64,000 bases of DNA from Longimicrobiales bacterium (GTDB lineage: Bacteria; Gemmatimonadota; Gemmatimonadetes; Longimicrobiales; Gaopeijiaceae), in NCBI GenBank assembly GCA_965202805.1, contig OZ241869.1, positions 3,584,001-3,648,000 of the forward strand, in the 5' to 3' direction. The position numbers were made by a program, and so were the translations under genes. Positions 1 to 64,000 of this stretch are shown here, one piece after another. Under the pieces are notes generated by a model. It was not told the origin of the DNA and ran no database searches. It worked only from the letters and a program-made list of their open reading frames with translations. Position 1 is the stretch's first letter. Each line of letters begins with the position of its first letter.

Positions 1-217
1 TCGTGATTTCCGCAATCCGGTGTTCAACGGCGCGTTCGGCGTGGACGTGCGCAACGAGGACGGCCTCATCGTGGTGAGCGACATGAGCACCGGGTTCTGG
101 ACCTTCCGCATGGAGGGATTCCAGGGCTGGAACGGCGAGGACTGGGGGATGCCCGACATCTCGAGCGTGCAGAAGTGGGACGAGACCCGCCCGCGCCCGG
201 TGAGCCAGGAGCGGTGA
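1..217 (+). CDS. 3' end of a protein running in from the left edge, probably LVIVD-repeat/beta-propeller type (partial)
   Basis: Open frame from position 2 (RDFRNPVFNGAFGVDVRNEDGLIVVSDMSTGFWTFR...); 'GAFGVDV..DGLIVVSD..TG' resembles the last blade of LVIVD-repeat proteins. Confidence 0.5.
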   Translation, partial: RDFRNPVFNGAFGVDVRNEDGLIVVSDMSTGFWTFRMEGFQGWNGEDWGMPDISSVQKWDETRPRPVSQER

Positions 218-221
218 GCCG

Positions 222-830
222 ATGATGGGCAAGACGCTGCTCCTCGCACTGCTGGCCGCGCTGGCCCCGGCCGCCGCGGATTCCGCTCCCGGGATTCCTC
301 CGGGGACGTGCGCGCTTCCGGAGGCCCTCGTGCCGGGCGAAGCGGTCCACCTGCCGCTGCCCGAATCCGCGGCCCCGGTCGACGCGCCCGCGTACTACGC
401 CTTCCCGGTGGTGAGCACCCGCAGGCTCCCGGGCACCGGGCTCGCGGCGGGACTGGGCGAGGTGACCTTCGCCGACTCCCCCTTCGGCGTGACCCTGGCG
501 GAGGACGGCAGCTACGTGCTCGACGTGTGGCTCTCGGTGGAGCGCCTGATGGCGCCCCGCGAAGGCGTCTATGTGGGATGGCTGACCACGCCGGACCTGG
601 ACCAGGTGCAGCGCATCGGTGCGCTTGCGGACGGAGGGCCGCTTCGCGGCCGGGCCCGGTGGAACAAGTTCCTGCTCGTGGTCACGCTCGAGCCCGGCGA
701 CGACCCCGAGGCCGCGATGTGGACCGGTCCGGTGGTGATGCGCGGCATGTCCCGCAGCGGCCAGATGCACACCATGGCGGGGCACGGCGCCTTCGAACAG
801 GAGAACTGCGCCGTCTACGGCTACGATTGA
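222..830 (+). CDS. Secreted hypothetical protein with Met/His-rich C-terminus
   Basis: Signal-peptide-like N-terminus; MRGMSRSGQMHTMAGHG near C-terminus; stop overlaps next start (TTGA). Confidence 0.7.
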   Translation: MMGKTLLLALLAALAPAAADSAPGIPPGTCALPEALVPGEAVHLPLPESAAPVDAPAYYAFPVVSTRRLPGTGLAAGLGEVTFADSPFGVTLAEDGSYVLDVWLSVERLMAPREGVYVGWLTTPDLDQVQRIGALADGGPLRGRARWNKFLLVVTLEPGDDPEAAMWTGPVVMRGMSRSGQMHTMAGHGAFEQENCAVYGYD

Positions 831-2527
831 GGCAGCCGACGCCGGTGCGCCTCCTTCACGGACTGCCCATCCTTCTCATCGCCGCCCTGCCGGGTGCGCT
901 CGCTGCCCAGGAACACCGGATGATGGGCCACGGAGAGCACGGCGAGGCCGATGGCTGGCGCATGCCCCCGATGTCCATGACCATGCCCATGGTGCCCGGG
1001 CTCGAGAACGCGCTCCCGCCCGTGCGTCCCTTCCTGATCGGCGATGGCATGGATCCGGCGATGTTCCCGGCGGCCCAACCCGGCCGGCGTGTCGTGGTGG
1101 CCGACGGGGATACCCTCGACATGGACGTGTCCGTGGTCCGGCGCACGATCGGCGGGCGCGACTACGCCATGCTCGGGTACGACGGCCAGTATCCGGGTCC
1201 CCTCATCCAGGCGGACCGGGGCTCGCGCATCATGGTGCGGGTGACCAACCGCATTCAGTTGCCCACGACCGTCCACTGGCACGGGATCCGGCTGGAGAAC
1301 CGCTTCGACGGCGTCGCCGGGCTCACCCAGGACCCCATCGCCGAAGGCGAGACCTTCACCTACGAGATCGACGTTCCCGACGCCGGCATGTTCTGGTACC
1401 ACCCGCACATGCGCGAGGATGTCCAGCAGGACCTGGGCCTCTACGGGAACCTGCTGGTCATGCCCTCGACCCCGGACTTCTACGGCCCCTCCCATCGCGA
1501 AGAGGTGCTCGTCCTCGACGACATCCTGATCGACGACCAGGGGCTCATCCCCTGGGGCGAGGAAGCGCCGACGCACGCGCTCATGGGACGCTTCGGCACG
1601 GTGATGCTGACCAACGGGGTCGACGACCACCGCATCGCGGCGCGCGCCGGCGAGGTGGTGCGCTTCTACCTGACCAACGTCGCCAACACCCGCACCTTCA
1701 ACGTCCGCTTCGGGAACGCGCGGGTGAAGCTGGTCGCGTCCGATATCGGCAAGTTCGAACGCGAAACCTGGGTGGAGAGCGTGGTCATCGCGCCCGCCGA
1801 GCGCTACGTGGTGGACGTGCGCTTCCCGGAGGCCGGGGAAGTCGGCATCACCAACACGATCCAGGCGGTGAACCACTTCCGCGGCACCTTCTACCCGCAC
1901 GAGGACACGCTCGCGGTCGTCGGCGTGAACGGTCCCGCGGTCGACGATGCCGTCACGCAGGCCTTCGACGAACTGCGCGAAAACCGCGACGTGGCCGAGG
2001 ACATCGAGCCCTTCCGCGCCCTGCTGGGCAAGCCGGTGGACTACGAGCTGGTGACGACGGTCCGGGTACGGGATCTTCCGGTGCCCATCGTGGCGTCGAT
2101 GGAAGCCGACACCTTTTACGTGCCGCCGGTCGAGTGGAACGACGGCATGCCGATGATGAACTGGCTCTCGACGGGCAACCAGGTGACCTGGATCCTGCGG
2201 GAACCGGCCAGCGGGCGGGAGAACGGCGACATCGACTGGCGCTTTCGCGTGGGCGATGTGGTCAAGATCCGGGTGTTCAACGACCCCGAGTCGTTTCATC
2301 CCATGAACCATCCCATCCACATTCACGGCCAGCGGTTCCTGGTGACCGAGCGCGACGGCATCCCCAACACGAACCTGGTGTGGAAGGACACCACCATCCT
2401 TCCGGTCGGCTCGACCATGGATCTGCTGGTGGAGATGTCAAATCCGGGATCATGGATGCTTCATTGTCACATCGCGGAGCACCTGCACGCGGGAATGATG
2501 TTCGTATTCGAGGTTACGGAGGAGTAG
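827..2527 (+). CDS. Multicopper oxidase (CueO/laccase-like), secreted
   Basis: All four Cu motifs present: HWHG, WYHPH, HPIHIHG, HCHIAEHLHAGM; signal peptide then Met/His-rich segment; TTG start at 827 (or GTG 845) chosen over ORF-track 308. Confidence 0.93.
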   Translation: MRQPTPVRLLHGLPILLIAALPGALAAQEHRMMGHGEHGEADGWRMPPMSMTMPMVPGLENALPPVRPFLIGDGMDPAMFPAAQPGRRVVVADGDTLDMDVSVVRRTIGGRDYAMLGYDGQYPGPLIQADRGSRIMVRVTNRIQLPTTVHWHGIRLENRFDGVAGLTQDPIAEGETFTYEIDVPDAGMFWYHPHMREDVQQDLGLYGNLLVMPSTPDFYGPSHREEVLVLDDILIDDQGLIPWGEEAPTHALMGRFGTVMLTNGVDDHRIAARAGEVVRFYLTNVANTRTFNVRFGNARVKLVASDIGKFERETWVESVVIAPAERYVVDVRFPEAGEVGITNTIQAVNHFRGTFYPHEDTLAVVGVNGPAVDDAVTQAFDELRENRDVAEDIEPFRALLGKPVDYELVTTVRVRDLPVPIVASMEADTFYVPPVEWNDGMPMMNWLSTGNQVTWILREPASGRENGDIDWRFRVGDVVKIRVFNDPESFHPMNHPIHIHGQRFLVTERDGIPNTNLVWKDTTILPVGSTMDLLVEMSNPGSWMLHCHIAEHLHAGMMFVFEVTEE

Positions 2528-2535
2528 TGCCGCCG

Positions 2536-3072
2536 ATGTCATCACGCATGTCGTTCGCCGTTGTCGCATTGCTGATCGCGGGGTGTGGGGGACCGCCCGC
2601 AGCGCCGCCCGCATCTCCGGCTCCCGGGTCAGCGCCGCCCGGGACGCCGGCGCCGGGCGATGCGCCTCTCGCCGCGGCAGGCGCTCCGCCGGCGGAGGCT
2701 CCTGCTGACGACGCGACGGGGCCGGAAGGGGGACCGTCCGGCGAGGCATCTCCGGCTCCGGCCGCCTTCTACACGGAACCGCAGGCGCGCCGCGGCCAGC
2801 GCGCGTTTCGCCAGGTCTGTTCGGACTGCCACTACACGAGCGAGTTCAAGGGGCCGGTGTTCACGGACGTGTGGGCGCGCCGCACCGCCCGCGACCTGTA
2901 CCGGGAGCTGCGCCGCACGATGCCCGACGACAACCCGGGAGGGCTGCCGCGCCAGACCTACGTGGACGTCATGGCGTACATCCTCGAGTTGAACGGCTAT
3001 CCCGCCGGTGCCGACGAGCTTCCTCCGGATGATGATGTCCTGGGCAGCTTCAGGCTGACCCCGCCGGAGTGA
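2536..3072 (+). CDS. Mono-heme cytochrome c lipoprotein
   Basis: Lipobox IAGC, Pro/Ala linker, CSDCH heme motif, distal TMP axial Met. Confidence 0.88.
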   Translation: MSSRMSFAVVALLIAGCGGPPAAPPASPAPGSAPPGTPAPGDAPLAAAGAPPAEAPADDATGPEGGPSGEASPAPAAFYTEPQARRGQRAFRQVCSDCHYTSEFKGPVFTDVWARRTARDLYRELRRTMPDDNPGGLPRQTYVDVMAYILELNGYPAGADELPPDDDVLGSFRLTPPE

Positions 3073-3086
3073 CCGGGTCCGGGGCG

Positions 3087-3116
3087 TTGACCCGTCGTCC
3101 CCTGTTTCGGTAGACT
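3087..3116 (+). promoter_or_regulatory. Putative sigma70 promoter for the rpmE2 operon
   Basis: TTGACC-N18-TAGACT about 70 bp upstream of the ATG at 3186. Confidence 0.5.
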
Positions 3117-3185
3117 TGTCGGCTGTTGGCCCTCCGCCCGGCAACGGCGGCGGCGCACCGCACCAGAGTTTTCGGAGCCCAGGGG

Positions 3186-3470
3186 ATGAAAGAAGGTATT
3201 CACCCGGAGTATCACCCGGTGGTGTTTCAGGACGCGTCCAACGGCTACGCGTTCCTGACCCGATCGACCGTCAAGAGCGACAAGACCATCAAGTGGGAAG
3301 ACGGAAACGAGTATCCCCTGGTCAGCCTGGAGATCTCGAGTTCGTCGCACCCGTTCTACACGGGCACCCAGCGCATGGTGGACACGGCGGGCCGCGTCGA
3401 GCGTTTCCAGCAGCGCTATGCGCGTCAGATGCGCAAGAAGTCCGGCGCCGGCGAGTCGGACGCGAAGTAA
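3186..3470 (+). CDS. rpmE2: 50S ribosomal protein L31 type B (Zn-independent)
   Basis: [16 protein letters not shown]...[23 protein letters not shown]; no cysteines. Confidence 0.95.
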
Positions 3471-3480
3471 CCGGCCGGCG

Positions 3481-3852
3481 ATGGCAGGAGACACGATCTT
3501 CTCCCGGATCGTCCGACGGGAGATTCCGGCCGACATCGTCTATCAGGACGACCTGGTGACGGCGTTTCGCGATATCGCGCCGGCCGCGCCCACGCATGTG
3601 CTGGTGGTGCCCAACCACGTCATCGCCAGCGCGCGCGACCTCACCGGCGAGGACGAGCCGGTGCTGGGCCGCATGTTCGCGGTGGCGGCGCGCATCGCCC
3701 GGGAGCAGGGTATTGCGGAAACCGGCTACCGGTTGATCGTCAACTGCGGCGAGGACGGGTGTCAGGAGGTCTACCACCTCCACATGCACCTGGTCGGTGG
3801 GCGTCCGCTGGGGCCGATGCTCGGGGGTGCCCGGGGCTCGTCGGCCCAATAG
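3481..3852 (+). CDS. Histidine triad (HIT) nucleotide-binding protein
   Basis: [14 protein letters not shown]...[13 protein letters not shown] histidine triad. Confidence 0.93.
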
Positions 3853-3930
3853 CACTGGAGAACGACCCGAAGGGCGTGTAGCTTTCTCACCTCTCGCGCG
3901 AAGGAGAGGCGACCCAAGGAAGGCGGCAAG

Positions 3931-4236
3931 GTGGCAAAAAGAGGAAAGATCGAACAGAACCTGAAGCGCGCGAAGCTGATCGAGCGCTACGCGGAGCGCC
4001 GTCGCGAGCTTCGGCGGATCATTGCCGACCCCGACAGGTCGACGGAGGAGAAGCGCGAGGCCCAGTGGGCGCTGCGCAAGCTGCCGCGCGATTCCAGCGC
4101 GACCCGGTATCGCAACCGCTGCGGCACCACGGGGCGGCCGCGCGGCCACATCAAGAAGTTCGGCCTTTCCCGCATCGCGTTCCGCGAGTGGTCCCTGGAG
4201 GGGAAGATCCCCGGGGTCCGCAAGTCCAGCTGGTAA
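3931..4236 (+). CDS. rpsN: 30S ribosomal protein S14, long (101 aa) Zn-independent type
   Basis: [30 protein letters not shown]...[11 protein letters not shown]; single Cys. Confidence 0.95.
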
Positions 4237-4261
4237 CGCCCGGCCCGCGCAGCCCGCGGCG

Positions 4262-5131
4262 GTGTCCTCTCCCGCCGTCATCGCCGACGAACTCGGCGCG
4301 CACGTCTCGGTAGCCGGCGGCGTCGAGCACGCGCCTGCACGTGCGCGGGACATCACCGCGCTCAACCTGCAGCTCTTCACCAAGCAACCGAACCGCTGGG
4401 CCGAGCCCACGCTCGACGGCGAGCGGATCCGCGCCTTCAGGAGGGCGCGCGCGACCGCCGGCATCCGGTGTGCCGTCGCCCACGACTCCTATCTCATCAA
4501 CCTGGCGTCCCCGGATCCGGGCCTCTGGCGCCGGTCCCTGGACAGCTTCCGGGCGGAGTTGGCGCGCGGTCGTGAGCTGGACCTGGATTTTCTTGTCACG
4601 CACCCGGGGAACGCCACCGACGGCGACATCGCGAGCGGCATCGCCCGCAACGCCGCGGCTCTGACGGAGGCGCTCGAGGGCTGTCCGGACGGGCCAAGGG
4701 TTCTGCTCGAGCTTACTGCGGGGGCGGGCACCTCGGTCGGGGGCCGGTTCGAACACCTCGCCGCGATCCGGGAGGGCACGGGCGCGCCGCTGGACCGGCG
4801 CGTGGGCGTATGCGTCGATACCTGTCACGCGTTTTCCGCCGGGTACGATCTGGTCGGCGACTACGAGGGCGTCTGGCGGGCCTTCGACGGCGAACTGGGC
4901 ATGGAGCTGCTGGAACTCTTTCATCTGAACGACTCGAAGCACCCCTTTGCGTCGCACCGCGACCAGCACGAGATGATCGGCGAGGGTACGCTGGGCGAGG
5001 CCCCCTTCCGCCGCATCATGAGGGACGCTCGTTTCCGGGACATCCCCAAGCTGCTGGAGACGCCCAAGGGCGACGACGTGGTCTCGAACGACCGGCGCAA
5101 CCTGGCGCTCCTCCGTTCATACCGCACGTGA
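4262..5131 (+). CDS. nfo: Endonuclease IV (AP endonuclease)
   Basis: LGAHVSVAGG, HDSYLINLAS, CVDTCHAF, HLNDSK..RDQH, LETP motifs; start approximate. Confidence 0.93.
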   Translation: MSSPAVIADELGAHVSVAGGVEHAPARARDITALNLQLFTKQPNRWAEPTLDGERIRAFRRARATAGIRCAVAHDSYLINLASPDPGLWRRSLDSFRAELARGRELDLDFLVTHPGNATDGDIASGIARNAAALTEALEGCPDGPRVLLELTAGAGTSVGGRFEHLAAIREGTGAPLDRRVGVCVDTCHAFSAGYDLVGDYEGVWRAFDGELGMELLELFHLNDSKHPFASHRDQHEMIGEGTLGEAPFRRIMRDARFRDIPKLLETPKGDDVVSNDRRNLALLRSYRT

Positions 5132-5805
5132 AGGGAGTGGACGTGAAGGGAGCGCGCGTGAAGGACCTGGCTGGCGGGGCGGTGTATGCCGGGCTTCTCC
5201 ACCTGCTGCTGACGGCGCCGCCGGCGCCGGCCGTGGCGCAGATTCCGCTTGCCGTGGAGGTGCGGGCGGGCGGGGTGTATTCGACGCCGTTCGCCCGCGG
5301 GACGGCCGTGGTGCCGGCCGAGCTCGAGGCGGTGGCGCGCGACCTGGAGGTGGGCCCCCGCCCCGCCCCGGTCGTGGAGCTGGCCCTGGTGGGCCGGCCC
5401 CGCCCCTCGCTGCTGCTCGAGTTTCGTTCCGGTGTGAGCCTCGCCGATGTCGCCGGGGAGGGTGGCGGGCACTCCTGGCCGGCAGGCCGGATGACCGCCG
5501 TCCACATTGTGGGCGGGGTTCGGTTGCCGCATCCGCAGCTGCCGGGGGTGGATGTGCGTGCCGCCGCGGGAAAGGTCCTCTACCTCAGCGGCGACGTGAA
5601 CCTGTTGGAGGGCAGCGAAAGGACCGGCCTGCTGCTGTCCGGCGGATTCGGGATTCGCCTTCCCGGCCCCATTCCCGCGACCGGGGTGGCCGAGGCACAG
5701 TGGCACGAGTTCGATCCTGCCTTGCCGGCGGAGGCGGGCGCGGCGGCCGGCGCGGTAACCCGATTTCTCGCCTGGCTGGCCGTGCCGGTGTGGGGGACGT
5801 CATGA
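5128..5805 (+). CDS. Secreted hypothetical protein, possibly outer-membrane beta-barrel-like
   Basis: GTGA overlap with nfo stop, signal peptide (…PAVA|Q), amphipathic beta-strand pattern; fills the gap to the next gene. Confidence 0.6.
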   Translation: MKGVDVKGARVKDLAGGAVYAGLLHLLLTAPPAPAVAQIPLAVEVRAGGVYSTPFARGTAVVPAELEAVARDLEVGPRPAPVVELALVGRPRPSLLLEFRSGVSLADVAGEGGGHSWPAGRMTAVHIVGGVRLPHPQLPGVDVRAAAGKVLYLSGDVNLLEGSERTGLLLSGGFGIRLPGPIPATGVAEAQWHEFDPALPAEAGAAAGAVTRFLAWLAVPVWGTS

Positions 5806-6515
5806 GTCGGGGGCGGGGAACCGGAGCGATTTGGCGGATGGCCGTGGTCGGCGCGGCGCTCGCCACAGCGTGCGACAGCGCCACCATCCCGGCCCTTCCC
5901 GTCCCCTACGACTTCCGCCTGGCGATCTACGGCGCCGACGGGAGCGCGCGCCAACGAACCTTCCACTGGCACCGCGGCGCCGTGGTGCCGGTATACGTGG
6001 ACGACGAACCTGCGGGCGCCGGGGCACTGCGGCAGGCCTTCCGGCGGGCGGTGCGGGCCTGGCGGTCGGCCGCGGTGTTCGGCGAGGTGCGATTGCGGGA
6101 GACCAACGATCTGGGCGAGGCGCGCGCGGTGTTGCGCTGGCACGATGCGGTGGGTGTTCTCTCGACGCCCATGACGTGCGTGGGGCCCGTGACGGGCGCC
6201 GCGTCCACTCTCGGCTGCCTGAACGACCCCCGCGACGCGCTGCGCACCTGGCCCCGCCGCGACGGCGAACCCTCGCAGGTCATCTACCGCGTGGTCATCC
6301 GCCGAACCGACGACCAGGAGCTGCTCGATCGGCTGGTGATCCACGAGATGGGACACGTGTTGGGCATCCTGAGCCATTCACCGGACCCGTCCGACATCAT
6401 GTGGGCGGGCCCGGATCTGCCCCCGGCGCCCACCGCGCGGGATCGCAGCACCCTTCGCTCCCTGTACATGACACCCGTGGATCTTCCGATCGAGAGCCCG
6501 CTTCCCGGGGGATGA
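5802..6515 (+). CDS. Matrixin-family (M10-like) zinc metalloprotease lipoprotein
   Basis: Lipobox ATAC; HEMGHVLGILSHS zinc motif followed by a DIM Met-turn. Confidence 0.85.
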   Translation: MSRGRGTGAIWRMAVVGAALATACDSATIPALPVPYDFRLAIYGADGSARQRTFHWHRGAVVPVYVDDEPAGAGALRQAFRRAVRAWRSAAVFGEVRLRETNDLGEARAVLRWHDAVGVLSTPMTCVGPVTGAASTLGCLNDPRDALRTWPRRDGEPSQVIYRVVIRRTDDQELLDRLVIHEMGHVLGILSHSPDPSDIMWAGPDLPPAPTARDRSTLRSLYMTPVDLPIESPLPGG

Positions 6516-6583
6516 GCTTTCCCTCGGTTGACGCGGCCAATCGATTCCTGTACCCTCCGCGAACTCATCGAGACCGGTCTGAA

Positions 6584-7666
6584 GTGAGCGCTCAAACATC
6601 GAATTTCGGTTCGTCCATCCCGTCCTCCCGCCTGCCGGTGGCCGTGCTGGGGGCCACGGGAATCGTCGGCCAGCGCCTGGTTCGCATGCTCGCGGGCCAT
6701 CCCTCGCTGCGTCTGGCCGAAGTCGTCGCTTCGTCACGGAGTACGGGTCGGCGCTATGCGGACGTGGTCCCCTGGGGCCTGACCGGGGACATTCCGGAGG
6801 CGGCCGCACGGCTGCCCGTGCGCGCCACTCGCGACCGCCTGCGCAGCCGGCTGGTGCTCTCGGCGCTGCCGCGCGCCGTCGCAACCGACCTGGAACTCGA
6901 TCTCGCCCGCGGCGGCCACGTCGTCTGCAGCAACGCCTCCGCGCACCGTCAGCGCGCGGATGTGCCCCTGATCGTGCCGGAAATCAACGCCGGGGACCTG
7001 GCACGGACCCGGTCCCAGCCGTGGTTCGACGGGGGAGGCGCGCTGGTGACCAACCCGAACTGCGTCGTCGTCGGAGTCGCACTGGCGCTCGCTCCGATCG
7101 AAGGGAGCTTCGGGATCGAGGAGGCGACGGTGGTCACCCTGCAGGCGCTCACCGGCGCCGGGCTGCAGGGCACGGCGGCGGTGCAGATGTCCGGAAACGT
7201 CGTTCCCTGGATCTCCGGCGAAGAGGAAAAGATCGGGCCCGAACTCAACAAGATCCTCGGTACCCGGATCCGGGTCGCCGCCAGCACGAATCGGGTGCCC
7301 GTGCTCGATGGGCACATGACACATGTCTTCCTGAAGCTGCGGACGCCGGCTCGGCCGGAGGAGGTCGAGCGCAGCCTGCTCGACTACCGCCCCTGCCCAT
7401 CCCTGCCCGAGTTGCCGACGCTTCCGGAACGGCCCCTCGCGGTGCGCTCCGAGCCCGACCGGCCCCAGCCCCGCCTCGACATCGGCGCCTCGCGCGGCAT
7501 GGCGGTCAGCATCGGCCGCATACGCTCAGCGCCCCCGCACGATCTGGCCCTCGTCACCGTGGTGCACAACGGGATACGCGGCGCCGCCGGGGCGTGCCTG
7601 GCCAACGCCGAGCTGTGTGTCGCCCGCGGGCTGCTCGAACCCGGCGAATCGAGGGCCGGAGGCTGA
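6584..7666 (+). CDS. asd: Aspartate-semialdehyde dehydrogenase
   Basis: VLGATGIVGQ Rossmann motif, SNASAHR, VPLIVPEIN, catalytic TNPNC, RVPVLDGH, HNGIRGAAG; start could be ATG 6512. Confidence 0.92.
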   Translation: MSAQTSNFGSSIPSSRLPVAVLGATGIVGQRLVRMLAGHPSLRLAEVVASSRSTGRRYADVVPWGLTGDIPEAAARLPVRATRDRLRSRLVLSALPRAVATDLELDLARGGHVVCSNASAHRQRADVPLIVPEINAGDLARTRSQPWFDGGGALVTNPNCVVVGVALALAPIEGSFGIEEATVVTLQALTGAGLQGTAAVQMSGNVVPWISGEEEKIGPELNKILGTRIRVAASTNRVPVLDGHMTHVFLKLRTPARPEEVERSLLDYRPCPSLPELPTLPERPLAVRSEPDRPQPRLDIGASRGMAVSIGRIRSAPPHDLALVTVVHNGIRGAAGACLANAELCVARGLLEPGESRAGG

Positions 7667-7724
7667 GGGTTCGCGGCTGAGCGTCTCCGCGACCGCGGGC
7701 GCGATGGTGCCGTTCGCCGGCTGT

Positions 7725-7753
7725 TGGACAAACATGATCGGCATCGCTACTTT
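7725..7753 (+). promoter_or_regulatory. Putative sigma70 promoter of the 6S-like RNA
   Basis: TGGACA-N17-TACTTT directly before the long hairpin. Confidence 0.55.
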
Positions 7754-7754
7754 T

Positions 7755-7917
7755 GCCCTGCGTTTCGGAGGCCCATCGATAATTGAGCCAACACAATGAG
7801 GCCGGGACTGGCTCTCGCGCCGGACGCAACGCCCCGGAACCGGGGACTGCGGAACTCGCGGGGAGGTCGCCAAGGATTCGTACCCGGGCTTCAAATATCT
7901 CCTCCGAAACGTCGGGA
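7755..7917 (+). ncRNA. ssrS: Probable 6S RNA
   Basis: ~160-nt rod: CGTTTCGGAGG (7761-7771) pairs perfectly with CCTCCGAAACG (7901-7911); TTGAGCC pairs with GGCTTCAA; A-rich unpaired central bubble (AACACAATGA); CCCTG at 5' end; own promoter and terminator. Confidence 0.7.
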
Positions 7918-7953
7918 GGCTGGCGTCCGACGGGGCGCCGGTCTCCTGTTTTT
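7915..7953 (+). terminator. Rho-independent terminator
   Basis: GGAGGCTGGCGTC-loop-GGCGCCGGTCTCC hairpin followed by TGTTTTT. Confidence 0.7.
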
Positions 7954-7991
7954 CTGATGGCCGTCCTCGCGTCCGAAGCGGGAAGGGAGAG

Positions 7992-8408
7992 ATGCCGCGG
8001 GTAAGGATCACGCGGAGGGTGCACTTCTGCGCCGCCCACCGGCTGCACCGGGCCGACTGGTCCGACGAGCGCAACCGCGAGGTGTTCCGCAACTGCGCCA
8101 ATCGCAACTGGCACGGGCACAACTACGAGCTGGACGTGACCGTGGAGGGACCGGTCGACCCGGAGACGGGTTACGTCATGGACCTCAAGCAGTTGCGCGA
8201 TCTGGTGCAGGAGGGGGTGGTCGACGAGGTGGACCACGCCAACCTGAACCTGGATGTCGATTGGCTGGAGGGGACGATTCCCACCACGGAGAACGTGGTG
8301 GTGGCGATGTGGCACAGGCTGCGCGAGCGGATGCCCCCGCAGGTCGAGTTGGTGAAGCTGGTCCTGTGGGAGACGCCGAGGAACCGGGCGGAGTACTCGG
8401 GTGGGTAG
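7992..8408 (+). CDS. queD: 6-pyruvoyl-tetrahydropterin synthase / QueD family
   Basis: FCAAHRL, C.N..WHGHNY, DHANLN, PTTEN, LWETPRN motifs. Confidence 0.88.
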   Translation: MPRVRITRRVHFCAAHRLHRADWSDERNREVFRNCANRNWHGHNYELDVTVEGPVDPETGYVMDLKQLRDLVQEGVVDEVDHANLNLDVDWLEGTIPTTENVVVAMWHRLRERMPPQVELVKLVLWETPRNRAEYSGG

Positions 8409-8508
8409 CCGCGGAACGGCGATGCGGGGGTCGTGTCCGGAGGATCCACGGACCCGGGAGGAGTTTCTCGCCCTGGCGCCGAAGTCGGGGAAACCGGACT
8501 AGCAGCCG

Positions 8509-9264
8509 GTGACTGCCGGGAGCGGGTCGCCGATGGGAGAACCCCGCGGACGATCGGTCGACCTGGCCGGCCGGTCCGCACTGGTGACGGGCGCGACCAG
8601 CGGGATCGGCGCCGCATGCGCGCGGCTGCTGGCGTCCGCCGGGGCGGATGTTTTTCTGGTGGCGCGGCGGCGCGACCTGCTCGCGCGCACCGCGGGCGAG
8701 ATCGGCGCACACGACCTGCCGGCGGATCTCGCCGACGATCGCCAGGTGGAAGCCATGTCGGCGGAGGTGTCGGCGCGCCTGGGCGGCTCCCCCGATATCC
8801 TCGTCCACTCGGCGGGCGTGTTTTCCCTCGCCCCCCTTCACCAGACCGATCCGGAGGATCTGGACCGCAGCCTGAGCGTCAACCTGCGCAGCGCCTTTCT
8901 CCTGGCACGGGCCTTCCTCCCCGGGATGCTGCGCCGCAATCGGGGGCAGATCGTGCTGGTGGGATCGGTGGCGGGACGTACCGCGTTTCCCGACAACGGC
9001 GCCTACTCCGCCTCCAAGTTCGGGCTGCGCGGCATGCACGAAGTGCTCCGGGAGGAGACCCGCGGGACGGGCGTGCGGACCTCGCTGGTCGAGCCGGGAG
9101 CGTGCGACACCCCGATCTGGGATGCCATCGACCCGGAACGCCACCCCGGGCTTCCGCCGCGCGACGCCATGCTCGAAGCACGGCAGGTCGCCGAGGCGAT
9201 CCTGTTTCTGGCCACCCGCCCCGCCACCGTCCAGATCCCCCTTCTGCAGATCGAGCGCGCGTGA
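8509..9264 (+). CDS. Short-chain dehydrogenase/reductase
   Basis: TGATSGIG, catalytic YSASK, VEPG. Confidence 0.92.
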   Translation: MTAGSGSPMGEPRGRSVDLAGRSALVTGATSGIGAACARLLASAGADVFLVARRRDLLARTAGEIGAHDLPADLADDRQVEAMSAEVSARLGGSPDILVHSAGVFSLAPLHQTDPEDLDRSLSVNLRSAFLLARAFLPGMLRRNRGQIVLVGSVAGRTAFPDNGAYSASKFGLRGMHEVLREETRGTGVRTSLVEPGACDTPIWDAIDPERHPGLPPRDAMLEARQVAEAILFLATRPATVQIPLLQIERA

Positions 9265-9301
9265 CGCGGGCGAATCTCGTCGGCCTGCGTTGCCGAGATT
9301 C

Positions 9302-9937
9302 ATGAACCCGCAGCTCACCGAGCGCCTGATCTGTCCGCGTTGCGGTCCCGGCTTCGGCCTGGTGCTGCGTGCGGACCAGGTAGAGGAGGGAAGCGTGATC
9401 GACGGCTTTCTGGGCTGCTCCAACTGCCGGGTGCTCTATCCGGTAGCGCGAGGCGTCGCCGATCTTCGTCATCCCCCGCGCTCCCGGACCCATGGACGCG
9501 TGCGCGGCGTCCGTCCGCCGCCGCCGGACGCCTCCGCTGCCGAGACGCTGCGCCTTGCCGCGCTGATCGGCGTGGCCCGGGGTCCCGCGTCGATCGCGGT
9601 CGCCGGGAACCTGGCCGGCCGCGCGTCCGGGCTTGCGTCCCTGCTTCCCGATGTGGAGGTGGTGGCGCTGGCCCCGCGGTTCGACTTCCGTCCTCCTCCC
9701 GGGGCGAGCCATCTCATGGCGTCAGAACGGCTGCCGCTGCGCGACGGGTCGCTGGCTGGCATCGCGCTCACCGGGTCCTGGGCCGAACTTCTGCTCGACG
9801 ACGCAGCGCGATGCCTGGCGCGCCCGGGGCGGATCGTCCTTATGGGTGCGTCTCCCGAGGGCGAGCAGGCGTTTCGCAGCCTGGGCCTCGAGGTGCTGGC
9901 GAGCGAGGAGGGCGTGCTGGTGGGACGCCTCGACTAG
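9302..9937 (+). CDS. Trm112-like Zn-finger domain plus degenerate methyltransferase-like domain
   Basis: LICPRC...GFLGCSNCRVLYPV..GVADL; C-terminal LPLRDGS..ARCLARPGRIV resembles class I MTase motifs. Confidence 0.65.
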   Translation: MNPQLTERLICPRCGPGFGLVLRADQVEEGSVIDGFLGCSNCRVLYPVARGVADLRHPPRSRTHGRVRGVRPPPPDASAAETLRLAALIGVARGPASIAVAGNLAGRASGLASLLPDVEVVALAPRFDFRPPPGASHLMASERLPLRDGSLAGIALTGSWAELLLDDAARCLARPGRIVLMGASPEGEQAFRSLGLEVLASEEGVLVGRLD

Positions 9938-10036
9938 CGGCGGACGGTGTTTGCTTCCCACCTCGACTGCGGGTAGTTTTCGCAGCCACTCGCACTTCCC
10001 GATCCCCGTCCTCCATCCCCCGCACCGACGTACGAA

Positions 10037-10477
10037 ATGGGTTGGATCAAAGGTCTTTTCCGGGGCTCCGGCCCGGACAAGACAGACTACCATGACGATG
10101 CGCGCGCTCTCGTCGAGGAGGGCAGGTATCAGGACGCGCTGAACTCCTTCAACCTCGCCCTGAAGGAGTCTCCCGGCGACCCGATCATCCTGCAGGAAAT
10201 CGCCATGGTCTACACCCGGATCGGGATGTCGGACGAGGCGGCGAAGACCTATCGCCACGTGTTGCGCAAGCATCCGGATACGGCCGGGGCTCACTACGGG
10301 CTCGGCTTTCTGCTGCGGCGTGCCGGACAGAAGAGGGCCGCCGTCGATCACCTCAGCACGTTCCTCGCCAACCCTCCCCGGGGACCCGAGTACGAGCAGC
10401 ACATCTCTCATGCGCGCAGCACACTGGCGACGCTGAAGCGTGAACTGGAGCAGGGGGTTGCCGATGGGGATGGATAG
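10037..10477 (+). CDS. Tetratricopeptide repeat protein
   Basis: TPR-like helices (GRYQDAL..., AHYGLGFLL). Confidence 0.85.
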   Translation: MGWIKGLFRGSGPDKTDYHDDARALVEEGRYQDALNSFNLALKESPGDPIILQEIAMVYTRIGMSDEAAKTYRHVLRKHPDTAGAHYGLGFLLRRAGQKRAAVDHLSTFLANPPRGPEYEQHISHARSTLATLKRELEQGVADGDG

Positions 10478-10907
10478 GGAAGTTCGCCTCTCCTGGCTGG
10501 GCACGGGCCGGGCCTACGAGGGGCGGTCCGGGGTTGGCGATCCGGCCGTCACCATCGATGGGGACGGCGCCCGCGGGCCTTCTCCCATGGACACGCTGCT
10601 GCTGGGCGTCGCGGCGTGCATGGGGATCGACATCCAGGAGATTCTGCGCAAGTCGCGGGTGCCGCTCGGGGAACTGGACTTCGTCGTCCGGGGCTCTCGC
10701 GCGGAAGATCATCCCCGCCGCTACACCCGCATCGACCTGGACGTCGCCGTCTCCGGACCCCGACCCGGGGACGCCGCGCGGGTCGAGCGCGCGGTCGAGC
10801 TGTCGCGCGACAAGTATTGCAGCGCCCTCAACTCGCTGCGCACCGACATCCGGGTCACGACCCGCATCCGGAACCGGACGCCGGCTGCCGTGCCGGGGGT
10901 GTCGTGA
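10464..10907 (+). CDS. OsmC/YhfA family protein
   Basis: GPSPMDTLLLGVAACMGID...AVELSRDKYCS. Confidence 0.9.
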   Translation: MGMDREVRLSWLGTGRAYEGRSGVGDPAVTIDGDGARGPSPMDTLLLGVAACMGIDIQEILRKSRVPLGELDFVVRGSRAEDHPRRYTRIDLDVAVSGPRPGDAARVERAVELSRDKYCSALNSLRTDIRVTTRIRNRTPAAVPGVS

Positions 10908-12709
10908 GTTCCGCCACGCTCACCAGCCTGTTTCTCGAGGCGGTCGAGCGATTCGGCGGCGCAACCGCGCTGAGGGCTCCGAATGCCGACCTGACCTGGT
11001 CGCGGATCTCGTATGACGAGGTGTTCCGAACCACCAGGGCGGCGGCCAGCGGGCTGCGGGCCCTCGGGATCGGGCGGGGCGAGGCTGCGGCCATCCTTTC
11101 CGCCAACCGCCCCGAGTGGGCGGTCGCCGACTACGCCTGCCTGTGCGTTGGCGTCCGCGACGTCCCCATCTATCCCAGCCTCACCGCGCCCCAGATCGCC
11201 TACATCCTGCAGGATTCGGGCGCCCGGGCCGTCTTCGCCGAGGACGATGTCCAGCTCGCGAAGCTCCTGGAGATTCGGGACCAGTGCCCCGAACTCCGCC
11301 ATATCATCGTCTTCGATGCCCCCGCCGAAATGCCCGCAGGCACCGTGGCATGGCGGGATTTCGTGCAGCTCGATCCCCTCGGCCTGAGCGACGAGGCGTT
11401 TCGGGAGGAAGCGCTCGCCGCGCGGCCCGAGTCGGTCGCCACGATCCTCTATACGTCGGGCACGACCGGGAACCCGAAGGGCGTGCTGCTCACGCATGCC
11501 AACGTCGGGTCCAACGTGCAGGTCTGCCGCACGCTGCTCGATGTCTCCGACACCGACAGCACGCTCAGCTTCCTGCCCCTGTCGCACGTCTTCCAGCGCA
11601 CGGTGGACTACGTCTTCTTCAACGTCGGGTGCACCATCGCGTATGCGCGCGACATGACGACCGTGGCCGAGGATCTGAAGATCGTCCGCCCGACCGTGGC
11701 CGTCTCGGTTCCCCGGCTGTACGAACGGGTGTACAACGCGGTGACCGGGGCGACGGGCGTGAAGGGGCTGCTGGTGGGCTGGGCTACGTCGGTGGGGCTC
11801 GCGTACGCCGACGCGGTGCTGGAAGGGGGCGATCCGGGGTGGTGGACGCGAACCCGCAAGGCCGTGGCCGACAGGCTGGTGTTCAGCAAGCTGCGCGCGG
11901 CGGTCGGCGGACGGCTGCGTTTCTTCGTAAGCGGCGGCGCGCCCCTTGCGCCCGGAATCAACAGGTTCTTCTTCGCCGCGGGGCTTCAGATCCTCGAGGG
12001 ATACGGGCTGACGGAGACCAGCCCGGTCACCAACGTGAACACCTTCGAGAACTTCCGCATCGGCACGGTCGGCAAGGCGGTGCCGGGGACGGAGATCCGC
12101 ATCGCCTCCGACGGCGAGATCTGCATTCGCGGGCCGCAGGTCATGAAGGGATACCTCAACCGGCCCGAGGAGACCGCCGAGGTCATCGACGAGGAGGGGT
12201 GGTTCAAGACCGGCGACATCGGCGAGCTCGACGACGACGGCTTCCTCCGCATCACCGACCGCAAGAAGGACATCATCGTGACCGCGGGCGGCAAGAACAT
12301 CGCGCCGCAGCCGATCGAGAATGATGTCAAGCTCGATCCGTACATCGAGCAGGCGGTCATGGTGGGCGACCGGCGCCCCTTCCCGTCGCTCCTGGTGGTG
12401 CCCGACTTCGAGCAGCTGAACCAGTGGGCCGCCGCGAGCGAGATCGACGCGTCGGACCCCGGGGCGCTGCTCCGCGACGGGAGATGCCAGGAGTTCCTGG
12501 GGGGCAGGGTCAAGGCATCGCTGGCGAGTCTGGCCAGCTTCGAGACGCCCAAGAAGACAGCCTTCCTGGCGACGACGTTCACGATCGAGGACGGGACGCT
12601 GACCCCGACCCAGAAGGTCCGGCGGCGGAACGTGGAGGAGCGCTACGGCGCGCTCATCGAGTCGCTGTACGACAAAGCGAACGTCGACCGCGACTGGTTC
12701 GCGGGCTGA
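10904..12709 (+). CDS. Long-chain fatty acid-CoA ligase (AMP-dependent synthetase)
   Basis: YTSGTTGNPKG AMP motif, EGYGLTETS, GWFKTGDIG, ITDRKKD; GTGA overlap with upstream stop. Confidence 0.95.
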   Translation: MSSATLTSLFLEAVERFGGATALRAPNADLTWSRISYDEVFRTTRAAASGLRALGIGRGEAAAILSANRPEWAVADYACLCVGVRDVPIYPSLTAPQIAYILQDSGARAVFAEDDVQLAKLLEIRDQCPELRHIIVFDAPAEMPAGTVAWRDFVQLDPLGLSDEAFREEALAARPESVATILYTSGTTGNPKGVLLTHANVGSNVQVCRTLLDVSDTDSTLSFLPLSHVFQRTVDYVFFNVGCTIAYARDMTTVAEDLKIVRPTVAVSVPRLYERVYNAVTGATGVKGLLVGWATSVGLAYADAVLEGGDPGWWTRTRKAVADRLVFSKLRAAVGGRLRFFVSGGAPLAPGINRFFFAAGLQILEGYGLTETSPVTNVNTFENFRIGTVGKAVPGTEIRIASDGEICIRGPQVMKGYLNRPEETAEVIDEEGWFKTGDIGELDDDGFLRITDRKKDIIVTAGGKNIAPQPIENDVKLDPYIEQAVMVGDRRPFPSLLVVPDFEQLNQWAAASEIDASDPGALLRDGRCQEFLGGRVKASLASLASFETPKKTAFLATTFTIEDGTLTPTQKVRRRNVEERYGALIESLYDKANVDRDWFAG

Positions 12710-12740
12710 GCGGGCGCTCCGCGAGTCACGGGAGCTTCGG

Positions 12741-13094
12741 GTGTCGGATGCGCACAGGGTGGTGCTGGTTTCCACGCCGGGAGCCGAAGCCGGACGGCAG
12801 CTGGCCCGCGTCCTCGTCGAGGAACGGCTGGCGGCCTGCGGGAGCGTGGTGCCGGCGGTGACGTCGGTGTACCGCTGGCAGGGCGCGGTGGAGGAGGAGG
12901 AAGAGGCGCTGGTGGTGCTCAAGACGGCGGCCGACCGGGTCGCGGCGCTGACGCGGCGGACGCGCGAGCTCCACCCCCACGAAGTCCCCGAGATCCTCGC
13001 TCTTCCCGTCTCGGCCGGCAATCCCGGATATCTGGAATGGGTGATCGAGGAGACGCGCGCCGCGCCCTCCGGGGGCGCCGAAGCGCAGACCTGA
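12741..13094 (+). CDS. cutA: Divalent-cation tolerance protein CutA
   Basis: LVEERLAAC...SVYRWQG..E.EE...KT...LHPHEVPEI. Confidence 0.92.
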   Translation: MSDAHRVVLVSTPGAEAGRQLARVLVEERLAACGSVVPAVTSVYRWQGAVEEEEEALVVLKTAADRVAALTRRTRELHPHEVPEILALPVSAGNPGYLEWVIEETRAAPSGGAEAQT

Positions 13095-13123
13095 TGGACA
13101 GGCTTCCCCGCGTGGCCCATATT
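13095..13123 (+). promoter_or_regulatory. Putative sigma70 promoter
   Basis: TGGACA-N17-CATATT upstream of the small ORF at 13189. Confidence 0.45.
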
Positions 13124-13188
13124 GGTGCCTGCGTCGGGGGGTTCACCTCCCGCTTCACGAACTTCAAACCGCTCGCGCGAGGGGCAAC

Positions 13189-13335
13189 ATGAGCTGGGTG
13201 CCTGGCGGCTACATCTTCACCCACGTGGTCTTCTGGGGCGTGGTGGCGCTGGTCGCAGTGGGGACCAACGCGGTCGCGATCATGATGGTCACCGGTCTGA
13301 TGCTCCTTCTGGTGCCGGAGTCGCTCAGGCGCTGA
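13189..13335 (+). CDS. Small (48 aa) hydrophobic membrane protein, absent from the ORF track
   Basis: MSWVPGGYIFTHVVFWGVVALVAVGTNAVAIMMVTGLMLLLVPESLRR; GAGGGG upstream; fills the cutA-13358 gap. Confidence 0.55.
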   Translation: MSWVPGGYIFTHVVFWGVVALVAVGTNAVAIMMVTGLMLLLVPESLRR

Positions 13336-13357
13336 GTACGCCCCGGAGGAGAGACGA

Positions 13358-13591
13358 ATGCTGCTGAAGATACTGGGCGGCGTGCTCGCGCTCGCACTCG
13401 GGATCTTTCTGGGGCTCTCCTTCGGCAGCGGTCCCACGGTGGAAGAGGTCGAAGAGCGAATGGGGAAGAACCTTCCCCGGGAGCGGGCCACCCGCCACTT
13501 CACCTTCCTCGGCCTGATGCAGAAGAAGCAGCAGCGGGGGTCGCACCGGCGCCGTCAGAGGACCCGCGGGCCGTTCGACCTGTCCAGGTAG
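13358..13591 (+). CDS. Small membrane-anchored hypothetical protein (77 aa)
   Basis: GGAGGAG RBS, N-terminal TM helix, basic tail. Confidence 0.7.
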   Translation: MLLKILGGVLALALGIFLGLSFGSGPTVEEVEERMGKNLPRERATRHFTFLGLMQKKQQRGSHRRRQRTRGPFDLSR

Positions 13592-13640
13592 GCCGAAACA
13601 TCCGCCGCCTGCGCGCGGCCTCTCCGTCGCGGCCCACCCC

Positions 13641-13730
13641 GTCGTACCGCGAGCTTCCCGGGCGCCGCGCGTCGTACCGCGAGCTTCCCGGGCGCCGCGC
13701 GTCGCACCGCGAGACTTCCCGGGCGCCGCC
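13641..13730. repeat. Tandem repeat, ~30 bp x3
   Basis: GTCGTACCGCGAGCTTCCCGGGCGCCGCGC twice exactly, then a third degenerate copy, between convergent genes. Confidence 0.9.
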
Positions 13731-15298
13731 TATCCCACCAGCCGGGTGACGAGCACCAGCACGGTGCCGATGATGCCCCCGAGCACGTAGCCCAGGCGCA
13801 CGATCAGCTTCAGTTCCCGCTCGGTCACGCGGCGCACGATCTGTTCCATGCGCGCGGCGGGAAACGCCAGCACCTTCTCCTCGACGCGCCGCGCCACGTC
13901 GATCTGCCGAACCACCGCGGGCACCTGGGCCTGCAGCCACTCCCAGACCGGCGCGCTCAATCCCTGCTTGAGGCGATCGGCCGCACCGTCGGGGAGCCAG
14001 CGCGCGGGCACTCCGATGGGGCGGTCGAGGACGGTGTCGACGAGTTGGCGGGCCGTGCCGTCGATCAGCCGGGCGGCGCCGTCGCTGCGGGCGAGCGAGA
14101 CCAGCCCGCCCGCGATCGAAGCGGGAGGCACGCGCTCCAGCACCTCGCCCCAGCTGCGCGCTCCGGCTTCGTGCAGGGCGGCCTCGAGCTTTCCCACCAG
14201 GAAGCTGCGTGTGGCGGGATCGCGCGCGGTCGAGGCCACCCAGTCGGCCACCGTCCGGCGCGCCGCCACCACGCTCTCGCTGTCGGCCTCGCCCAGCACC
14301 ATGTGGACGGGACGGCGCAGGAAGTCGACGACCGCGTCGTTGATGCCGCGCGACATGGCCGCCTGGACCGCGGGATCCTTCAGCATGCGCGCGATCTGTT
14401 CCGCCCCCTCCTCACGGATCGCGTCCAGCACCCGTTCGACGGTGTCCTCGGTGATCACCAGGCGCGCCACCACCCGCTGGTGGAAGCGCAGGTCGCGCAG
14501 GAAGCGCTGCAACAGGTCGTTGATGCCCCGTTCGAAGCGGGCCCGCGCCCGATCGTCCTCGAGCAGGGAGCCGAGTCGGGCGATCGCCAGCGGCAGGTAG
14601 TTTGCGAGCCCCCGTTCGAACGCGGCCACCATTCCGGGCGGAATCGTCTGCTCGAAGGTCTTTTCGGGAGAGAGCAGCGAGCGGGCCGCCGAGGACAGGT
14701 AGTCGTCCACCGCCCGGTAGAAGCCGTCGCTACCTAGCGTGCCCTCCATCCATCCGTCGAGCGCGGACGCCAGCGCGGCGCTGCGGGCGGGCGTGAGCGC
14801 CCCGCCGATGGGCACGTCCGAGAGGGCTTCCACGATCGATCCGGCGCGGTCCGCGACCGCCCGTTCGAACTCCTCCGAGTCGAGCCAGGCCGCGATCTGC
14901 TCGCGTGCCCTGTCCGCCGAATGGTGCAGCGCCGATTCCACCTCGGGCAGGATCGACTCCGGCAGCATCTCGCGGATGGAACCGCGCTCCTCCAGGAGCA
15001 GCACGTCCACGAACTCGCCCAGGCGCCGGTCGAAGGCGCGCCGGAACTCTTCGTCGGCGAACGTCCGCTCCAGGTCGGATTCGGTGAGCAGACGGTTTCC
15101 GACCGTTCGGCCGACGGCCGCCGCCAGGCGCGGCTGGTTCTTGGGGATGGCGCCCTGCAGGAAACCGATCTTCCGGCCTCGGACGCGCAACGGCTCGTAC
15201 GGGTGGAAGAGCATCCAGATCGCGACCGAGTTGGTCAGCCCGCCCGCCAGCGCACCGAAGGCGATGGTGAGCAGCGGGGCGATCAGGTTCTCGAGCAA
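13730..15298 (-). CDS. DUF445 family membrane protein
   Basis: GGLTN.VAIWMLF.P...GAIPK at N-terminus; ELKLIVRLGYVLGGIIG at C-terminus. Confidence 0.88.
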   Translation of the reverse strand: MLENLIAPLLTIAFGALAGGLTNSVAIWMLFHPYEPLRVRGRKIGFLQGAIPKNQPRLAAAVGRTVGNRLLTESDLERTFADEEFRRAFDRRLGEFVDVLLLEERGSIREMLPESILPEVESALHHSADRAREQIAAWLDSEEFERAVADRAGSIVEALSDVPIGGALTPARSAALASALDGWMEGTLGSDGFYRAVDDYLSSAARSLLSPEKTFEQTIPPGMVAAFERGLANYLPLAIARLGSLLEDDRARARFERGINDLLQRFLRDLRFHQRVVARLVITEDTVERVLDAIREEGAEQIARMLKDPAVQAAMSRGINDAVVDFLRRPVHMVLGEADSESVVAARRTVADWVASTARDPATRSFLVGKLEAALHEAGARSWGEVLERVPPASIAGGLVSLARSDGAARLIDGTARQLVDTVLDRPIGVPARWLPDGAADRLKQGLSAPVWEWLQAQVPAVVRQIDVARRVEEKVLAFPAARMEQIVRRVTERELKLIVRLGYVLGGIIGTVLVLVTRLVG

Positions 15299-15311
15299 GG
15301 GGTAATGCGCC

Positions 15312-16256
15312 TCAGGGTGCGCGATGGTAGAGGACGCCGCGCACGCGATAGGGGATGGTCTCGATCGTCATCGAGCCTTCCACTTCGGAGATGGCGATCA
15401 GGGGCAGCTGCGGACCCGGCCCCTCCCCGGCCTCCACGTGCGTGCTCATGGCCTCGATTCTACCCGTTATTTCGGCGTCGGGCGACTGGAAGCGCCACGC
15501 GACCGGCACGTCGCGGCGGGCGGGCTCGAACGCCCTCGAGCGGGTTGCCGTCACGACCAGGTCCGGCCAGTCGAAGTTGCGCGCGCGCAGCGTACCCCAT
15601 CCCTGGAAGGTGGAGTCGGCGGCCGCGTCGAAGGGGCCTCGCAGAAACACATGGATGTCCTCGGAGATGAGGAACGCCCAGTTTCCGGGTGTCGCGTCCG
15701 AGGCCTGCCGGGCGAAGGAGATGTCGACCAGCGTCCCCGCCACGGCGGTCTCGGAGAGAAGGGTCGAGGCTTCCCTCACCTGGACCAGTTCGCCGGGACG
15801 ACTGCTCCATCCCGCCAGCGCGTCCCCGAGCCACATCTCAAGCTCCCGCCCGGCGCTGCGGTAGAGAAGCGCGGTCAGAGCGTCCCGTTCCGCCACGATG
15901 ATGCGGATGCCCTCGTGCGGGATGATGCGCCACGGAGCCCGGGTCGCGGGGGTCTCCCAGGAGGACCGGAAGAAGGCGTCCCACACCCCTCCGCGCGCCA
16001 GCGAGATGCGCGCCTCCCTGTCGACGGCGTCCTCGCGCGTGTCCGCGGAGAACGACCAGGCAACCACCAGCGGGGTTTCGTCCTCTAACGCGAAGAAGGC
16101 CAGGTGGCGCTCGTAGCGGTTTCCCGCGAGCGAATCCGGCGGGGCGAGAGCGGGATCCTCGACCCGGTCGCTGGCGGGGCTCCCGGGCTCGCCGGCGCAC
16201 GCCACGGTCAGCATGAGCGCCACGGCCGGCAGAACCGTCGGAGGAAGGCGATTCAT
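15312..16256 (-). CDS. Hypothetical lipoprotein
   Basis: MNRLPP...LTVAC lipobox; beta-rich body; start moved from 16388. Confidence 0.7.
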   Translation of the reverse strand: MNRLPPTVLPAVALMLTVACAGEPGSPASDRVEDPALAPPDSLAGNRYERHLAFFALEDETPLVVAWSFSADTREDAVDREARISLARGGVWDAFFRSSWETPATRAPWRIIPHEGIRIIVAERDALTALLYRSAGRELEMWLGDALAGWSSRPGELVQVREASTLLSETAVAGTLVDISFARQASDATPGNWAFLISEDIHVFLRGPFDAAADSTFQGWGTLRARNFDWPDLVVTATRSRAFEPARRDVPVAWRFQSPDAEITGRIEAMSTHVEAGEGPGPQLPLIAISEVEGSMTIETIPYRVRGVLYHRAP

Positions 16257-16377
16257 GTTCCGGCGACCCCGGGACCCGAGCTTGACGTAACGCGGTCTCG
16301 ACCACCACGTTGCCGCCCGGGACGAGCCCGATCTCCCTTCAGGACGCCCATCCATCCCCTCCTCAGAGTAGATACCC

Positions 16378-17658
16378 ATGGAATACAATCCCGACCTTCC
16401 CTTCTACAAGCGGCTGCACTGGCAGGTCCTTGCGGCGATGATCCTGGGTTCGGTCGTCGGAGTCACCTTCGGCGAAGCCGGCGCCGAGGCGATCGGCTGG
16501 ATCGGCGAACTGTTCATGCGCCTGCTGAGGATGATCATCGTCCCGCTCGTGCTCACGTCGATCGTATCCGGAGTCGCGTCGGTGGGCGGAGGCCGGGCCG
16601 TCGGCCGCCTGTTCGGCAAAACGCTGGGATACTACGTGGTGTCCAGTTTCCTGGCGGCCTCGGTGGGGCTCCTGATGGTCAACCTCATCCGGCCGGGTGT
16701 GGGGTCCAACATCGTCGAGGCCTCCAACGATCCGATGCTGGTCGACACGCCGGACTCGTTCATCCAGCTGATCCTCGACATCGTGCCGATCAACTTCGTC
16801 GGTGCAGCCGGAACCGGGGACATGCTGGCGATCATCTTCTTCTGCATCGTCTTCGGCGCCGCCATCACGACCCTGCCGGAACGCCCCCGCGTCATCGTCA
16901 CCGACATCTTCGACGCCTTCTTCAAGGCGATGATGGCGCTCACGTCCGGCATCATCAAGCTGCTGCCGATCGGCGTCCTGGCGCTCATCACGAGGATGGT
17001 GGGCACGACCGGTTTCGACGCGTTCGGCACCCTGGCCAAGTACATCGCGACGCTCGCCTCGGGGTTGACGATTCACCTCTTCATCACGCTGCCGCTGCTG
17101 CTGTACTTCGGAGGACGTCTGGCGTCCGGGCGCCCCATCTCTCCGATCGTGCACTTTCGCAACATGCTCGAGCCGCTCCTGGTCGCCTTCTCGACCAGCT
17201 CGTCGGGCGCGACGCTTCCGGTCACGATCAAGACCGTCCGCGAGAAGGTGGGCGTATCGAACAAGGTGTCGTCCTTCGTGCTGCCCATGGGCGCCACGGT
17301 GAACATGGACGGAACGGCGGTCTTCGAATGCGTCGGGGCCCTTTTCATCGCCCAGGCTCTGGGCGCCGACCTCAGCTTCATGACGCAGGCCACGGTCGTA
17401 CTGACCGCGCTTCTCGCCTCCATCGGAGCGGCTGCGGTGCCCTCGGCCGGCCTCGTGGTCATCTTCATCGTGCTCGAGGCCATCGGGCTCGGCGGGAACG
17501 CGGATGCCGCCCTGATCGTCGGGGCCATGCTCGCGATCGACCGCCCGCTGGACATGGCGCGTACGGCGGTCAACGTCTACAGCGATTCGTGCGGCGCCGC
17601 CATCATCGCGCGCTCGGAGGGTGAAGAACACGTAGATGCCCAGGTCGCCGTCGGATGA
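16378..17658 (+). CDS. Dicarboxylate/amino acid:cation symporter (DAACS)
   Basis: AFSTSSSGATLP, PMGATVNMDG, DRPLDMART. Confidence 0.95.
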   Translation: MEYNPDLPFYKRLHWQVLAAMILGSVVGVTFGEAGAEAIGWIGELFMRLLRMIIVPLVLTSIVSGVASVGGGRAVGRLFGKTLGYYVVSSFLAASVGLLMVNLIRPGVGSNIVEASNDPMLVDTPDSFIQLILDIVPINFVGAAGTGDMLAIIFFCIVFGAAITTLPERPRVIVTDIFDAFFKAMMALTSGIIKLLPIGVLALITRMVGTTGFDAFGTLAKYIATLASGLTIHLFITLPLLLYFGGRLASGRPISPIVHFRNMLEPLLVAFSTSSSGATLPVTIKTVREKVGVSNKVSSFVLPMGATVNMDGTAVFECVGALFIAQALGADLSFMTQATVVLTALLASIGAAAVPSAGLVVIFIVLEAIGLGGNADAALIVGAMLAIDRPLDMARTAVNVYSDSCGAAIIARSEGEEHVDAQVAVG

Positions 17659-17683
17659 TGCCGACCGGCCGCCGCCGACCCGG

Positions 17684-18499
17684 CTAGCGCCGCTTCCCCC
17701 GACTTCCGGCGCGTCGGACCCGGGAGCGGGATCCCCGTCCCCGTCCGCGGCGGGCGGATGCCCGGTTGCCGTCGGCGGCGCGGGGCTCGGCGTCGGGCGC
17801 GGTGACTGCGGCGGCGGGCGGCCTGAGGGCCGATCCGTCCCTTCCGCGGTAGCCGGCACGACGGCTCGGACCGCGGCCTCGCCGGCGGGCATGGGCGCGT
17901 CGAGAACGGGGTCCTCGCCCGCGGCCGTGTCGCCTGGGCTCCCGGGAACCCGGTCGGCTGATCCCCGGCCCATCGCCATCGCTTTCGACAACGGATCCGG
18001 CGACTTCCACGGATGCGGAATCATCCGCCGGGGGCTCGGCGTCCCCGCCGGCGTCCGCGGGGAAGGACTCCTCGCGAACCGGAGCCGGAGGCGTCCGGGA
18101 CCTGGTGACCTTCCGGTCCAGCGCGGCGACGAACGCGCCGATCAGCCGCGTGTTGCTGCCGAAGTCACCCAGCCGCCTGGAGCGCGAAGTCGAATGGAGG
18201 TCCACCCGCGTCTGCGCCTGCGCGTCGAGTGCGATGCGGATCGTCACGTCGCTCGCGCGGCGGGAGACGTACCCCCGCGCAAGGGCCTGGATGACGCCTT
18301 CCTCCTCGTCCCACCAGCGGGCATGCCAGCGCGGCAGGTCGCCTCGAACGAGGTCGAGAGCCGCATCCCATACACGAGAGAAGGGGATGGCATAGGTGCG
18401 GCCCACGAGACGCCGGTCGGCGGCGTCGGCCGATGTTCGGGCGGTAGTCGCCGAAAGCGCGCGCCTGAGACGACCTGTGATAGAGAGTTCCTGGCTCAG
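17684..18499 (-). CDS. DUF1499-like domain protein with low-complexity C-terminal tail
   Basis: RTYAIPFSRVW...DV.IRI.LD...TRVD.HS.SR.RLGDFGSNTR; frame open upstream to a CTG at 18499 preceded by GGAGGG (track start GTG 18406). Confidence 0.7.
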   Translation of the reverse strand: MSQELSITGRLRRALSATTARTSADAADRRLVGRTYAIPFSRVWDAALDLVRGDLPRWHARWWDEEEGVIQALARGYVSRRASDVTIRIALDAQAQTRVDLHSTSRSRRLGDFGSNTRLIGAFVAALDRKVTRSRTPPAPVREESFPADAGGDAEPPADDSASVEVAGSVVESDGDGPGISRPGSREPRRHGRGRGPRSRRAHARRRGRGPSRRAGYRGRDGSALRPPAAAVTAPDAEPRAADGNRASARRGRGRGSRSRVRRAGSRGKRR

Positions 18500-18633
18500 C
18501 CTGTCCCTCCTGGGAGGCCCGGTTCACGAAACAGATGCACCCCGCAACGCATAATCTTAAGTTGGCGCGCGCATGATTTCCATTCAACCATCCGGTTCCA
18601 CGGAATTCGGCAACCCCTTCACCGGATTACTGC

Positions 18634-19650
18634 ATGAAAGCCGTCATCCCGCTTGCGGGCAAGGGAACGCGGTTACGCCCCCACACCCATCACCTGCCCA
18701 AGCCGCTGGTGCGCGTGGCCGGGAGACCGGTGCTGGCCCATCTGCTCGACGAACTGTTGCGCTTCGGGGTCACGGAGATGGTCTTCATCGTCGGCCATCT
18801 CGATGAAGTCATCCGGCGCTACATGGCGGAGGCGTATCCGGACCTGCCCGTCCACTACGTCGTCCAGGCCGTTCAGGACGGGACCGCGGGAGCGGTCAAG
18901 CTGGCGGAGCCGTTTGCGGACGGCGAGCTGCTGATCCTGTTCGCCGACACCCTGTTCGAAGCCGACCTGTCGCTGGCGCGAACGCTCTCCGGGGAATGGA
19001 GCGCGGTCATCTGGACGAAGGAGGTCGAAGACTACTGGAAGTACGGCGTCGTCGTAAGCGACCCGGATGGCGCCATGACGCGCATCGTGGAGAAGCCGAA
19101 GCAGCCCGTCTCCCGTCTCGCCAACATCGGCCTCTACTACATCCGCGACTCCGCCCTGCTCTTCGAGGGCATCGACCACGTGCTGGCTTCGGGTCCGGGC
19201 TCATCGGGGGAGTACTACCTGACGGACGCCTTCCAGTACATGGTGGACCGCGGCGCGCGCATCCGCACGGCCCCGGTGGACTCCTGGCACGACTGCGGCA
19301 GTCCCGAGGGGTTGCTGGGCACCAACCGCCGTCTGCTGGAGGGCGGGGGGGCGGCGGTGTCGCCCGGCGCGCGGCTGAGCGACTGCTCGCTCATCGAGCC
19401 GGTGCTGGTGGGTGAGGATGTGGTCGCCGAGGGGAGCATTCTCGGTCCCAACGTCACGCTGGAGCGGGGTGCGAGAGTGGTCGACAGCCGACTGGCGGAC
19501 ACCATCGTGGGCGCGGGGGCGCGCGTGGGGGGAGCGCGCCTGGACGGGTCGCTGGTCGGCGCTGGAGCGGTCGTGCGGGGTGTGGAGGGAAGGGTCAACG
19601 TCTCGGACCACTCCGTGGTCGAGGCGACGGGGGCGAGCGAAGTGCGCTGA
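18634..19650 (+). CDS. Sugar-phosphate nucleotidyltransferase (glucose-1-phosphate thymidylyltransferase-like)
   Basis: AVIPLAGKGTRLRPHT...PKPL, IVEKP, WHDCG, C-terminal hexapeptide-like repeats. Confidence 0.9.
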   Translation: MKAVIPLAGKGTRLRPHTHHLPKPLVRVAGRPVLAHLLDELLRFGVTEMVFIVGHLDEVIRRYMAEAYPDLPVHYVVQAVQDGTAGAVKLAEPFADGELLILFADTLFEADLSLARTLSGEWSAVIWTKEVEDYWKYGVVVSDPDGAMTRIVEKPKQPVSRLANIGLYYIRDSALLFEGIDHVLASGPGSSGEYYLTDAFQYMVDRGARIRTAPVDSWHDCGSPEGLLGTNRRLLEGGGAAVSPGARLSDCSLIEPVLVGEDVVAEGSILGPNVTLERGARVVDSRLADTIVGAGARVGGARLDGSLVGAGAVVRGVEGRVNVSDHSVVEATGASEVR

Positions 19651-19692
19651 CGCCCGGCAGATACCCTGCAGAGTGCCCCGTCGACGGTAACG

Positions 19693-20901
19693 CTACCGGT
19701 CCGGGCCGATCCTCCTCACCACCATCTTCCCGACGGGGTCCTGCGCCACCACCAGGTCGGCGGCTACGCCCGGACCGATCCGCGCGCTTCCGTCCGCGGC
19801 GCGATGCCCCTCGCCGGCGACGACGAACAGTCCGTCGGCTGCAATCACTTCATGGGCTTCCTCGTCCGCCAGGTCGCCCACCTCCACGATGGTCGGGCCC
19901 GACCGCGTCAGGGGGTCGTCGTACTCGATGAGCACGTCGGCCACCGTCGGCGGAAGGCCCGGCGCGATGAGCGTCCCCCCGGCGAGCAGGAGGTCGCTCA
20001 CCATGCGCCCGTTCGGAGGCAGGCCGTCGTAGAGGGCGAGGTCGACCTCCGCGTAGCTGCCGTCGGCGATCGCGGCGAGCGCCGAGAGGATGCCGACGAA
20101 GTTCGCCATGCGCAGATGCTGCTTCTGCGGATCGCCCGGCCATCCTCCGGATTCGATCAGGATCGTGCTCGCGCCCCATGCCCCCATGAGGTCGCCGAAG
20201 GCCCGCCGGTTGAAGGCGTCGTCGTAGCGCGTGACGTGGCCGCCGACCAGTGGCTCGACCGCCCTGCTCACCACCGCGCAAACGCGCATGGCCGCGCGCC
20301 GCCTCTCGCTGATCTCGCCGTCGTCACTGTGGGCCGGCGCCAGGAGCGCGATGGCCGCCATGCGGTCAGAGTCCCGGACGCGAAAACGCGGGCTCTGGTC
20401 GTGCAGGTTGAAGCCGAACTCGGGCCGTACCCGGTCGTGCACCGCCTTCAGCGCGCGCCCTTCGGGCGTGGCGAGGCGTCGGGCATCCCGGTTCACGTCG
20501 ATCCCGGCCGCGTTGTGGCGCTGAAACCGGGCTGCGCCGTCGGGGTTGAGCATGGGAACGAAATGCAGGCTCAGGCGGCGGGAAAGCGCCCGAACCAGAG
20601 CGTGCTCCGGGTGCCGGGCCAGAAACGAGAAGATGTCCGCCAGCGCCATGGTCGCGGTGCTTTCGTCCCCGTGCATCTGGGACCACGCCAGCACCCCCAC
20701 CTCACCCTCGCCGAACGACACCATGCGGAGCGGCCGTCCCTCGGCGCTCTCGCCCACTCTCTCGCACGCCAGCGCCGCGCTGCCGTCGAGGATGGGGTCG
20801 AGGACGTTCCAGTAGGCATCGGGACCGAAGCGTCGCCGGTCGAGCCCGCTCACGCGCGCGATGTCATGGAGTGCGCGCAGCTCCGTGGTGAGTTTCGGCA
20901 C
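19693..20901 (-). CDS. M14 family zinc carboxypeptidase
   Basis: WSQMHGDES, PMLNPDG, DVNRD, FNLHDQ, LIESGG; GTG start at 20901 inferred. Confidence 0.9.
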   Translation of the reverse strand: MPKLTTELRALHDIARVSGLDRRRFGPDAYWNVLDPILDGSAALACERVGESAEGRPLRMVSFGEGEVGVLAWSQMHGDESTATMALADIFSFLARHPEHALVRALSRRLSLHFVPMLNPDGAARFQRHNAAGIDVNRDARRLATPEGRALKAVHDRVRPEFGFNLHDQSPRFRVRDSDRMAAIALLAPAHSDDGEISERRRAAMRVCAVVSRAVEPLVGGHVTRYDDAFNRRAFGDLMGAWGASTILIESGGWPGDPQKQHLRMANFVGILSALAAIADGSYAEVDLALYDGLPPNGRMVSDLLLAGGTLIAPGLPPTVADVLIEYDDPLTRSGPTIVEVGDLADEEAHEVIAADGLFVVAGEGHRAADGSARIGPGVAADLVVAQDPVGKMVVRRIGPDR

Positions 20902-22040
20902 CGGCTGGGCTCTTCGAAATCGGTTCTCGATAGGGGATGCCGGGGCTGACCCGTAGGTTGTCGAACGGCAGGCGCTGAATAATGGCGGCATCTTCGCCGC
21001 GCTGTCCAGGCGCCGACGCGGGCCCGGCGCGTGCCCCGCTCTTGGTTCTCTCCGACCGCCCGACCCGAGCGTTGACCCGAGGTCCATTACCCCGGGGACT
21101 CGCTGACCGGCACCATTCGCGGCCCTGCCGCTGTCAGGATTCGGGGTGCTCAAACGTTGTAGGTGAGTGGAGAACGCACCTTGAACGCAAACGGGAGTGG
21201 GAGGATGACCGGGATGTTATGGACGACTGATTCGACAGGAAGGGTCTCAAGGACCATCAGCCCCGTGGGCGGCTGATGATCGCGGTGCTCGCCTCCGAGA
21301 GCGCGTGGGCGGAGATACAGGCGGTTGCCGGTGACCGCCGGTGTATCCTGGCGGGGGATCAGGACGAGCTCTTGCGGCTAGCCGGTGACGCCGACGCAGT
21401 CGTAATCGAAGCCGAGAATCTCCTGCCAGTTCTTTCCGCCGTTCGACACATCAATCGGGCACATCCGCTCCTGCCCGTCATTCTCATCACCGGCCAGGAC
21501 TCAGCCGACTTTCGGCACCTCGCCTCAGTCTCCGTCGAGGCCGTTCTCCTTCGGCACCAGATCGCCGCACGTCTCCCAGTCGCGCTGAGGAGCTCGGCCG
21601 GAATCGTCTTCCGGCTTCGAGCGCTCGGAGAGGGATGCATGAGGAATGAGTCGATCCCGTCACCACTTCGTCGCTTGCTGAATTGTGCCCTGACCAGCGT
21701 GCCGCCACCCCTTACGGTCCAGCACTTGGCTCGTCTCCTGCATTCCGATCCATCCACGATCCGTCGGCACTGGCGTCGCGGTGTCAATTCTCACGGGATC
21801 CAGCGGGTCAAGGACCTGTTGGATTGGATCACTCTACTGCACGCGCTCTCGGCGCAGCACCCGAACCTAAGCTGGCGGTGTGTGGCCAGGAGCATCGGTA
21901 CACACGAGAGGACGCTGAGACGCCTAGCCAACCGTTGCGCTGGCGGCACGCTCGGTTCTCTCGGCGCCAACGGTGTCGAACAGCTGCTTGAGTGCTTCGC
22001 GACGGCCCTTGCGGACTCATTCTGCACGAAATTGCGCTGA
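20468..22040. repeat. ~1.6 kb direct repeat, copy 1 (M14 5' half + intergenic region + regulator)
   Basis: Aligns by eye with 26865-28443 at an offset of ~6400. Confidence 0.92.
21276..22040 (+). CDS. Transcriptional regulator: degenerate receiver-like domain plus two HTH motifs (AraC-like), copy 1
   Basis: DAVVIE...HPLLPVILIT receiver-like fold lacking canonical phospho-Asp; TVQHLARLLHSDPSTIRRHW and SWRCVARSIGTHERTLRRL HTHs. Confidence 0.7.
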   Translation: MIAVLASESAWAEIQAVAGDRRCILAGDQDELLRLAGDADAVVIEAENLLPVLSAVRHINRAHPLLPVILITGQDSADFRHLASVSVEAVLLRHQIAARLPVALRSSAGIVFRLRALGEGCMRNESIPSPLRRLLNCALTSVPPPLTVQHLARLLHSDPSTIRRHWRRGVNSHGIQRVKDLLDWITLLHALSAQHPNLSWRCVARSIGTHERTLRRLANRCAGGTLGSLGANGVEQLLECFATALADSFCTKLR

Positions 22041-22314
22041 GGTGTCGCGCCTTGGTTACTTGCTGCCCGGTGCAACGGGCCCGACCGCGCGCTCTACGTC
22101 GCTCGGCCATGGTCCCCACAGTCACGGTCCTTCTCTCTCGCTGGCTTAGGTGCCTCGTCGGATCCGGTGGGCAGGTCAAGGACCGGATGATTTCCTTTTT
22201 GGCGGCCTTACGGGTGCGGTGGGTCGGGGACATTCTTTGGTTGGCCGACCTCAAACGGATCCAGCGTATCGTCACGGACGAGCGTGTTCAGGACCAGGTC
22301 ATCCAGGGCCGCTC

Positions 22315-22584
22315 ATAGGCCAGGCGGTCCGGCAACCGCCTGAGCCCCCGCGGATCGTGCGACAACCGCTTCACCAGCGTCGACTCCCGCACGCCCTCCG
22401 GAAGCACCGCCATCATCACGCTGTCCTTGTGGACATCCATCCCGACGTACACCTTGGCCCTGTTCTTCATGGGGCCGGTCTCCTGTTCCGGTTGCGACCT
22501 CAAGCGTCGCATGTGGCTTTGGCACCTCCGCTCACCGCAGGCGCTAACCCACGGTAAGTCGGCAGGCCGGCCCTTTCCATGTTT
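22315..22584 (-). mobile_element. IS110-family remnant (non-coding end plus transposase N-terminus)
   Basis: ATG 22470: MKNRAKVYVGMDVHKDSVMMAVL, the GxDxxK start of the IS110 DEDD domain; homology ends after ~50 aa; ~110 bp structured upstream end abuts CTAG at 22585. Confidence 0.8.
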
Positions 22585-23934
22585 CTAGTCGGGCGAAGGC
22601 CACTCGACCTCGAATCTTGCTATGTACTGGACGTCAAACTCGTCCCTGACCACGGCCCAGATTGTATCACCCCTGAAGTAGGGATCGGTTCTCCCAGGGT
22701 AGGGGTTTGCGTCCCAGGTCTCAGGTGTATTGACGTGACCGATCCAGCGACCGTGTGTGTCAAAAACATCGAAGCCGTCCGTTGGATTCCAGTAGGTCCA
22801 GAACCGCCGCGACAGTATGCGCTCACCCCCGGGCTGCTGCCGCAGATAACGCTGTTCCTCGTCGGTCCAAGGGCGGCTCCAGCCCGGAACTCCTGGCCAG
22901 GCCCACAATCGGCCCTCGTCGGTGATCCAGAGTCGAAGGAACGCGGGACGCCCCCGCGGAAGGATCGTAGTCGGAGGAATCGGTCTGGATTGGCCTGCGC
23001 GTCCAAGCTGCGCGAGAGTTTCGTTATCACTGCGCCGACCTAGGTTCTGAATCCGGAACCCGTCAGACCAATACTCATGCTCGTCCTCCGTTCTCATCGG
23101 CGGCTCCCACGCTCTCGCGAGCCGGGTCATTCCGGCATCCGGCCGGATGAGGTTGATCGCGTAGCTGGCAGAGCACCCGAAGGCCAATGCGCCCGGTCGA
23201 TTCCGCGACCATTGCGCGAAGGGCATGTGGGGGAGCCGGTTATCCTCCATGAACCCTCCGGAGTATTGCGGAAGTCGCCGCTCGCAACCGTCCCAGGCTC
23301 GAGTTGGCAGAAACACAGTGTCCGTCACCTCTTCGTGGCCGATCAGCCTGCCGAACAATGGTCTCTGCAGAGTGCCCGCGGAGCCGCTCCGCGGGGGGTT
23401 GAGCGCGATCCAGAGTTGACCGTCATCGTCCCATCGGATGGCGTCCCGTCCGTATCCGGGTCTTCCTGCCGACGGACTCAGTCTGATCTCCCGGACTAGG
23501 GTGCCATCGGGCGAAAAGGCATTGACGCGCCGATTGCCCAAGTCCAGCACGGCCAGCAGTCCGTCGGCGGAGAGGTCCATGCCGATCACGGACCTCACCT
23601 CGCCGGGTCCTTGGCCCCGGCGAGCGATCGTCCTGACGTATGTGCCGTTCGCATCGAAGTGTCGAAGATTACCACGATCGGCGACAAAGACACTTCCGTC
23701 CGGGCCGACAGTAAACATCGGCGCCCCGCTTATCAGGTACTCAGGCGGACCCTCCACCATGCCAATTCGCGATACCTCACGAAGGGACGCCGTGCCTCGA
23801 AGGGGCGAGGACGAGAATACGAACGTGGTGTCACCCAGCTGGCGCGACCAGCCCAGCGGTGACGAGCTCGGGGTTCCGGCGTCACATCCGACTGCCACAA
23901 GCGTCGTGAGAACCATTGCCGATGCGCGACTCAT
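22585..23934 (-). CDS. 6-bladed beta-propeller lipoprotein
   Basis: Lipobox VAVGC; IGMVEGPPEY, IARRGQGPGEV, DVFD..GRWIG, D..DVQYI motifs; GGAGGAG RBS. Confidence 0.85.
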   Translation of the reverse strand: MSRASAMVLTTLVAVGCDAGTPSSSPLGWSRQLGDTTFVFSSSPLRGTASLREVSRIGMVEGPPEYLISGAPMFTVGPDGSVFVADRGNLRHFDANGTYVRTIARRGQGPGEVRSVIGMDLSADGLLAVLDLGNRRVNAFSPDGTLVREIRLSPSAGRPGYGRDAIRWDDDGQLWIALNPPRSGSAGTLQRPLFGRLIGHEEVTDTVFLPTRAWDGCERRLPQYSGGFMEDNRLPHMPFAQWSRNRPGALAFGCSASYAINLIRPDAGMTRLARAWEPPMRTEDEHEYWSDGFRIQNLGRRSDNETLAQLGRAGQSRPIPPTTILPRGRPAFLRLWITDEGRLWAWPGVPGWSRPWTDEEQRYLRQQPGGERILSRRFWTYWNPTDGFDVFDTHGRWIGHVNTPETWDANPYPGRTDPYFRGDTIWAVVRDEFDVQYIARFEVEWPSPD

Positions 23935-23969
23935 AGCTCCTCCTGCATTTGTCCAGGGACTCCTTTAGC

Positions 23970-23999
23970 ACGATGCGAAGCGGCAGAGCGGCTTGTCAA
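23970..23999 (-). promoter_or_regulatory. Putative sigma70 promoter for the 23934 gene
   Basis: Perfect TTGACA (23999-23994) then CATCGT 18 bp downstream on the minus strand. Confidence 0.4.
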
Positions 24000-24062
24000 A
24001 CCGAGACGCGTCGCAAGGAGAAAGATCCGGGCACATTGCTAGCCGGAGCGCAGCAGACCCCT

Positions 24063-25253
24063 TCAAGAAACCGGCAATGCCGCACTGTGACAACTGGATT
24101 GCTCCGCGGCATCACGGGAAAACGGACTCTTATACGCGAACACAACGGTGTCCCGTTCACCGGGCAGCACGACAGATGCGAAGAGATGGTCGAGTGTGGC
24201 AGCCAGCGCGCGAATCTGGGCAACACCTAGATCGAACGCACGGTATGCCGTCCCATCCGAAGCCATGGTTCCGAGGATCGGTGTCCGGTCCTCCCGAAAC
24301 TGTTCAACAAAGAAGTTGCCCTCCGGGTCCATCGTAAAGCTGTCCGCGTGCCGTGCCGCCGCAACCGCCGTCTCTCCTGCAATACCGTCTCGCAAGACGA
24401 TGCTCGGAGGATCCATCTCGAAGAAGAGCGGCAACGCGTGGGAGGCAACTGCCGACGACTCGGCCTCCGAGAGATCGTACGCGAAGAGGCGCCCATCGAC
24501 GCGTCGCAGCGTCCACAAAGTCTTGCCCCGAACGAGAAAGTCACCTAGGCTGAGGGCCCCCACATACTCGGGTCCTCCAGACCTGACTACCTCACCCAGG
24601 TAGCGCTTGAGCCGCCCGTCGCTTCCCCACACTCGTACGATGCCTGGATAGTCGGCTAGGGTCCCCCTCCACAGTGGTTGCTCGATCAACGCGCCACTCG
24701 AGTCGAGGGCAATGCGATTCGCGGCAATCAGGTTGCTCCCCTCACGTTGGATAGGGATCTCCATCATCGAGAGCAGGCGGCCTTCGGTGTCGACGCGAAC
24801 CACCCTACCTTGGCCTCGATCGCTCACGGCGACGATATCTGGGGTCACGGCCTCCAAGTCGCTCAGATCCGTAACGAGCGGTGTCTCACGACCGCCCAGA
24901 AAAACGCTCTGTGCGTACGCCGCACGGGAACCGCGGAACCAGTGAATTGCGATGTCCGAGGCGTCCCCAATCACGACCGTGCAAGCCGGAACGCCGAACA
25001 CCGCCAGAGCAACCGCACTCCGCATCCGGAAGGCCTCGTGCCCGGGTAGCTTCAGCTGAAAGATAGGCTCAAGATCTTCTACATCCGCAGCCGACATCGG
25101 CGTTCGGTTTCGATCGATCTCGGCAAGGACATCCTCACTCAACTGTGCGACTACGGATGGCGGAAGCTGGTCCGCACATCCTCCGACAGATGCTAGCGCC
25201 AATAGTATTGCGGTCCGTGCCGAGAGTCCATCTAGGAAGCAAGGCTTCTTCAT
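24063..25253 (-). CDS. Beta-propeller-like lipoprotein
   Basis: Lipobox VGGC; NHL-like blades (IVAVSDRGQGRVVRVDTEGRL, IALDSSG, FTMDPEGNFFV). Confidence 0.72.
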   Translation of the reverse strand: MKKPCFLDGLSARTAILLALASVGGCADQLPPSVVAQLSEDVLAEIDRNRTPMSAADVEDLEPIFQLKLPGHEAFRMRSAVALAVFGVPACTVVIGDASDIAIHWFRGSRAAYAQSVFLGGRETPLVTDLSDLEAVTPDIVAVSDRGQGRVVRVDTEGRLLSMMEIPIQREGSNLIAANRIALDSSGALIEQPLWRGTLADYPGIVRVWGSDGRLKRYLGEVVRSGGPEYVGALSLGDFLVRGKTLWTLRRVDGRLFAYDLSEAESSAVASHALPLFFEMDPPSIVLRDGIAGETAVAAARHADSFTMDPEGNFFVEQFREDRTPILGTMASDGTAYRAFDLGVAQIRALAATLDHLFASVVLPGERDTVVFAYKSPFSRDAAEQSSCHSAALPVS

Positions 25254-25888
25254 GTTCCGGTTGGGTTAACGGACGTAACCGCGCCCACCACCGACAGCGC
25301 GGGGTCAGCAGCAATCGTACAGTCATCAAGAAACGCGGACGCAGGCAACAGCCTACGTTCACTGCCTGCGTCAACCACAACGCCGCGACGGTCCATCACG
25401 AGATGAAGAGGTGAATGAGATAAGCCGGCGCTGCCGATGAAATCGACTTTGTCACGAACGTAGAAGGTCGGAGACGGGAAGGCCGGATCGAAGAGGTCAT
25501 CCCGTCCCGTAACCTCCTCCGCGGCAACCCAGAAAGCCTGCCATCCGTCCGGCATGCTGTCACCGGCCGGATCGTTGAGGGCAGTGGACATCCAGCGATA
25601 CGCTGCCGTCCTGGCGTAGGGGCAGGTGCGAGTCCCGATGACTATATAGCGGCACTTGCCGGCCCCAACATCGCTCAGACTCTGAACCGTCCCGTTCTCG
25701 TCCGATACAACCAGCGCGTCCACAGGTCGACCCACCGCAGGCGTTGCGGTTGACATTGCCTCCTGTATCTGCCGTGCCTCTCGGCCTTCCGCCCATGCCT
25801 CTACACCGTAACTTGCGATGCCGGCGACGAGAAGTACCGCAATGGCATCCAATATTCGCGCCTTTGACAACCTACTGATCTGTGTCAT
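25250..25888 (-). CDS. Membrane-anchored redoxin/thioredoxin-like protein with degenerate active site
   Basis: N-terminal TM; G..V...V.DENG....L; TCPYA in place of CxxC; SP.HLVMDRRGVV cis-Pro-like loop; ATGA overlap with next gene. Confidence 0.6.
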   Translation of the reverse strand: MTQISRLSKARILDAIAVLLVAGIASYGVEAWAEGREARQIQEAMSTATPAVGRPVDALVVSDENGTVQSLSDVGAGKCRYIVIGTRTCPYARTAAYRWMSTALNDPAGDSMPDGWQAFWVAAEEVTGRDDLFDPAFPSPTFYVRDKVDFIGSAGLSHSPLHLVMDRRGVVVDAGSERRLLPASAFLDDCTIAADPALSVVGAVTSVNPTGT

Positions 25889-26118
25889 GAATGATGGTCC
25901 CCCATTCAGGGTCGCACTCGTTTGTGTTGATTGACGGACGACACTGGACCCTCGACACCGCCGCCCTTGGGCAAGACATCAAGTCCGTGCCGAGGCGATG
26001 TGTACGACAGCCGACCTTTGACCGGCAGCACCGCCCGACTTCTTGAAGCCCTAGGAACTCCCCCGCGGGCCATTTGAGGGACGCTAGCGTTCTAGACGAC
26101 TACACGAACGCAGGCGCC

Positions 26119-26331
26119 TCATTCGTCGCAATCGGCATCATTCCCGTCCTCGCAGCACGCATACGACATCGCGGTGCAGGCGAGACCCGTACAATACCAG
26201 CCGCTGCTCGAAATCCCGCATGAGTACACGGGGGGGATTGCTGCGGTCGCTAGCCTTGGTACCCAAAGCGCGAGATTCCCGGCGAGGAGCGCCAGGACGA
26301 CAGGAAGCCGAAGCAGTAGTGCGCGAGACAT
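26119..26331 (-). CDS. Small secreted cysteine-rich peptide (70 aa)
   Basis: GGAGG RBS then MSRALLLRLPVVLALLAGNLALWVPRLATA|AIPPVYSCGISSSGWYCTGLACTAMSYACCEDGNDADCDE; signal peptide plus 6-Cys core. Confidence 0.8.
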   Translation of the reverse strand: MSRALLLRLPVVLALLAGNLALWVPRLATAAIPPVYSCGISSSGWYCTGLACTAMSYACCEDGNDADCDE

Positions 26332-26448
26332 GATCCCTCCTTGGAGTGAACGCAGTAGTTTGTGTGAAGGCGGACGCCCAGTACATCCAGCAGGAGTTCC
26401 CGCCACCAGTACCTGTAAATCTATCTGAGCGAGCCGCGAGGATACAGT

Positions 26449-26482
26449 GACAATTTCGCGCATTTTAGGACAAATCCGCGCA
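26449..26482 (-). promoter_or_regulatory. Direct-repeat operator candidate upstream of the peptide gene
   Basis: GACAATTTCGCGCA and GACAAATCCGCGCA at 20-bp period; related motif at 34420-34446. Confidence 0.5.
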
Positions 26483-26529
26483 CAATGAGTTCCGAAGAGA
26501 CTCAACGAAGCACTCGAGTAGTCGCTCGG

Positions 26530-26863
26530 CACCGGCGGTGCAGCGCCGCCTCCAGCCGCGCGTCGTCCAGGTCGTCCGGCAGCGGCCAGGACACTCCCGC
26601 CTTCCGCGCCTGCCGGACATAGCTGCCGACCGTGCTGTGGGAGATCCGGAGGATGGCCCCGATCTCCCGGTGGCTCCGGCCGAGTCCGTACTTCAGCCGG
26701 AGAACATCTCGAATCTTGCACATGGACAACTTCTTCCGGGCCACCGTCTTCCTCCTCGCTCAAGGATCTCTCGCGAGGTTGGAAGAGACGAGTGGACGAA
26801 ATGAATCGGAATCAGTGGACAGCTTCCGTCGGAATGGATGGACGAAATGCGTCGGAATCAGCA
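26530..26863 (-). mobile_element. IS21-family (IS408-like) remnant: left end plus truncated istA
   Basis: MARKKLSMCKIRDVLRLK...SHREI...STV..Y...AGVSWPLPDDLDD..LEAAL (26744 downward); end begins TGCTGATTCCG at 26863 with three ~21-bp TGGAC..CGGAAT subterminal repeats (26791-26860). Confidence 0.88.
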
Positions 26864-27298
26864 GGTGGCGAGGCGTCGGGCATCGCGGTTCACGTCGATC
26901 CCGGCCGCATTATGGCGCTGAAAGCGGGCCGCGCCGTCGGGGTTGAGCAAGGGAACGATATGCAGGCTCAGGCGGCGGGACAGCGCCCGGACCAGGCCGT
27001 GCTCCGGGTGCCGGGCCAGAAACGCGAAGAGTCCGCCAGCGCCATGGTCGCCGTGTTCTCGTCCCCGTGCATCTGGGACCAGGCGAGCACTCCCACATCA
27101 CCCTCGCCGACCGACACCATGCGGAGCGGCCGTCCCTTGGCGCTCTCTCCCACTCTCTCGCACGCCAGCGCGGCGCTGCCGCTCAGGGATGGGGTCGAGG
27201 GCGTTCGAGTAGGCCCCTGGCCCGAAGCGTCGTTAGTCGAGCCTTCTCACGCGCGCGACGTCATGGAGTGCGCTCAGCTCCGTGGTGAGTTTCGGCAC
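26864..27298 (-). pseudogene. Truncated, frameshifted second copy of the M14 carboxypeptidase
   Basis: Homologous to 20468-20901 (WSQMHGDENTATMALAD); indels relative to copy 1; cut at the IS21 end. Confidence 0.88.
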
Positions 27299-28443
27299 CG
27301 GCTGGGCTCTTCAAAATCGGTTCTCGATGGGGGGAGATGCCGGGGCTGACCCGTAGGTTGTCGAACGGCAGGCGCTGAAAAAATGGCGGCATCTTCGCCG
27401 CGCCGTCCAGGCGCCGATGCGGTCGCGGGGGCAGGCCCTTCTCTCGGTCCTCTCCGACCGCCCGGCCCGATCGTTGACCCGAGGTCCATTACCTCGGCGG
27501 CTCGCTGACCGGCACCATTCGCGGCCGTGCGGCTGTCAGCTTTCGGGGTGCTCAAACGTTGTAGGTGAGTGGGAGAATGCACCTTGAACGCGAACTGGAG
27601 GAGGAGGATGACCGGGATGTTATGGATGCCTGATCCGCCGGGACGGGTCTCAAGAACTCTCAGCCCCGTCGTCGGCTGATGATCGCGGTACTCGCGTCCG
27701 CGAGCGCGTGGGTGGATATACAGGCGGCTGCCGGTGACCACCGGTGTATCCTGGCGGGGGATCAGGACGAGCTCTTGCGGCTAGCCGGTGACGCCGACGC
27801 AGTCGTAATCGAAGCCGAGAATCTCCTGCCAGTTCTTTCCGCCGTTCGACACATCAATCGGGCACATCCGCTCCTGCCCGTCATTCTCATCACCGGCCAG
27901 GACTCAGCCGACTTTCGGTACCTCGCCTCAGTCTCCGTCGAGGCTGTTCTCCTTCGGCACCAGATCGCCGCACGTCTCCCAGTCGCGCTGAGGAGCTCGG
28001 CCGGAATCGTCTTCCGGCTTCGAGCGCTCGGAGAGGGATGCATGAGGAATGAGTCGATCCCGTCACCACTTCGTCGCTTGCTGAATTGTGCCCTGACCAG
28101 CGTGCCGCCACCCCTTACGGTCCAGCACTTGGCTCGTCTCCTGCATTCCGATCCATCCACGATCCGTCGGCACTGGCGTCGCGGTGTCAATTCTCACGGG
28201 ATCCATCGGGTCAAGGATTTGTTGGATTGGATCATCCTGCTGCATGCGCTCTCGGCGAAGCATCCAAGCCTAAGCTGGCGGTGTGTGGCCAAGAGCATCG
28301 GAACACACGAGAGTACGCTGAGACGCCTAGCCGACCGTTGCGCTGGCGACACGCTTGGTTCTCTGGGGTCCAACGGTGTCGAGCAGCTGTTTGAGCGCTT
28401 CGCGACGGCGCTTGGGGACTCATTCTGTCCGATTTTGCGTTGA
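26865..28443. repeat. ~1.6 kb direct repeat, copy 2
   Basis: Aligns with 20468-22040. Confidence 0.92.
27679..28443 (+). CDS. Receiver-like/AraC-like HTH regulator, copy 2
   Basis: 254 aa; 20 substitutions versus copy 1 by manual count. Confidence 0.7.
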   Translation: MIAVLASASAWVDIQAAAGDHRCILAGDQDELLRLAGDADAVVIEAENLLPVLSAVRHINRAHPLLPVILITGQDSADFRYLASVSVEAVLLRHQIAARLPVALRSSAGIVFRLRALGEGCMRNESIPSPLRRLLNCALTSVPPPLTVQHLARLLHSDPSTIRRHWRRGVNSHGIHRVKDLLDWIILLHALSAKHPSLSWRCVAKSIGTHESTLRRLADRCAGDTLGSLGSNGVEQLFERFATALGDSFCPILR

Positions 28444-28563
28444 GTTGCGCGTTCTTGCGCCAGGACAATCTCGAGGCGAGTACAGATGGTTCGACCCGTA
28501 ACCCGCCTTGCCGCGACGGCGTAGCTGTCTCAGGGGAGGACTGACTTGTACAGACTATACCCC

Positions 28564-29649
28564 CTACCGCGTACCAAAGACGCGCACCTGAGGGAACGGT
28601 TCTTCGCCATAAGTGAAGATGAGCCCATCCCTCACGGAGCCGACCACTCCAACTGTGGGGTGCCGATCAATCACTCGCCCCGATGACACATCCAGGACGA
28701 TGAGCTCATGACGCCGGTTCTCCGCAGAGCGGGGGCCTTCGATTTGAAGCCCAAGCACCACGTTACCGCCACGATCCACAACGACCGACCGGCCTGAGTG
28801 CGAGAAGCCCTCTTCCGGGTCCGGACGATACCGGCAGCACACGCCGGGTCTGCTTGCCGTGAGCTGCCAGGGAACGTAGCCTTCGAGCGTCGTCTCCCAG
28901 AGTATCTCTCCCTCGGGGTCGAAGGCTCGAACCACCGGTAACATCCAATTGAACTTCACGATCGTTCCAGTAGCTTCATCGCACGCGAGGTAGCCGTAGT
29001 TGAGCATATGCGGTGTCTGCCCCAGCTCACGACGTTGGGCAGCCTCTCGCGGCTCCTCGGGGCTCGCAAAGCCCCGAATCACCTGACCGTCACTGTCGAT
29101 CTCGCTGATCGTGGGATCAGTTGGCCCTCCGGGCTGGCGCAGAACGTACCGTCGTCCTCCGAGTACACAAACGTCCGTTGGAGGGAACCTCAAAGTTGTC
29201 ACCGTCCTGAAGGCGAGAGTGTCTCCATCGAGTTCGAAGGTGCTGATCCGCCCGTTGGCGACATCCGCGACGTGAAGAACCCCTTCCGAATCGAGATCAG
29301 AGCCACGAATGCCCAGGAGCTCGCGAGGGCCCTGCCCTCGCCGCCGGTATGAAGTGATGTGACCGCCGTCTCGATCGAATACGTGAATATCGGAAGTCTG
29401 CTCCCCCAGAACGTAGACGTTGCCGGCGGCGTCTACCTCGATCGTGCGGAGAAGACCGAACACCTCAGCGTCGTCGCCGTCCAACCGTCCGATGGTCATC
29501 TGCAGATCCGCCGGCTCCCACAGCTGGGCCGTCACGGGCTCGACCAGCGGGGTGGACGCAATAGACCCGACGACGCCAAGCAGCGTGAGGGCATGACGCT
29601 CCAAGCGGAACAGGTGGGTACTACGCATACCACGCAATTGAGCACTCAT
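28564..29649 (-). CDS. 6-bladed beta-propeller protein, secreted
   Basis: IGRLDGDDAEVFG, VDAAGNVYV, RRGQGPRE, EEPFPQV C-terminal motif. Confidence 0.82.
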   Translation of the reverse strand: MSAQLRGMRSTHLFRLERHALTLLGVVGSIASTPLVEPVTAQLWEPADLQMTIGRLDGDDAEVFGLLRTIEVDAAGNVYVLGEQTSDIHVFDRDGGHITSYRRRGQGPRELLGIRGSDLDSEGVLHVADVANGRISTFELDGDTLAFRTVTTLRFPPTDVCVLGGRRYVLRQPGGPTDPTISEIDSDGQVIRGFASPEEPREAAQRRELGQTPHMLNYGYLACDEATGTIVKFNWMLPVVRAFDPEGEILWETTLEGYVPWQLTASRPGVCCRYRPDPEEGFSHSGRSVVVDRGGNVVLGLQIEGPRSAENRRHELIVLDVSSGRVIDRHPTVGVVGSVRDGLIFTYGEEPFPQVRVFGTR

Positions 29650-29850
29650 GGGGTTACCCTCCGGATCGCGGTCTCAAGTTCCAGCGAGTCTACGACGCCA
29701 TAAGCCATTACGCCGTTTACCAGAATCGTCGGTGTCCCCTGTGCACCGAGTTCCGTGGCAGCAGCAACGTCATTTTCGATGAAAGATACCGGTGACTCGT
29801 CCGCCAGGCAAACATCGAAGGTGGCCATGTCCTGAATCCCGGCCGTCAGG
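29646..29850 (-). pseudogene. C-terminal fragment of a DsbA/thioredoxin-like protein
   Basis: AGIQDMATFDVCL...D...A.ELGAQGTPTILVNG; no CxxC-bearing N-terminus recognisable upstream; ATGA overlap with the propeller gene. Confidence 0.7.
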
Positions 29851-30086
29851 CGGCCCCCATCTTCGACGGTCTTGCCGGCGACCCATCCACCGGCGAGTGC
29901 TCGGCACGACTCCCGACGGCCGGGCCATCCTCCAACGCACCAAGACGAGCGCAGTGGATCTAGTCCGGAGACCGCGGAGTCCGGGTCGGGTACCTTAGAG
30001 CAACACTATGCTGGTCGGTTGTACATGGATGCCCGTGTGGAACGGTTGGAGTCACGTGCCTGTCAAGACGCCCATTGGGTCCCAAA

Positions 30087-30868
30087 GTGAGCCGGATTGA
30101 GGAGAGCAAGGGTTCGAGCTTGGCGCGTCGTGTTGCGGGGTTTTCGGGTCTGGTTCTCGGTAGCCTCTTCGCAAGCTGTTCGTCCGGCGACGATCTCGTC
30201 GAACTCCGCCCTCCGCCTCCGGACACGACTCCTCGCAATATCGGAGACACGGTTCAGCGAGGGAGCTTGACGGTCACGGTGACGGCGGCTGGGGAGACAA
30301 GCCAGGCGGTTGGGGCTCTGGCGACTCCAGCCGACGGCGTGCCCCGGGCGCACGTCAGAATCCGCCGCGTCGGCGAGTCGCCGGTCGAGGTGGGGACGAC
30401 GGACTTCCTCGGGCGAGTCACCTTCACCCAGCTTCTGCCCGGCCGATATGACATTACGTCTCTTCGCCTCCTTAACGCAGAAGAAACGGCCAGGATCACC
30501 GAGGCAAACTCGGCGCTGGCGGGCATCAACGCCTTCGGGGGTGGCGGCCGCGTCCAGGTTCAGCCGCCGTCAAGCACTACGGAAGTCGCAGCGGTGGCCG
30601 GTCGCCGGGGCTCCCTGGTAATCAGCGAGATTCATGACTGGTGGCCGCGCGTCACAAGTGGCCCCACTGCACAATACACCCAGGTAACGTACGTCGAGGT
30701 GTACAACAATTCGGACACGACCGTATACCTGGACGGAAAGATCCTTGGCGAGGGGTTCTGGTTGGGAGAGCGAGCTGAGCGAGTCCTCGTTGAACAACTG
30801 CACCGATTATGAGTCCTGGCGGATCGATCTGGAGGGCGTCTGGTCGGAGAAGCACCTGCGCTTTCCAC
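30087..30868 (+). pseudogene. Frameshifted/truncated DUF4876-like lipoprotein
   Basis: Lipobox FASC, GRVTF..L.PG.Y domain, GSLVISEI...YVEVYNNSDTTVYLDG; plausible continuation (NCTDYESWRID.EGVW...RFP) lies in another frame after ~30765 and stops at an IS fragment. Confidence 0.65.
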
Positions 30869-30975
30869 TCTTCGGCGTGGTCCTCAGCAAGATCTCCATC
30901 GTCGCTCTCGACGCCCTCGTCGCCCGGGTGATGGCCTTGGCACCCTATCGTTCGGCCCGGCGCGTCTTCTGGGTC
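30869..30975 (+). mobile_element. IS630-family transposase internal fragment
   Basis: LFG...KISIVALDALVARVMALAPYRSARRVFWV resembles the segment preceding VDN in IS630 DDE transposases. Confidence 0.6.
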
Positions 30976-31020
30976 TCCGGGGAACGGTTCCGCGCGATAT
31001 CGTCCTGAAATGCCCTGCTC

Positions 31021-31944
31021 TTATCGGTGACCTCGGCCAGCAGTCCTCGGCACACCTTCGATCGGCGGCAGTTCAACACTCGGGTCAGGCCGGACGACGA
31101 TCCGCACAGGGTCGGAGGGTGCGGCGGCGGCAAAGTACCCGTAAGCGCCTTCCAGCCCGAAGGAAGGCCATGGCTGCCGCACCGGGTATTTGCCCGACGC
31201 TTCGACGAAACTCGCGTAGTTCCGTCCCAATCCGAGCACCCGAACTGAAAGGTGCACGGGTCGGCCCAGAAAAATCCTCTTGTAGAGTGACGGGCTGGCC
31301 CGGCTCAGAGTGAGATCGGCGTTGCCTGCTTCCAGATCCAGCACGAACGGTTGGCAGGAGACCGGACCTACGGGTTCCCGGGAACCATCGGGCTGAATCT
31401 CAATCGCATCGATCACCTCCGAGTGCAGCATCGCGACATCGGAAGGGATTTCGAAGCGGATTGGCACGATGAGGTCGTCTCCATCACTCTGGGGCGGTAG
31501 CAGATGTCCGTCGGCCGGCTCGATAATCACAGGTGCGGAAGGCACAATAGTGGCGCCGCTGAAGGAACCTGACGGACCGGTGCCCGCAATTCTGTACAAG
31601 GTTCGTTCGCGGATTGGTTCCGGAAGTTGTGCCCGGAGGCACACCAGAGTGCCGGGCCATGTTGTCACGTCGGTAATCGCGCAATCGGCCAAATCCGTCT
31701 CTTCGGAGAACGCGGCCTCCCAGCCGGGTCCCATCAGGCGCACGTCGACCGCCGGAGGCGCGCCGGACTGGGCACGGTGCGGATGCGCGGCCAACAGCTG
31801 TACATCGCTCCGGCCTGCCACCAGCATCGCTGTGACAGCCAGCGCGTCCGATTCCGGAGCGAGTGGGTCTGCTGAACGAATACAACCGGCACACGCAATA
31901 GCCGCCAACGCGGTACATGGAAGCAACCCGGTCCGCAGTCTCAA
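31021..31944 (-). CDS. Lipoprotein partner of the TonB-dependent receptor (DUF4249-like)
   Basis: Signal with Cys lipobox; C-terminal S..LEGAYGYFAA motif; TTGA overlap with receptor stop. Confidence 0.65.
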   Translation of the reverse strand: MRLRTGLLPCTALAAIACAGCIRSADPLAPESDALAVTAMLVAGRSDVQLLAAHPHRAQSGAPPAVDVRLMGPGWEAAFSEETDLADCAITDVTTWPGTLVCLRAQLPEPIRERTLYRIAGTGPSGSFSGATIVPSAPVIIEPADGHLLPPQSDGDDLIVPIRFEIPSDVAMLHSEVIDAIEIQPDGSREPVGPVSCQPFVLDLEAGNADLTLSRASPSLYKRIFLGRPVHLSVRVLGLGRNYASFVEASGKYPVRQPWPSFGLEGAYGYFAAAAPSDPVRIVVRPDPSVELPPIEGVPRTAGRGHR

Positions 31945-34292
31945 AACCGGAACTCCACGCCGAAGAAGGGTAGCATCGGCATTTGGGGCAGGTACACCTG
32001 GTCGATGATGCCCGCTCGCTCGCTCCGCACCTCACGATCGAAGTTGGGCTCTGCGACCGCCGCCACCACATTCGGCAAGCTGAAGAGGTTGGCGATTGCC
32101 ACGAAGGGGGTAACCGAGCCGCCTCCGAACCAGGAGACATCGCTCCTGTGTCGCCAGCCAACATCGAGCCGCAGGTAGAGAGGGAGTCTCGCGGAGTTGT
32201 ATTCTCCTCCGAAGGCTACCATATCACGGAACACTGGATACTGTTCGAGATTCTCTGGCGAGTTGTAGTTCACGTAGGGTGCCACCGCCAGCATCCGCGT
32301 GGTCGGCTGTCCCGATCGCGCCGACACGCGACCGGACCATGAAGACCCGCCCTTCGTGACCGCTACACCAAACTCGAATTCGTGATCTCGGTGAACGCGG
32401 GGCGTGTAGGTCTCGTCACCCACCGTGCGCGAAGCCCTGCTCCAGCGGTAGCTCCCGAGGGTCGCAACCGATCCCTGGGCCCAGCTCCAGGAAGCCTCTA
32501 TGCCCCGCGCTGCCCCGCTGGCCACCTCGCGGCGTCCCGGATCGCCCAGTGTTGTCGCCCCGAGTGGATTGGTTCCAAGCTTGGGTACGCGAATGTTCTC
32601 CAGCTCTCGCACGTATCCATCCAGGCGCAGGCTGAAGAATCCACGCACCGCTTCCCACCCGACCGAGATTTCGGTGTTGCGCGGGACAGGTCCTTCGACG
32701 ACGGGGGCCAGAAGGTCGTAGGCCAGGAAGCTTGCCCCGACTGTCTCTTCGTCGCGCATGGATGACAACGTCTGGTGTGATCTGGCCGCGAGGATGCGTG
32801 CCCGCCACCACGAGCCCGAGTAGCCGAGTTCGGCAAAGGGCGCCAAGGTGGTTCCCAGCCGCGCGAAATGGTCCAGCCGCAACCCTGCTCGCGAAGACAA
32901 TCGTGGACCTAAGCCGACATCCACACTGGAATAGGCTGCAAGGCGCCACTGGGTCGCCTGCACGTGCAGAGACGACAGTATGATCTGCTGCAGATGTCTG
33001 TGCTTATCGTCCACCGCATAACTGTGGTCGGCGCTGAACCCCGTGGCCTGAACGCCCACCGTCGCGGTCGCATGGTCCGTGTATCGGGTCACACGCACGT
33101 CAGCTCGGTGTTCACTCATGAATCCGTTGCCGAGGATTACCGTGTCTTCGGGCGGCTCATAGGTCCCACGGAGCCCGGCGGCCAGCCTCCGGCCGCCCCC
33201 GAGCCCATGGATGTTGCTGGAAAAGCGGCTGTGCCCGACTGTCGCGTCAACCAGGGTTACCGGGCCGAGCCGTTGCCGGTAGTGGGCGGCTACGGCGGCG
33301 TTGCCCCAACCAAGTTTGGCAGTCTCGTTGTATTCTTCGTCGAGGTTGTCGAATGCCTCCGAGTTGATGTAGCCAGTGACCGAGAGGCGGCGAACGCCAC
33401 CGAAATCCCTCGTGACCTTTGCGTGCAGGTCATCGAACGCGTACGGGATCACTGCTTCCGTCGCGCCCATCCCCCTAAGGCCCGAGAAGATGAGATCGAT
33501 GTAGGTTCGGCGACCGTCGACAATGAAAGATGTGCTCTCACCGATCGGGCCCTCCACTGCTAGCCGTGATGAGGCGAGACCCAGCGAGCCCGTCACGCGC
33601 CGCCGGTCCCGGGCGCCGTCACGGGTCTGGATTTCGATGGCCCCCGACAACGACCCGAAAGGCTGTGCGCCTTCCGCGGAACTGGTCAGGAGAGTCACCC
33701 GTTCCACGGCCTCTGCGTTCACAGCCGACAGGAAGCCCCCAAGGTGGTGGGGACTGAACAAGCGCACCCCGTCGAGCATAACGGGCGTTTCGACGCTGGT
33801 CCCGCCCCGGATGTACGGAATTGCGGTCCAGTCCGACGGGGCCGAGGCAGATGGCGACATGGCGACCGCCCGCAGTGCGTCGGTCTCGAGTATCGTGGGG
33901 ATCATCCGCATCACTGCGGTATCGACGACAAAAGCGTCCCTGGACCGCGAGATCGGGTTGCCCACCTGCCCGCGAACGTTGACGACGATTGAGTCAATCG
34001 CGATCGGGTCAGGCCTCAACAACACGCGCAACTCCTCGCGCGGGAGTTCGGAGTAGGACTGAACCCACGTCGCATAGCCGTAGGCATCGACTTCCACGCG
34101 AACCGGCCCCGCCTGCACATTCGCCACGACAAACGCACCGAAGCGGTCCGAATCTGCCGACGCCGTCGGCCCGTCTGCGACCGAGATGGTGATACGCGCG
34201 AACCCTACGGGCTCAAGATCGACGCTGTCGCGCACAACGCCGGATAGGGGCGCCTGCTGAATGAGGGCGAGCAGCAGCGCCGCCGTAGTCAT
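31941..34292 (-). CDS. TonB-dependent receptor with N-terminal carboxypeptidase-regulatory-like domain
   Basis: LSGVVRDS..EPV, IRGG...T.VMLDG..LFSP.HLGGF.S plug, RLP.Y.RLD, C-terminal GVEFRF. Confidence 0.88.
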   Translation of the reverse strand: MTTAALLLALIQQAPLSGVVRDSVDLEPVGFARITISVADGPTASADSDRFGAFVVANVQAGPVRVEVDAYGYATWVQSYSELPREELRVLLRPDPIAIDSIVVNVRGQVGNPISRSRDAFVVDTAVMRMIPTILETDALRAVAMSPSASAPSDWTAIPYIRGGTSVETPVMLDGVRLFSPHHLGGFLSAVNAEAVERVTLLTSSAEGAQPFGSLSGAIEIQTRDGARDRRRVTGSLGLASSRLAVEGPIGESTSFIVDGRRTYIDLIFSGLRGMGATEAVIPYAFDDLHAKVTRDFGGVRRLSVTGYINSEAFDNLDEEYNETAKLGWGNAAVAAHYRQRLGPVTLVDATVGHSRFSSNIHGLGGGRRLAAGLRGTYEPPEDTVILGNGFMSEHRADVRVTRYTDHATATVGVQATGFSADHSYAVDDKHRHLQQIILSSLHVQATQWRLAAYSSVDVGLGPRLSSRAGLRLDHFARLGTTLAPFAELGYSGSWWRARILAARSHQTLSSMRDEETVGASFLAYDLLAPVVEGPVPRNTEISVGWEAVRGFFSLRLDGYVRELENIRVPKLGTNPLGATTLGDPGRREVASGAARGIEASWSWAQGSVATLGSYRWSRASRTVGDETYTPRVHRDHEFEFGVAVTKGGSSWSGRVSARSGQPTTRMLAVAPYVNYNSPENLEQYPVFRDMVAFGGEYNSARLPLYLRLDVGWRHRSDVSWFGGGSVTPFVAIANLFSLPNVVAAVAEPNFDREVRSERAGIIDQVYLPQMPMLPFFGVEFRF

Positions 34293-34419
34293 GAACCTAC
34301 GGAGGATCCGATAGTGGCCCGGCTTCGGTCTGTCATGACTCCGTCAAAGACCCCGGGTTTCTGCAGGTGCGTGACGCCGCAGACAGAGATCCCTGTCGCG
34401 ACTAGGCCAAACGGGTACG

Positions 34420-34446
34420 CGCGCGTTTCACGACAAGTGTCGCGCA
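34420..34446 (-). promoter_or_regulatory. Operator candidate upstream of the TonB-dependent receptor
   Basis: CGCGCGTTTCACGACAA matches CGCGCATTTTAGGACAA (26457-26473) at 14/17, same orientation and similar distance to the ATG. Confidence 0.45.
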
Positions 34447-34512
34447 GAACGATCCTATCCAACAAGTCCTTCATCCGGTTGGACCCCGTGGTGCCTGAGT
34501 GCGACGCCGGGA

Positions 34513-35907
34513 TCAGTACAGGAGATACCGTTCCCGCACCCGCAGGAACCCGTTCAGGTCCGGCTGCCATGCGGCGCGTATCTCCTCCAGGGACGCTCCC
34601 GCCTCGACGGCCAGGCGCAGGCGGTCGGTGCCCGCGAGGCGGTCGAAGGCGGCTTCGCGCCATTCCCACCGGTCGCCGGAAAGCGCGACCGCTTCGATAA
34701 TCGCAGCCACCGCGGCCTCGGTCGGGTCGTAGCCCGCGTCGGTGGCGACCAGCCGCACGCCTCCCACCTCGACTCCGCCGTGCTTGCCGTCGCCGGGGTT
34801 ATCCGGCACGAAGCGAACCGCCTCGAAGCGCACTCCGGCGATGCCGTAGCCGTTCAGGTTCGCGGCCAGAGCCTCCCCGTCCAGCCACGGCGCCCCGATC
34901 TGCTGAAACGCGACGGGCGTGCCGCGGCCCACGGACAGGTTGGTCCCCTCGAACAGGCAGGTGCCCGGATAGTGGCGGGCGCTCTCCACCGAAGGCATGT
35001 TCGGGGAGGGAGCCACCCACGGCAGCCCGGTGTCGCCGAACCCGTCGCCCCGGCTCCATCCCGAGAGCGGCGCCACGCCCAGCTCCACGTCCACCCCGAA
35101 CTCGCCTTGGAAGAGTCGCGCCAGCTCGCCGGGGGTCATCCCGTGCCGCATGGGGATCGGGTACATCCCCACGAAGGAGGCGAACGCGGGATCCAGCACG
35201 TTGCCCTGTACTTCGACGCCCCCGATCGGGTTGGGCCGGTCCAGCACCACGAGGGTGATCCCGGCCTCTCCGGCCGCTTCCATCGCCAGCGCCATGGTAT
35301 AGACGTAGGTGTAGTAGCGCGCGCCGATGTCCTGAATGTCGAAGAGGAGCACCTCGACCCCTTCCAGCATCTCCGGCGTCGGCTTGCGCGTCGCCCCGTA
35401 GAGCGAGTGGATCGGCAGCCCGGTGCGCGGGTCCACCCCGCTGTCGACGAGTTCCCCGGCTTCGGCCTGGCCCCGGATGCCGTGCTCCGGAGAATAGAGC
35501 GCGACCAGCTCCAGGCGCGTGTCCCGGTGCAGGAGGTCGATGGTGGAGACGCCCTCGCGGTCGATGCCCGTGTGGTTGGTGACCAGCCCGGCGCGGCGGC
35601 CTGCCACCAGGTGGATCGAGTCCGCGAGCAGAACCTCGACGCCGGGAAGGGTTTCAGCGGCCACCTGCTCGGCGATGCCGGGGCGGGTTTCGGCGGCCGC
35701 TTGGACGTCGACGCTGGGAAGGGGATCAGCGGTCGCCTGCTCGGTAATGCCGGGACCGGGTTCACCGGCTGCCTGCGCGGCAACGCCGGAAGCGTCCGCG
35801 CCCGGCTCGCGCCAGCCCCGCGCGACCAGATTGGCCGCGAGGAGGACCGCCCCCACGGCGATCAGGCCGGCACCGACCCGCGATTGTCGGAATCCTCCGG
35901 AAACCAT
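34513..35907 (-). CDS. namZ: Exo-beta-N-acetylmuramidase NamZ (DUF1343)
   Basis: GLVTNHTG, YSPEHG, SLYG.TRKPT, FDIQDIGARYYTY, DRPNP, RHGMT.GE, PSPNMP, EGTNLSVGRGT; start approximate. Confidence 0.92.
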   Translation of the reverse strand: MVSGGFRQSRVGAGLIAVGAVLLAANLVARGWREPGADASGVAAQAAGEPGPGITEQATADPLPSVDVQAAAETRPGIAEQVAAETLPGVEVLLADSIHLVAGRRAGLVTNHTGIDREGVSTIDLLHRDTRLELVALYSPEHGIRGQAEAGELVDSGVDPRTGLPIHSLYGATRKPTPEMLEGVEVLLFDIQDIGARYYTYVYTMALAMEAAGEAGITLVVLDRPNPIGGVEVQGNVLDPAFASFVGMYPIPMRHGMTPGELARLFQGEFGVDVELGVAPLSGWSRGDGFGDTGLPWVAPSPNMPSVESARHYPGTCLFEGTNLSVGRGTPVAFQQIGAPWLDGEALAANLNGYGIAGVRFEAVRFVPDNPGDGKHGGVEVGGVRLVATDAGYDPTEAAVAAIIEAVALSGDRWEWREAAFDRLAGTDRLRLAVEAGASLEEIRAAWQPDLNGFLRVRERYLLY

Positions 35908-35939
35908 TACCTTGCGCCAGTCCTCGATTCCAGCAGTCC

Positions 35940-38024
35940 ATGAATTGGTCGGCGGGCTGTCAACTTCGTCCGGGGGGAAGAAGTCGTCAACCGGTGCTTG
36001 CGCTGAATAGTCGGGCGACGTCCGGTTCCAGCCGCGCGGCGCCCCTTCGCACGGCGGGTCTCGCCTCCCTCCTGGCGCTCGTTCCGATCGTTGTCTCCTG
36101 CGGCACCGCGCGGTCCGGCAGCCCCTCGCCCGAGCCGCCCGCGGCGACGCAGCGCCCGGCCCCGGAAACACCCCCTCCGGCCGGCCGCACGGCACCCCCT
36201 CAGGCCGATCGAGCGGCTCAGCCCTCCTCTTCCGCAGGGTCCGCGGCCGAGACTCCGACCGTTGCCCCCTCGCGCGCAGACGCGGCCCGAGCCGCCGGCG
36301 AAGCATCGACCCCCGACCCTCCGGCCGCCGAACCATCCGGCGCCTGGGCGTCCTCCGTCCTGGAGGCGATGACCCTCGAGGAGAAGGCTGGTCAGTTGCT
36401 GATGCCCTGGATGCTCGGCGACTTCGCGCCCGCGGGCTCCGAGGACTTCGAGCGCATGGCCGAGGCGGTGCGCGACGACGGGGTCGGCGGCGTGATCGTG
36501 TCGGTCGGCTCTCCATCGGAGGTGGCCGCCAAGATCAACAACCTGCAGTCGCTGGCGAAATACCCGCTGCTGGTCGGGTCGGACCTGGAGAGCGGGGCCG
36601 GCTACCGCATGCGCGGGGCGGTCTACCTGCCCAACAACATCGAGCTGGGCGGCGCCACCCTGTTCCCGTCGCTGATGGCGGTGGGCGCCACGGGCGACGA
36701 CAGCCTGGCCTGGGAGGTGGGCCGCGTCACCGCCGTGGAGGCGCGCGCGGTGGGCGTCCATCTCCCGTTCGCGCCGGTGCTTGACGTGAACAACAACCCG
36801 GACAACCCGGTCATCGCCACCCGCTCCTTCGGCGAGGACCCCGCCGCGGTGGCCCGCCTCGGCGCCGCCTTCGTGCGCGGGCTTCAGGAGCACGGCGCGG
36901 TCGCGACCGGCAAGCACTTCCCGGGTCACGGCGACACCGGAGTGGATTCCCACGTGGCTCTGCCCGTGATCCGCGTGGACCGCGAGCGCCTGGACCGGGT
37001 CGAGCTGCGTCCCTTCCGCGCGGCGGTCGATGCCGGCATGGGCGCCGTCATGAGCGCGCACGTGTCCATCCCCTCCGTGACCGGCTCCGCCTCGATGCCC
37101 GCCACCCTCTCCCCGGCGGTCCTCTCCGACCTGCTGCGCGGAGAGATGGGATTCGATGGCCTGATCGTGACCGACGCCATGAACATGGCCGCGATCACGC
37201 GCCGATTCGGGGCCCGCGACGCGGTCGTGCGCGCGCTCGAGGCCGGCGCCGACATCATCCTCATGCCCGAAAACCCCCGCAGAGCGCGCGAGAGCCTGGT
37301 GGCCGCGGTCCGCTCCGGCCGCGTCAGCGAAGCGCGCCTGGACCGGTCGGTGGCCCGCATCCTCGACTTGAAGGAACGCATGGGGCTGGACCGCGAGCGC
37401 TACACCGACATCTCCCGGATCCACCGCAAGGTCGGCATCCCCGAGCATGTGGACCGCGCCACGGAGGTCGCAGAGGCGTCGATCACCCTCCTGCGCAACC
37501 GCCGCAACCTGCTCTCGCTGCGCGGAACCCGCACCGCCAACGTCCTTTCCGTCACCTACCGCAGCCGCAGCAACCTGCTTGCCGGACGCTACTTTAATAC
37601 TCGCGTGCGCGAGACCTACCGGCGGCTGCGCACCGAAGACGTGCACGGGGACACCGACGACCGCGAGTACGAGCGCCTGCTCGCGCGCGCCGCCCGCTCG
37701 GACCTGGTCATCGTGTCCGCGTACATACTCGCGGCCCGCACCGACGGCCAGCCGAACGTGCCCGAGCCATTCTCCGACTTCGTGCAGGCGCTGGCGGACC
37801 GGGGCGTGCCGCACGTCGTCATCTCCTTCGGCAACCCGTATCTGCTCTCCGACCTTCCCGAAGCCCAGGCGTACATGCTGGCCTGGAGCGCAGCGGAGGT
37901 CAGCCAGATCGCCGCGGCGCGAGCACTCTTCGGCGAAATCCCCATCCGCGGGCGCACACCCACCCGCCTGCCCCCCTTCTTCGATATCGGAGACGGGATC
38001 CAGCTGCCCCAGAGAAGGAGGTAG
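35940..38024 (+). CDS. nagZ: GH3 beta-N-acetylglucosaminidase lipoprotein (two-domain NagZ type)
   Basis: KHFPGHGDTGVDSH NagZ signature, TDAMNM nucleophile, C-terminal SFGNPY; lipobox VVSC; start uncertain. Confidence 0.9.
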   Translation: MNWSAGCQLRPGGRSRQPVLALNSRATSGSSRAAPLRTAGLASLLALVPIVVSCGTARSGSPSPEPPAATQRPAPETPPPAGRTAPPQADRAAQPSSSAGSAAETPTVAPSRADAARAAGEASTPDPPAAEPSGAWASSVLEAMTLEEKAGQLLMPWMLGDFAPAGSEDFERMAEAVRDDGVGGVIVSVGSPSEVAAKINNLQSLAKYPLLVGSDLESGAGYRMRGAVYLPNNIELGGATLFPSLMAVGATGDDSLAWEVGRVTAVEARAVGVHLPFAPVLDVNNNPDNPVIATRSFGEDPAAVARLGAAFVRGLQEHGAVATGKHFPGHGDTGVDSHVALPVIRVDRERLDRVELRPFRAAVDAGMGAVMSAHVSIPSVTGSASMPATLSPAVLSDLLRGEMGFDGLIVTDAMNMAAITRRFGARDAVVRALEAGADIILMPENPRRARESLVAAVRSGRVSEARLDRSVARILDLKERMGLDRERYTDISRIHRKVGIPEHVDRATEVAEASITLLRNRRNLLSLRGTRTANVLSVTYRSRSNLLAGRYFNTRVRETYRRLRTEDVHGDTDDREYERLLARAARSDLVIVSAYILAARTDGQPNVPEPFSDFVQALADRGVPHVVISFGNPYLLSDLPEAQAYMLAWSAAEVSQIAAARALFGEIPIRGRTPTRLPPFFDIGDGIQLPQRRR

Positions 38025-38030
38025 CGCGAC

Positions 38031-41000
38031 GTGAGACACGCCAAGCGGGCCGGAATGGCCGTCCGGTGGCCGGCGCCGGCGTTGTCGGTCCTCCTGCTCG
38101 CCGCCTCGGGAGCCTGCGATAGCGCCGCTCCGGGTTCCGGCGGAGCCGAAGGGTCCTTCGAGGCGGCGTATTACGATGAGCTCGATGCCCGGGCGAGTAC
38201 ATGGGTGGATGAGACGCTCGCTTCGCTGTCCCTGCGCGAGCGCATCGCGCAACTCGTGGTTCCCTGGATCCCCGGCGCCTACGCCTCGTCGAGCGACGCC
38301 AGCTTCCGCACGCTGGAGCGATGGGTGGCGGAGGAGGGCATCGGAGGCGTCGTCATCTCGATCGGCTCGCCCCACTCCTACGCCTCGCTCCTGAACCGCC
38401 TCCAGAACGCGGCCCGCGTCCCGCTGCTGGTGACCGCGGACTTCGAGAACGGGGGGCCGGGGATGCGGGTCAACCACTCCTACGCCCTTCCCACGCTGCT
38501 CCCGCAGGGCGGAGGCACCAGCTTTCCGCCCACGATGGCCTTCGGCGCCATCGGCGACCCGGCGTTCGCGTACGAGTACGGGCGCATCACGGCGGTGGAG
38601 GCGCGGGCGCTCGGCGTCCACCTGAACTTCGCCCCGGTCCTCGACGTCAATTCCAATCCCGAGAACCCCATCATCAACACCCGAGCCTTCGGCGAGGACC
38701 CGGAGGCGGTGGCGGAGCTCGGAGCGGCGTACATCGAGGGTGCGCGCGCCGGGGGCGTGCTCACCACCGCCAAGCACTTTCCGGGTCACGGCGACACCCG
38801 CACCGACTCGCACATCGAGCTTCCGGTGGTGACCGCGGACAAGGGCCGCCTTGAGGCGATGGAGCTGGTGCCGTTCCGGCGTGCCGTGTCCGCCGGCGTG
38901 GACGCGGTGATGACCGCCCACGTCGCGGTGCCCGCCATCCTGGGCGACGACGTTCCGGCGACGCTCTCGCCCTACTTCCTGACCGAACTCCTGCGCGAGG
39001 ACATGGCGTTCGACGGCCTGGTCTTCACCGATGCCCTGCGGATGGGCGCCATCTCGCGCGGATACGGCGCCGGAGAGGCGGCGGTGCTGGCGCTGGAAGC
39101 GGGCTCCGACGTGCTCCTCGCACCCGAGGATGTGGGCGAGGCCATCGACGCGGTGGAGGTCGCGGTGCGCACGGGCCGGATGGCGCGCCAACGCATCGAC
39201 CGCTCGGTTCGCCTGCTGCTGGCCGCCAAGGCGCGCGTGGGACTCCACGAGCGCCGCACCGTCGACATGGCGGCCGTCGCCGACGTGGCGGGTTCGGCCC
39301 GGCACCTGACCTTCGCCGACCTCGCCGCCGAGCGTTCGGTCACCCTGGTGCGCGACCGCGACGGCCTGGTGCCGCTCCCCGCGGGATCCCGCGGCCGGGT
39401 GGTGAGCGTCACCTGGGCCCGCGACCAGAACCTGGTCGCCGGACGCGAGTTCGACCGGGTGGCCGCGCACTTCGCGGACAGCTTCCGGAGCCTGCGCCTC
39501 GACGAGGGATCGGATCCGGCGGCGTACCAGGCGGTCCAGACGGCCGCGCGCGATGCGGACGTGGTGCTCCTGAACGTGTACGTGCCCCCGTTCGCAGGGG
39601 CGGGCTCGGTGGCGGTCCCGGATGCGCTGCGCGACATGGTGCGCGAGCTCTCCGCGCGCGGCGCGCTGGTGGTCTCTTCCTTCGGCAACCCCTACTCGCT
39701 GAGCGCCTTCGAGGACCTGGGCAGCTACCTCATCGCCTGGGGCAGCCACGAGGTCTCGCAGCGCGCCGGCGCCTTCGCGCTCATGGGGGCGGCGGAGATC
39801 TCCGGGACGCTTCCCATCAGCATTCCTCCCGATCACGCGGCGGGCGACGGGCTCCGCCGGGAGGCGCTGCCCGAACCGGCGGCGGTCCGCGAGGCCGTGA
39901 TGGCCGTGCCCTCGTGGGTCGTGCAGCCGCTCGAGTTCGTGACCGCAGCGCGCGCCGCGGATGACGGCCAGGAAGCGCAAGGGCAGATCTCCCCGCTGGA
40001 AGGCGATGCCGCCGCCGCGGGGATGTCGGAAGCCGTCCTGCAGGCGCTCGACCGCCGCATCCTCGAGGCCATCGCCGACTCGGCCAGCCCGGGCGCCGCG
40101 CTTGCGGTGGTGCGCCACGGCCAACTGGTGCGCCTGCGCGGCTACGGCCGCCTGGACTGGGACCCCGACTCCGTCCCCGCCACCCCGTCCTCCATCTACG
40201 ACATGGCCTCGGTCACCAAGGTGATGGCCACCACCACGGCCGCGATGATCCTGGTCGACGAGGGCCGCCTCGACCTGGACGCTCCCGTGGTCCGTTACCT
40301 CCCGTGGTGGTCGGCGGGCGACCCGCGCAAGGAGGCGGTCACCGTGCGCCAGTTGCTGCTGCACCGGGGCGGGCTGCCTCCCTTCCGCCGCTTCTTCCTG
40401 GAGATGGAGGGCGTAGAGGCCTACCAGCAGGCCATCGCCGCTCTGCCTCTCGACTACGCGCCCGGCGACAGCACCGTGTATTCCGACATCGGCATGATGA
40501 CGGTGGCGTGGGCGATCGAGGAGATCACCGGCGAACCCCTGGACCTCTTCCTGGGCGCGCGCGTCTGGGACCCGCTCGGGATGCAGGACACCGGCTTCCG
40601 GCCCGACTCGGCGCTGCACGGGCGTGTGGCCCCCACCGAAATCGACGCCGACTACCGGGGCGTCCACGTGCGCGGCGTGGTCCACGACGAGAACGCCTGG
40701 GCGGTGGGGGGCGTGGCCGGCCACGCCGGCCTCTTCTCCTCCGCGCGCGACATCGCCGTCTTCGCCGCCATGATGCTGGACGGAGGCCGCGCCGGCCCCT
40801 GCGACGGAACGTCGGCCACGCCCTGCAGCGCGTTCCGGCCCGGGACGGTGCGCGTCGTCGAGCCTTCCACGGTGGACGGCTTCACCGCCCGCCACGACGC
40901 CGGCGCCAGCCGCGCCACCGGCTGGGACACGCCATCCGGCAACTCGTCGGCGGGCCGCTTCTTCACCGGGCGCGCCTTCGGCCACACCGGCTTCACCGGG

Positions 41001-41168
41001 CCGTCGGTGTGGATCGACCCCGAACTCGACCTGGCCGTAGTGTTGCTCCTCAACCGGGTCAACCCCACCCGCGAGAACACCCGGCACGTCCCGCTGCGGC
41101 GGGATATCCACGACCTCGCCGCCCAGGCCGTAACCGACCTCGAAATCGAGCCCCGGCCGCCGTCGTGA
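38031..41168 (+). CDS. GH3 NagZ fused to a C-terminal serine hydrolase (beta-lactamase/AmiE-like)
   Basis: KHFPGHGDTRTDSH, TDALRM; C-domain MASVTK (SxxK), YSD, GVVHDENA, GHAGLFS, FGHTGFTG. Confidence 0.92.
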   Translation: MRHAKRAGMAVRWPAPALSVLLLAASGACDSAAPGSGGAEGSFEAAYYDELDARASTWVDETLASLSLRERIAQLVVPWIPGAYASSSDASFRTLERWVAEEGIGGVVISIGSPHSYASLLNRLQNAARVPLLVTADFENGGPGMRVNHSYALPTLLPQGGGTSFPPTMAFGAIGDPAFAYEYGRITAVEARALGVHLNFAPVLDVNSNPENPIINTRAFGEDPEAVAELGAAYIEGARAGGVLTTAKHFPGHGDTRTDSHIELPVVTADKGRLEAMELVPFRRAVSAGVDAVMTAHVAVPAILGDDVPATLSPYFLTELLREDMAFDGLVFTDALRMGAISRGYGAGEAAVLALEAGSDVLLAPEDVGEAIDAVEVAVRTGRMARQRIDRSVRLLLAAKARVGLHERRTVDMAAVADVAGSARHLTFADLAAERSVTLVRDRDGLVPLPAGSRGRVVSVTWARDQNLVAGREFDRVAAHFADSFRSLRLDEGSDPAAYQAVQTAARDADVVLLNVYVPPFAGAGSVAVPDALRDMVRELSARGALVVSSFGNPYSLSAFEDLGSYLIAWGSHEVSQRAGAFALMGAAEISGTLPISIPPDHAAGDGLRREALPEPAAVREAVMAVPSWVVQPLEFVTAARAADDGQEAQGQISPLEGDAAAAGMSEAVLQALDRRILEAIADSASPGAALAVVRHGQLVRLRGYGRLDWDPDSVPATPSSIYDMASVTKVMATTTAAMILVDEGRLDLDAPVVRYLPWWSAGDPRKEAVTVRQLLLHRGGLPPFRRFFLEMEGVEAYQQAIAALPLDYAPGDSTVYSDIGMMTVAWAIEEITGEPLDLFLGARVWDPLGMQDTGFRPDSALHGRVAPTEIDADYRGVHVRGVVHDENAWAVGGVAGHAGLFSSARDIAVFAAMMLDGGRAGPCDGTSATPCSAFRPGTVRVVEPSTVDGFTARHDAGASRATGWDTPSGNSSAGRFFTGRAFGHTGFTGPSVWIDPELDLAVVLLLNRVNPTRENTRHVPLRRDIHDLAAQAVTDLEIEPRPPS

Positions 41169-41268
41169 TCCTCCGCGACGGGCCCGTTGTCGGCCCCTTG
41201 TGCATGGCGGCCTCGCCAGCCTGGATCGGGCACCCGCGCGCACATCGCACCCGTGGCGCAACCGGCGC

Positions 41269-42711
41269 ATGAACGGCTTCGGAGGCTTCGACCTGGCCGT
41301 GCTGGTGGCCTACCTGGCCGCCACCACCGCCTGGGGCGCCTGGCTGGGCCGCCGCCAGCGGGGCGGGGCGGACTATTTCCTGGGGAACCGCAGGCTGCCC
41401 TGGGGGGCGGTGCTCCTGTCGGTGGTGGCCACCGAGACCAGCACGCTGACGTTTCTCTCCATCCCCGGGGTCGCGTACCTGGGCACCCTGGGCTTCCTGC
41501 AGCTCACCTTCGGATACCTGGCCGGCCGGGTGGTGGTCGCCTCCCTGCTGCTGCCCGCATACTACCGCGGCGAGCTCAAGACAGCCTACGCCCTCCTGGG
41601 CGCCCGCTTCGGCAGCGGGGTGCGGCGCCTCACCTCGGCGATCTTCATGGTCACCCGGCTCCTCGCCGACTCCGTGCGCCTCTTCGCCACCGCGATCCCG
41701 CTCGCGCTGGTCACCGACTGGCCCTACCCGCTCTCCATCCTGGTGATCGGGGCGCTCACGGTGGTCTACACCTACTTCGGCGGCATCAAGGCGGTCGTCT
41801 GGGTGGATGCCGTGCAGATGGCGCTCTACCTGGTGGGGGCGGCCATCGCGGTCGTGGTCCTGCAGGGTCTAGTCGATGGGGGATGGGGGGCGATCCTGGC
41901 CCAGGCGGGAGCGGCGGGCAAGCTCAGCATCGTGGACCTCTCGCTCGACTTCTCGGTGCCCTACACCCTGTGGGCGGGACTGCTGGGCGGCGGGTTCCTG
42001 GCGATGGCGTCCCACGGCACCGACCAGCTCATCGTGCAGCGGCTGCTCACCTGCAAGGACCTGGCGGCCAGCCGCAGGGCGCTCATCGGGAGCGGCGTGG
42101 CGGTCGTCGGCCAGTTCGCCGTCTTCCTGCTGGTGGGGCTCGGCCTCTGGGCCTTCTACGAGAACCGCGCCTTCGACGCCTCCGACGAGATCTTCGCGCG
42201 CTTCATCGTCGAGGAGCTTCCCGCCGGCGTGACCGGACTTCTGATCGCGGGCGTGTTCGCGGCGGCGATGTCGTCGCTCTCCTCCTCCATCAACTCGCTG
42301 GCGTCCTCCTCCGCCTACGACTTCTGGGCCCCCGCCCGCGGCATCGACGACGACGCGCGCATCCTGCGGGCCGGCAAGCTCTTCACCCTGATGTGGGCCG
42401 GGTTGCTGGTCGGAGGCGCGATCCTCTTCATCCCGCTGAGCACGGGCACCAGCGCGGTGGAGGTTGCCCTGGCCGTCGCCTCCCTGGTGTACGGCGGGCT
42501 GCTGGGGGCCTTCGCGCTGGGGGTGTTGTCGCGCCGCGCCACTGCGGGGGGAACGGCGGCGGGCATGGTGACCGGCATCGGCGCGGTTACGGCCATCTGG
42601 ATCCTCGCGCCGGACCGCGTGGCGTGGCCCTGGTTCGTGCTCATCGGGACGGCGATCACCGCGGCGGTGGGGATGGCGCTGGGCAGGGCGCGGACAGCCG
42701 ACAGCGCCTGA
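41269..42711 (+). CDS. Sodium:solute symporter family transporter
   Basis: DYFLGNR.LPW, SVVATETS, GGIKAVVW.D, GTDQ..VQR, AAAMSSLSSSINSLA. Confidence 0.93.
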   Translation: MNGFGGFDLAVLVAYLAATTAWGAWLGRRQRGGADYFLGNRRLPWGAVLLSVVATETSTLTFLSIPGVAYLGTLGFLQLTFGYLAGRVVVASLLLPAYYRGELKTAYALLGARFGSGVRRLTSAIFMVTRLLADSVRLFATAIPLALVTDWPYPLSILVIGALTVVYTYFGGIKAVVWVDAVQMALYLVGAAIAVVVLQGLVDGGWGAILAQAGAAGKLSIVDLSLDFSVPYTLWAGLLGGGFLAMASHGTDQLIVQRLLTCKDLAASRRALIGSGVAVVGQFAVFLLVGLGLWAFYENRAFDASDEIFARFIVEELPAGVTGLLIAGVFAAAMSSLSSSINSLASSSAYDFWAPARGIDDDARILRAGKLFTLMWAGLLVGGAILFIPLSTGTSAVEVALAVASLVYGGLLGAFALGVLSRRATAGGTAAGMVTGIGAVTAIWILAPDRVAWPWFVLIGTAITAAVGMALGRARTADSA

Positions 42712-42739
42712 TGCGAACCCCAGCCATCGATCCACCCCC

Positions 42740-43657
42740 GTGACAGCCCCCCTGGTCGCGGGCGTCGACGGGGGCGGCACCCGCACCGGCGTCCTGCTGC
42801 TCGCCCGCGACGGCACGACCGCCGGCCGGGCGGAAGGCCCCGCCGCCCTGGTGCGCCCCGACCACCCCGCCGCCGCCGCCCGCGTGGTCGCCGACACCGT
42901 GCGTCGCGCCGCCGCCGCGGCCGGGGCCGCCCTCCCGCTCCCCGCCCTGTGGGCCGGCCTGGCCGGCGCCGGCCGACCGAGCGTGCGCCGCGACCTGGAA
43001 GCGGCCCTGCGGGACGAACAGATCGCCCGCACCGTGCGAGTCGGCACGGACGTGCAGGCGGCCTTCCACGACGCCTTCGGGGCCGGCCCGGGCGTGGTGG
43101 TGGTGGCCGGCACCGGCTCGGTCGTGCTGGGGGCTGCGCAAGACGGCCGCCGCCTGCAGGTCGGCGGTTGGGGCGGGGTGATGGGCGACGAAGGAAGCGG
43201 CTACCACGTCGGTGTGTCGGCCCTGCGGGCGGTCGCGCGCGCCGCCGACGGCCGCGCCCCCCCGACCGCCCTCACCGCCGCCGTCCTCGACCACCTGGGC
43301 CTCGCCCGCCCACGCGACCTGCCCGCCTGGGCCGAATCCGCCGCCAAGGCCGACATCGCCGCCCTCGCGCCCCTCGCGATCCGCACCGCCCGCTCCGGCG
43401 ACGCCGCCGCGCAGACCATCGTCCGGCGCGCCCTGGACGCCCTCGGCGATCAACTCTCCGCCGCCATCCGCCAACTCTTCCCGTCCGCGTCAGACACCCC
43501 ACCTCCCGTCGCTCTCGCCGGCGGCCTCATCGCCCCGGACGGCCCGTTGCGCGACGATCTGGAGCACCTCGTCGCCTCGGCCGGCGGCCGTCTGCTGCCG
43601 CGCACCGTCACCCCCGAGCGCGGCGCCGCCCGCCTGGCGATCACCCTCCTGGACTGA
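42740..43657 (+). CDS. BadF/BadG/BcrA-type N-acetylglucosamine/MurNAc kinase
   Basis: GVDGGGTRT, VVAGTGS, VGGWG..MGDEGSG. Confidence 0.9.
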   Translation: MTAPLVAGVDGGGTRTGVLLLARDGTTAGRAEGPAALVRPDHPAAAARVVADTVRRAAAAAGAALPLPALWAGLAGAGRPSVRRDLEAALRDEQIARTVRVGTDVQAAFHDAFGAGPGVVVVAGTGSVVLGAAQDGRRLQVGGWGGVMGDEGSGYHVGVSALRAVARAADGRAPPTALTAAVLDHLGLARPRDLPAWAESAAKADIAALAPLAIRTARSGDAAAQTIVRRALDALGDQLSAAIRQLFPSASDTPPPVALAGGLIAPDGPLRDDLEHLVASAGGRLLPRTVTPERGAARLAITLLD

Positions 43658-43980
43658 CCACCCACGACACCCGCATCCTGCCATTTGGGCAGACTCTTCC
43701 CCGTACCTCGCCCGGATCCGCCCTGCTCTGGCGGTACCCGGTTACCTGCGGACGCCGCTCCTTCGGCTGACTCCATTGAAGCGGTGCCCGAGGTACCCAC
43801 GGACTACGGACTCTCGGGATAGGCGTCCGGGTCGGTCCAGGACCGCAGAAAGGGTCGTCCCATCCCGCCATTCTTCCGCCCGCCGCCCCCGGCGATCGTT
43901 CCCCGCAGAAGACCGAAGGTCCGGCGTCGCGGCCCCGATGCCACCCTTCGCCGCCCTTTCCTGCCGGGGACCCGCCCACC

Positions 43981-45018
43981 ATGCCAGGTAAGCGCGAGCC
44001 ACCCACCCGACCGAAGCACGACGCGTCCTACAAGAACTTCTTCACCCACCCGCGCACCATCGCCGACACACTGCGCGCGGTGGCCGGTGACCTCAGCCGA
44101 CACCTCGACTTCACCACCCTGGAACGCATGCCCGCCAGCTTCGTCACCGAGCACCTCAGCCAGCGGCACACTGACATGCTCTGGCGCATCGAAACCACCC
44201 AGGGCGGCTGGGCCTACATCCTGATCCTGCTGGAGTTCCAATCCACGATCGACCGCCGGATGGCCCTGCGAATGTCGGACTACACGACCACCATCTGGAT
44301 GCGGCTCGGCAAGGAGGATCTGGGACCGCGCGGCGAATACCCCTTTGTGCTGCCCATCGTCATCTACAACGGAGAACGGCGTTGGACCGCGCCAACGGAC
44401 ATCGGCGATCTGTTCGGGCCGGTGCCCGGCGAACTGCTTGGGTACCGTCCCCGCCACCGGTATCTTCTCATTGAGATCCAGTCGGAGGACCCGGCCTCGC
44501 TTCCGCCGAGCAACGTGCTCGCGATGATTGCAAGGTGCGAGCAGGCTCCCACGGCGGACCTGCTTGAGGAACTGCTCGGCCCGCTGTGGGCCTGGCTGGA
44601 CACCATTGGGGAACCGGAATTGACCGGGGCCTTCCGAAAATGGATCGGCTTGGCGGTGGCACGGCGGTTCGGTGAAGCTGGCAGGGAACTTGAACGCAAG
44701 GTCATGGAAGAGGAGAAAGGAGCGATGACGCTGTTGGAACGGGCCCGGGAGTGGGGCAAGGAGTACGACCGGCAATGGATGGAGAAGCTGGAGAAGGGCG
44801 TCGCGAGAGGCATAGCGCGGGAGCGGCAAGCATCGATCGAGCGCGAGCGCGAGCTGGTTCACCGGATGGTCACCCGCAAGTTCGGTCCCGGCACCTCCGA
44901 ACAGCTCCGCGCCATACTCGATCACATCTCCGATCCGGACGATATCGCACCCATCGCCGACGCGGTGATCGAATGTGAGACCGCCGAGGAGTTCCTGGAG
45001 CGGGTGCGGGGGGACTGA
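43981..45018 (+). CDS. Rpn family recombination-promoting nuclease / putative transposase
   Basis: HDASYK.FF.HP, SFV...L..R.TDMLW, LLEFQST.D..MALR, PIVIYNG..RW. Confidence 0.92.
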   Translation: MPGKREPPTRPKHDASYKNFFTHPRTIADTLRAVAGDLSRHLDFTTLERMPASFVTEHLSQRHTDMLWRIETTQGGWAYILILLEFQSTIDRRMALRMSDYTTTIWMRLGKEDLGPRGEYPFVLPIVIYNGERRWTAPTDIGDLFGPVPGELLGYRPRHRYLLIEIQSEDPASLPPSNVLAMIARCEQAPTADLLEELLGPLWAWLDTIGEPELTGAFRKWIGLAVARRFGEAGRELERKVMEEEKGAMTLLERAREWGKEYDRQWMEKLEKGVARGIARERQASIERERELVHRMVTRKFGPGTSEQLRAILDHISDPDDIAPIADAVIECETAEEFLERVRGD

Positions 45019-45250
45019 TCACCGGATCCCCCTCTCCGACCGACAGAATCGGAATGCGCCGAGTCCGGGTCCGCAGCCCCGGATCCCCCTCCGCGCGGTC
45101 CACCCTCGAGCAGCCCCCGCGGAAGCTTGACCTGCTCACCCGGTAGCGGTCTATTCCCGCCATGATCAAACCGTATTGCCCGTCCGCCGGGGCTTCCCCC
45201 GCCGGGCGGGATTCGCGGTTGGAGCGGCCGCACCTTCCTCTTCGGGCCTC

Positions 45251-47788
45251 GTGACCTCCACTCCCGCGCTCGCTCCTCCCGACGCACACCGTCCGGTTGC
45301 GCCTCCGATTCGCGTGATGAAGTTCGGGGGGACCTCGGTCGGAAGCGCCGCGCGCATCCGGCGCGTCGTCGCCCTCGTCGCCGATGCCCGGGCCGACTCC
45401 ACCCCTGTGGTGGTCGTCTCCGCGGTGCACGGAACGACGGACCGGCTGGTCGAGGTCGCCGAACTTGCGGGACGGGGGGACGCTGGACACGCGTCGGTGA
45501 CGCGGGAGATCGCGGAGACGCACCGGGAGCTCCTCCACGCGCTCGCTCCGGCCGACGAAGCGCCGGGCCTCGCCCTTCGCCTCGATGCGGCGATGGAGGA
45601 CCTCGGGCGCCTCGCACGCGGAGTCCAGCTTCTCGGCGAGTGCACCCTCAGGACGCGCGACTGGATGCTCTCCTTCGGCGAACTCCTCTCCTCGATGCTC
45701 GTCGCCGCCTGCATGCGCTCCCACGGGATCGCCGCCGTCGACGTGGACGCAAGGGAGCTTCTCCGCACCGACACCCGCTTCGGCGCGGCGCGGGTGGATC
45801 GGCAGAGGTCGCGGGAGCTGGTGCGCGCGCGGCTTCCCGGAGACGCCGGAATCCCGGTCGTCACCGGGTTCATCGCCTCGACGGCGAAAGGGGAGACGAC
45901 CACCCTGGGCCGGGGCGCGTCCGACTACACGGCCACCCTTCTCGGCTCGATGCTGGGCGCGGCGGAGGTCGAGATCTGGACGGACGTGGACGGGGTGCTC
46001 ACCGCGGATCCGCGGGCCGTGCCCGAAGCCGCCCCGGCGCGCGAGATCACCTACGCGGAGCTCCTCGAGCTCGCCCACTTCGGCGCGCAGGTGATCTGCC
46101 CTCCGGCGGTGGAGCCTGCCCGGAGCGCCGGGATCCGGCTGAGGATCCGCAGCACCCTCGATCCTTCCCTCCCGGGGACGCTGGTCGTGACTTCGGTTCA
46201 GCGGGACCCCCTTCGGCCGGTGCGCGGGATTTCCGCGACCAGGGACGTGGCGCTGATCCGGCTCGCCGGGGTCGAGACGGTCGGCGTTACGGAGGCCTCG
46301 CAACGGATCTTCCGTGCGCTCCGGGTCGCCGACGTGGATTCGCTTCTCTTCACGCAGGACTCGGGCGCGCACGCCTTGTCCCTCGCGGTCAGGGGTGCCG
46401 ACGCGGAGCGGGCGCGGGCCGCTCTGGGGGCCGAGTTCCGGAGGGAGCGGGAGTCGCGGCTCGTGCGCGACCCGACCGTCGAACAGGGGTTTTCGATTCT
46501 CGCGGTCGTGGGAGAGGGCATGCGGTACACGCCCGGCGTGTCCGGGAAACTCTTCTCGGCCCTGGGAGCCGCGAGGGTCAATGTGCATGCCATCGCCCAG
46601 GGATCCTCCGAGCGCAACATCTCATGGGTCGTGAACGCAGGGCAGGAGGGCGTCGCGCTCCGCACCGTCCACCGCGCCTTCTTCAGCCCGCCGGACGAAC
46701 TCGAGCCCGTCCGCATCCTGGTCCTGGGGACGGGGGGCGTCGGCGGAGCCTTCCTCGACCAACTCGCGGCAAATGGGGATGACGCGATGCGGCCGCACGG
46801 GATCCAGCCCGTCCTGGTCGGGATCTCGGACAGCCGGAAGGCCGCAACCGACCTCGAGGGCCTGGTGGCAGGCGGATGGCGCGCGCACCTGGAAGAGGGC
46901 TGCGGCGACCCCGCCCGGGCCTTCGAGGCCGTCTGGACGGGCGACCCGCTGGTCGTCGTCGACTGCACCGCGAGCGCGGCCGTCTCGGCGAGGTACGCGG
47001 AGTACCTCCGGGCCGGCGCCGCCGTGGTCACGGCGAACAAGATTCCTCTCTCCGGGCCGATCGAGGAGCATGCAACGCTCATGCGCCTCGCCGCGCGCGG
47101 GGGCGGCCTCCACCACGGGACGACCGTCGGGGCCGGCCTGCCGATGGTGCGGAGCATCGCCGAGCTCGCGCGGAGCGGCGACGCCGTCACCTCACTCGAC
47201 GGGACGCTGTCGGGCACCCTCACCTTCCTGATGGACGAACTGCACCGAGGGCGCCGGTTCAGCTCGGCAGTTGAGGAAGCCCGGCAGAGGGGGATCTCCG
47301 AGCCGGATCCGAGGGAGGACCTGGGCCTCAGGGACGTAGTCCGAAAACTCGTCATCCTCGCGCGGACGGCGGGGATGCGCATGGAACCCTCCGATGTGGA
47401 GGTCGAACCGATTCTCCCGGAGCGCCTCCTCCGTCCCGGCCCGGTCGGGGAGTTCATCAAGCGGCTCTCCGGGCTCGACGCCGAAATGGCGGAGCGGGCC
47501 CGGGCGGCGGCGGCGCAAGGGGGGCGGCTCGTCTGCCGGGCGCGGGTGGCGCCGGGCGCGGCCTCCGTCCGCCTCGAGGTGGTGCCCGCGGAGCAGCCCG
47601 TCGCGCGAACCCGCGGAACCGAGAACCTCCTCGTCATCCGCTCCCGATGGTACGCCGATCACCCCATCGTGATTCAGGGCCCAGGAGCCGGGCCCGAAGT
47701 CACGGCGGCCGGCCTCATGACCGACCTGGTGGCGGCCGCCGGGCGGGTCGCCAACCGGGCCGGACAGGGTCGGCGGCGGGCTTCCTGA
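45251..47788 (+). CDS. thrA: Bifunctional aspartokinase/homoserine dehydrogenase
   Basis: MKFGGTSVG, TTLGRG.SDYTA, WTDVDGV, ACT domains (AIAQGSSERNIS), VTANK, TVGAGLP, EPDPREDL.G, GPGAG.EVTA; start approximate. Confidence 0.92.
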   Translation: MTSTPALAPPDAHRPVAPPIRVMKFGGTSVGSAARIRRVVALVADARADSTPVVVVSAVHGTTDRLVEVAELAGRGDAGHASVTREIAETHRELLHALAPADEAPGLALRLDAAMEDLGRLARGVQLLGECTLRTRDWMLSFGELLSSMLVAACMRSHGIAAVDVDARELLRTDTRFGAARVDRQRSRELVRARLPGDAGIPVVTGFIASTAKGETTTLGRGASDYTATLLGSMLGAAEVEIWTDVDGVLTADPRAVPEAAPAREITYAELLELAHFGAQVICPPAVEPARSAGIRLRIRSTLDPSLPGTLVVTSVQRDPLRPVRGISATRDVALIRLAGVETVGVTEASQRIFRALRVADVDSLLFTQDSGAHALSLAVRGADAERARAALGAEFRRERESRLVRDPTVEQGFSILAVVGEGMRYTPGVSGKLFSALGAARVNVHAIAQGSSERNISWVVNAGQEGVALRTVHRAFFSPPDELEPVRILVLGTGGVGGAFLDQLAANGDDAMRPHGIQPVLVGISDSRKAATDLEGLVAGGWRAHLEEGCGDPARAFEAVWTGDPLVVVDCTASAAVSARYAEYLRAGAAVVTANKIPLSGPIEEHATLMRLAARGGGLHHGTTVGAGLPMVRSIAELARSGDAVTSLDGTLSGTLTFLMDELHRGRRFSSAVEEARQRGISEPDPREDLGLRDVVRKLVILARTAGMRMEPSDVEVEPILPERLLRPGPVGEFIKRLSGLDAEMAERARAAAAQGGRLVCRARVAPGAASVRLEVVPAEQPVARTRGTENLLVIRSRWYADHPIVIQGPGAGPEVTAAGLMTDLVAAAGRVANRAGQGRRRAS

Positions 47789-47819
47789 CCCCGGGCTGCA
47801 TCCCGCGCCTCCGACGACC

Positions 47820-47942
47820 TGACAAAATGGCAGACTCGTCGTCTCGCCCTATCTCCCGCGCTCTGCCATTCTGGCATGCACAACGCCCGTAACCTGTTGC
47901 TGTATGACATTTTGTCAGACTTGCAAGTGGCACGCTCCCTGC
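47820..47942 (+). promoter_or_regulatory. Three TGNCA-N3-TGNCA palindromes plus a sigma54-type -24/-12 promoter upstream of hsp20
   Basis: TGACAAAATGGCA 47820, TGCCATTCTGGCA 47864, TGACATTTTGTCA 47905; TGGCACG-CTCCC-TGC (GG-N10-GC) at 47928-47942. Confidence 0.65.
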
Positions 47943-48032
47943 CCTGTCCAAGCCCGAACGCGCATACCGGTTCGGGCATCAGGAAGCCCGGCAACGCGAA
48001 TTCGGTCACAAGAGACTCAATGGAGGAAACAC

Positions 48033-48482
48033 ATGACGACCATCGCCAAGTATCGTTCGCTCTCGCCCTCGCAGGTGCTGCGGGCCTTCAACTCCGCCTT
48101 TCCGGGCGGCTCGGCCTTCCCCTTCGGGGCCTTCATCAACACGGACTGGGTCCCGCCGGTCAACGTCGCGGAGACGGCGGACTCGATCCTCGTGACCACG
48201 GAACTCCCGGGCGTGTCGCCCGACGACGTCGAGATCCAGGTCGAGGAGAACGTGCTCACGATCCGCGGCGAGAAGCATGAGGAGCGCGAGGAGAAGGATG
48301 CCGAGCGCCACATGCACATCTCCGAGCGGATCACGGGAAGCTTCAGCCGCTCCTTCACCCTGCCGCGCAAGGTGGACGTCGAGGGCATCGACGCCGACTT
48401 CGGCAACGGGGTGCTCAAGGTCAGCGTCCCCAAGGCGCCGGAGACCCGCGCCCGCAGGATCGAGGTGAAGGCGCGCGCCTGA
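48033..48482 (+). CDS. Hsp20/alpha-crystallin small heat-shock protein
   Basis: WVPPVNV.ET, ELPGV..DDV.I, SER..GSFSRSFTLP, NGVLKV.VPK; GGAGG RBS. Confidence 0.95.
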   Translation: MTTIAKYRSLSPSQVLRAFNSAFPGGSAFPFGAFINTDWVPPVNVAETADSILVTTELPGVSPDDVEIQVEENVLTIRGEKHEEREEKDAERHMHISERITGSFSRSFTLPRKVDVEGIDADFGNGVLKVSVPKAPETRARRIEVKARA

Positions 48483-48731
48483 CCTTCCGCAGGGCGGAGG
48501 CGCGCCGGGCCGCGGCGCCTCGCAACCGCAGGACCGAATCGGATCCGGCTTCGGCCGGGTCCGTTTTTCGTGCGCTCGATTCCGCCGCGACGGCTGCCCA
48601 CGTACTACCATGTTTGATGGCATCCCGCGGGATGCTAACTTGGTGGCGACGTTTCTCTGTTCCCGCGCGCGCGGGAGCGCGTCCTCGATTCCCGGTTCCG
48701 CCGGCGCCCGTCACCCGAAACGAACTCGCGC

Positions 48732-49775
48732 ATGACCCATGCCAGCACCCGGCCCCCGCCGGGATCGCGCGTCTTCAGCGGAATGCAGCCCAGCGGCGAA
48801 GCCCACCTCGGCAACTACCTGGGTGCGCTGCGCCAGTGGGCGGCCATGCAGGAAGACTACGACTGCATCTACTGCATCGTGGACCAGCACGCCATCACGG
48901 GCCCCTACGAGCCCGGAGCGCTCCCCGGGGCGGTCTTCGATCTCGCGATCAGCTTTCTGGCCTCGGGCCTCGATCCCGAGCGCTCCATCATCTTCGTGCA
49001 GTCCGATGTCCCCGAGCACACCGAGCTGAGCTGGCTCTTCAACTCGGTGGCGCCCATCGGCGACCTGGAGCGCATGATCCAGTTCAAGGAGAAATCCGAG
49101 CGCATGGAGTCGGTGCCGGTCGGTCTCCTCAACTACCCCGTGCTGCAGGCGGCGGACATCCTCATCTACCGCGCCGACGTGGTGCCCGTGGGGGAGGACC
49201 AGCGCCAGCACCTCGAGCTGACCCGGGACATCGCGCGCAAATGGAACGCCCGCTTCGGCAAGTACCTTCCGGAGCCGCAGCCCTACATTCCGCGCGCGGG
49301 CCGCATCGTGGGGCTGGATGGCCGGTCCAAGATGAGCAAGTCGCTCGGCAACACGGTCGGCATCCTCGACGAACCCGACGAGATCCGCAAGCGCGTGCGC
49401 ACCGCAGTGACCGACCCCGCGCGCATCCGCAAGACCGATCCCGGGCGCCCTGAGGTCTGCAACGTCTATTCGCTGCACGAACATTTTGCGGACGGCGAGC
49501 GGCTCGACGACATCGCACACCAGTGCCGGACGGCGCAGCGCGGGTGCGTCCAGTGCAAGGGCATGCTGGCCGAGGAGATCGACGAGGCCTTCGCCCCGAT
49601 GCGGGAGGTGGCCGCGCACTATCGCGCGCACCCTGAGGAGGTGCTCCGGATTCTCGACGATGGAGCACGGAGAGCCGGAGCCATCGCCCGGGAGACCATG
49701 GCGGAAGTCCGGTCGCGCATGGGGCTCGACTGGCAGCGCAAAGCCCGAGCATTGACGGAGGAGGTGGAGTCATGA
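48732..49775 (+). CDS. trpS: Tryptophan-tRNA ligase
   Basis: SGMQPSG..HLGNYLG, YPVLQAADI, VPVGEDQ, KMSKS. Confidence 0.97.
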   Translation: MTHASTRPPPGSRVFSGMQPSGEAHLGNYLGALRQWAAMQEDYDCIYCIVDQHAITGPYEPGALPGAVFDLAISFLASGLDPERSIIFVQSDVPEHTELSWLFNSVAPIGDLERMIQFKEKSERMESVPVGLLNYPVLQAADILIYRADVVPVGEDQRQHLELTRDIARKWNARFGKYLPEPQPYIPRAGRIVGLDGRSKMSKSLGNTVGILDEPDEIRKRVRTAVTDPARIRKTDPGRPEVCNVYSLHEHFADGERLDDIAHQCRTAQRGCVQCKGMLAEEIDEAFAPMREVAAHYRAHPEEVLRILDDGARRAGAIARETMAEVRSRMGLDWQRKARALTEEVES

Positions 49776-50698
49776 ACCTGGCCGGAGTCTTCATCCCTGC
49801 GGTTACGCCCTTCGATCCCGTGACCGGAGACGTCGACATCGTCGCGATGCGGGCCAACCTGAGGAGCTGGCTGGCGCATCCCGTGCACGGAATCGTCATC
49901 GCGGGATCCACCGGAGAGGCGGTGCTGCTCAGCCGCGGGGAGCGCAGGCGGCTCATCGAGGCGACCGCGGGCGTCATGACCGACGACCGCCTGCTGATCG
50001 CGGGGACCGGGGTGGAATCCACGCGCGGCACCATCCGGCTCGGCCGGGAAGCGGCCGATGCCGGCGCCGATGCCGTGCTGGTGCAGCCGCCGGCGTACTA
50101 TCTGGGCGCGATGACCCCGGAAGCGGTGCGCGACCACTACACCGCGGTCGCCGACGCCTCCCCGGTGCCGGTCCTCATCTACCAGGCGCCGCTGCGCTTC
50201 AGCACCCTCGACTTTCCCTCCGGGCTGGTGGCCGAACTTTCCCGGCATCCCAACATCGTCGGGATCAAGGACTCCAGGGGCAGCCTGGAAAAGGTCGCCG
50301 AGCTGCTGGACTGCACGAAGCGCGACTTCGCGGTGATCGTGGGCAACGGCGCGGGGCTGTATGCCGCGCTCGAGCTGGGCGCGGCGGGCGGGATCCTGGG
50401 CGTCGCCAACCTCGCCCCCGCCGAGAGCGCAGGGATCTTCGAGCGCTTCGGGGAGGGACGCACCAGCGAGGCCGGCCGGCTGCAGGAGCGGGTCGCGCCC
50501 GTCCACAAGAAGCTGGTGGCGGGATTCGGGGTGCCGGGGGTCAAGGCCGCGATGGATCTGCTGGGAGGCCACGGAGGGACGCCCCGCCCGCCGCTCAGGC
50601 CGTTCCCGGCCGGGAAGGTCGGTGAGGTGGAGGCCGTCCTGCGCCGGGCCGGGCTGCTGCGGCCCGAGCGCGCGCTCTCCGCTTCCGCCTCCGCATGA
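49772..50698 (+). CDS. Dihydrodipicolinate synthase-family aldolase
   Basis: TPF, GSTGE, PV.IY, HPNIVGIKDS; specificity (DapA vs HOGA-like) not determinable. Confidence 0.9.
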   Translation: MNLAGVFIPAVTPFDPVTGDVDIVAMRANLRSWLAHPVHGIVIAGSTGEAVLLSRGERRRLIEATAGVMTDDRLLIAGTGVESTRGTIRLGREAADAGADAVLVQPPAYYLGAMTPEAVRDHYTAVADASPVPVLIYQAPLRFSTLDFPSGLVAELSRHPNIVGIKDSRGSLEKVAELLDCTKRDFAVIVGNGAGLYAALELGAAGGILGVANLAPAESAGIFERFGEGRTSEAGRLQERVAPVHKKLVAGFGVPGVKAAMDLLGGHGGTPRPPLRPFPAGKVGEVEAVLRRAGLLRPERALSASASA

Positions 50699-50825
50699 GC
50701 ACCGGCCCGAGCCGCCTCACCCTCCGTCCGCCGATGGAAAGCCCCGAAGGCACCCGCCTGCCGATGGGTGGGCGCGCCGCCCGGGCACAGCGCTTCGCCA
50801 TCCGGAACTCCGAAGGAGCCTGACC

Positions 50826-52115
<1,290 letters not shown>

Positions 52116-52117
52116 TC

Positions 52118-53434
52118 ATGTTCGATCGCCTGGGCAAGAGGCTGGACAAGGCCCTCGGGCGCTTCCGGCAGCGGGGCATCCTCACCGAACCCATGATCCG
52201 CAGGGGGTTGCGCGAGGTGCGCCGCGCCCTGCTCGAGGCGGACGTCAACTTCAAGGTCACCCGCGACTTTCTGAAGCGGGTCGAGAAGCGGGCGACCGGC
52301 GAGGGGGTCATCCGCTCGATCTCTCCGGGGCAGCAGGTCGTCAAGATCGTGCACGACGAGCTGGCGGGGCTGCTGGGCGAGGACGTCGCCGAGCTGACCT
52401 GGGCGCGCAAGCCGCCCACCGTAATCCTCATGGCCGGCCTGCAGGGCTCCGGGAAGACCACCACCGCGGTGAAGCTGGCACGCCTGATCGCCCGGGAGGG
52501 GCGCCGTCCCATGCTGGCGGGTTGCGACGTGTACCGGCCGGCGGCGGGGGAGCAGCTCGTCACCCTGTGCGAGCGCGCGGACGTGCCGGTGCACGTGGGC
52601 GGGCGCGGGGACGACCCCGTGGCGGTGGCGCGGGCCGCGGTCGGGGATGCGCGCCGGCGCGGGTGCGACGTGATCGTGGTCGACACCGCGGGCCGCCTGC
52701 AGATCGACGAGCCGATGATGGCCGAGATCGGACGCCTGCAGAAGAAGCTGGCGCCCACCGAGGTGCTGCTGGTGGCCGACGCCATGACCGGGCAGGAGGC
52801 GGTGAACATCGCCCGGGGCTTCGACCGGGTGCTGGGCCTCACCGGGATCGTGCTCACCAAGCTCGACGGCGACGCGCGCGGCGGGGCGGCGCTCTCGATC
52901 CGCGGGGTCACGGGCAGGCCGATCAAGTTCGTGGGGACGGGCGAGGGCCTCGACGACCTGGAGCGGATGGACCCCGGCCGGCTGGCTGGGCGCATCCTGC
53001 AGATGGGCGACGTGGTGGGGCTGGTGGAGCGGGCGCAGCGCTCCATCGACGCCGAGGCCCAGGCGAAGATCGAGGAGAACGTCCTGCGCAAGGGGCGCTT
53101 CACCCTCGAGGAATTCCTGGTCGCGCTCCGCCAGGTGCAGGCGATGGGCCCGCTGGAACAGATCATGAAGATGATCCCCGGGATGCGGCGCAAGCTGCCC
53201 ATCGGGAACGTCGATCCCAGGAAGATCAGGCACGTGGAGGCCATCATTCTCTCGATGACTCCCGCGGAGCGGCGCGAGCCTCGGCTGCTCAACCGCTCGC
53301 GCCGGATCCGCATCGCCCGGGGGAGCGGCCGGCCGGTGTCGGAGGTCAACCGCCTGTTGAAGCAGTTCAGGGAAATGCAGAAGTTGATGAAGCAGATGCG
53401 GGGGATGGCGCCCCCGCTCAACCAGTTGCGCTGA
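52118..53434 (+). CDS. ffh: Signal recognition particle protein
   Basis: GLQGSGKTT, DTAGR, TKLDGDARGG, M-domain IILSMT..ER. Confidence 0.97.
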   Translation: MFDRLGKRLDKALGRFRQRGILTEPMIRRGLREVRRALLEADVNFKVTRDFLKRVEKRATGEGVIRSISPGQQVVKIVHDELAGLLGEDVAELTWARKPPTVILMAGLQGSGKTTTAVKLARLIAREGRRPMLAGCDVYRPAAGEQLVTLCERADVPVHVGGRGDDPVAVARAAVGDARRRGCDVIVVDTAGRLQIDEPMMAEIGRLQKKLAPTEVLLVADAMTGQEAVNIARGFDRVLGLTGIVLTKLDGDARGGAALSIRGVTGRPIKFVGTGEGLDDLERMDPGRLAGRILQMGDVVGLVERAQRSIDAEAQAKIEENVLRKGRFTLEEFLVALRQVQAMGPLEQIMKMIPGMRRKLPIGNVDPRKIRHVEAIILSMTPAERREPRLLNRSRRIRIARGSGRPVSEVNRLLKQFREMQKLMKQMRGMAPPLNQLR

Positions 53435-53479
53435 CCGCCCGGGGAGAGGCGGAAGGCAGGCACGAACCCGAGGAGACAC

Positions 53480-53914
53480 ATGTCGGTACGAATTCGACTT
53501 CGCAGAATGGGCCGGAAGAAGGCGCCCCACTACCGCGTGGTGGTGGCGGACGGCGACTCGCCGCGGGACGGGCGCTTCGTCGAGACCATCGGCTACTACA
53601 AGCCACTTTCCACGCCTGCTCGCGTGGTCGTCGACCTGGAGCGCGCCGACTACTGGCTGGGCCGGGGGGCGCAGCCGTCGGCCACCGTCAGGTCGCTGCT
53701 GAACAAGGCCCGCAAGGGAGGAGACGCGAGCGTGGCCGTGGGCGAGGTGGATGCGGCCGCCGAGAAGGCCCGCCGCTCGGAGCAGCTGACGCAGCGGCGC
53801 CAGGCGGAAGCGGACGCGCAGGCGAAGCTGGAGGCGGAAGCCAGGGCGGAGGCGGCGGCCAGGGCCGCGGCTCGAGCGGAAGCCGAGGCTGGCAAGAGCG
53901 GCGAATCCGGGTAG
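53480..53914 (+). CDS. rpsP: 30S ribosomal protein S16 with Ala/Glu-rich C-terminal extension
   Basis: [34 protein letters not shown]. Confidence 0.97.
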
Positions 53915-53928
53915 TCCCGGGGTCCCGA

Positions 53929-54471
53929 ATGGACTCCGCCCGTCCTTCGCACCTGGTCGTCGGGCACCTCAACAAGGCGCACGGCACCAAAGGCGAGCTC
54001 TTTCTCTGGCCGCTGACGGCCGATCCGGGCGAAGCGTTCGCCGCCGGTGCGGAGTTGCATCTGGCGGACGAAGCCGGGGAGAAGCCGGATCCCGCGTTCG
54101 CCGAAGTCCGCGTCCGGGCGGTCCGCCCCTTCAAGCGCGGCTTTCTGATCCGGCTGGAGGGCATCGACTCCCGGACCCAGGCCGAATGGCTGGCGGGCCG
54201 TTACGTCCTGCGGCCGCTCGCCGAGGTGAGCCCGCTCGAGGAAGGCGAGATCTTCTACCACGAGCTGCTGGGCACGCGCGTGGAATCCGGGGACGGAGAG
54301 ACGGTCGGAGAGGTGGTCGAGGTCTACGAGCTCAACCCGGTGCATCTGCTGCGGGTGGCGCGCGGATCCGGCACCGTGCTGATTCCGTTCGCGCGCGACC
54401 TGGTGCGCCGGCTGGACCGGGAAGGGAAGCGGCTGGTCATGGATCTGCCGGACGGGCTGCTGGATCTTTGA
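53929..54471 (+). CDS. rimM: Ribosome maturation factor RimM
   Basis: VG....AHG.KGE, GE.FYHELLG, LIPF, DLPDGLLDL; canonical position. Confidence 0.93.
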   Translation: MDSARPSHLVVGHLNKAHGTKGELFLWPLTADPGEAFAAGAELHLADEAGEKPDPAFAEVRVRAVRPFKRGFLIRLEGIDSRTQAEWLAGRYVLRPLAEVSPLEEGEIFYHELLGTRVESGDGETVGEVVEVYELNPVHLLRVARGSGTVLIPFARDLVRRLDREGKRLVMDLPDGLLDL

Positions 54472-54485
54472 GGGAGGCGGGGCCG

Positions 54486-55202
54486 ATGACGTCCGAGGCA
54501 AATGCCGACACAGGTTCGAACGCCTCCCTGCGGCTCCATCTCGTGACCATCTTCCCGGAGTTCTTCGAGGTTCCGCTGGCCACCAGCATCCCCGGGCGCG
54601 CCGCCCGCCACGGATTGGTCGAATACCGGGTCGTCGACCTGCGCGACTTCACCCGCGACCGCCACCGCACCGTGGACGACGCGCCCTACGGCGGCGGCGG
54701 CGGCATGGTGATGAAGCCGGAGCCGTTCTTCGAGGCGGTGGAGTCCCTCGACCGGGCCGGCCGGGTGATCCTGCTCTCCCCCCGCGGCCGGCTCTTCACG
54801 CACGGCGACGCCGTGCGCCTCTCCCTGGAGCCGTCCCTGACGCTCCTGTGCGGCCACTACAAGGACGTCGACCAGCGCGTCGCCGACCACCTCGCCGACG
54901 AGGAGATCTCCATCGGCGACTACGTCCTGTCCGGTGGCGAAGCCGCCGCGCTCGTGGTCGCGGACGCCATCGTCCGGCTGCTGCCGGGGGTGCTGGGCGA
55001 CCACGATTCGGCGGCCTCGGACTCGTTTTACGACGGCCGCCGGCTGAGCGCGCCCTCCTATACCCGGCCGCGCGTGTACCGGGGCCACGAGGTGCCCGAG
55101 GTGCTCAGAAGCGGTGATCACGCGCGCATCGAAGCCTGGCGGGAGGCGGCGGCCGCGCGCATCAGTGTCGCCCGCCGGCCCAAGCCGAACCCGGGGCGTT
55201 AG
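54486..55202 (+). CDS. trmD: tRNA (guanine-N1)-methyltransferase
   Basis: VDDAPYGGGGGMVM, CGHY..VD.R, SIGDYVLSGGE, YTRP. Confidence 0.96.
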   Translation: MTSEANADTGSNASLRLHLVTIFPEFFEVPLATSIPGRAARHGLVEYRVVDLRDFTRDRHRTVDDAPYGGGGGMVMKPEPFFEAVESLDRAGRVILLSPRGRLFTHGDAVRLSLEPSLTLLCGHYKDVDQRVADHLADEEISIGDYVLSGGEAAALVVADAIVRLLPGVLGDHDSAASDSFYDGRRLSAPSYTRPRVYRGHEVPEVLRSGDHARIEAWREAAAARISVARRPKPNPGR

Positions 55203-55389
55203 TTAGCGGCCAACGCCGACGGCCAGCCGCCCGCCACTCTCCGGCCGTACGCGCCAGGGCGGGCGGCGAGGCGCCGGACTGGTAATTCGGGCCGAATCAT
55301 TACAGTATATTTACCCGCGCATTGTGCGCGCGGGCGGGGGTGGATGCCGGGTGCCGGGGCAACATTCAACTTCTCATGAGGAGCAGCGC

Positions 55390-58300
55390 ATGAAACACAA
55401 CCAATGTCCAACACGTAGGGTATGGGGCGCCTTCGTGCTCTCCCTGCTGGCCGTCAGCCTGGCCTTCGCGCCCGGTCTGAGCGCCCAGCAGGGAGGAGTC
55501 ATCACGGGCCGCGTCACGGAGGAAGGCTCCGGTCGCGCCCTTGCCTCCGCCCAGGTGTACGTCGAGGGAGCCGGCATCGGGACCCTCACCAACTCCAGCG
55601 GGCAGTTTCTGCTGCTCAACGCCCCCGTAGGCGAGCACACGGTCACCGTCGAGCTGGTCGGCTACCGTTCGGCCTCGCAGACAGTGACGGTGGGGGCGGG
55701 CGAGACGGCCAGCGTGGACTTCGCCATCGCCGTGACCGCGCTCGCTCTCGACGAGATCGTGGTGACCGGAACCGGCGTGGCCACCGAGAAGCGCAAGCTC
55801 GGCCACACCATAGCCACGCTCGATGCCGCCGAACTCGAGAACGCGCCCATCGCCGACTTCAGCCAGCTCATCGCCGGCCGCGAGCCCGGCGTGGTGGCGC
55901 TTCCATCCTCGGGCTACACGGGCGAGGGCGCGCGCATCCGCATCCGCGGGTCGGCCTCCCTCTCGCAGCTCAACGAGCCCATCGTCTACGTCGACGGAAT
56001 CAGGGTGGACCGCTCCGCCGTGCAGAACTTCAACGGCCAGGGCAACCCGTCCCGCCTGGACGACATTCCTCCCGAGTCCATCGAACGGGTCGAGATCCTG
56101 AAGGGCGCCGCCGCCGCGACCCTCTACGGAACCGAGGCCTCCAACGGCGTGATCCAGATCTTCACCAAGCGCGGCAACGTCGGCGCTCCGCGCTTCACCT
56201 TCCAGAGCGACCTGACCGGGATCTCGGTGCCGACCAACCGCATCCTGCCGGTTGCGGACTTCGCCGGGCGGGTATGCGCCAGCCCCGGATGCACCGGAGA
56301 CGGTGACGCCAAGAGGCTGGCCGATGCAGTGAGCCGGATGTCGACGCGCTGGGGACAGTCGGTCTCGCCATGGGAGCCGGTCCAGCGCGACCTCATCCCC
56401 GAGCTCCTCACCACCGGTTTCGGCCAGACCTACTCCGGGTCGGTGCAGGGCGGTTCCAGCGTCTTCCAGTACTTCGCCTCGGCGCGCCTCGCCAGGGAGG
56501 ACGGTCCCTACGACGCCGGGCGGAACTTCGAGGCGGTGGAGGGAGTCGAGCCCGAGAACGACACCAACCGGCGGGCTTCGATCCATTCGAACTTCACGGT
56601 GGTCCCGAACGACAATCTCCGCATTGGCGTCACCACGCTCTATTCGGACATGGAGCACCACACGCCCGACAACTCCAACAACATCTACGGGGTGTTCTCG
56701 TCCGCGCTCATGTCGCAGCCGCGGCTCGCCAACGCCGATCCGAACCTGGGGCAGATCAACTACTACGGTCAGCCGGCGTTCGCCACGCTGCGCGAAAACG
56801 CGTACCAGTTGAACTTCGTGAACTCGCAACACTTCGCGGGTGCCACCAACATCAACTTCACGCCGACCGAGAACTTCCGCCTCGACGGAACCTTCGGCAT
56901 CGACTTCACCTCCGACGACGCGGTGTCCTTCCGGCCCTACCGCTGGAACGTGGACGGCTTCTCGGGCTCGACGCCGGACGGCAGCAGGAACGTCAACGAG
57001 GACCGCAGCCGCGAGATCACGGCGGACGTCAAGGGATCCTACATCTTCAACACCGACCGGATCGAGAACACGTTCCTCTTCGGTGGCCAGGGCTTCCTCC
57101 GGCAGCGGCAGTCGGCGGGCGGCAGCGGACGCGATTTCCCCGGTCCGGGTCTGGAGACGCTGTCGGCGCTCGGTTCCGAGTCTTCCTACGAGAACTGGCT
57201 CCGGGTCACGCAGATCGGCGGATACCTGCAGGACCAGGTCGGGTGGGACAACTGGCTCTTCCTGACCGTCGGCGCGCGCTGGGACGCGAACTCGGCGTTC
57301 GGTGAGGCGTTCAACTACGCCTTCTATCCGAAGGCCAACTTCGCGGTCGTGCCGAGCGAAATGTGGGAGAGCGAGACCTTCTCCTCGCTGCGCATCAAGG
57401 GCGCGTACGGCACCTCCGGGCTGCAGCCGGGCGCCTTCGACAAGTTCACGACCTTCTCGTCGCTGGGTACCGAGGTGGGTCCGGGCGTCCAGCCCTCCAA
57501 CCTGGGCAACGACCAGTTGAAGCCCGAAGTGTCGACCGAGTGGGAGTTCGGTGCCGATCTGGGGCTCTTCAACGACCTGTGGTCGGTGGAAGCGACGTAT
57601 TGGGACCGGACGGTTACCGACGCCATGGTGGCGCGCCAGTTCCCGGTGACGGGCGGGTTCACGCAGACCCAGCTCGACAACATCGGCCAGGTAAAGGCGT
57701 CCGGGTTCGAGGTCGGCGTTCGCGGGGCCCTGGTCCAGCGGCCGGGTCTCTCGCTGAACGTCTTCGCCAACACCGCCTACCTCAAGGAAGAGATCACCGA
57801 CATGGGCGGTGCTCCTCCCCTCAAGACCGGCGGCAGCTACCCGCGCTACCGCAACTTCCTGACCGAGGGCTACACGCCCGGGGCCTTCTTCGGGGCAAGG
57901 GTCGCTGACCTGGAAATCCCGCTGAACATCCTCGCGCCGGTCAACGGCGAGTGCGTAGCTCCCACGCGCCAGCAGGCCCTCGATTACTTCAGCAAGCCCC
58001 GCAATCCGAACAGCTTCAAGCCGCTCGCGATCGGCAACGAGACCTTCGGTACGCCGAACGGCGGTCTGGCGTCGCACAACTGCGGCTCCGGGCTCCTTGA
58101 CACCTATCTCGGCAAGCCCACCCCGGATTTCGCCGGTTCCTTCGGGTTCAACCTGGCGTTCCTGGGCAATTTCGAACTCAGCTCGCTGCTCGAGTACAAG
58201 ATCGGTCACCAGGTGCAGGACCTCTCGGGGATGTTCCGCCGCGCCAACAACTTCATCGGCCGCAACACGCCGCGCTCCGCAGAGCTCTACGCGGCCATGC

Positions 58301-58674
58301 TGAACCCGGGCTCGTCCGCCGAACAGCGGCTCGAGGCCGCGATCGCCTGGGCCCACGAAGTCGAAGGCCTCTCCCCGATGAGCGGGATGAACGGGGTCTA
58401 CGACGCCGACTGGATCCAGTGGCGCGAGCTGTCGCTCACCTACCGGGTGCCGGCGTCGATCGTAGAGGGCTGGGGCCTCTCCACCGCCACGGTGAACCTG
58501 GGTGTGCGCAACATGAGGCTCTTCATGCTGGGCGACTACCCCGGCATGGACCCCGAGGGCAACGTGCTCGGACGGTGCAACTCGGGCCTAAGCTGCAACT
58601 TCCTGGACTCGACGGAAGGCTGGGGCATTCCGGTGCCGCGGCGCTTCACGCTGTCCACGCGCTTCACGTTCTGA
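55390..58674 (+). CDS. SusC/RagA-type TonB-dependent receptor
   Basis: Signal peptide, ITGRVT, LDEIVVTG, IRIRG..S, IERVEILKGAAAATLYG.EASNGVIQIFTK, LGN..LKPE, C-terminal Phe. Confidence 0.93.
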   Translation: MKHNQCPTRRVWGAFVLSLLAVSLAFAPGLSAQQGGVITGRVTEEGSGRALASAQVYVEGAGIGTLTNSSGQFLLLNAPVGEHTVTVELVGYRSASQTVTVGAGETASVDFAIAVTALALDEIVVTGTGVATEKRKLGHTIATLDAAELENAPIADFSQLIAGREPGVVALPSSGYTGEGARIRIRGSASLSQLNEPIVYVDGIRVDRSAVQNFNGQGNPSRLDDIPPESIERVEILKGAAAATLYGTEASNGVIQIFTKRGNVGAPRFTFQSDLTGISVPTNRILPVADFAGRVCASPGCTGDGDAKRLADAVSRMSTRWGQSVSPWEPVQRDLIPELLTTGFGQTYSGSVQGGSSVFQYFASARLAREDGPYDAGRNFEAVEGVEPENDTNRRASIHSNFTVVPNDNLRIGVTTLYSDMEHHTPDNSNNIYGVFSSALMSQPRLANADPNLGQINYYGQPAFATLRENAYQLNFVNSQHFAGATNINFTPTENFRLDGTFGIDFTSDDAVSFRPYRWNVDGFSGSTPDGSRNVNEDRSREITADVKGSYIFNTDRIENTFLFGGQGFLRQRQSAGGSGRDFPGPGLETLSALGSESSYENWLRVTQIGGYLQDQVGWDNWLFLTVGARWDANSAFGEAFNYAFYPKANFAVVPSEMWESETFSSLRIKGAYGTSGLQPGAFDKFTTFSSLGTEVGPGVQPSNLGNDQLKPEVSTEWEFGADLGLFNDLWSVEATYWDRTVTDAMVARQFPVTGGFTQTQLDNIGQVKASGFEVGVRGALVQRPGLSLNVFANTAYLKEEITDMGGAPPLKTGGSYPRYRNFLTEGYTPGAFFGARVADLEIPLNILAPVNGECVAPTRQQALDYFSKPRNPNSFKPLAIGNETFGTPNGGLASHNCGSGLLDTYLGKPTPDFAGSFGFNLAFLGNFELSSLLEYKIGHQVQDLSGMFRRANNFIGRNTPRSAELYAAMLNPGSSAEQRLEAAIAWAHEVEGLSPMSGMNGVYDADWIQWRELSLTYRVPASIVEGWGLSTATVNLGVRNMRLFMLGDYPGMDPEGNVLGRCNSGLSCNFLDSTEGWGIPVPRRFTLSTRFTF

Positions 58675-58690
58675 TCCAGGAGAGAGACTC

Positions 58691-60019
58691 ATGAAGAACC
58701 GAAACATCAAGGCTTGGGTCGCACCCCTTCTGGTCGCGTTCGCGCTCGGAGGTTGCGACATCCTGGACGTCAACAACCCCAACAGCCTCGTTGAGGAGGA
58801 CATCCGTTCGGAAGCCGCCGCCTCCGCGGTGGTCAACGGGTCGCTCACCCTCGTCTCGTCGTCTGTTTCCCAGTCCTGGCAGCCGTACCTGGTCGCTTCC
58901 GACGAGATGCGCTGGATCGGGTCCAGGGACGCCTGGCTTTCGCTCGATCTGGGCTTCGTGGACGACCCGCTGAACGAGTTCATCGACGGCCCGTTCCCCG
59001 CCATGGGACAGGGGCGGTGGATGAGCGACGAGGCGATCGAAATCCTCACCGAACACCAGGCGAACAACCCCTCCACCGGGATCAAGACCGATCTGGCGCG
59101 CGCGTACCTCTACTCGGGCATCATGTACATGGTGATCGGGGAGATCCAGGAGGACTTCGCGTTCTCGGACAAGACGGAGAGCGGCGCCCCCATCGGGCCC
59201 GACAACATGTATCAGGTCCTGGATGGGGCGATCGAGAGGTTTTCGACCGCCATTTCCGGCTTCAACGAGGTCGGGGCGACCGAGATGGCGCTCCAGGCCA
59301 AGGCCCTGCGGGCGCGGGCCCGGCAGTCCCGGGCGATCTGGGACGTGATCAACCCGTCGCCCTCCGGGGACGGGCTGGTGTCGTCCACCGAGGCCGGCGC
59401 GGACGCCGCTGACGTGCTTGCCAACGTCGCCGCGGACTGGACCTTCAACCTGACGTTCTCGAGCGCCAGCCGGTCCAATTCGATGGCCTCCTGGGTCAAC
59501 GACCGCAAGGAGAACCAGATCGACCTGTCGATCGCGACCGTGGACGACCAGAACGACATCAACGGCATCGCGCTGCAGGATCCCATCGACGGCGTCGACG
59601 ATCCGGCGGTCATCAAGTGGCTGAACCAGTGGAAGGGCGGCAGCTACCTGGACAAGGGCGGCATCTATCCGCCATTGACGCTGGCCTCGGCCCGGATGAT
59701 GCATCTGATTCTGGCCGAGAACGCGCTCAAGAGCATGGACTCGAGCGCTTTTGCGACGCATATCAACCACATTCGCGCGCTTGACGGCCTGACGCCGTAC
59801 GACGGCCAGATCTCCGAAATGGAGATGCTCCAGCACACGCGCCGCGTGAACGTGATGCTGCAAGGCCTGCGGCTGGCGGACATGTACCGCTGGGGGATCA
59901 AGGATCCGAAGTGGCAGGGTGCTTCCGCCGCCTCGGGGAGCCCCGGTACCATGCTCCCGATCTCGATCATCGAGATCAGGGCCAACTGCCACCTGAACGG
60001 GCTGGGCTGCGGCGGCTGA
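58691..60019 (+). CDS. SusD/RagB-like lipoprotein
   Basis: Lipobox LGGCD.LDV.NPN; helical body; G.RL.DMYR..LPI...E..AN C-terminus; directly downstream of SusC. Confidence 0.85.
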   Translation: MKNRNIKAWVAPLLVAFALGGCDILDVNNPNSLVEEDIRSEAAASAVVNGSLTLVSSSVSQSWQPYLVASDEMRWIGSRDAWLSLDLGFVDDPLNEFIDGPFPAMGQGRWMSDEAIEILTEHQANNPSTGIKTDLARAYLYSGIMYMVIGEIQEDFAFSDKTESGAPIGPDNMYQVLDGAIERFSTAISGFNEVGATEMALQAKALRARARQSRAIWDVINPSPSGDGLVSSTEAGADAADVLANVAADWTFNLTFSSASRSNSMASWVNDRKENQIDLSIATVDDQNDINGIALQDPIDGVDDPAVIKWLNQWKGGSYLDKGGIYPPLTLASARMMHLILAENALKSMDSSAFATHINHIRALDGLTPYDGQISEMEMLQHTRRVNVMLQGLRLADMYRWGIKDPKWQGASAASGSPGTMLPISIIEIRANCHLNGLGCGG

Positions 60020-60024
60020 GACAA

Positions 60025-60060
60025 GGTGGGGCACCCCGTCTCGCGCGGGGTGCCCCCACC
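60025..60060 (+). terminator. Strong stem-loop after susD (terminator or mRNA stabiliser)
   Basis: GGTGGGGCACCCCG-loop-CGGGGTGCCCCCACC; no long U tract. Confidence 0.55.
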
Positions 60061-60113
60061 GCTTCCGTTCTTCGCCGGTGTCACACAGGTCTGCCGTGAG
60101 TCGCGCATCCACA

Positions 60114-60539
60114 GTGAAGAAGCTGCTCGTCGCCGTTGCGCTGGTCGCAGTCTCGGGTTGCGATATCTTCGACGACCCGACGCCTCGCAACATCTTCTTC
60201 GAGATGAACGGCGAAGCGGGCCAGCAGTTGCGGGTCATCTATTCGACGCAGTTCGTGGCCGGTGTGAACGACATCGGAGTTACGAGGGTGCAGGTAGTCA
60301 GGTCCGACACGATCCTGCACGAGATCCCGTTCGACAGGGTGGTCGATATTTCGATCGATCGTCGCTGGTTCGTGCAGGCGGAGTCGCTGGGCTCCGAGCC
60401 GATCGACGTCCACGTGATCGTGGACGTGGACGACCGCAACCTCCTGAACGAATCCGGTGGCATATTCCCCGGTGATCCCTGGCACTTCGTGTACGCCTTC
60501 AACCAGTTGCTTACGCGTGATATCGATGTGGCGTTCTGA
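60114..60539 (+). CDS. Hypothetical lipoprotein
   Basis: MKKLLVAVALVAVSGC lipobox; start could be 60096. Confidence 0.75.
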   Translation: MKKLLVAVALVAVSGCDIFDDPTPRNIFFEMNGEAGQQLRVIYSTQFVAGVNDIGVTRVQVVRSDTILHEIPFDRVVDISIDRRWFVQAESLGSEPIDVHVIVDVDDRNLLNESGGIFPGDPWHFVYAFNQLLTRDIDVAF

Positions 60540-60561
60540 CCCGTTCGGCGCGTTGCGCCGC

Positions 60562-61047
60562 ATGCTCCTGGCGGCTCTGCTTTGCGGCATGCCACTCGTT
60601 TCCGGCTGCTACACCTACCGTCTGGTGGAGGAGGCGCCGGTCGGCTCCGTGGCCCGGCTGCGCGTACCGATCCAGTCCGCGATCGTCGATCCCAACTCGC
60701 CGCCGGAGACCGTGGCCATCGAGGGGCTGATCATCAGCTTCGGGGACACCATCTCGTTCGAGGCCAGCAACCGGCAGGTGATCGGCGCCTTCCGCGAAGT
60801 CGTGCAGTACGACACCCTGCAGGTGGCCCGCGACGGTCTCGCAAGCATCGAGGTGCGGGAATTCTCGAGGACGCGGAGCGTTGTGCTCGGCGTCGCAGTG
60901 GCCGCCGGAACCGCGGGACTGGCCCTCGCCGCGCTCGGTGTCGAAGGCGGGGAAGCCGGGGACCGTCCCGGCGAGGGAGGCACCCAGAGCTTCACTGCGG
61001 GCCTTGCCGTCGGCGTGGGTGCGATCGGGAGATTGTTCGGGCGCTAG
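60562..61047 (+). CDS. Hypothetical lipoprotein with C-terminal hydrophobic helix
   Basis: LVSGCYTY lipobox; start could be 60526. Confidence 0.7.
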   Translation: MLLAALLCGMPLVSGCYTYRLVEEAPVGSVARLRVPIQSAIVDPNSPPETVAIEGLIISFGDTISFEASNRQVIGAFREVVQYDTLQVARDGLASIEVREFSRTRSVVLGVAVAAGTAGLALAALGVEGGEAGDRPGEGGTQSFTAGLAVGVGAIGRLFGR

Positions 61048-61249
61048 CTCCGAGTCTCTTCGCGTAGCGCGCCGTAGCTTTCCGGCCTGGGCCGCTGGGC
61101 CCCCGGCGAACCCCTGGCCTTCACGGATGAATCGGGTCGCGTTAGCTTTTAATGCTGCACGGGGGATGCCTCCCCTGTGGCACAGCCGCTACAAAGTCGT
61201 ACAAAATCGATAACGCTTCTCGGCCGAACCGCGCCTGAGGAGGTGGACC

Positions 61250-61600
61250 ATGGCCGATCTGCTGCAGGAACTCGACAGGGAGCATGTGCGCACCGACCTT
61301 CCGGACTTCGGCGCGGGCGACACGGTACGCGTGCGCTACCGGGTTCGGGAGGGCCGCAAGGAGCGCATCCAGGTTTTCGAGGGCGTGTGCCTTGCCCGGC
61401 GCGGCGGGGGCATGGGCGAGACCTTCACCGTGCGCAAGATCTCCGGGGGTATCGGAGTGGAGCGCATCTTCCCCTACCTGTCGCCCTGGATCGAGGGCAT
61501 CGAAATCGTGCGGCGGGGGCGCGTGCGTCGGGCGAAGCTCTACTACTTGCGCGGCTTGCGGGGCAAAGCGGCGCGCATTCCAGAGAAGCGCACCCGCTGA
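61250..61600 (+). CDS. rplS: 50S ribosomal protein L19
   Basis: F..GDTVRV...[39 protein letters not shown]. Confidence 0.97.
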
Positions 61601-61613
61601 CGCCACGCCGGCG

Positions 61614-62288
61614 ATGACGCCGGAACAGAACGTTGATTCGGGGCTCCGGATCCCGCTCGGCTACGAGCGCGGGTTCTGGAGCCGCGGTCTTTTCGGGGTC
61701 GCGGGCGTGGACGAAGCGGGCCGGGGGCCGCTGGCGGGGCCGGTGATGGCCGCTGCCGTGGTGTTGCCCCGGGGCGTCGGCGTGGAGGGGGCGGACGACT
61801 CGAAGCGGGTCTCGCGGGAGGAACGCGAGGAGGTGGCGCGGCGCGTTCGCGAGCACGCCGTGGCCGTGGCCGTGGGGGCCGCCTCCGCGCGCGAGATCGA
61901 CGGCATCAACATCCTGCGGGCGACGGCGCGTGCCATGGAGCGGGCGATTCGCCGCCTGCCGAAGCGGCCCGACCACGTCGTAGTGGACGGCCTGCCGGTG
62001 CGCGACCTTCCCTGGGAGCACGATGCGGTGGTGGGCGGCGACGGTCTGGTGCACTCGATCGCCTGCGCCTCCATTGTGGCCAAGGTGTGCCGCGACCGGC
62101 TCATGATCCGCCTCGCGCGCCGATATCCGGAGTACGGATGGGACCGGAACATGGGGTACGGCACGGAGGAACACCGCGCCGCCATCCGGCGTTTCGGCCC
62201 CACCCCGCATCACCGGATGACCTTCGGGCTGGAGCAGCTGGAACTCGGAATGGGGCGAGGGAAGGCAGCGCCGGCCACGTCGGCGTAG
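61614..62288 (+). CDS. rnhB: Ribonuclease HII
   Basis: [38 protein letters not shown]. Confidence 0.96.
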
Positions 62289-62326
62289 ATGGCTCGGAGG
62301 GCGGGCTGCCATGTATTATTGCGGTC

Positions 62327-62399
62327 GAGCCGGTAGCTCAGCTGGCAGAGCAACGGACTTTTAATCCGTAGGTCGTGGGTTCGAGACCCACCCGGCTCA
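62327..62399 (+). tRNA. tRNA-Lys (anticodon TTT)
   Basis: GAGCCGG/CCGGCTC acceptor stem, TAGCTCAG D-arm, anticodon loop CTTTTAA, GGTTCGA T-loop; CCA not encoded. Confidence 0.96.
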
Positions 62400-62444
62400 T
62401 GGGAGAAGACGCCGCGCGGAGATGGGGCGCGGCCGGAAGGACAG

Positions 62445-63461
62445 GTGAAGAAAGGGGGACAGGGGATGGCGATGGCCGCACCCAACCGGAGGAAGAGGAC
62501 CCACCGCGGCGTGTGGGCCGGGCTCGCGGGGCTGCTGCTGACCGGTGTGCTGGGGCTGCTGTTTCTCAGCTTCCGGGAGCCCCCGCTGCCGGAGTTGGCG
62601 CCGGTCGAGGTGAGCTGGGAGCCGGTCGTGCCCGTTCAGGGCCATCTCTTCCTCATCCGCGTGGCGGCGCCGGTCATCGACGGGATGGTGTCGGCCACGG
62701 GAGAGGCCGGCGGCGAGGAGCTGCACTTCCAGCCGGCAGGCCACGTGGTGGAGAGCCCGGCGCCGGTACCGGACGAGGGCGGGGAGACAGCCGCCGACAT
62801 GGTGCTTGTGAGCCTGGCGCCGGTGCCCATCGGGGCCACGGATTCCATCGACGCCTGGGTTACGGCGAGCTACGCCGACGGCCGCACCCGGACCGACTCG
62901 CTGCGCATCGCGATCGTGGGGGGCGAGTACGAGCACGAGCGCCTGACGGTGGCGCCGCGCTTCGGGTCGCCGTTGAACGAGGAGGACCAGGCGCGGCTGC
63001 GGAGCGACCAGGCCAAGGCCAACCAGGTGGCGCGCGAAGCGCACGAGACCCCGCGGCTGTGGGGTCCCGAGGTGGTGCTCCCGCGCGACTCCCGCGTGAC
63101 CAGCGGCTTCGGCACCGGCCGCGAGTACAACGGGCAGATTTCCAGCCGCCACATGGGCCTCGATCTGGCCGGGGCCCCCGGTGACACGGTGCGCGCCCCC
63201 GCCGACGGGGTGGTGGCGCTGGTGGACGGCTTCCTGCTGGCCGGCGACATCGTCTACCTGAACCACGGCGGCGGGTTGCTGACCGGCTACTTCCACCTGA
63301 GCGGGCAACTGGTGGAGGCGGGGGACACGGTCACCGTCGGGACCCCCATCGGGCTGGTCGGAGTCACCGGCCGGGTCACCGGCCCGCACCTGCACTGGGT
63401 GGTGCGGTACGGCACCACCAGCGTCGATCCCCGCAGCCTGCTGGCGCTGTCCGGGAATTGA
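62445..63461 (+). CDS. M23 family metallopeptidase
   Basis: TM anchor; HMGLD, YFHLS, TGRVTGPHLHW; start could be 62466. Confidence 0.92.
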   Translation: MKKGGQGMAMAAPNRRKRTHRGVWAGLAGLLLTGVLGLLFLSFREPPLPELAPVEVSWEPVVPVQGHLFLIRVAAPVIDGMVSATGEAGGEELHFQPAGHVVESPAPVPDEGGETAADMVLVSLAPVPIGATDSIDAWVTASYADGRTRTDSLRIAIVGGEYEHERLTVAPRFGSPLNEEDQARLRSDQAKANQVAREAHETPRLWGPEVVLPRDSRVTSGFGTGREYNGQISSRHMGLDLAGAPGDTVRAPADGVVALVDGFLLAGDIVYLNHGGGLLTGYFHLSGQLVEAGDTVTVGTPIGLVGVTGRVTGPHLHWVVRYGTTSVDPRSLLALSGN

Positions 63462-64000
63462 AGCACCCCGACGTCGTCATCGCCGGCGCCGGCATCATGG
63501 GCGCCTCCTGCGCCTGGCACCTGGCCCGCCGCGGCCTGCGCGTGCTGGTGGCCGAGATGGACGTGGCCCCCGCGATGGGCTCCACCGGCAGGAGCGCCGC
63601 CGGTGTGCGCGTGCAGTTCACCACCGCCGCCAACATCGGGCTTTCCATGTACTCCCTGCCCGTGTACAGGGAGTTTCCGGAGCGTCATGGACACGAAGTC
63701 GGCTACCGGGACATCGGCTACCTGCTTCTGGTCCCGCACGACAAGTGGGAGCGGCACCTGGAGTCGGTCGCGCTGCAGGAGAGCCTGGGCGCCCCCGTGG
63801 AGGTGGTCGATCCGGTCGAGGCCCAGCGCTACGTGGACTTCGACACGGAGGGGCTGGCGGGCACGACCTACGGGCCGTGGGACGGGGTGATCGACCCGCA
63901 CATGGCCACCCACGCCTGGGTGGCGATGGGCCGGGAGCTGGGGGTGCGCTACCGGTTCTCCTCCCCCGTGACCGGGGTGCGGGCGGAAGGGACGGGGTGG
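63458..64000 (+). CDS. FAD-dependent oxidoreductase (DAO/sarcosine oxidase-like), truncated by the window edge
   Basis: TTG start overlapping upstream stop; DVVIAGAGIMGASCAWHLARRG, GSTGRSAAGVRVQF; absent from the ORF track because no stop lies in the window. Confidence 0.88.
   Translation, partial: MKHPDVVIAGAGIMGASCAWHLARRGLRVLVAEMDVAPAMGSTGRSAAGVRVQFTTAANIGLSMYSLPVYREFPERHGHEVGYRDIGYLLLVPHDKWERHLESVALQESLGAPVEVVDPVEAQRYVDFDTEGLAGTTYGPWDGVIDPHMATHAWVAMGRELGVRYRFSSPVTGVRAEGTGW

Follow-up and report, generated by a model that had tools for sequence, protein, structure and literature searches.

A six-cysteine peptide gene with redoxin and propeller lipoprotein genes: a cassette that recurs in Gemmatimonadota

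Disulfide-rich mini-proteins are known mostly from venoms, plants and animal immunity, and few have been described from bacteria. Sublancin, with the thioredoxin-fold partners BdbA and BdbB, is one of the bacterial cases. In Bacteroidota, small signal-peptide ORFs of the NVEALA kind adjoin genes for DUF5128/TolB-like six-bladed propeller lipoproteins. This arrangement is seen in database annotation; the literature search gave no paper naming NVEALA or DUF5128.

PapC, of the PedC/BrcD family, is a dedicated thioredoxin that guides bacteriocin disulfides and belongs to the pediocin PA-1 and plantaricin 423 operons (PMC7381239). Actifensin has the CSab framework C-x5-12-C-x3-C-x9-10-C-x4-5-C-x-C, and its loci contain ABC transporters and proteases (PMC6989792). 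Bacterial defensins of this kind have been reported from actinobacteria and myxobacteria only (PMC8819291).

The locus described here lies in a 64,000-nucleotide stretch of DNA, the whole of which is called the window. An intact four-gene unit at 22585-26331 of the minus strand encodes a peptide, a redoxin and two propeller lipoproteins (prop2 and prop1, in this order); the first-pass annotation had read the same gene run, and all its genes were found in place. As in the pediocin PA-1 and plantaricin 423 operons (PMC7381239), a gene for a multi-disulfide ribosomal peptide stands beside a dedicated thioredoxin-fold gene. Unlike in the pediocin type, however, the host is Gram-negative, the signal is of the Sec-type A-x-A kind instead of a double-glycine leader, and there is no peptidase-ABC exporter; the cores are acidic, the partners are propeller lipoproteins, and the monothiol redoxin does not match TIGR01295 (PedC_BrcD). 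Like actifensin/actinomycesin, the myxobacterial defensins and laterosporulin, the cassette peptides are predicted to hold three to four disulfides within some 40 residues, and they have variable cores and tandem precursors. Some peptides of a sister cassette type (type C) have a defensin-like C-terminus approaching the CSab framework, whereas the core in the window departs from that framework and has no PDB or Pfam match. The likeness to NVEALA lies in the pairing of a small signal-peptide ORF with a six-bladed propeller. The NVEALA model of Pfam (PF14055) matched none of the 31 peptide sequences scanned, including that of the window.

The earlier observation that radical SAM, YcaO, lanthipeptide and MNIO genes are missing was borne out: Pfam gave no match to them, nor to a C39/ABC exporter, among the 16 window ORFs, and no RiPP modifying enzyme (lanthipeptide, radical SAM, YcaO, MNIO/bufferin) was present in the window ORFs or in the related-locus proteins scanned. 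None of nine proteins matched the PADLOC anti-phage models. When the peptide, the redoxin and prop2 were scanned against Pfam, NCBIfam and PADLOC, no family appeared above cut-off. Searches of the open-access literature, at the level of titles and the beginnings of abstracts, gave no description of such clusters.

The peptide, the redoxin and the propellers

The peptide precursor (26119..26331, minus strand) is a 70-aa ORF preceded by a ribosome-binding site. It consists of a predicted Sec signal of about 30 aa and an acidic core of about 40 aa with the Cys framework C-8-C-4-C-6-CC-7-C, in agreement with the initial reading. By eye and hydropathy, the signal has basic, hydrophobic and A-x-A parts, with an Asn in the h-region. 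The calculated mass of the core with three disulfides is about 4.12 kDa. It is not cationic (net charge of -6) and contains no YGNGV box. In knottins (inhibitor cystine knots) the adjacent CC pair occupies positions III-IV of the six Cys; in the predicted window core it corresponds to Cys IV-V, and so the knottin arrangement does not seem to apply. No Pfam, NCBIfam or PDB family was assigned to the peptide.

In a direct homology search of 18 congeners, the sole match was a copy in genome G003, which has the same signal and an 8-Cys core. The changes between the two genes at codon positions 1, 2 and 3 number 23, 22 and 37, respectively; they fall mostly on third positions, which shows the ORF to be coding. 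The signals are identical at 21 of 30 residues and the cores at 13 of 38. The core thus evolves faster than the signal, and the peptide family is traceable only via its neighbouring genes.

The redoxin (25250..25888, minus strand) is a membrane-anchored, CcmG/TlpA-like, monothiol protein. Its active site, CPYA, has a single Cys (Cys89); the cis-Pro position is 160, and Cys79 and Cys190 are predicted to form a structural pair. Profile matches to CcmG (E 5e-4) and DsbE (1e-3) and the nearest Atlas clusters, which are thioredoxin/redoxin (0.94-0.95), point to this superfamily; the AF2 model is weak (pLDDT 59), with Foldseek matches to Tpx, CcmG and ResA all at E>0.03. The thioredoxin fold, the N-terminal anchor and the cis-Pro loop of CcmG, ResA and TlpA, whose sites are of the CxxC or CxxS type, are all present, but a complete CxxC is not. 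In contrast to these proteins, the redoxin is encoded outside a cytochrome c maturation operon, has an extra conserved Cys pair and is tied to peptide genes. All of its 150 best homologs keep the active-site Cys, and 149 keep the cis-Pro position; CxxC is present in 95, the remaining 55 being mostly CxxS. The monothiol form is therefore a conserved state and no product of decay; the second active-site Cys is missing in six of the eight members of the redoxin's own clade. The CxxS-type site also resembles that of the eukaryotic disulfide isomerases ERp44 and AGR2. An exhaustive profile search, with clustering at 50% identity, put the family at 251 clusters under the stricter threshold (E<=1e-10) and at 981 under the looser one (E<=1e-3); word-indexed searches, which returned 13 proteins each for the redoxin and prop2, understate the family size. 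The genome also encodes four DsbA-like proteins and has two DsbD-family genes.

The gene of prop2 (24063..25253, minus strand) overlaps the redoxin stop. It encodes a cassette-specific six-bladed NHL-type propeller lipoprotein with a conserved Cys91 and a C-terminal Cys. The AF2 model (pLDDT 81) has NHL domains as top Foldseek matches (E 3e-12), PDB profiles match as well, and in the Atlas it comes closest to DUF5128/TolB-like clusters of Rhodothermota and Bacteroidota. The DUF5128/NHL-like propeller lipoprotein prop1 (22585..23934, minus strand) is 72% identical to the copy in the G003 cassette and falls just below the Pfam cut-off of DUF5128. Its family has about 50 paralogs in the genome (51 propellers were counted), most of them without an adjacent peptide.

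Recurrence across Gemmatimonadota

A peptide, a redoxin and a prop2-type propeller occur together in 13 loci, the window included; in all 13 the prop2-type gene is beside the redoxin and one or more peptides are present. When 23 loci were chosen by the redoxin profile alone, a fixed detector of signal-peptide Cys-rich ORFs was positive in 17, and inspection by eye raised this to 20. The same detector was positive in 41 of 5000 random 3.5-kb segments of genome G000. L001 and L039 are one and the same stretch and entered the counts a single time. The architecture was found in five families of the class and in a JGI metagenome contig (L046). Thus, the co-occurrence is confirmed as real and extends far beyond the window. 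The core of the earlier idea, a Sec-exported disulfide-rich mini-protein with its redoxin and propellers in an island that changes fast, is supported by this recurrence; the idea is weaker on the TonB receptor, the regulator and the unity of the system.

In a hand-compiled set of 52 peptides, in which kin are not independent, the Cys count is even in 49 and the net charge acidic in 44. The Cys frameworks are many, and the redoxin clades track both the framework and the partner genes. In a sister redoxin clade, three members (L065-L067) have no nearby peptide, and the redoxins of G192, G108 and G158, placed inside the type C clade by the tree, are peptide-less too. Full DsbA genes occur in sister cassettes L046, L041, L064 and L122. 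One peptide matched Gamma-thionin at E 3e-4, below the cut-off. Searching the collection with back-translated patterns yielded a single locus per scan. Gene order, co-occurrence and the exchange of cassettes between congeners were established from these loci.

Remnants around the intact cassette

Regulator copy 1 (21276..22040, plus strand) has a receiver-like N-terminus, as judged by eye, and a C-terminal HTH with weak matches; a 79% homolog stands beside the peptide cassette of G017. Copy 2 (27679-28443, plus strand), 92% identical to copy 1, is in a duplicated segment (26865..28443, plus strand) together with a broken M14 peptidase copy; in other words, the two intact regulator genes arose by duplication, the spacing being 6.4 kb. 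An alignment with G003 and G015 placed a regulator 3' remnant and a conserved promoter-like spacer upstream of the peptide (26332..26530, approximate limits, minus strand). A sigma-70 scan of this spacer detected no consensus promoter. The regulator copy there is cut by an IS remnant with an HTH (26502..26744, minus strand), which we take to be IS21 IstA-like. A weak IS110-like transposase fragment (E 0.06) is at 22288..22512 of the minus strand. In the congeners G003, G015 and G017 unrelated peptides follow the same regulator family. The description of the regulator as dedicated holds only within the genus: none of 24 distant paralog loci contained a peptide and only one remnant was seen in ten other-genus loci. 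With 0/24 regulator loci positive in the detector, the regulator was rejected as a marker of the system.

The proposed second cassette, a DsbA fragment coupled to a third propeller, is present as genes. The DsbA part, however, is a 60-aa C-terminal tail without CxxC (29646..29828, minus strand), truncated in G018 as well, and counts as debris of a sister cassette. The propeller, prop3 (28564..29649, minus strand), is above the DUF5128 cut-off; it shows 23-28% identity to propellers of cassettes with TonB receptors (type B) and has a 98% copy in G018. The ORF at 30075..30812 (plus strand) is truncated and covers the N-terminal part of a DUF4876/LTD lipoprotein, 74% identical to a 485-aa DUF4876 protein; intact relatives adjoin a redoxin and defensin-like peptides in the type C cassettes. 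This region is therefore a patchwork of one intact cassette and what is left of two sister cassette types, not the single system first read.

The TonB-dependent receptor (31941..34292, minus strand) is of a subfamily found at the head of type B peptide cassettes in other loci; in the window it has no peptide of its own. Its partner lipoprotein (31021..31944, minus strand) has no Pfam match and lies directly behind the receptor in homologous loci. Twenty receptor loci out of 79 matches were read (the five closest and a hand-picked spread): five contained complete peptide cassettes, two partial ones, and 13 no peptide directly upstream. The detector was positive in 0/11 partner-lipoprotein loci, the sequences being too short to reach past the receptor. 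As no homolog of the receptor occurs in loci L039-L043 or L058-L067, the receptor was excluded from the cassette type of the window peptide (type A). A regulator remnant (34420..34486, minus strand) upstream of the receptor forms an inverted repeat to regulator copy 2. The motif said to be common to the upstream regions of the peptide and the receptor was dismissed as a binding site: it consists of the last codons and the stop of a deleted regulator gene, ending up roughly 145 nt ahead of each start, and the pairwise match was equalled by 86 of 300 shuffles, which is not above chance. It should be mentioned that contigs of sequencing run X1, possibly the source sample, cover 22428-26596 and 28176-35000 without differences.

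Possible roles of the peptide

We propose, with about equal chances of being right or wrong, that the 6-Cys peptide is folded with the redoxin, is bound by the propellers and acts between bacteria by receptor binding and not by lysis. Signal peptidase I would free the 40-aa core, and housekeeping DsbA-like proteins would oxidise it. The redoxin is likely to set the three disulfides in the periplasm; its single active-site Cys might form a transient mixed disulfide and reshuffle wrong pairings, as PapC does for pediocin. The weakest step concerns the propellers: prop2, which travels with the redoxin clade, may be a cognate carrier or self-protection protein, and prop1 and the approximately 50 stand-alone propellers may be broader binders, some perhaps for foreign peptides. 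In the sister cassettes, passage across the outer membrane would fall to a TonB receptor in type B and to DUF4876 in type C, and only remnants of these cassettes are in the window; in type A cassettes no exit route was seen. The product would be a strain-specific, target-binding factor of antagonism or recognition. Killing is not implied, since 44 of the 52 cores are net negative, unlike typical antimicrobial peptides. The abundance of propellers in this genome, mostly without a peptide, speaks against the proposal, and so do the peptide-less redoxins of L065-L067. Moreover, CcmG/TlpA-type proteins normally act as reductases, and with two DsbD-family genes present the redoxin could instead hold the peptide in the reduced state.

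If it is true, the little-studied Gemmatimonadota would be an unrecognised source of stable peptide ligands. Tools for biosynthetic gene clusters that are keyed on modifying enzymes would probably miss these loci, whereas the redoxin family, because of its size, offers a handle for mining many new natural Cys frameworks, and framework-specific folding catalysts could aid bacterial production of disulfide peptides. The cassette also offers a direct way of testing the orphan DUF5128 propellers, as well as the interactions of a mostly uncultured phylum with its neighbours both inside and outside sponges. A broader reading, which we regard as possible but doubtful, is a venom-like arsenal on the scale of the phylum: hundreds of cassettes, each with its own framework, a co-evolved mono- or dithiol catalyst and a propeller receptor, the propeller families serving as a library of receptors or decoys for the peptides of neighbours. 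Bacterial peptide signalling or warfare would thereby gain a new class, and the DUF5128 propellers would have a function.

The presence of regulator copies directly upstream of the peptides in G000, G003 and G015 suggests strain-specific, pheromone-like signalling, in which the released peptide is re-bound by propellers or imported by a TonB receptor and feeds back on the adjacent regulator. In line with this, type B cassettes have a TonB receptor and, in G011 and its relatives, a PAS kinase/response regulator pair behind them; some loci are flanked by ECF or AraC-type genes, and the acidic cores fit a ligand. Nevertheless such signalling seems rather unlikely, as type A loci have no conserved sensor kinase or anti-sigma gene, and the regulator shows neither a membrane segment nor a periplasmic one and does not stay with the cassette in other genera. 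The same acidic cores and the type B TonB receptors, together with the CcmG/DsbE-like character of the redoxin, would suit a metallophore or metal buffer. In this case the redoxin would keep the Cys residues reduced, thiols and acidic residues would bind metal, and TonB receptors or propellers would recover the peptide. However, the even Cys counts (49/52) across many frameworks, some of them defensin-like, and the DsbA genes of the sister cassettes speak against it, a single metal would not predict hypervariable cores, and no recurrent metal-homeostasis gene was seen in the loci read. This role is considered improbable.

NHL propellers include peptidylglycine lyase, and prop2, which is strictly cassette-linked, might be an NHL/PAL-type enzyme whose action on the folded peptide is amidation, cyclisation or trimming. 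The polar residues Arg207, Asp244 and Thr245 are conserved in an alignment of ten prop2 sequences. On the other hand, this alignment has only five invariant columns, mostly Cys, Gly or Pro, in structure prop2 is most like NHL and WD40 binding domains without catalytic function, and the peptides have no common C-terminal processing motif; such a modified peptide is very unlikely. It is equally unlikely that the peptide is an effector by which a sponge symbiont acts on its host, for instance as a protease inhibitor or as a receptor ligand on sponge cells. The stretch is present in sponge metagenomes, as three runs confirmed, and the frameworks resemble eukaryotic disulfide peptides; there is also the sub-cut-off Gamma-thionin match. 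The occurrence of the architecture in five families and in contig L046, however, makes a sponge-specific role unlikely.

Gene set and recurrence of the cassette

The window holds one intact cassette and remnants of two sister types. The positions and kinds of the genes in the first-pass annotation agree with ours, and of the single peptide/redoxin/propeller/TonB system that it proposed, the four-gene cassette (22585-26331, minus strand) stands, the rest being remnants. The peptide precursor (26119-26331, minus strand) is a 70-aa ORF with a ribosome-binding site and a predicted Sec signal; the redoxin (25250..25888) and the propeller lipoproteins prop2 (24063..25253) and prop1 (22585..23934) complete the unit. 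The Cys framework of the peptide is C-8-C-4-C-6-CC-7-C, and the core of about 40 aa has a net charge of -6 and an oxidised mass of about 4.12 kDa, as computed from sequence. Three signal-peptide Cys-rich ORFs with a ribosome-binding site were obtained genome-wide in a first strict scan. Both the window's genome and the congener G003 have an intact four-gene unit, since over their full length the redoxin and both propellers of G003 share 70-73% identity with the window's. The G003 peptide homolog has eight cysteines and retains 21 of 30 signal residues and 13 of 38 core residues; third codon positions hold most differences between the two genes. Hypervariability of the core is a feature of the cassette peptides.

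The redoxin profile matched in 12 of 301 genomes of the order. All eight strong non-self matches lie with at least one peptide and a prop2-type gene (a six-bladed NHL-type propeller), and the three weak ones with neither. Two further loci of this composition are in the congener G017 and a metagenome contig (L046). Overall, a prop2-type gene is found in 13 loci including the window's, with peptides in 13/13. When 401 genomes of the class were searched with a wider profile, there were 30 matches, in four families. A peptide detector with fixed criteria (45-130 aa, four or more Cys and a signal-like stretch) scored 17 of the 23 new redoxin loci as positive, compared with 41 of 5000 random windows of the window's genome, which bears out the predicted co-occurrence with redoxin and propellers. 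At the earlier redoxin loci it was positive in 6/11 within 1.5 kb, and two more peptides lie just beyond. On inspection by eye, peptides are present in 20 of the 23 new loci, L100, L109 and L115 having no adjacent one. These counts are descriptive, because the genomes are related to one another. The expected recurrence near homologs of the regulator (a receiver-like/HTH gene) did not hold: the detector was positive at none of 24 regulator loci. The cassettes, for predicted secreted disulfide mini-proteins, are a real, class-wide family.

Redoxin, peptide frameworks and proposed mechanism

The 212-aa window redoxin had no match in Pfam and NCBIfam scans. A 12-sequence profile matched CcmG and DsbE in a PDB search, and the Atlas neighbours are thioredoxin/redoxin clusters; with a weak AF2 model, the matches to Tpx, CcmG and ResA all stayed below threshold. 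The active site is CPYA, and this monothiol form is conserved. Among the best 150 of 981 homolog clusters, a ranking by profile score that favours such conservation, the first active-site Cys and a second, upstream Cys are kept in 150/150, and a C-terminal Cys and the cis-Pro position each in 149/150. The site is CxxC in 95 and CxxS/A/G/T in 55 of these 150.

Fifty-two peptides were collected manually from the loci inspected, three of them from other places in the window's genome, with cleavage sites set by a simple rule. The predicted mature part has an even number of Cys in 49/52, and cores are net negative in 44/52 (median -5). Asn occurs in the signal h-region of 19/52 precursors, including the window's, which suggests a recognition or retention element. 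None of 30 peptide sequences scored above the Pfam cut-off.

In a tree of 35 redoxins, the window's is one of eight members of a clade with 99/97 support, with prop2 in 8/8, a monothiol site in 6/8 and CC-containing peptides alongside in 7/8. Other supported clades go with C-5-C-1-C types and prop2, CC-9-CC-2-CC peptides, helical C-3-C pairs, or defensin-like peptides and DUF4876. This pairing is consistent with co-evolution and does not show it, because kin share labels. At five loci (L103, L107, L108, L112, L126), not all of which have a propeller, paired helical C-3-C peptides, possibly two-component, lie beside a CxxC redoxin.

The peptide would be exported by Sec and oxidised by housekeeping DsbA-like proteins, of which the genome has four. 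The redoxin would then isomerise its disulfides through Cys89, and prop2 may bind it. Least certain is the role of the peptide. Target-binding antagonism or recognition is favoured by polymorphism among congeners and by the many orphan propellers; the acidity of the peptide speaks against membrane lysis. The rival explanations to this antagonism or recognition role are signalling, metal binding, enzymatic tailoring of the peptide and host effects.

The biosynthetic logic has precedent. Pediocin-type operons contain a dedicated thioredoxin for disulfide pairing (PMC7381239); the window cassette is like them in this respect, but its leader, exporter and charge are not of pediocin type. Nor is it an actifensin-type defensin cluster (PMC6989792, PMC8819291). 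The words RiPP, bacteriocin, propeller and peptide are absent from the main text of a marine Gemmatimonadota genomic study (PMC10469786). No description of these cassettes was found in literature searches that covered few subscription journals; the family is apparently undescribed, as first proposed.

Sister cassettes and the exchange island

The second cassette of the first-pass annotation coupled a DsbA fragment to a third propeller, prop3 (28564..29649, minus strand). The fragment is present, only as a 60-aa tail likewise truncated in the congener G018. The ORF at 30075 encodes only part of a DUF4876 lipoprotein, intact relatives of which flank redoxin and defensin-like peptides in three genomes (G455, G549, G505). 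Cassettes of type C, which combine a redoxin and a DUF4876 lipoprotein with acidic defensin-like peptides, were seen at L127, L128, L131 and L110. Their peptides are candidates for defensin-like peptides in bacteria other than actinobacteria and myxobacteria; one gave a weak Gamma-thionin match below the Pfam cut-off.

The window's TonB receptor subfamily occurs in 42/301 genomes, and the window's receptor/lipoprotein pair has no peptide of its own. Operons in G080 and G011 run peptide, receptor, lipoprotein, prop3-like propeller and monothiol redoxin. Twenty further receptor loci comprise five complete peptide cassettes, two partial ones and 13 with no peptide immediately ahead of the receptor. 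The five closest receptor relatives (73-87%) all lie outside complete cassettes. Type B cassettes at L085, L086, L146 and L148-L151 carry a TonB receptor, lipoprotein and propeller together with a distinct monothiol redoxin and a Trp-rich six-Cys peptide that has a Gly/Asp tail; a PAS kinase and response regulator often follow.

The motif that the peptide and receptor genes share upstream is explained as a gene tail: it corresponds to the final codons and stop of the regulator, and alone is not above shuffles. This alignment indicates that the peptide and receptor genes once each had a regulator copy in front. Duplication, with a spacing of 6.4 kb, gave rise to the two regulators that are intact in the window. 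Cargo beside the regulator differs among congeners, with unrelated peptides in G017 and G015 and only remnants in G001 and G018. This agrees with the rapid turnover first suggested, and the island is a cassette-exchange site. The low-G+C tract that it covers, with 0.61-0.64 where the surrounding DNA has about 0.70, lies between an M14 peptidase gene and namZ.

The genome is closed (4.02 Mb), and matching pieces of the window are present in sponge metagenomes (three runs compared). Its EF-Tu groups with proteins that carry the names Gemmatimonadota and Longimicrobiales, whereas NCBI labels close relatives as Gammaproteobacteria. At 55390-60016, genes for 1094 and 442 aa resemble a SusC/SusD-type pair, judging by the N-termini.

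Propellers

The AF2 fold of prop2 is confident (pLDDT 81), with NHL six-bladed domains as best matches; prop1 and prop3 are DUF5128-like. The genome has 51 propellers of the broad DUF5128/NHL-like kind. A small secreted ORF is absent near most of them and present at two loci besides the window's. At L119 (G000:C1:3128407-3130455), in another low-GC patch, two signal-peptide Cys-rich ORFs with 6 and 4 widely spaced Cys precede a propeller and an ABC ATPase/permease-like pair; no redoxin was seen at this locus. At L118 (G000:C1:298445-299820), a propeller gene is overlapped by that of a 107-aa secreted two-Cys peptide, whose C-terminal motif resembles that of a G428 peptide adjoining a redoxin. 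No peptide was seen at five closely related propeller lipoprotein genes in tandem (G000:C1:3904817-3911028), which may serve as an array of receptors or immunity proteins. In G015, directly behind a six-Cys peptide gene, lies the gene for a 589-aa protein (L041:7826-9595) with an N-terminal DsbA domain and an unassigned C-terminal part weakly alignable to prop2.
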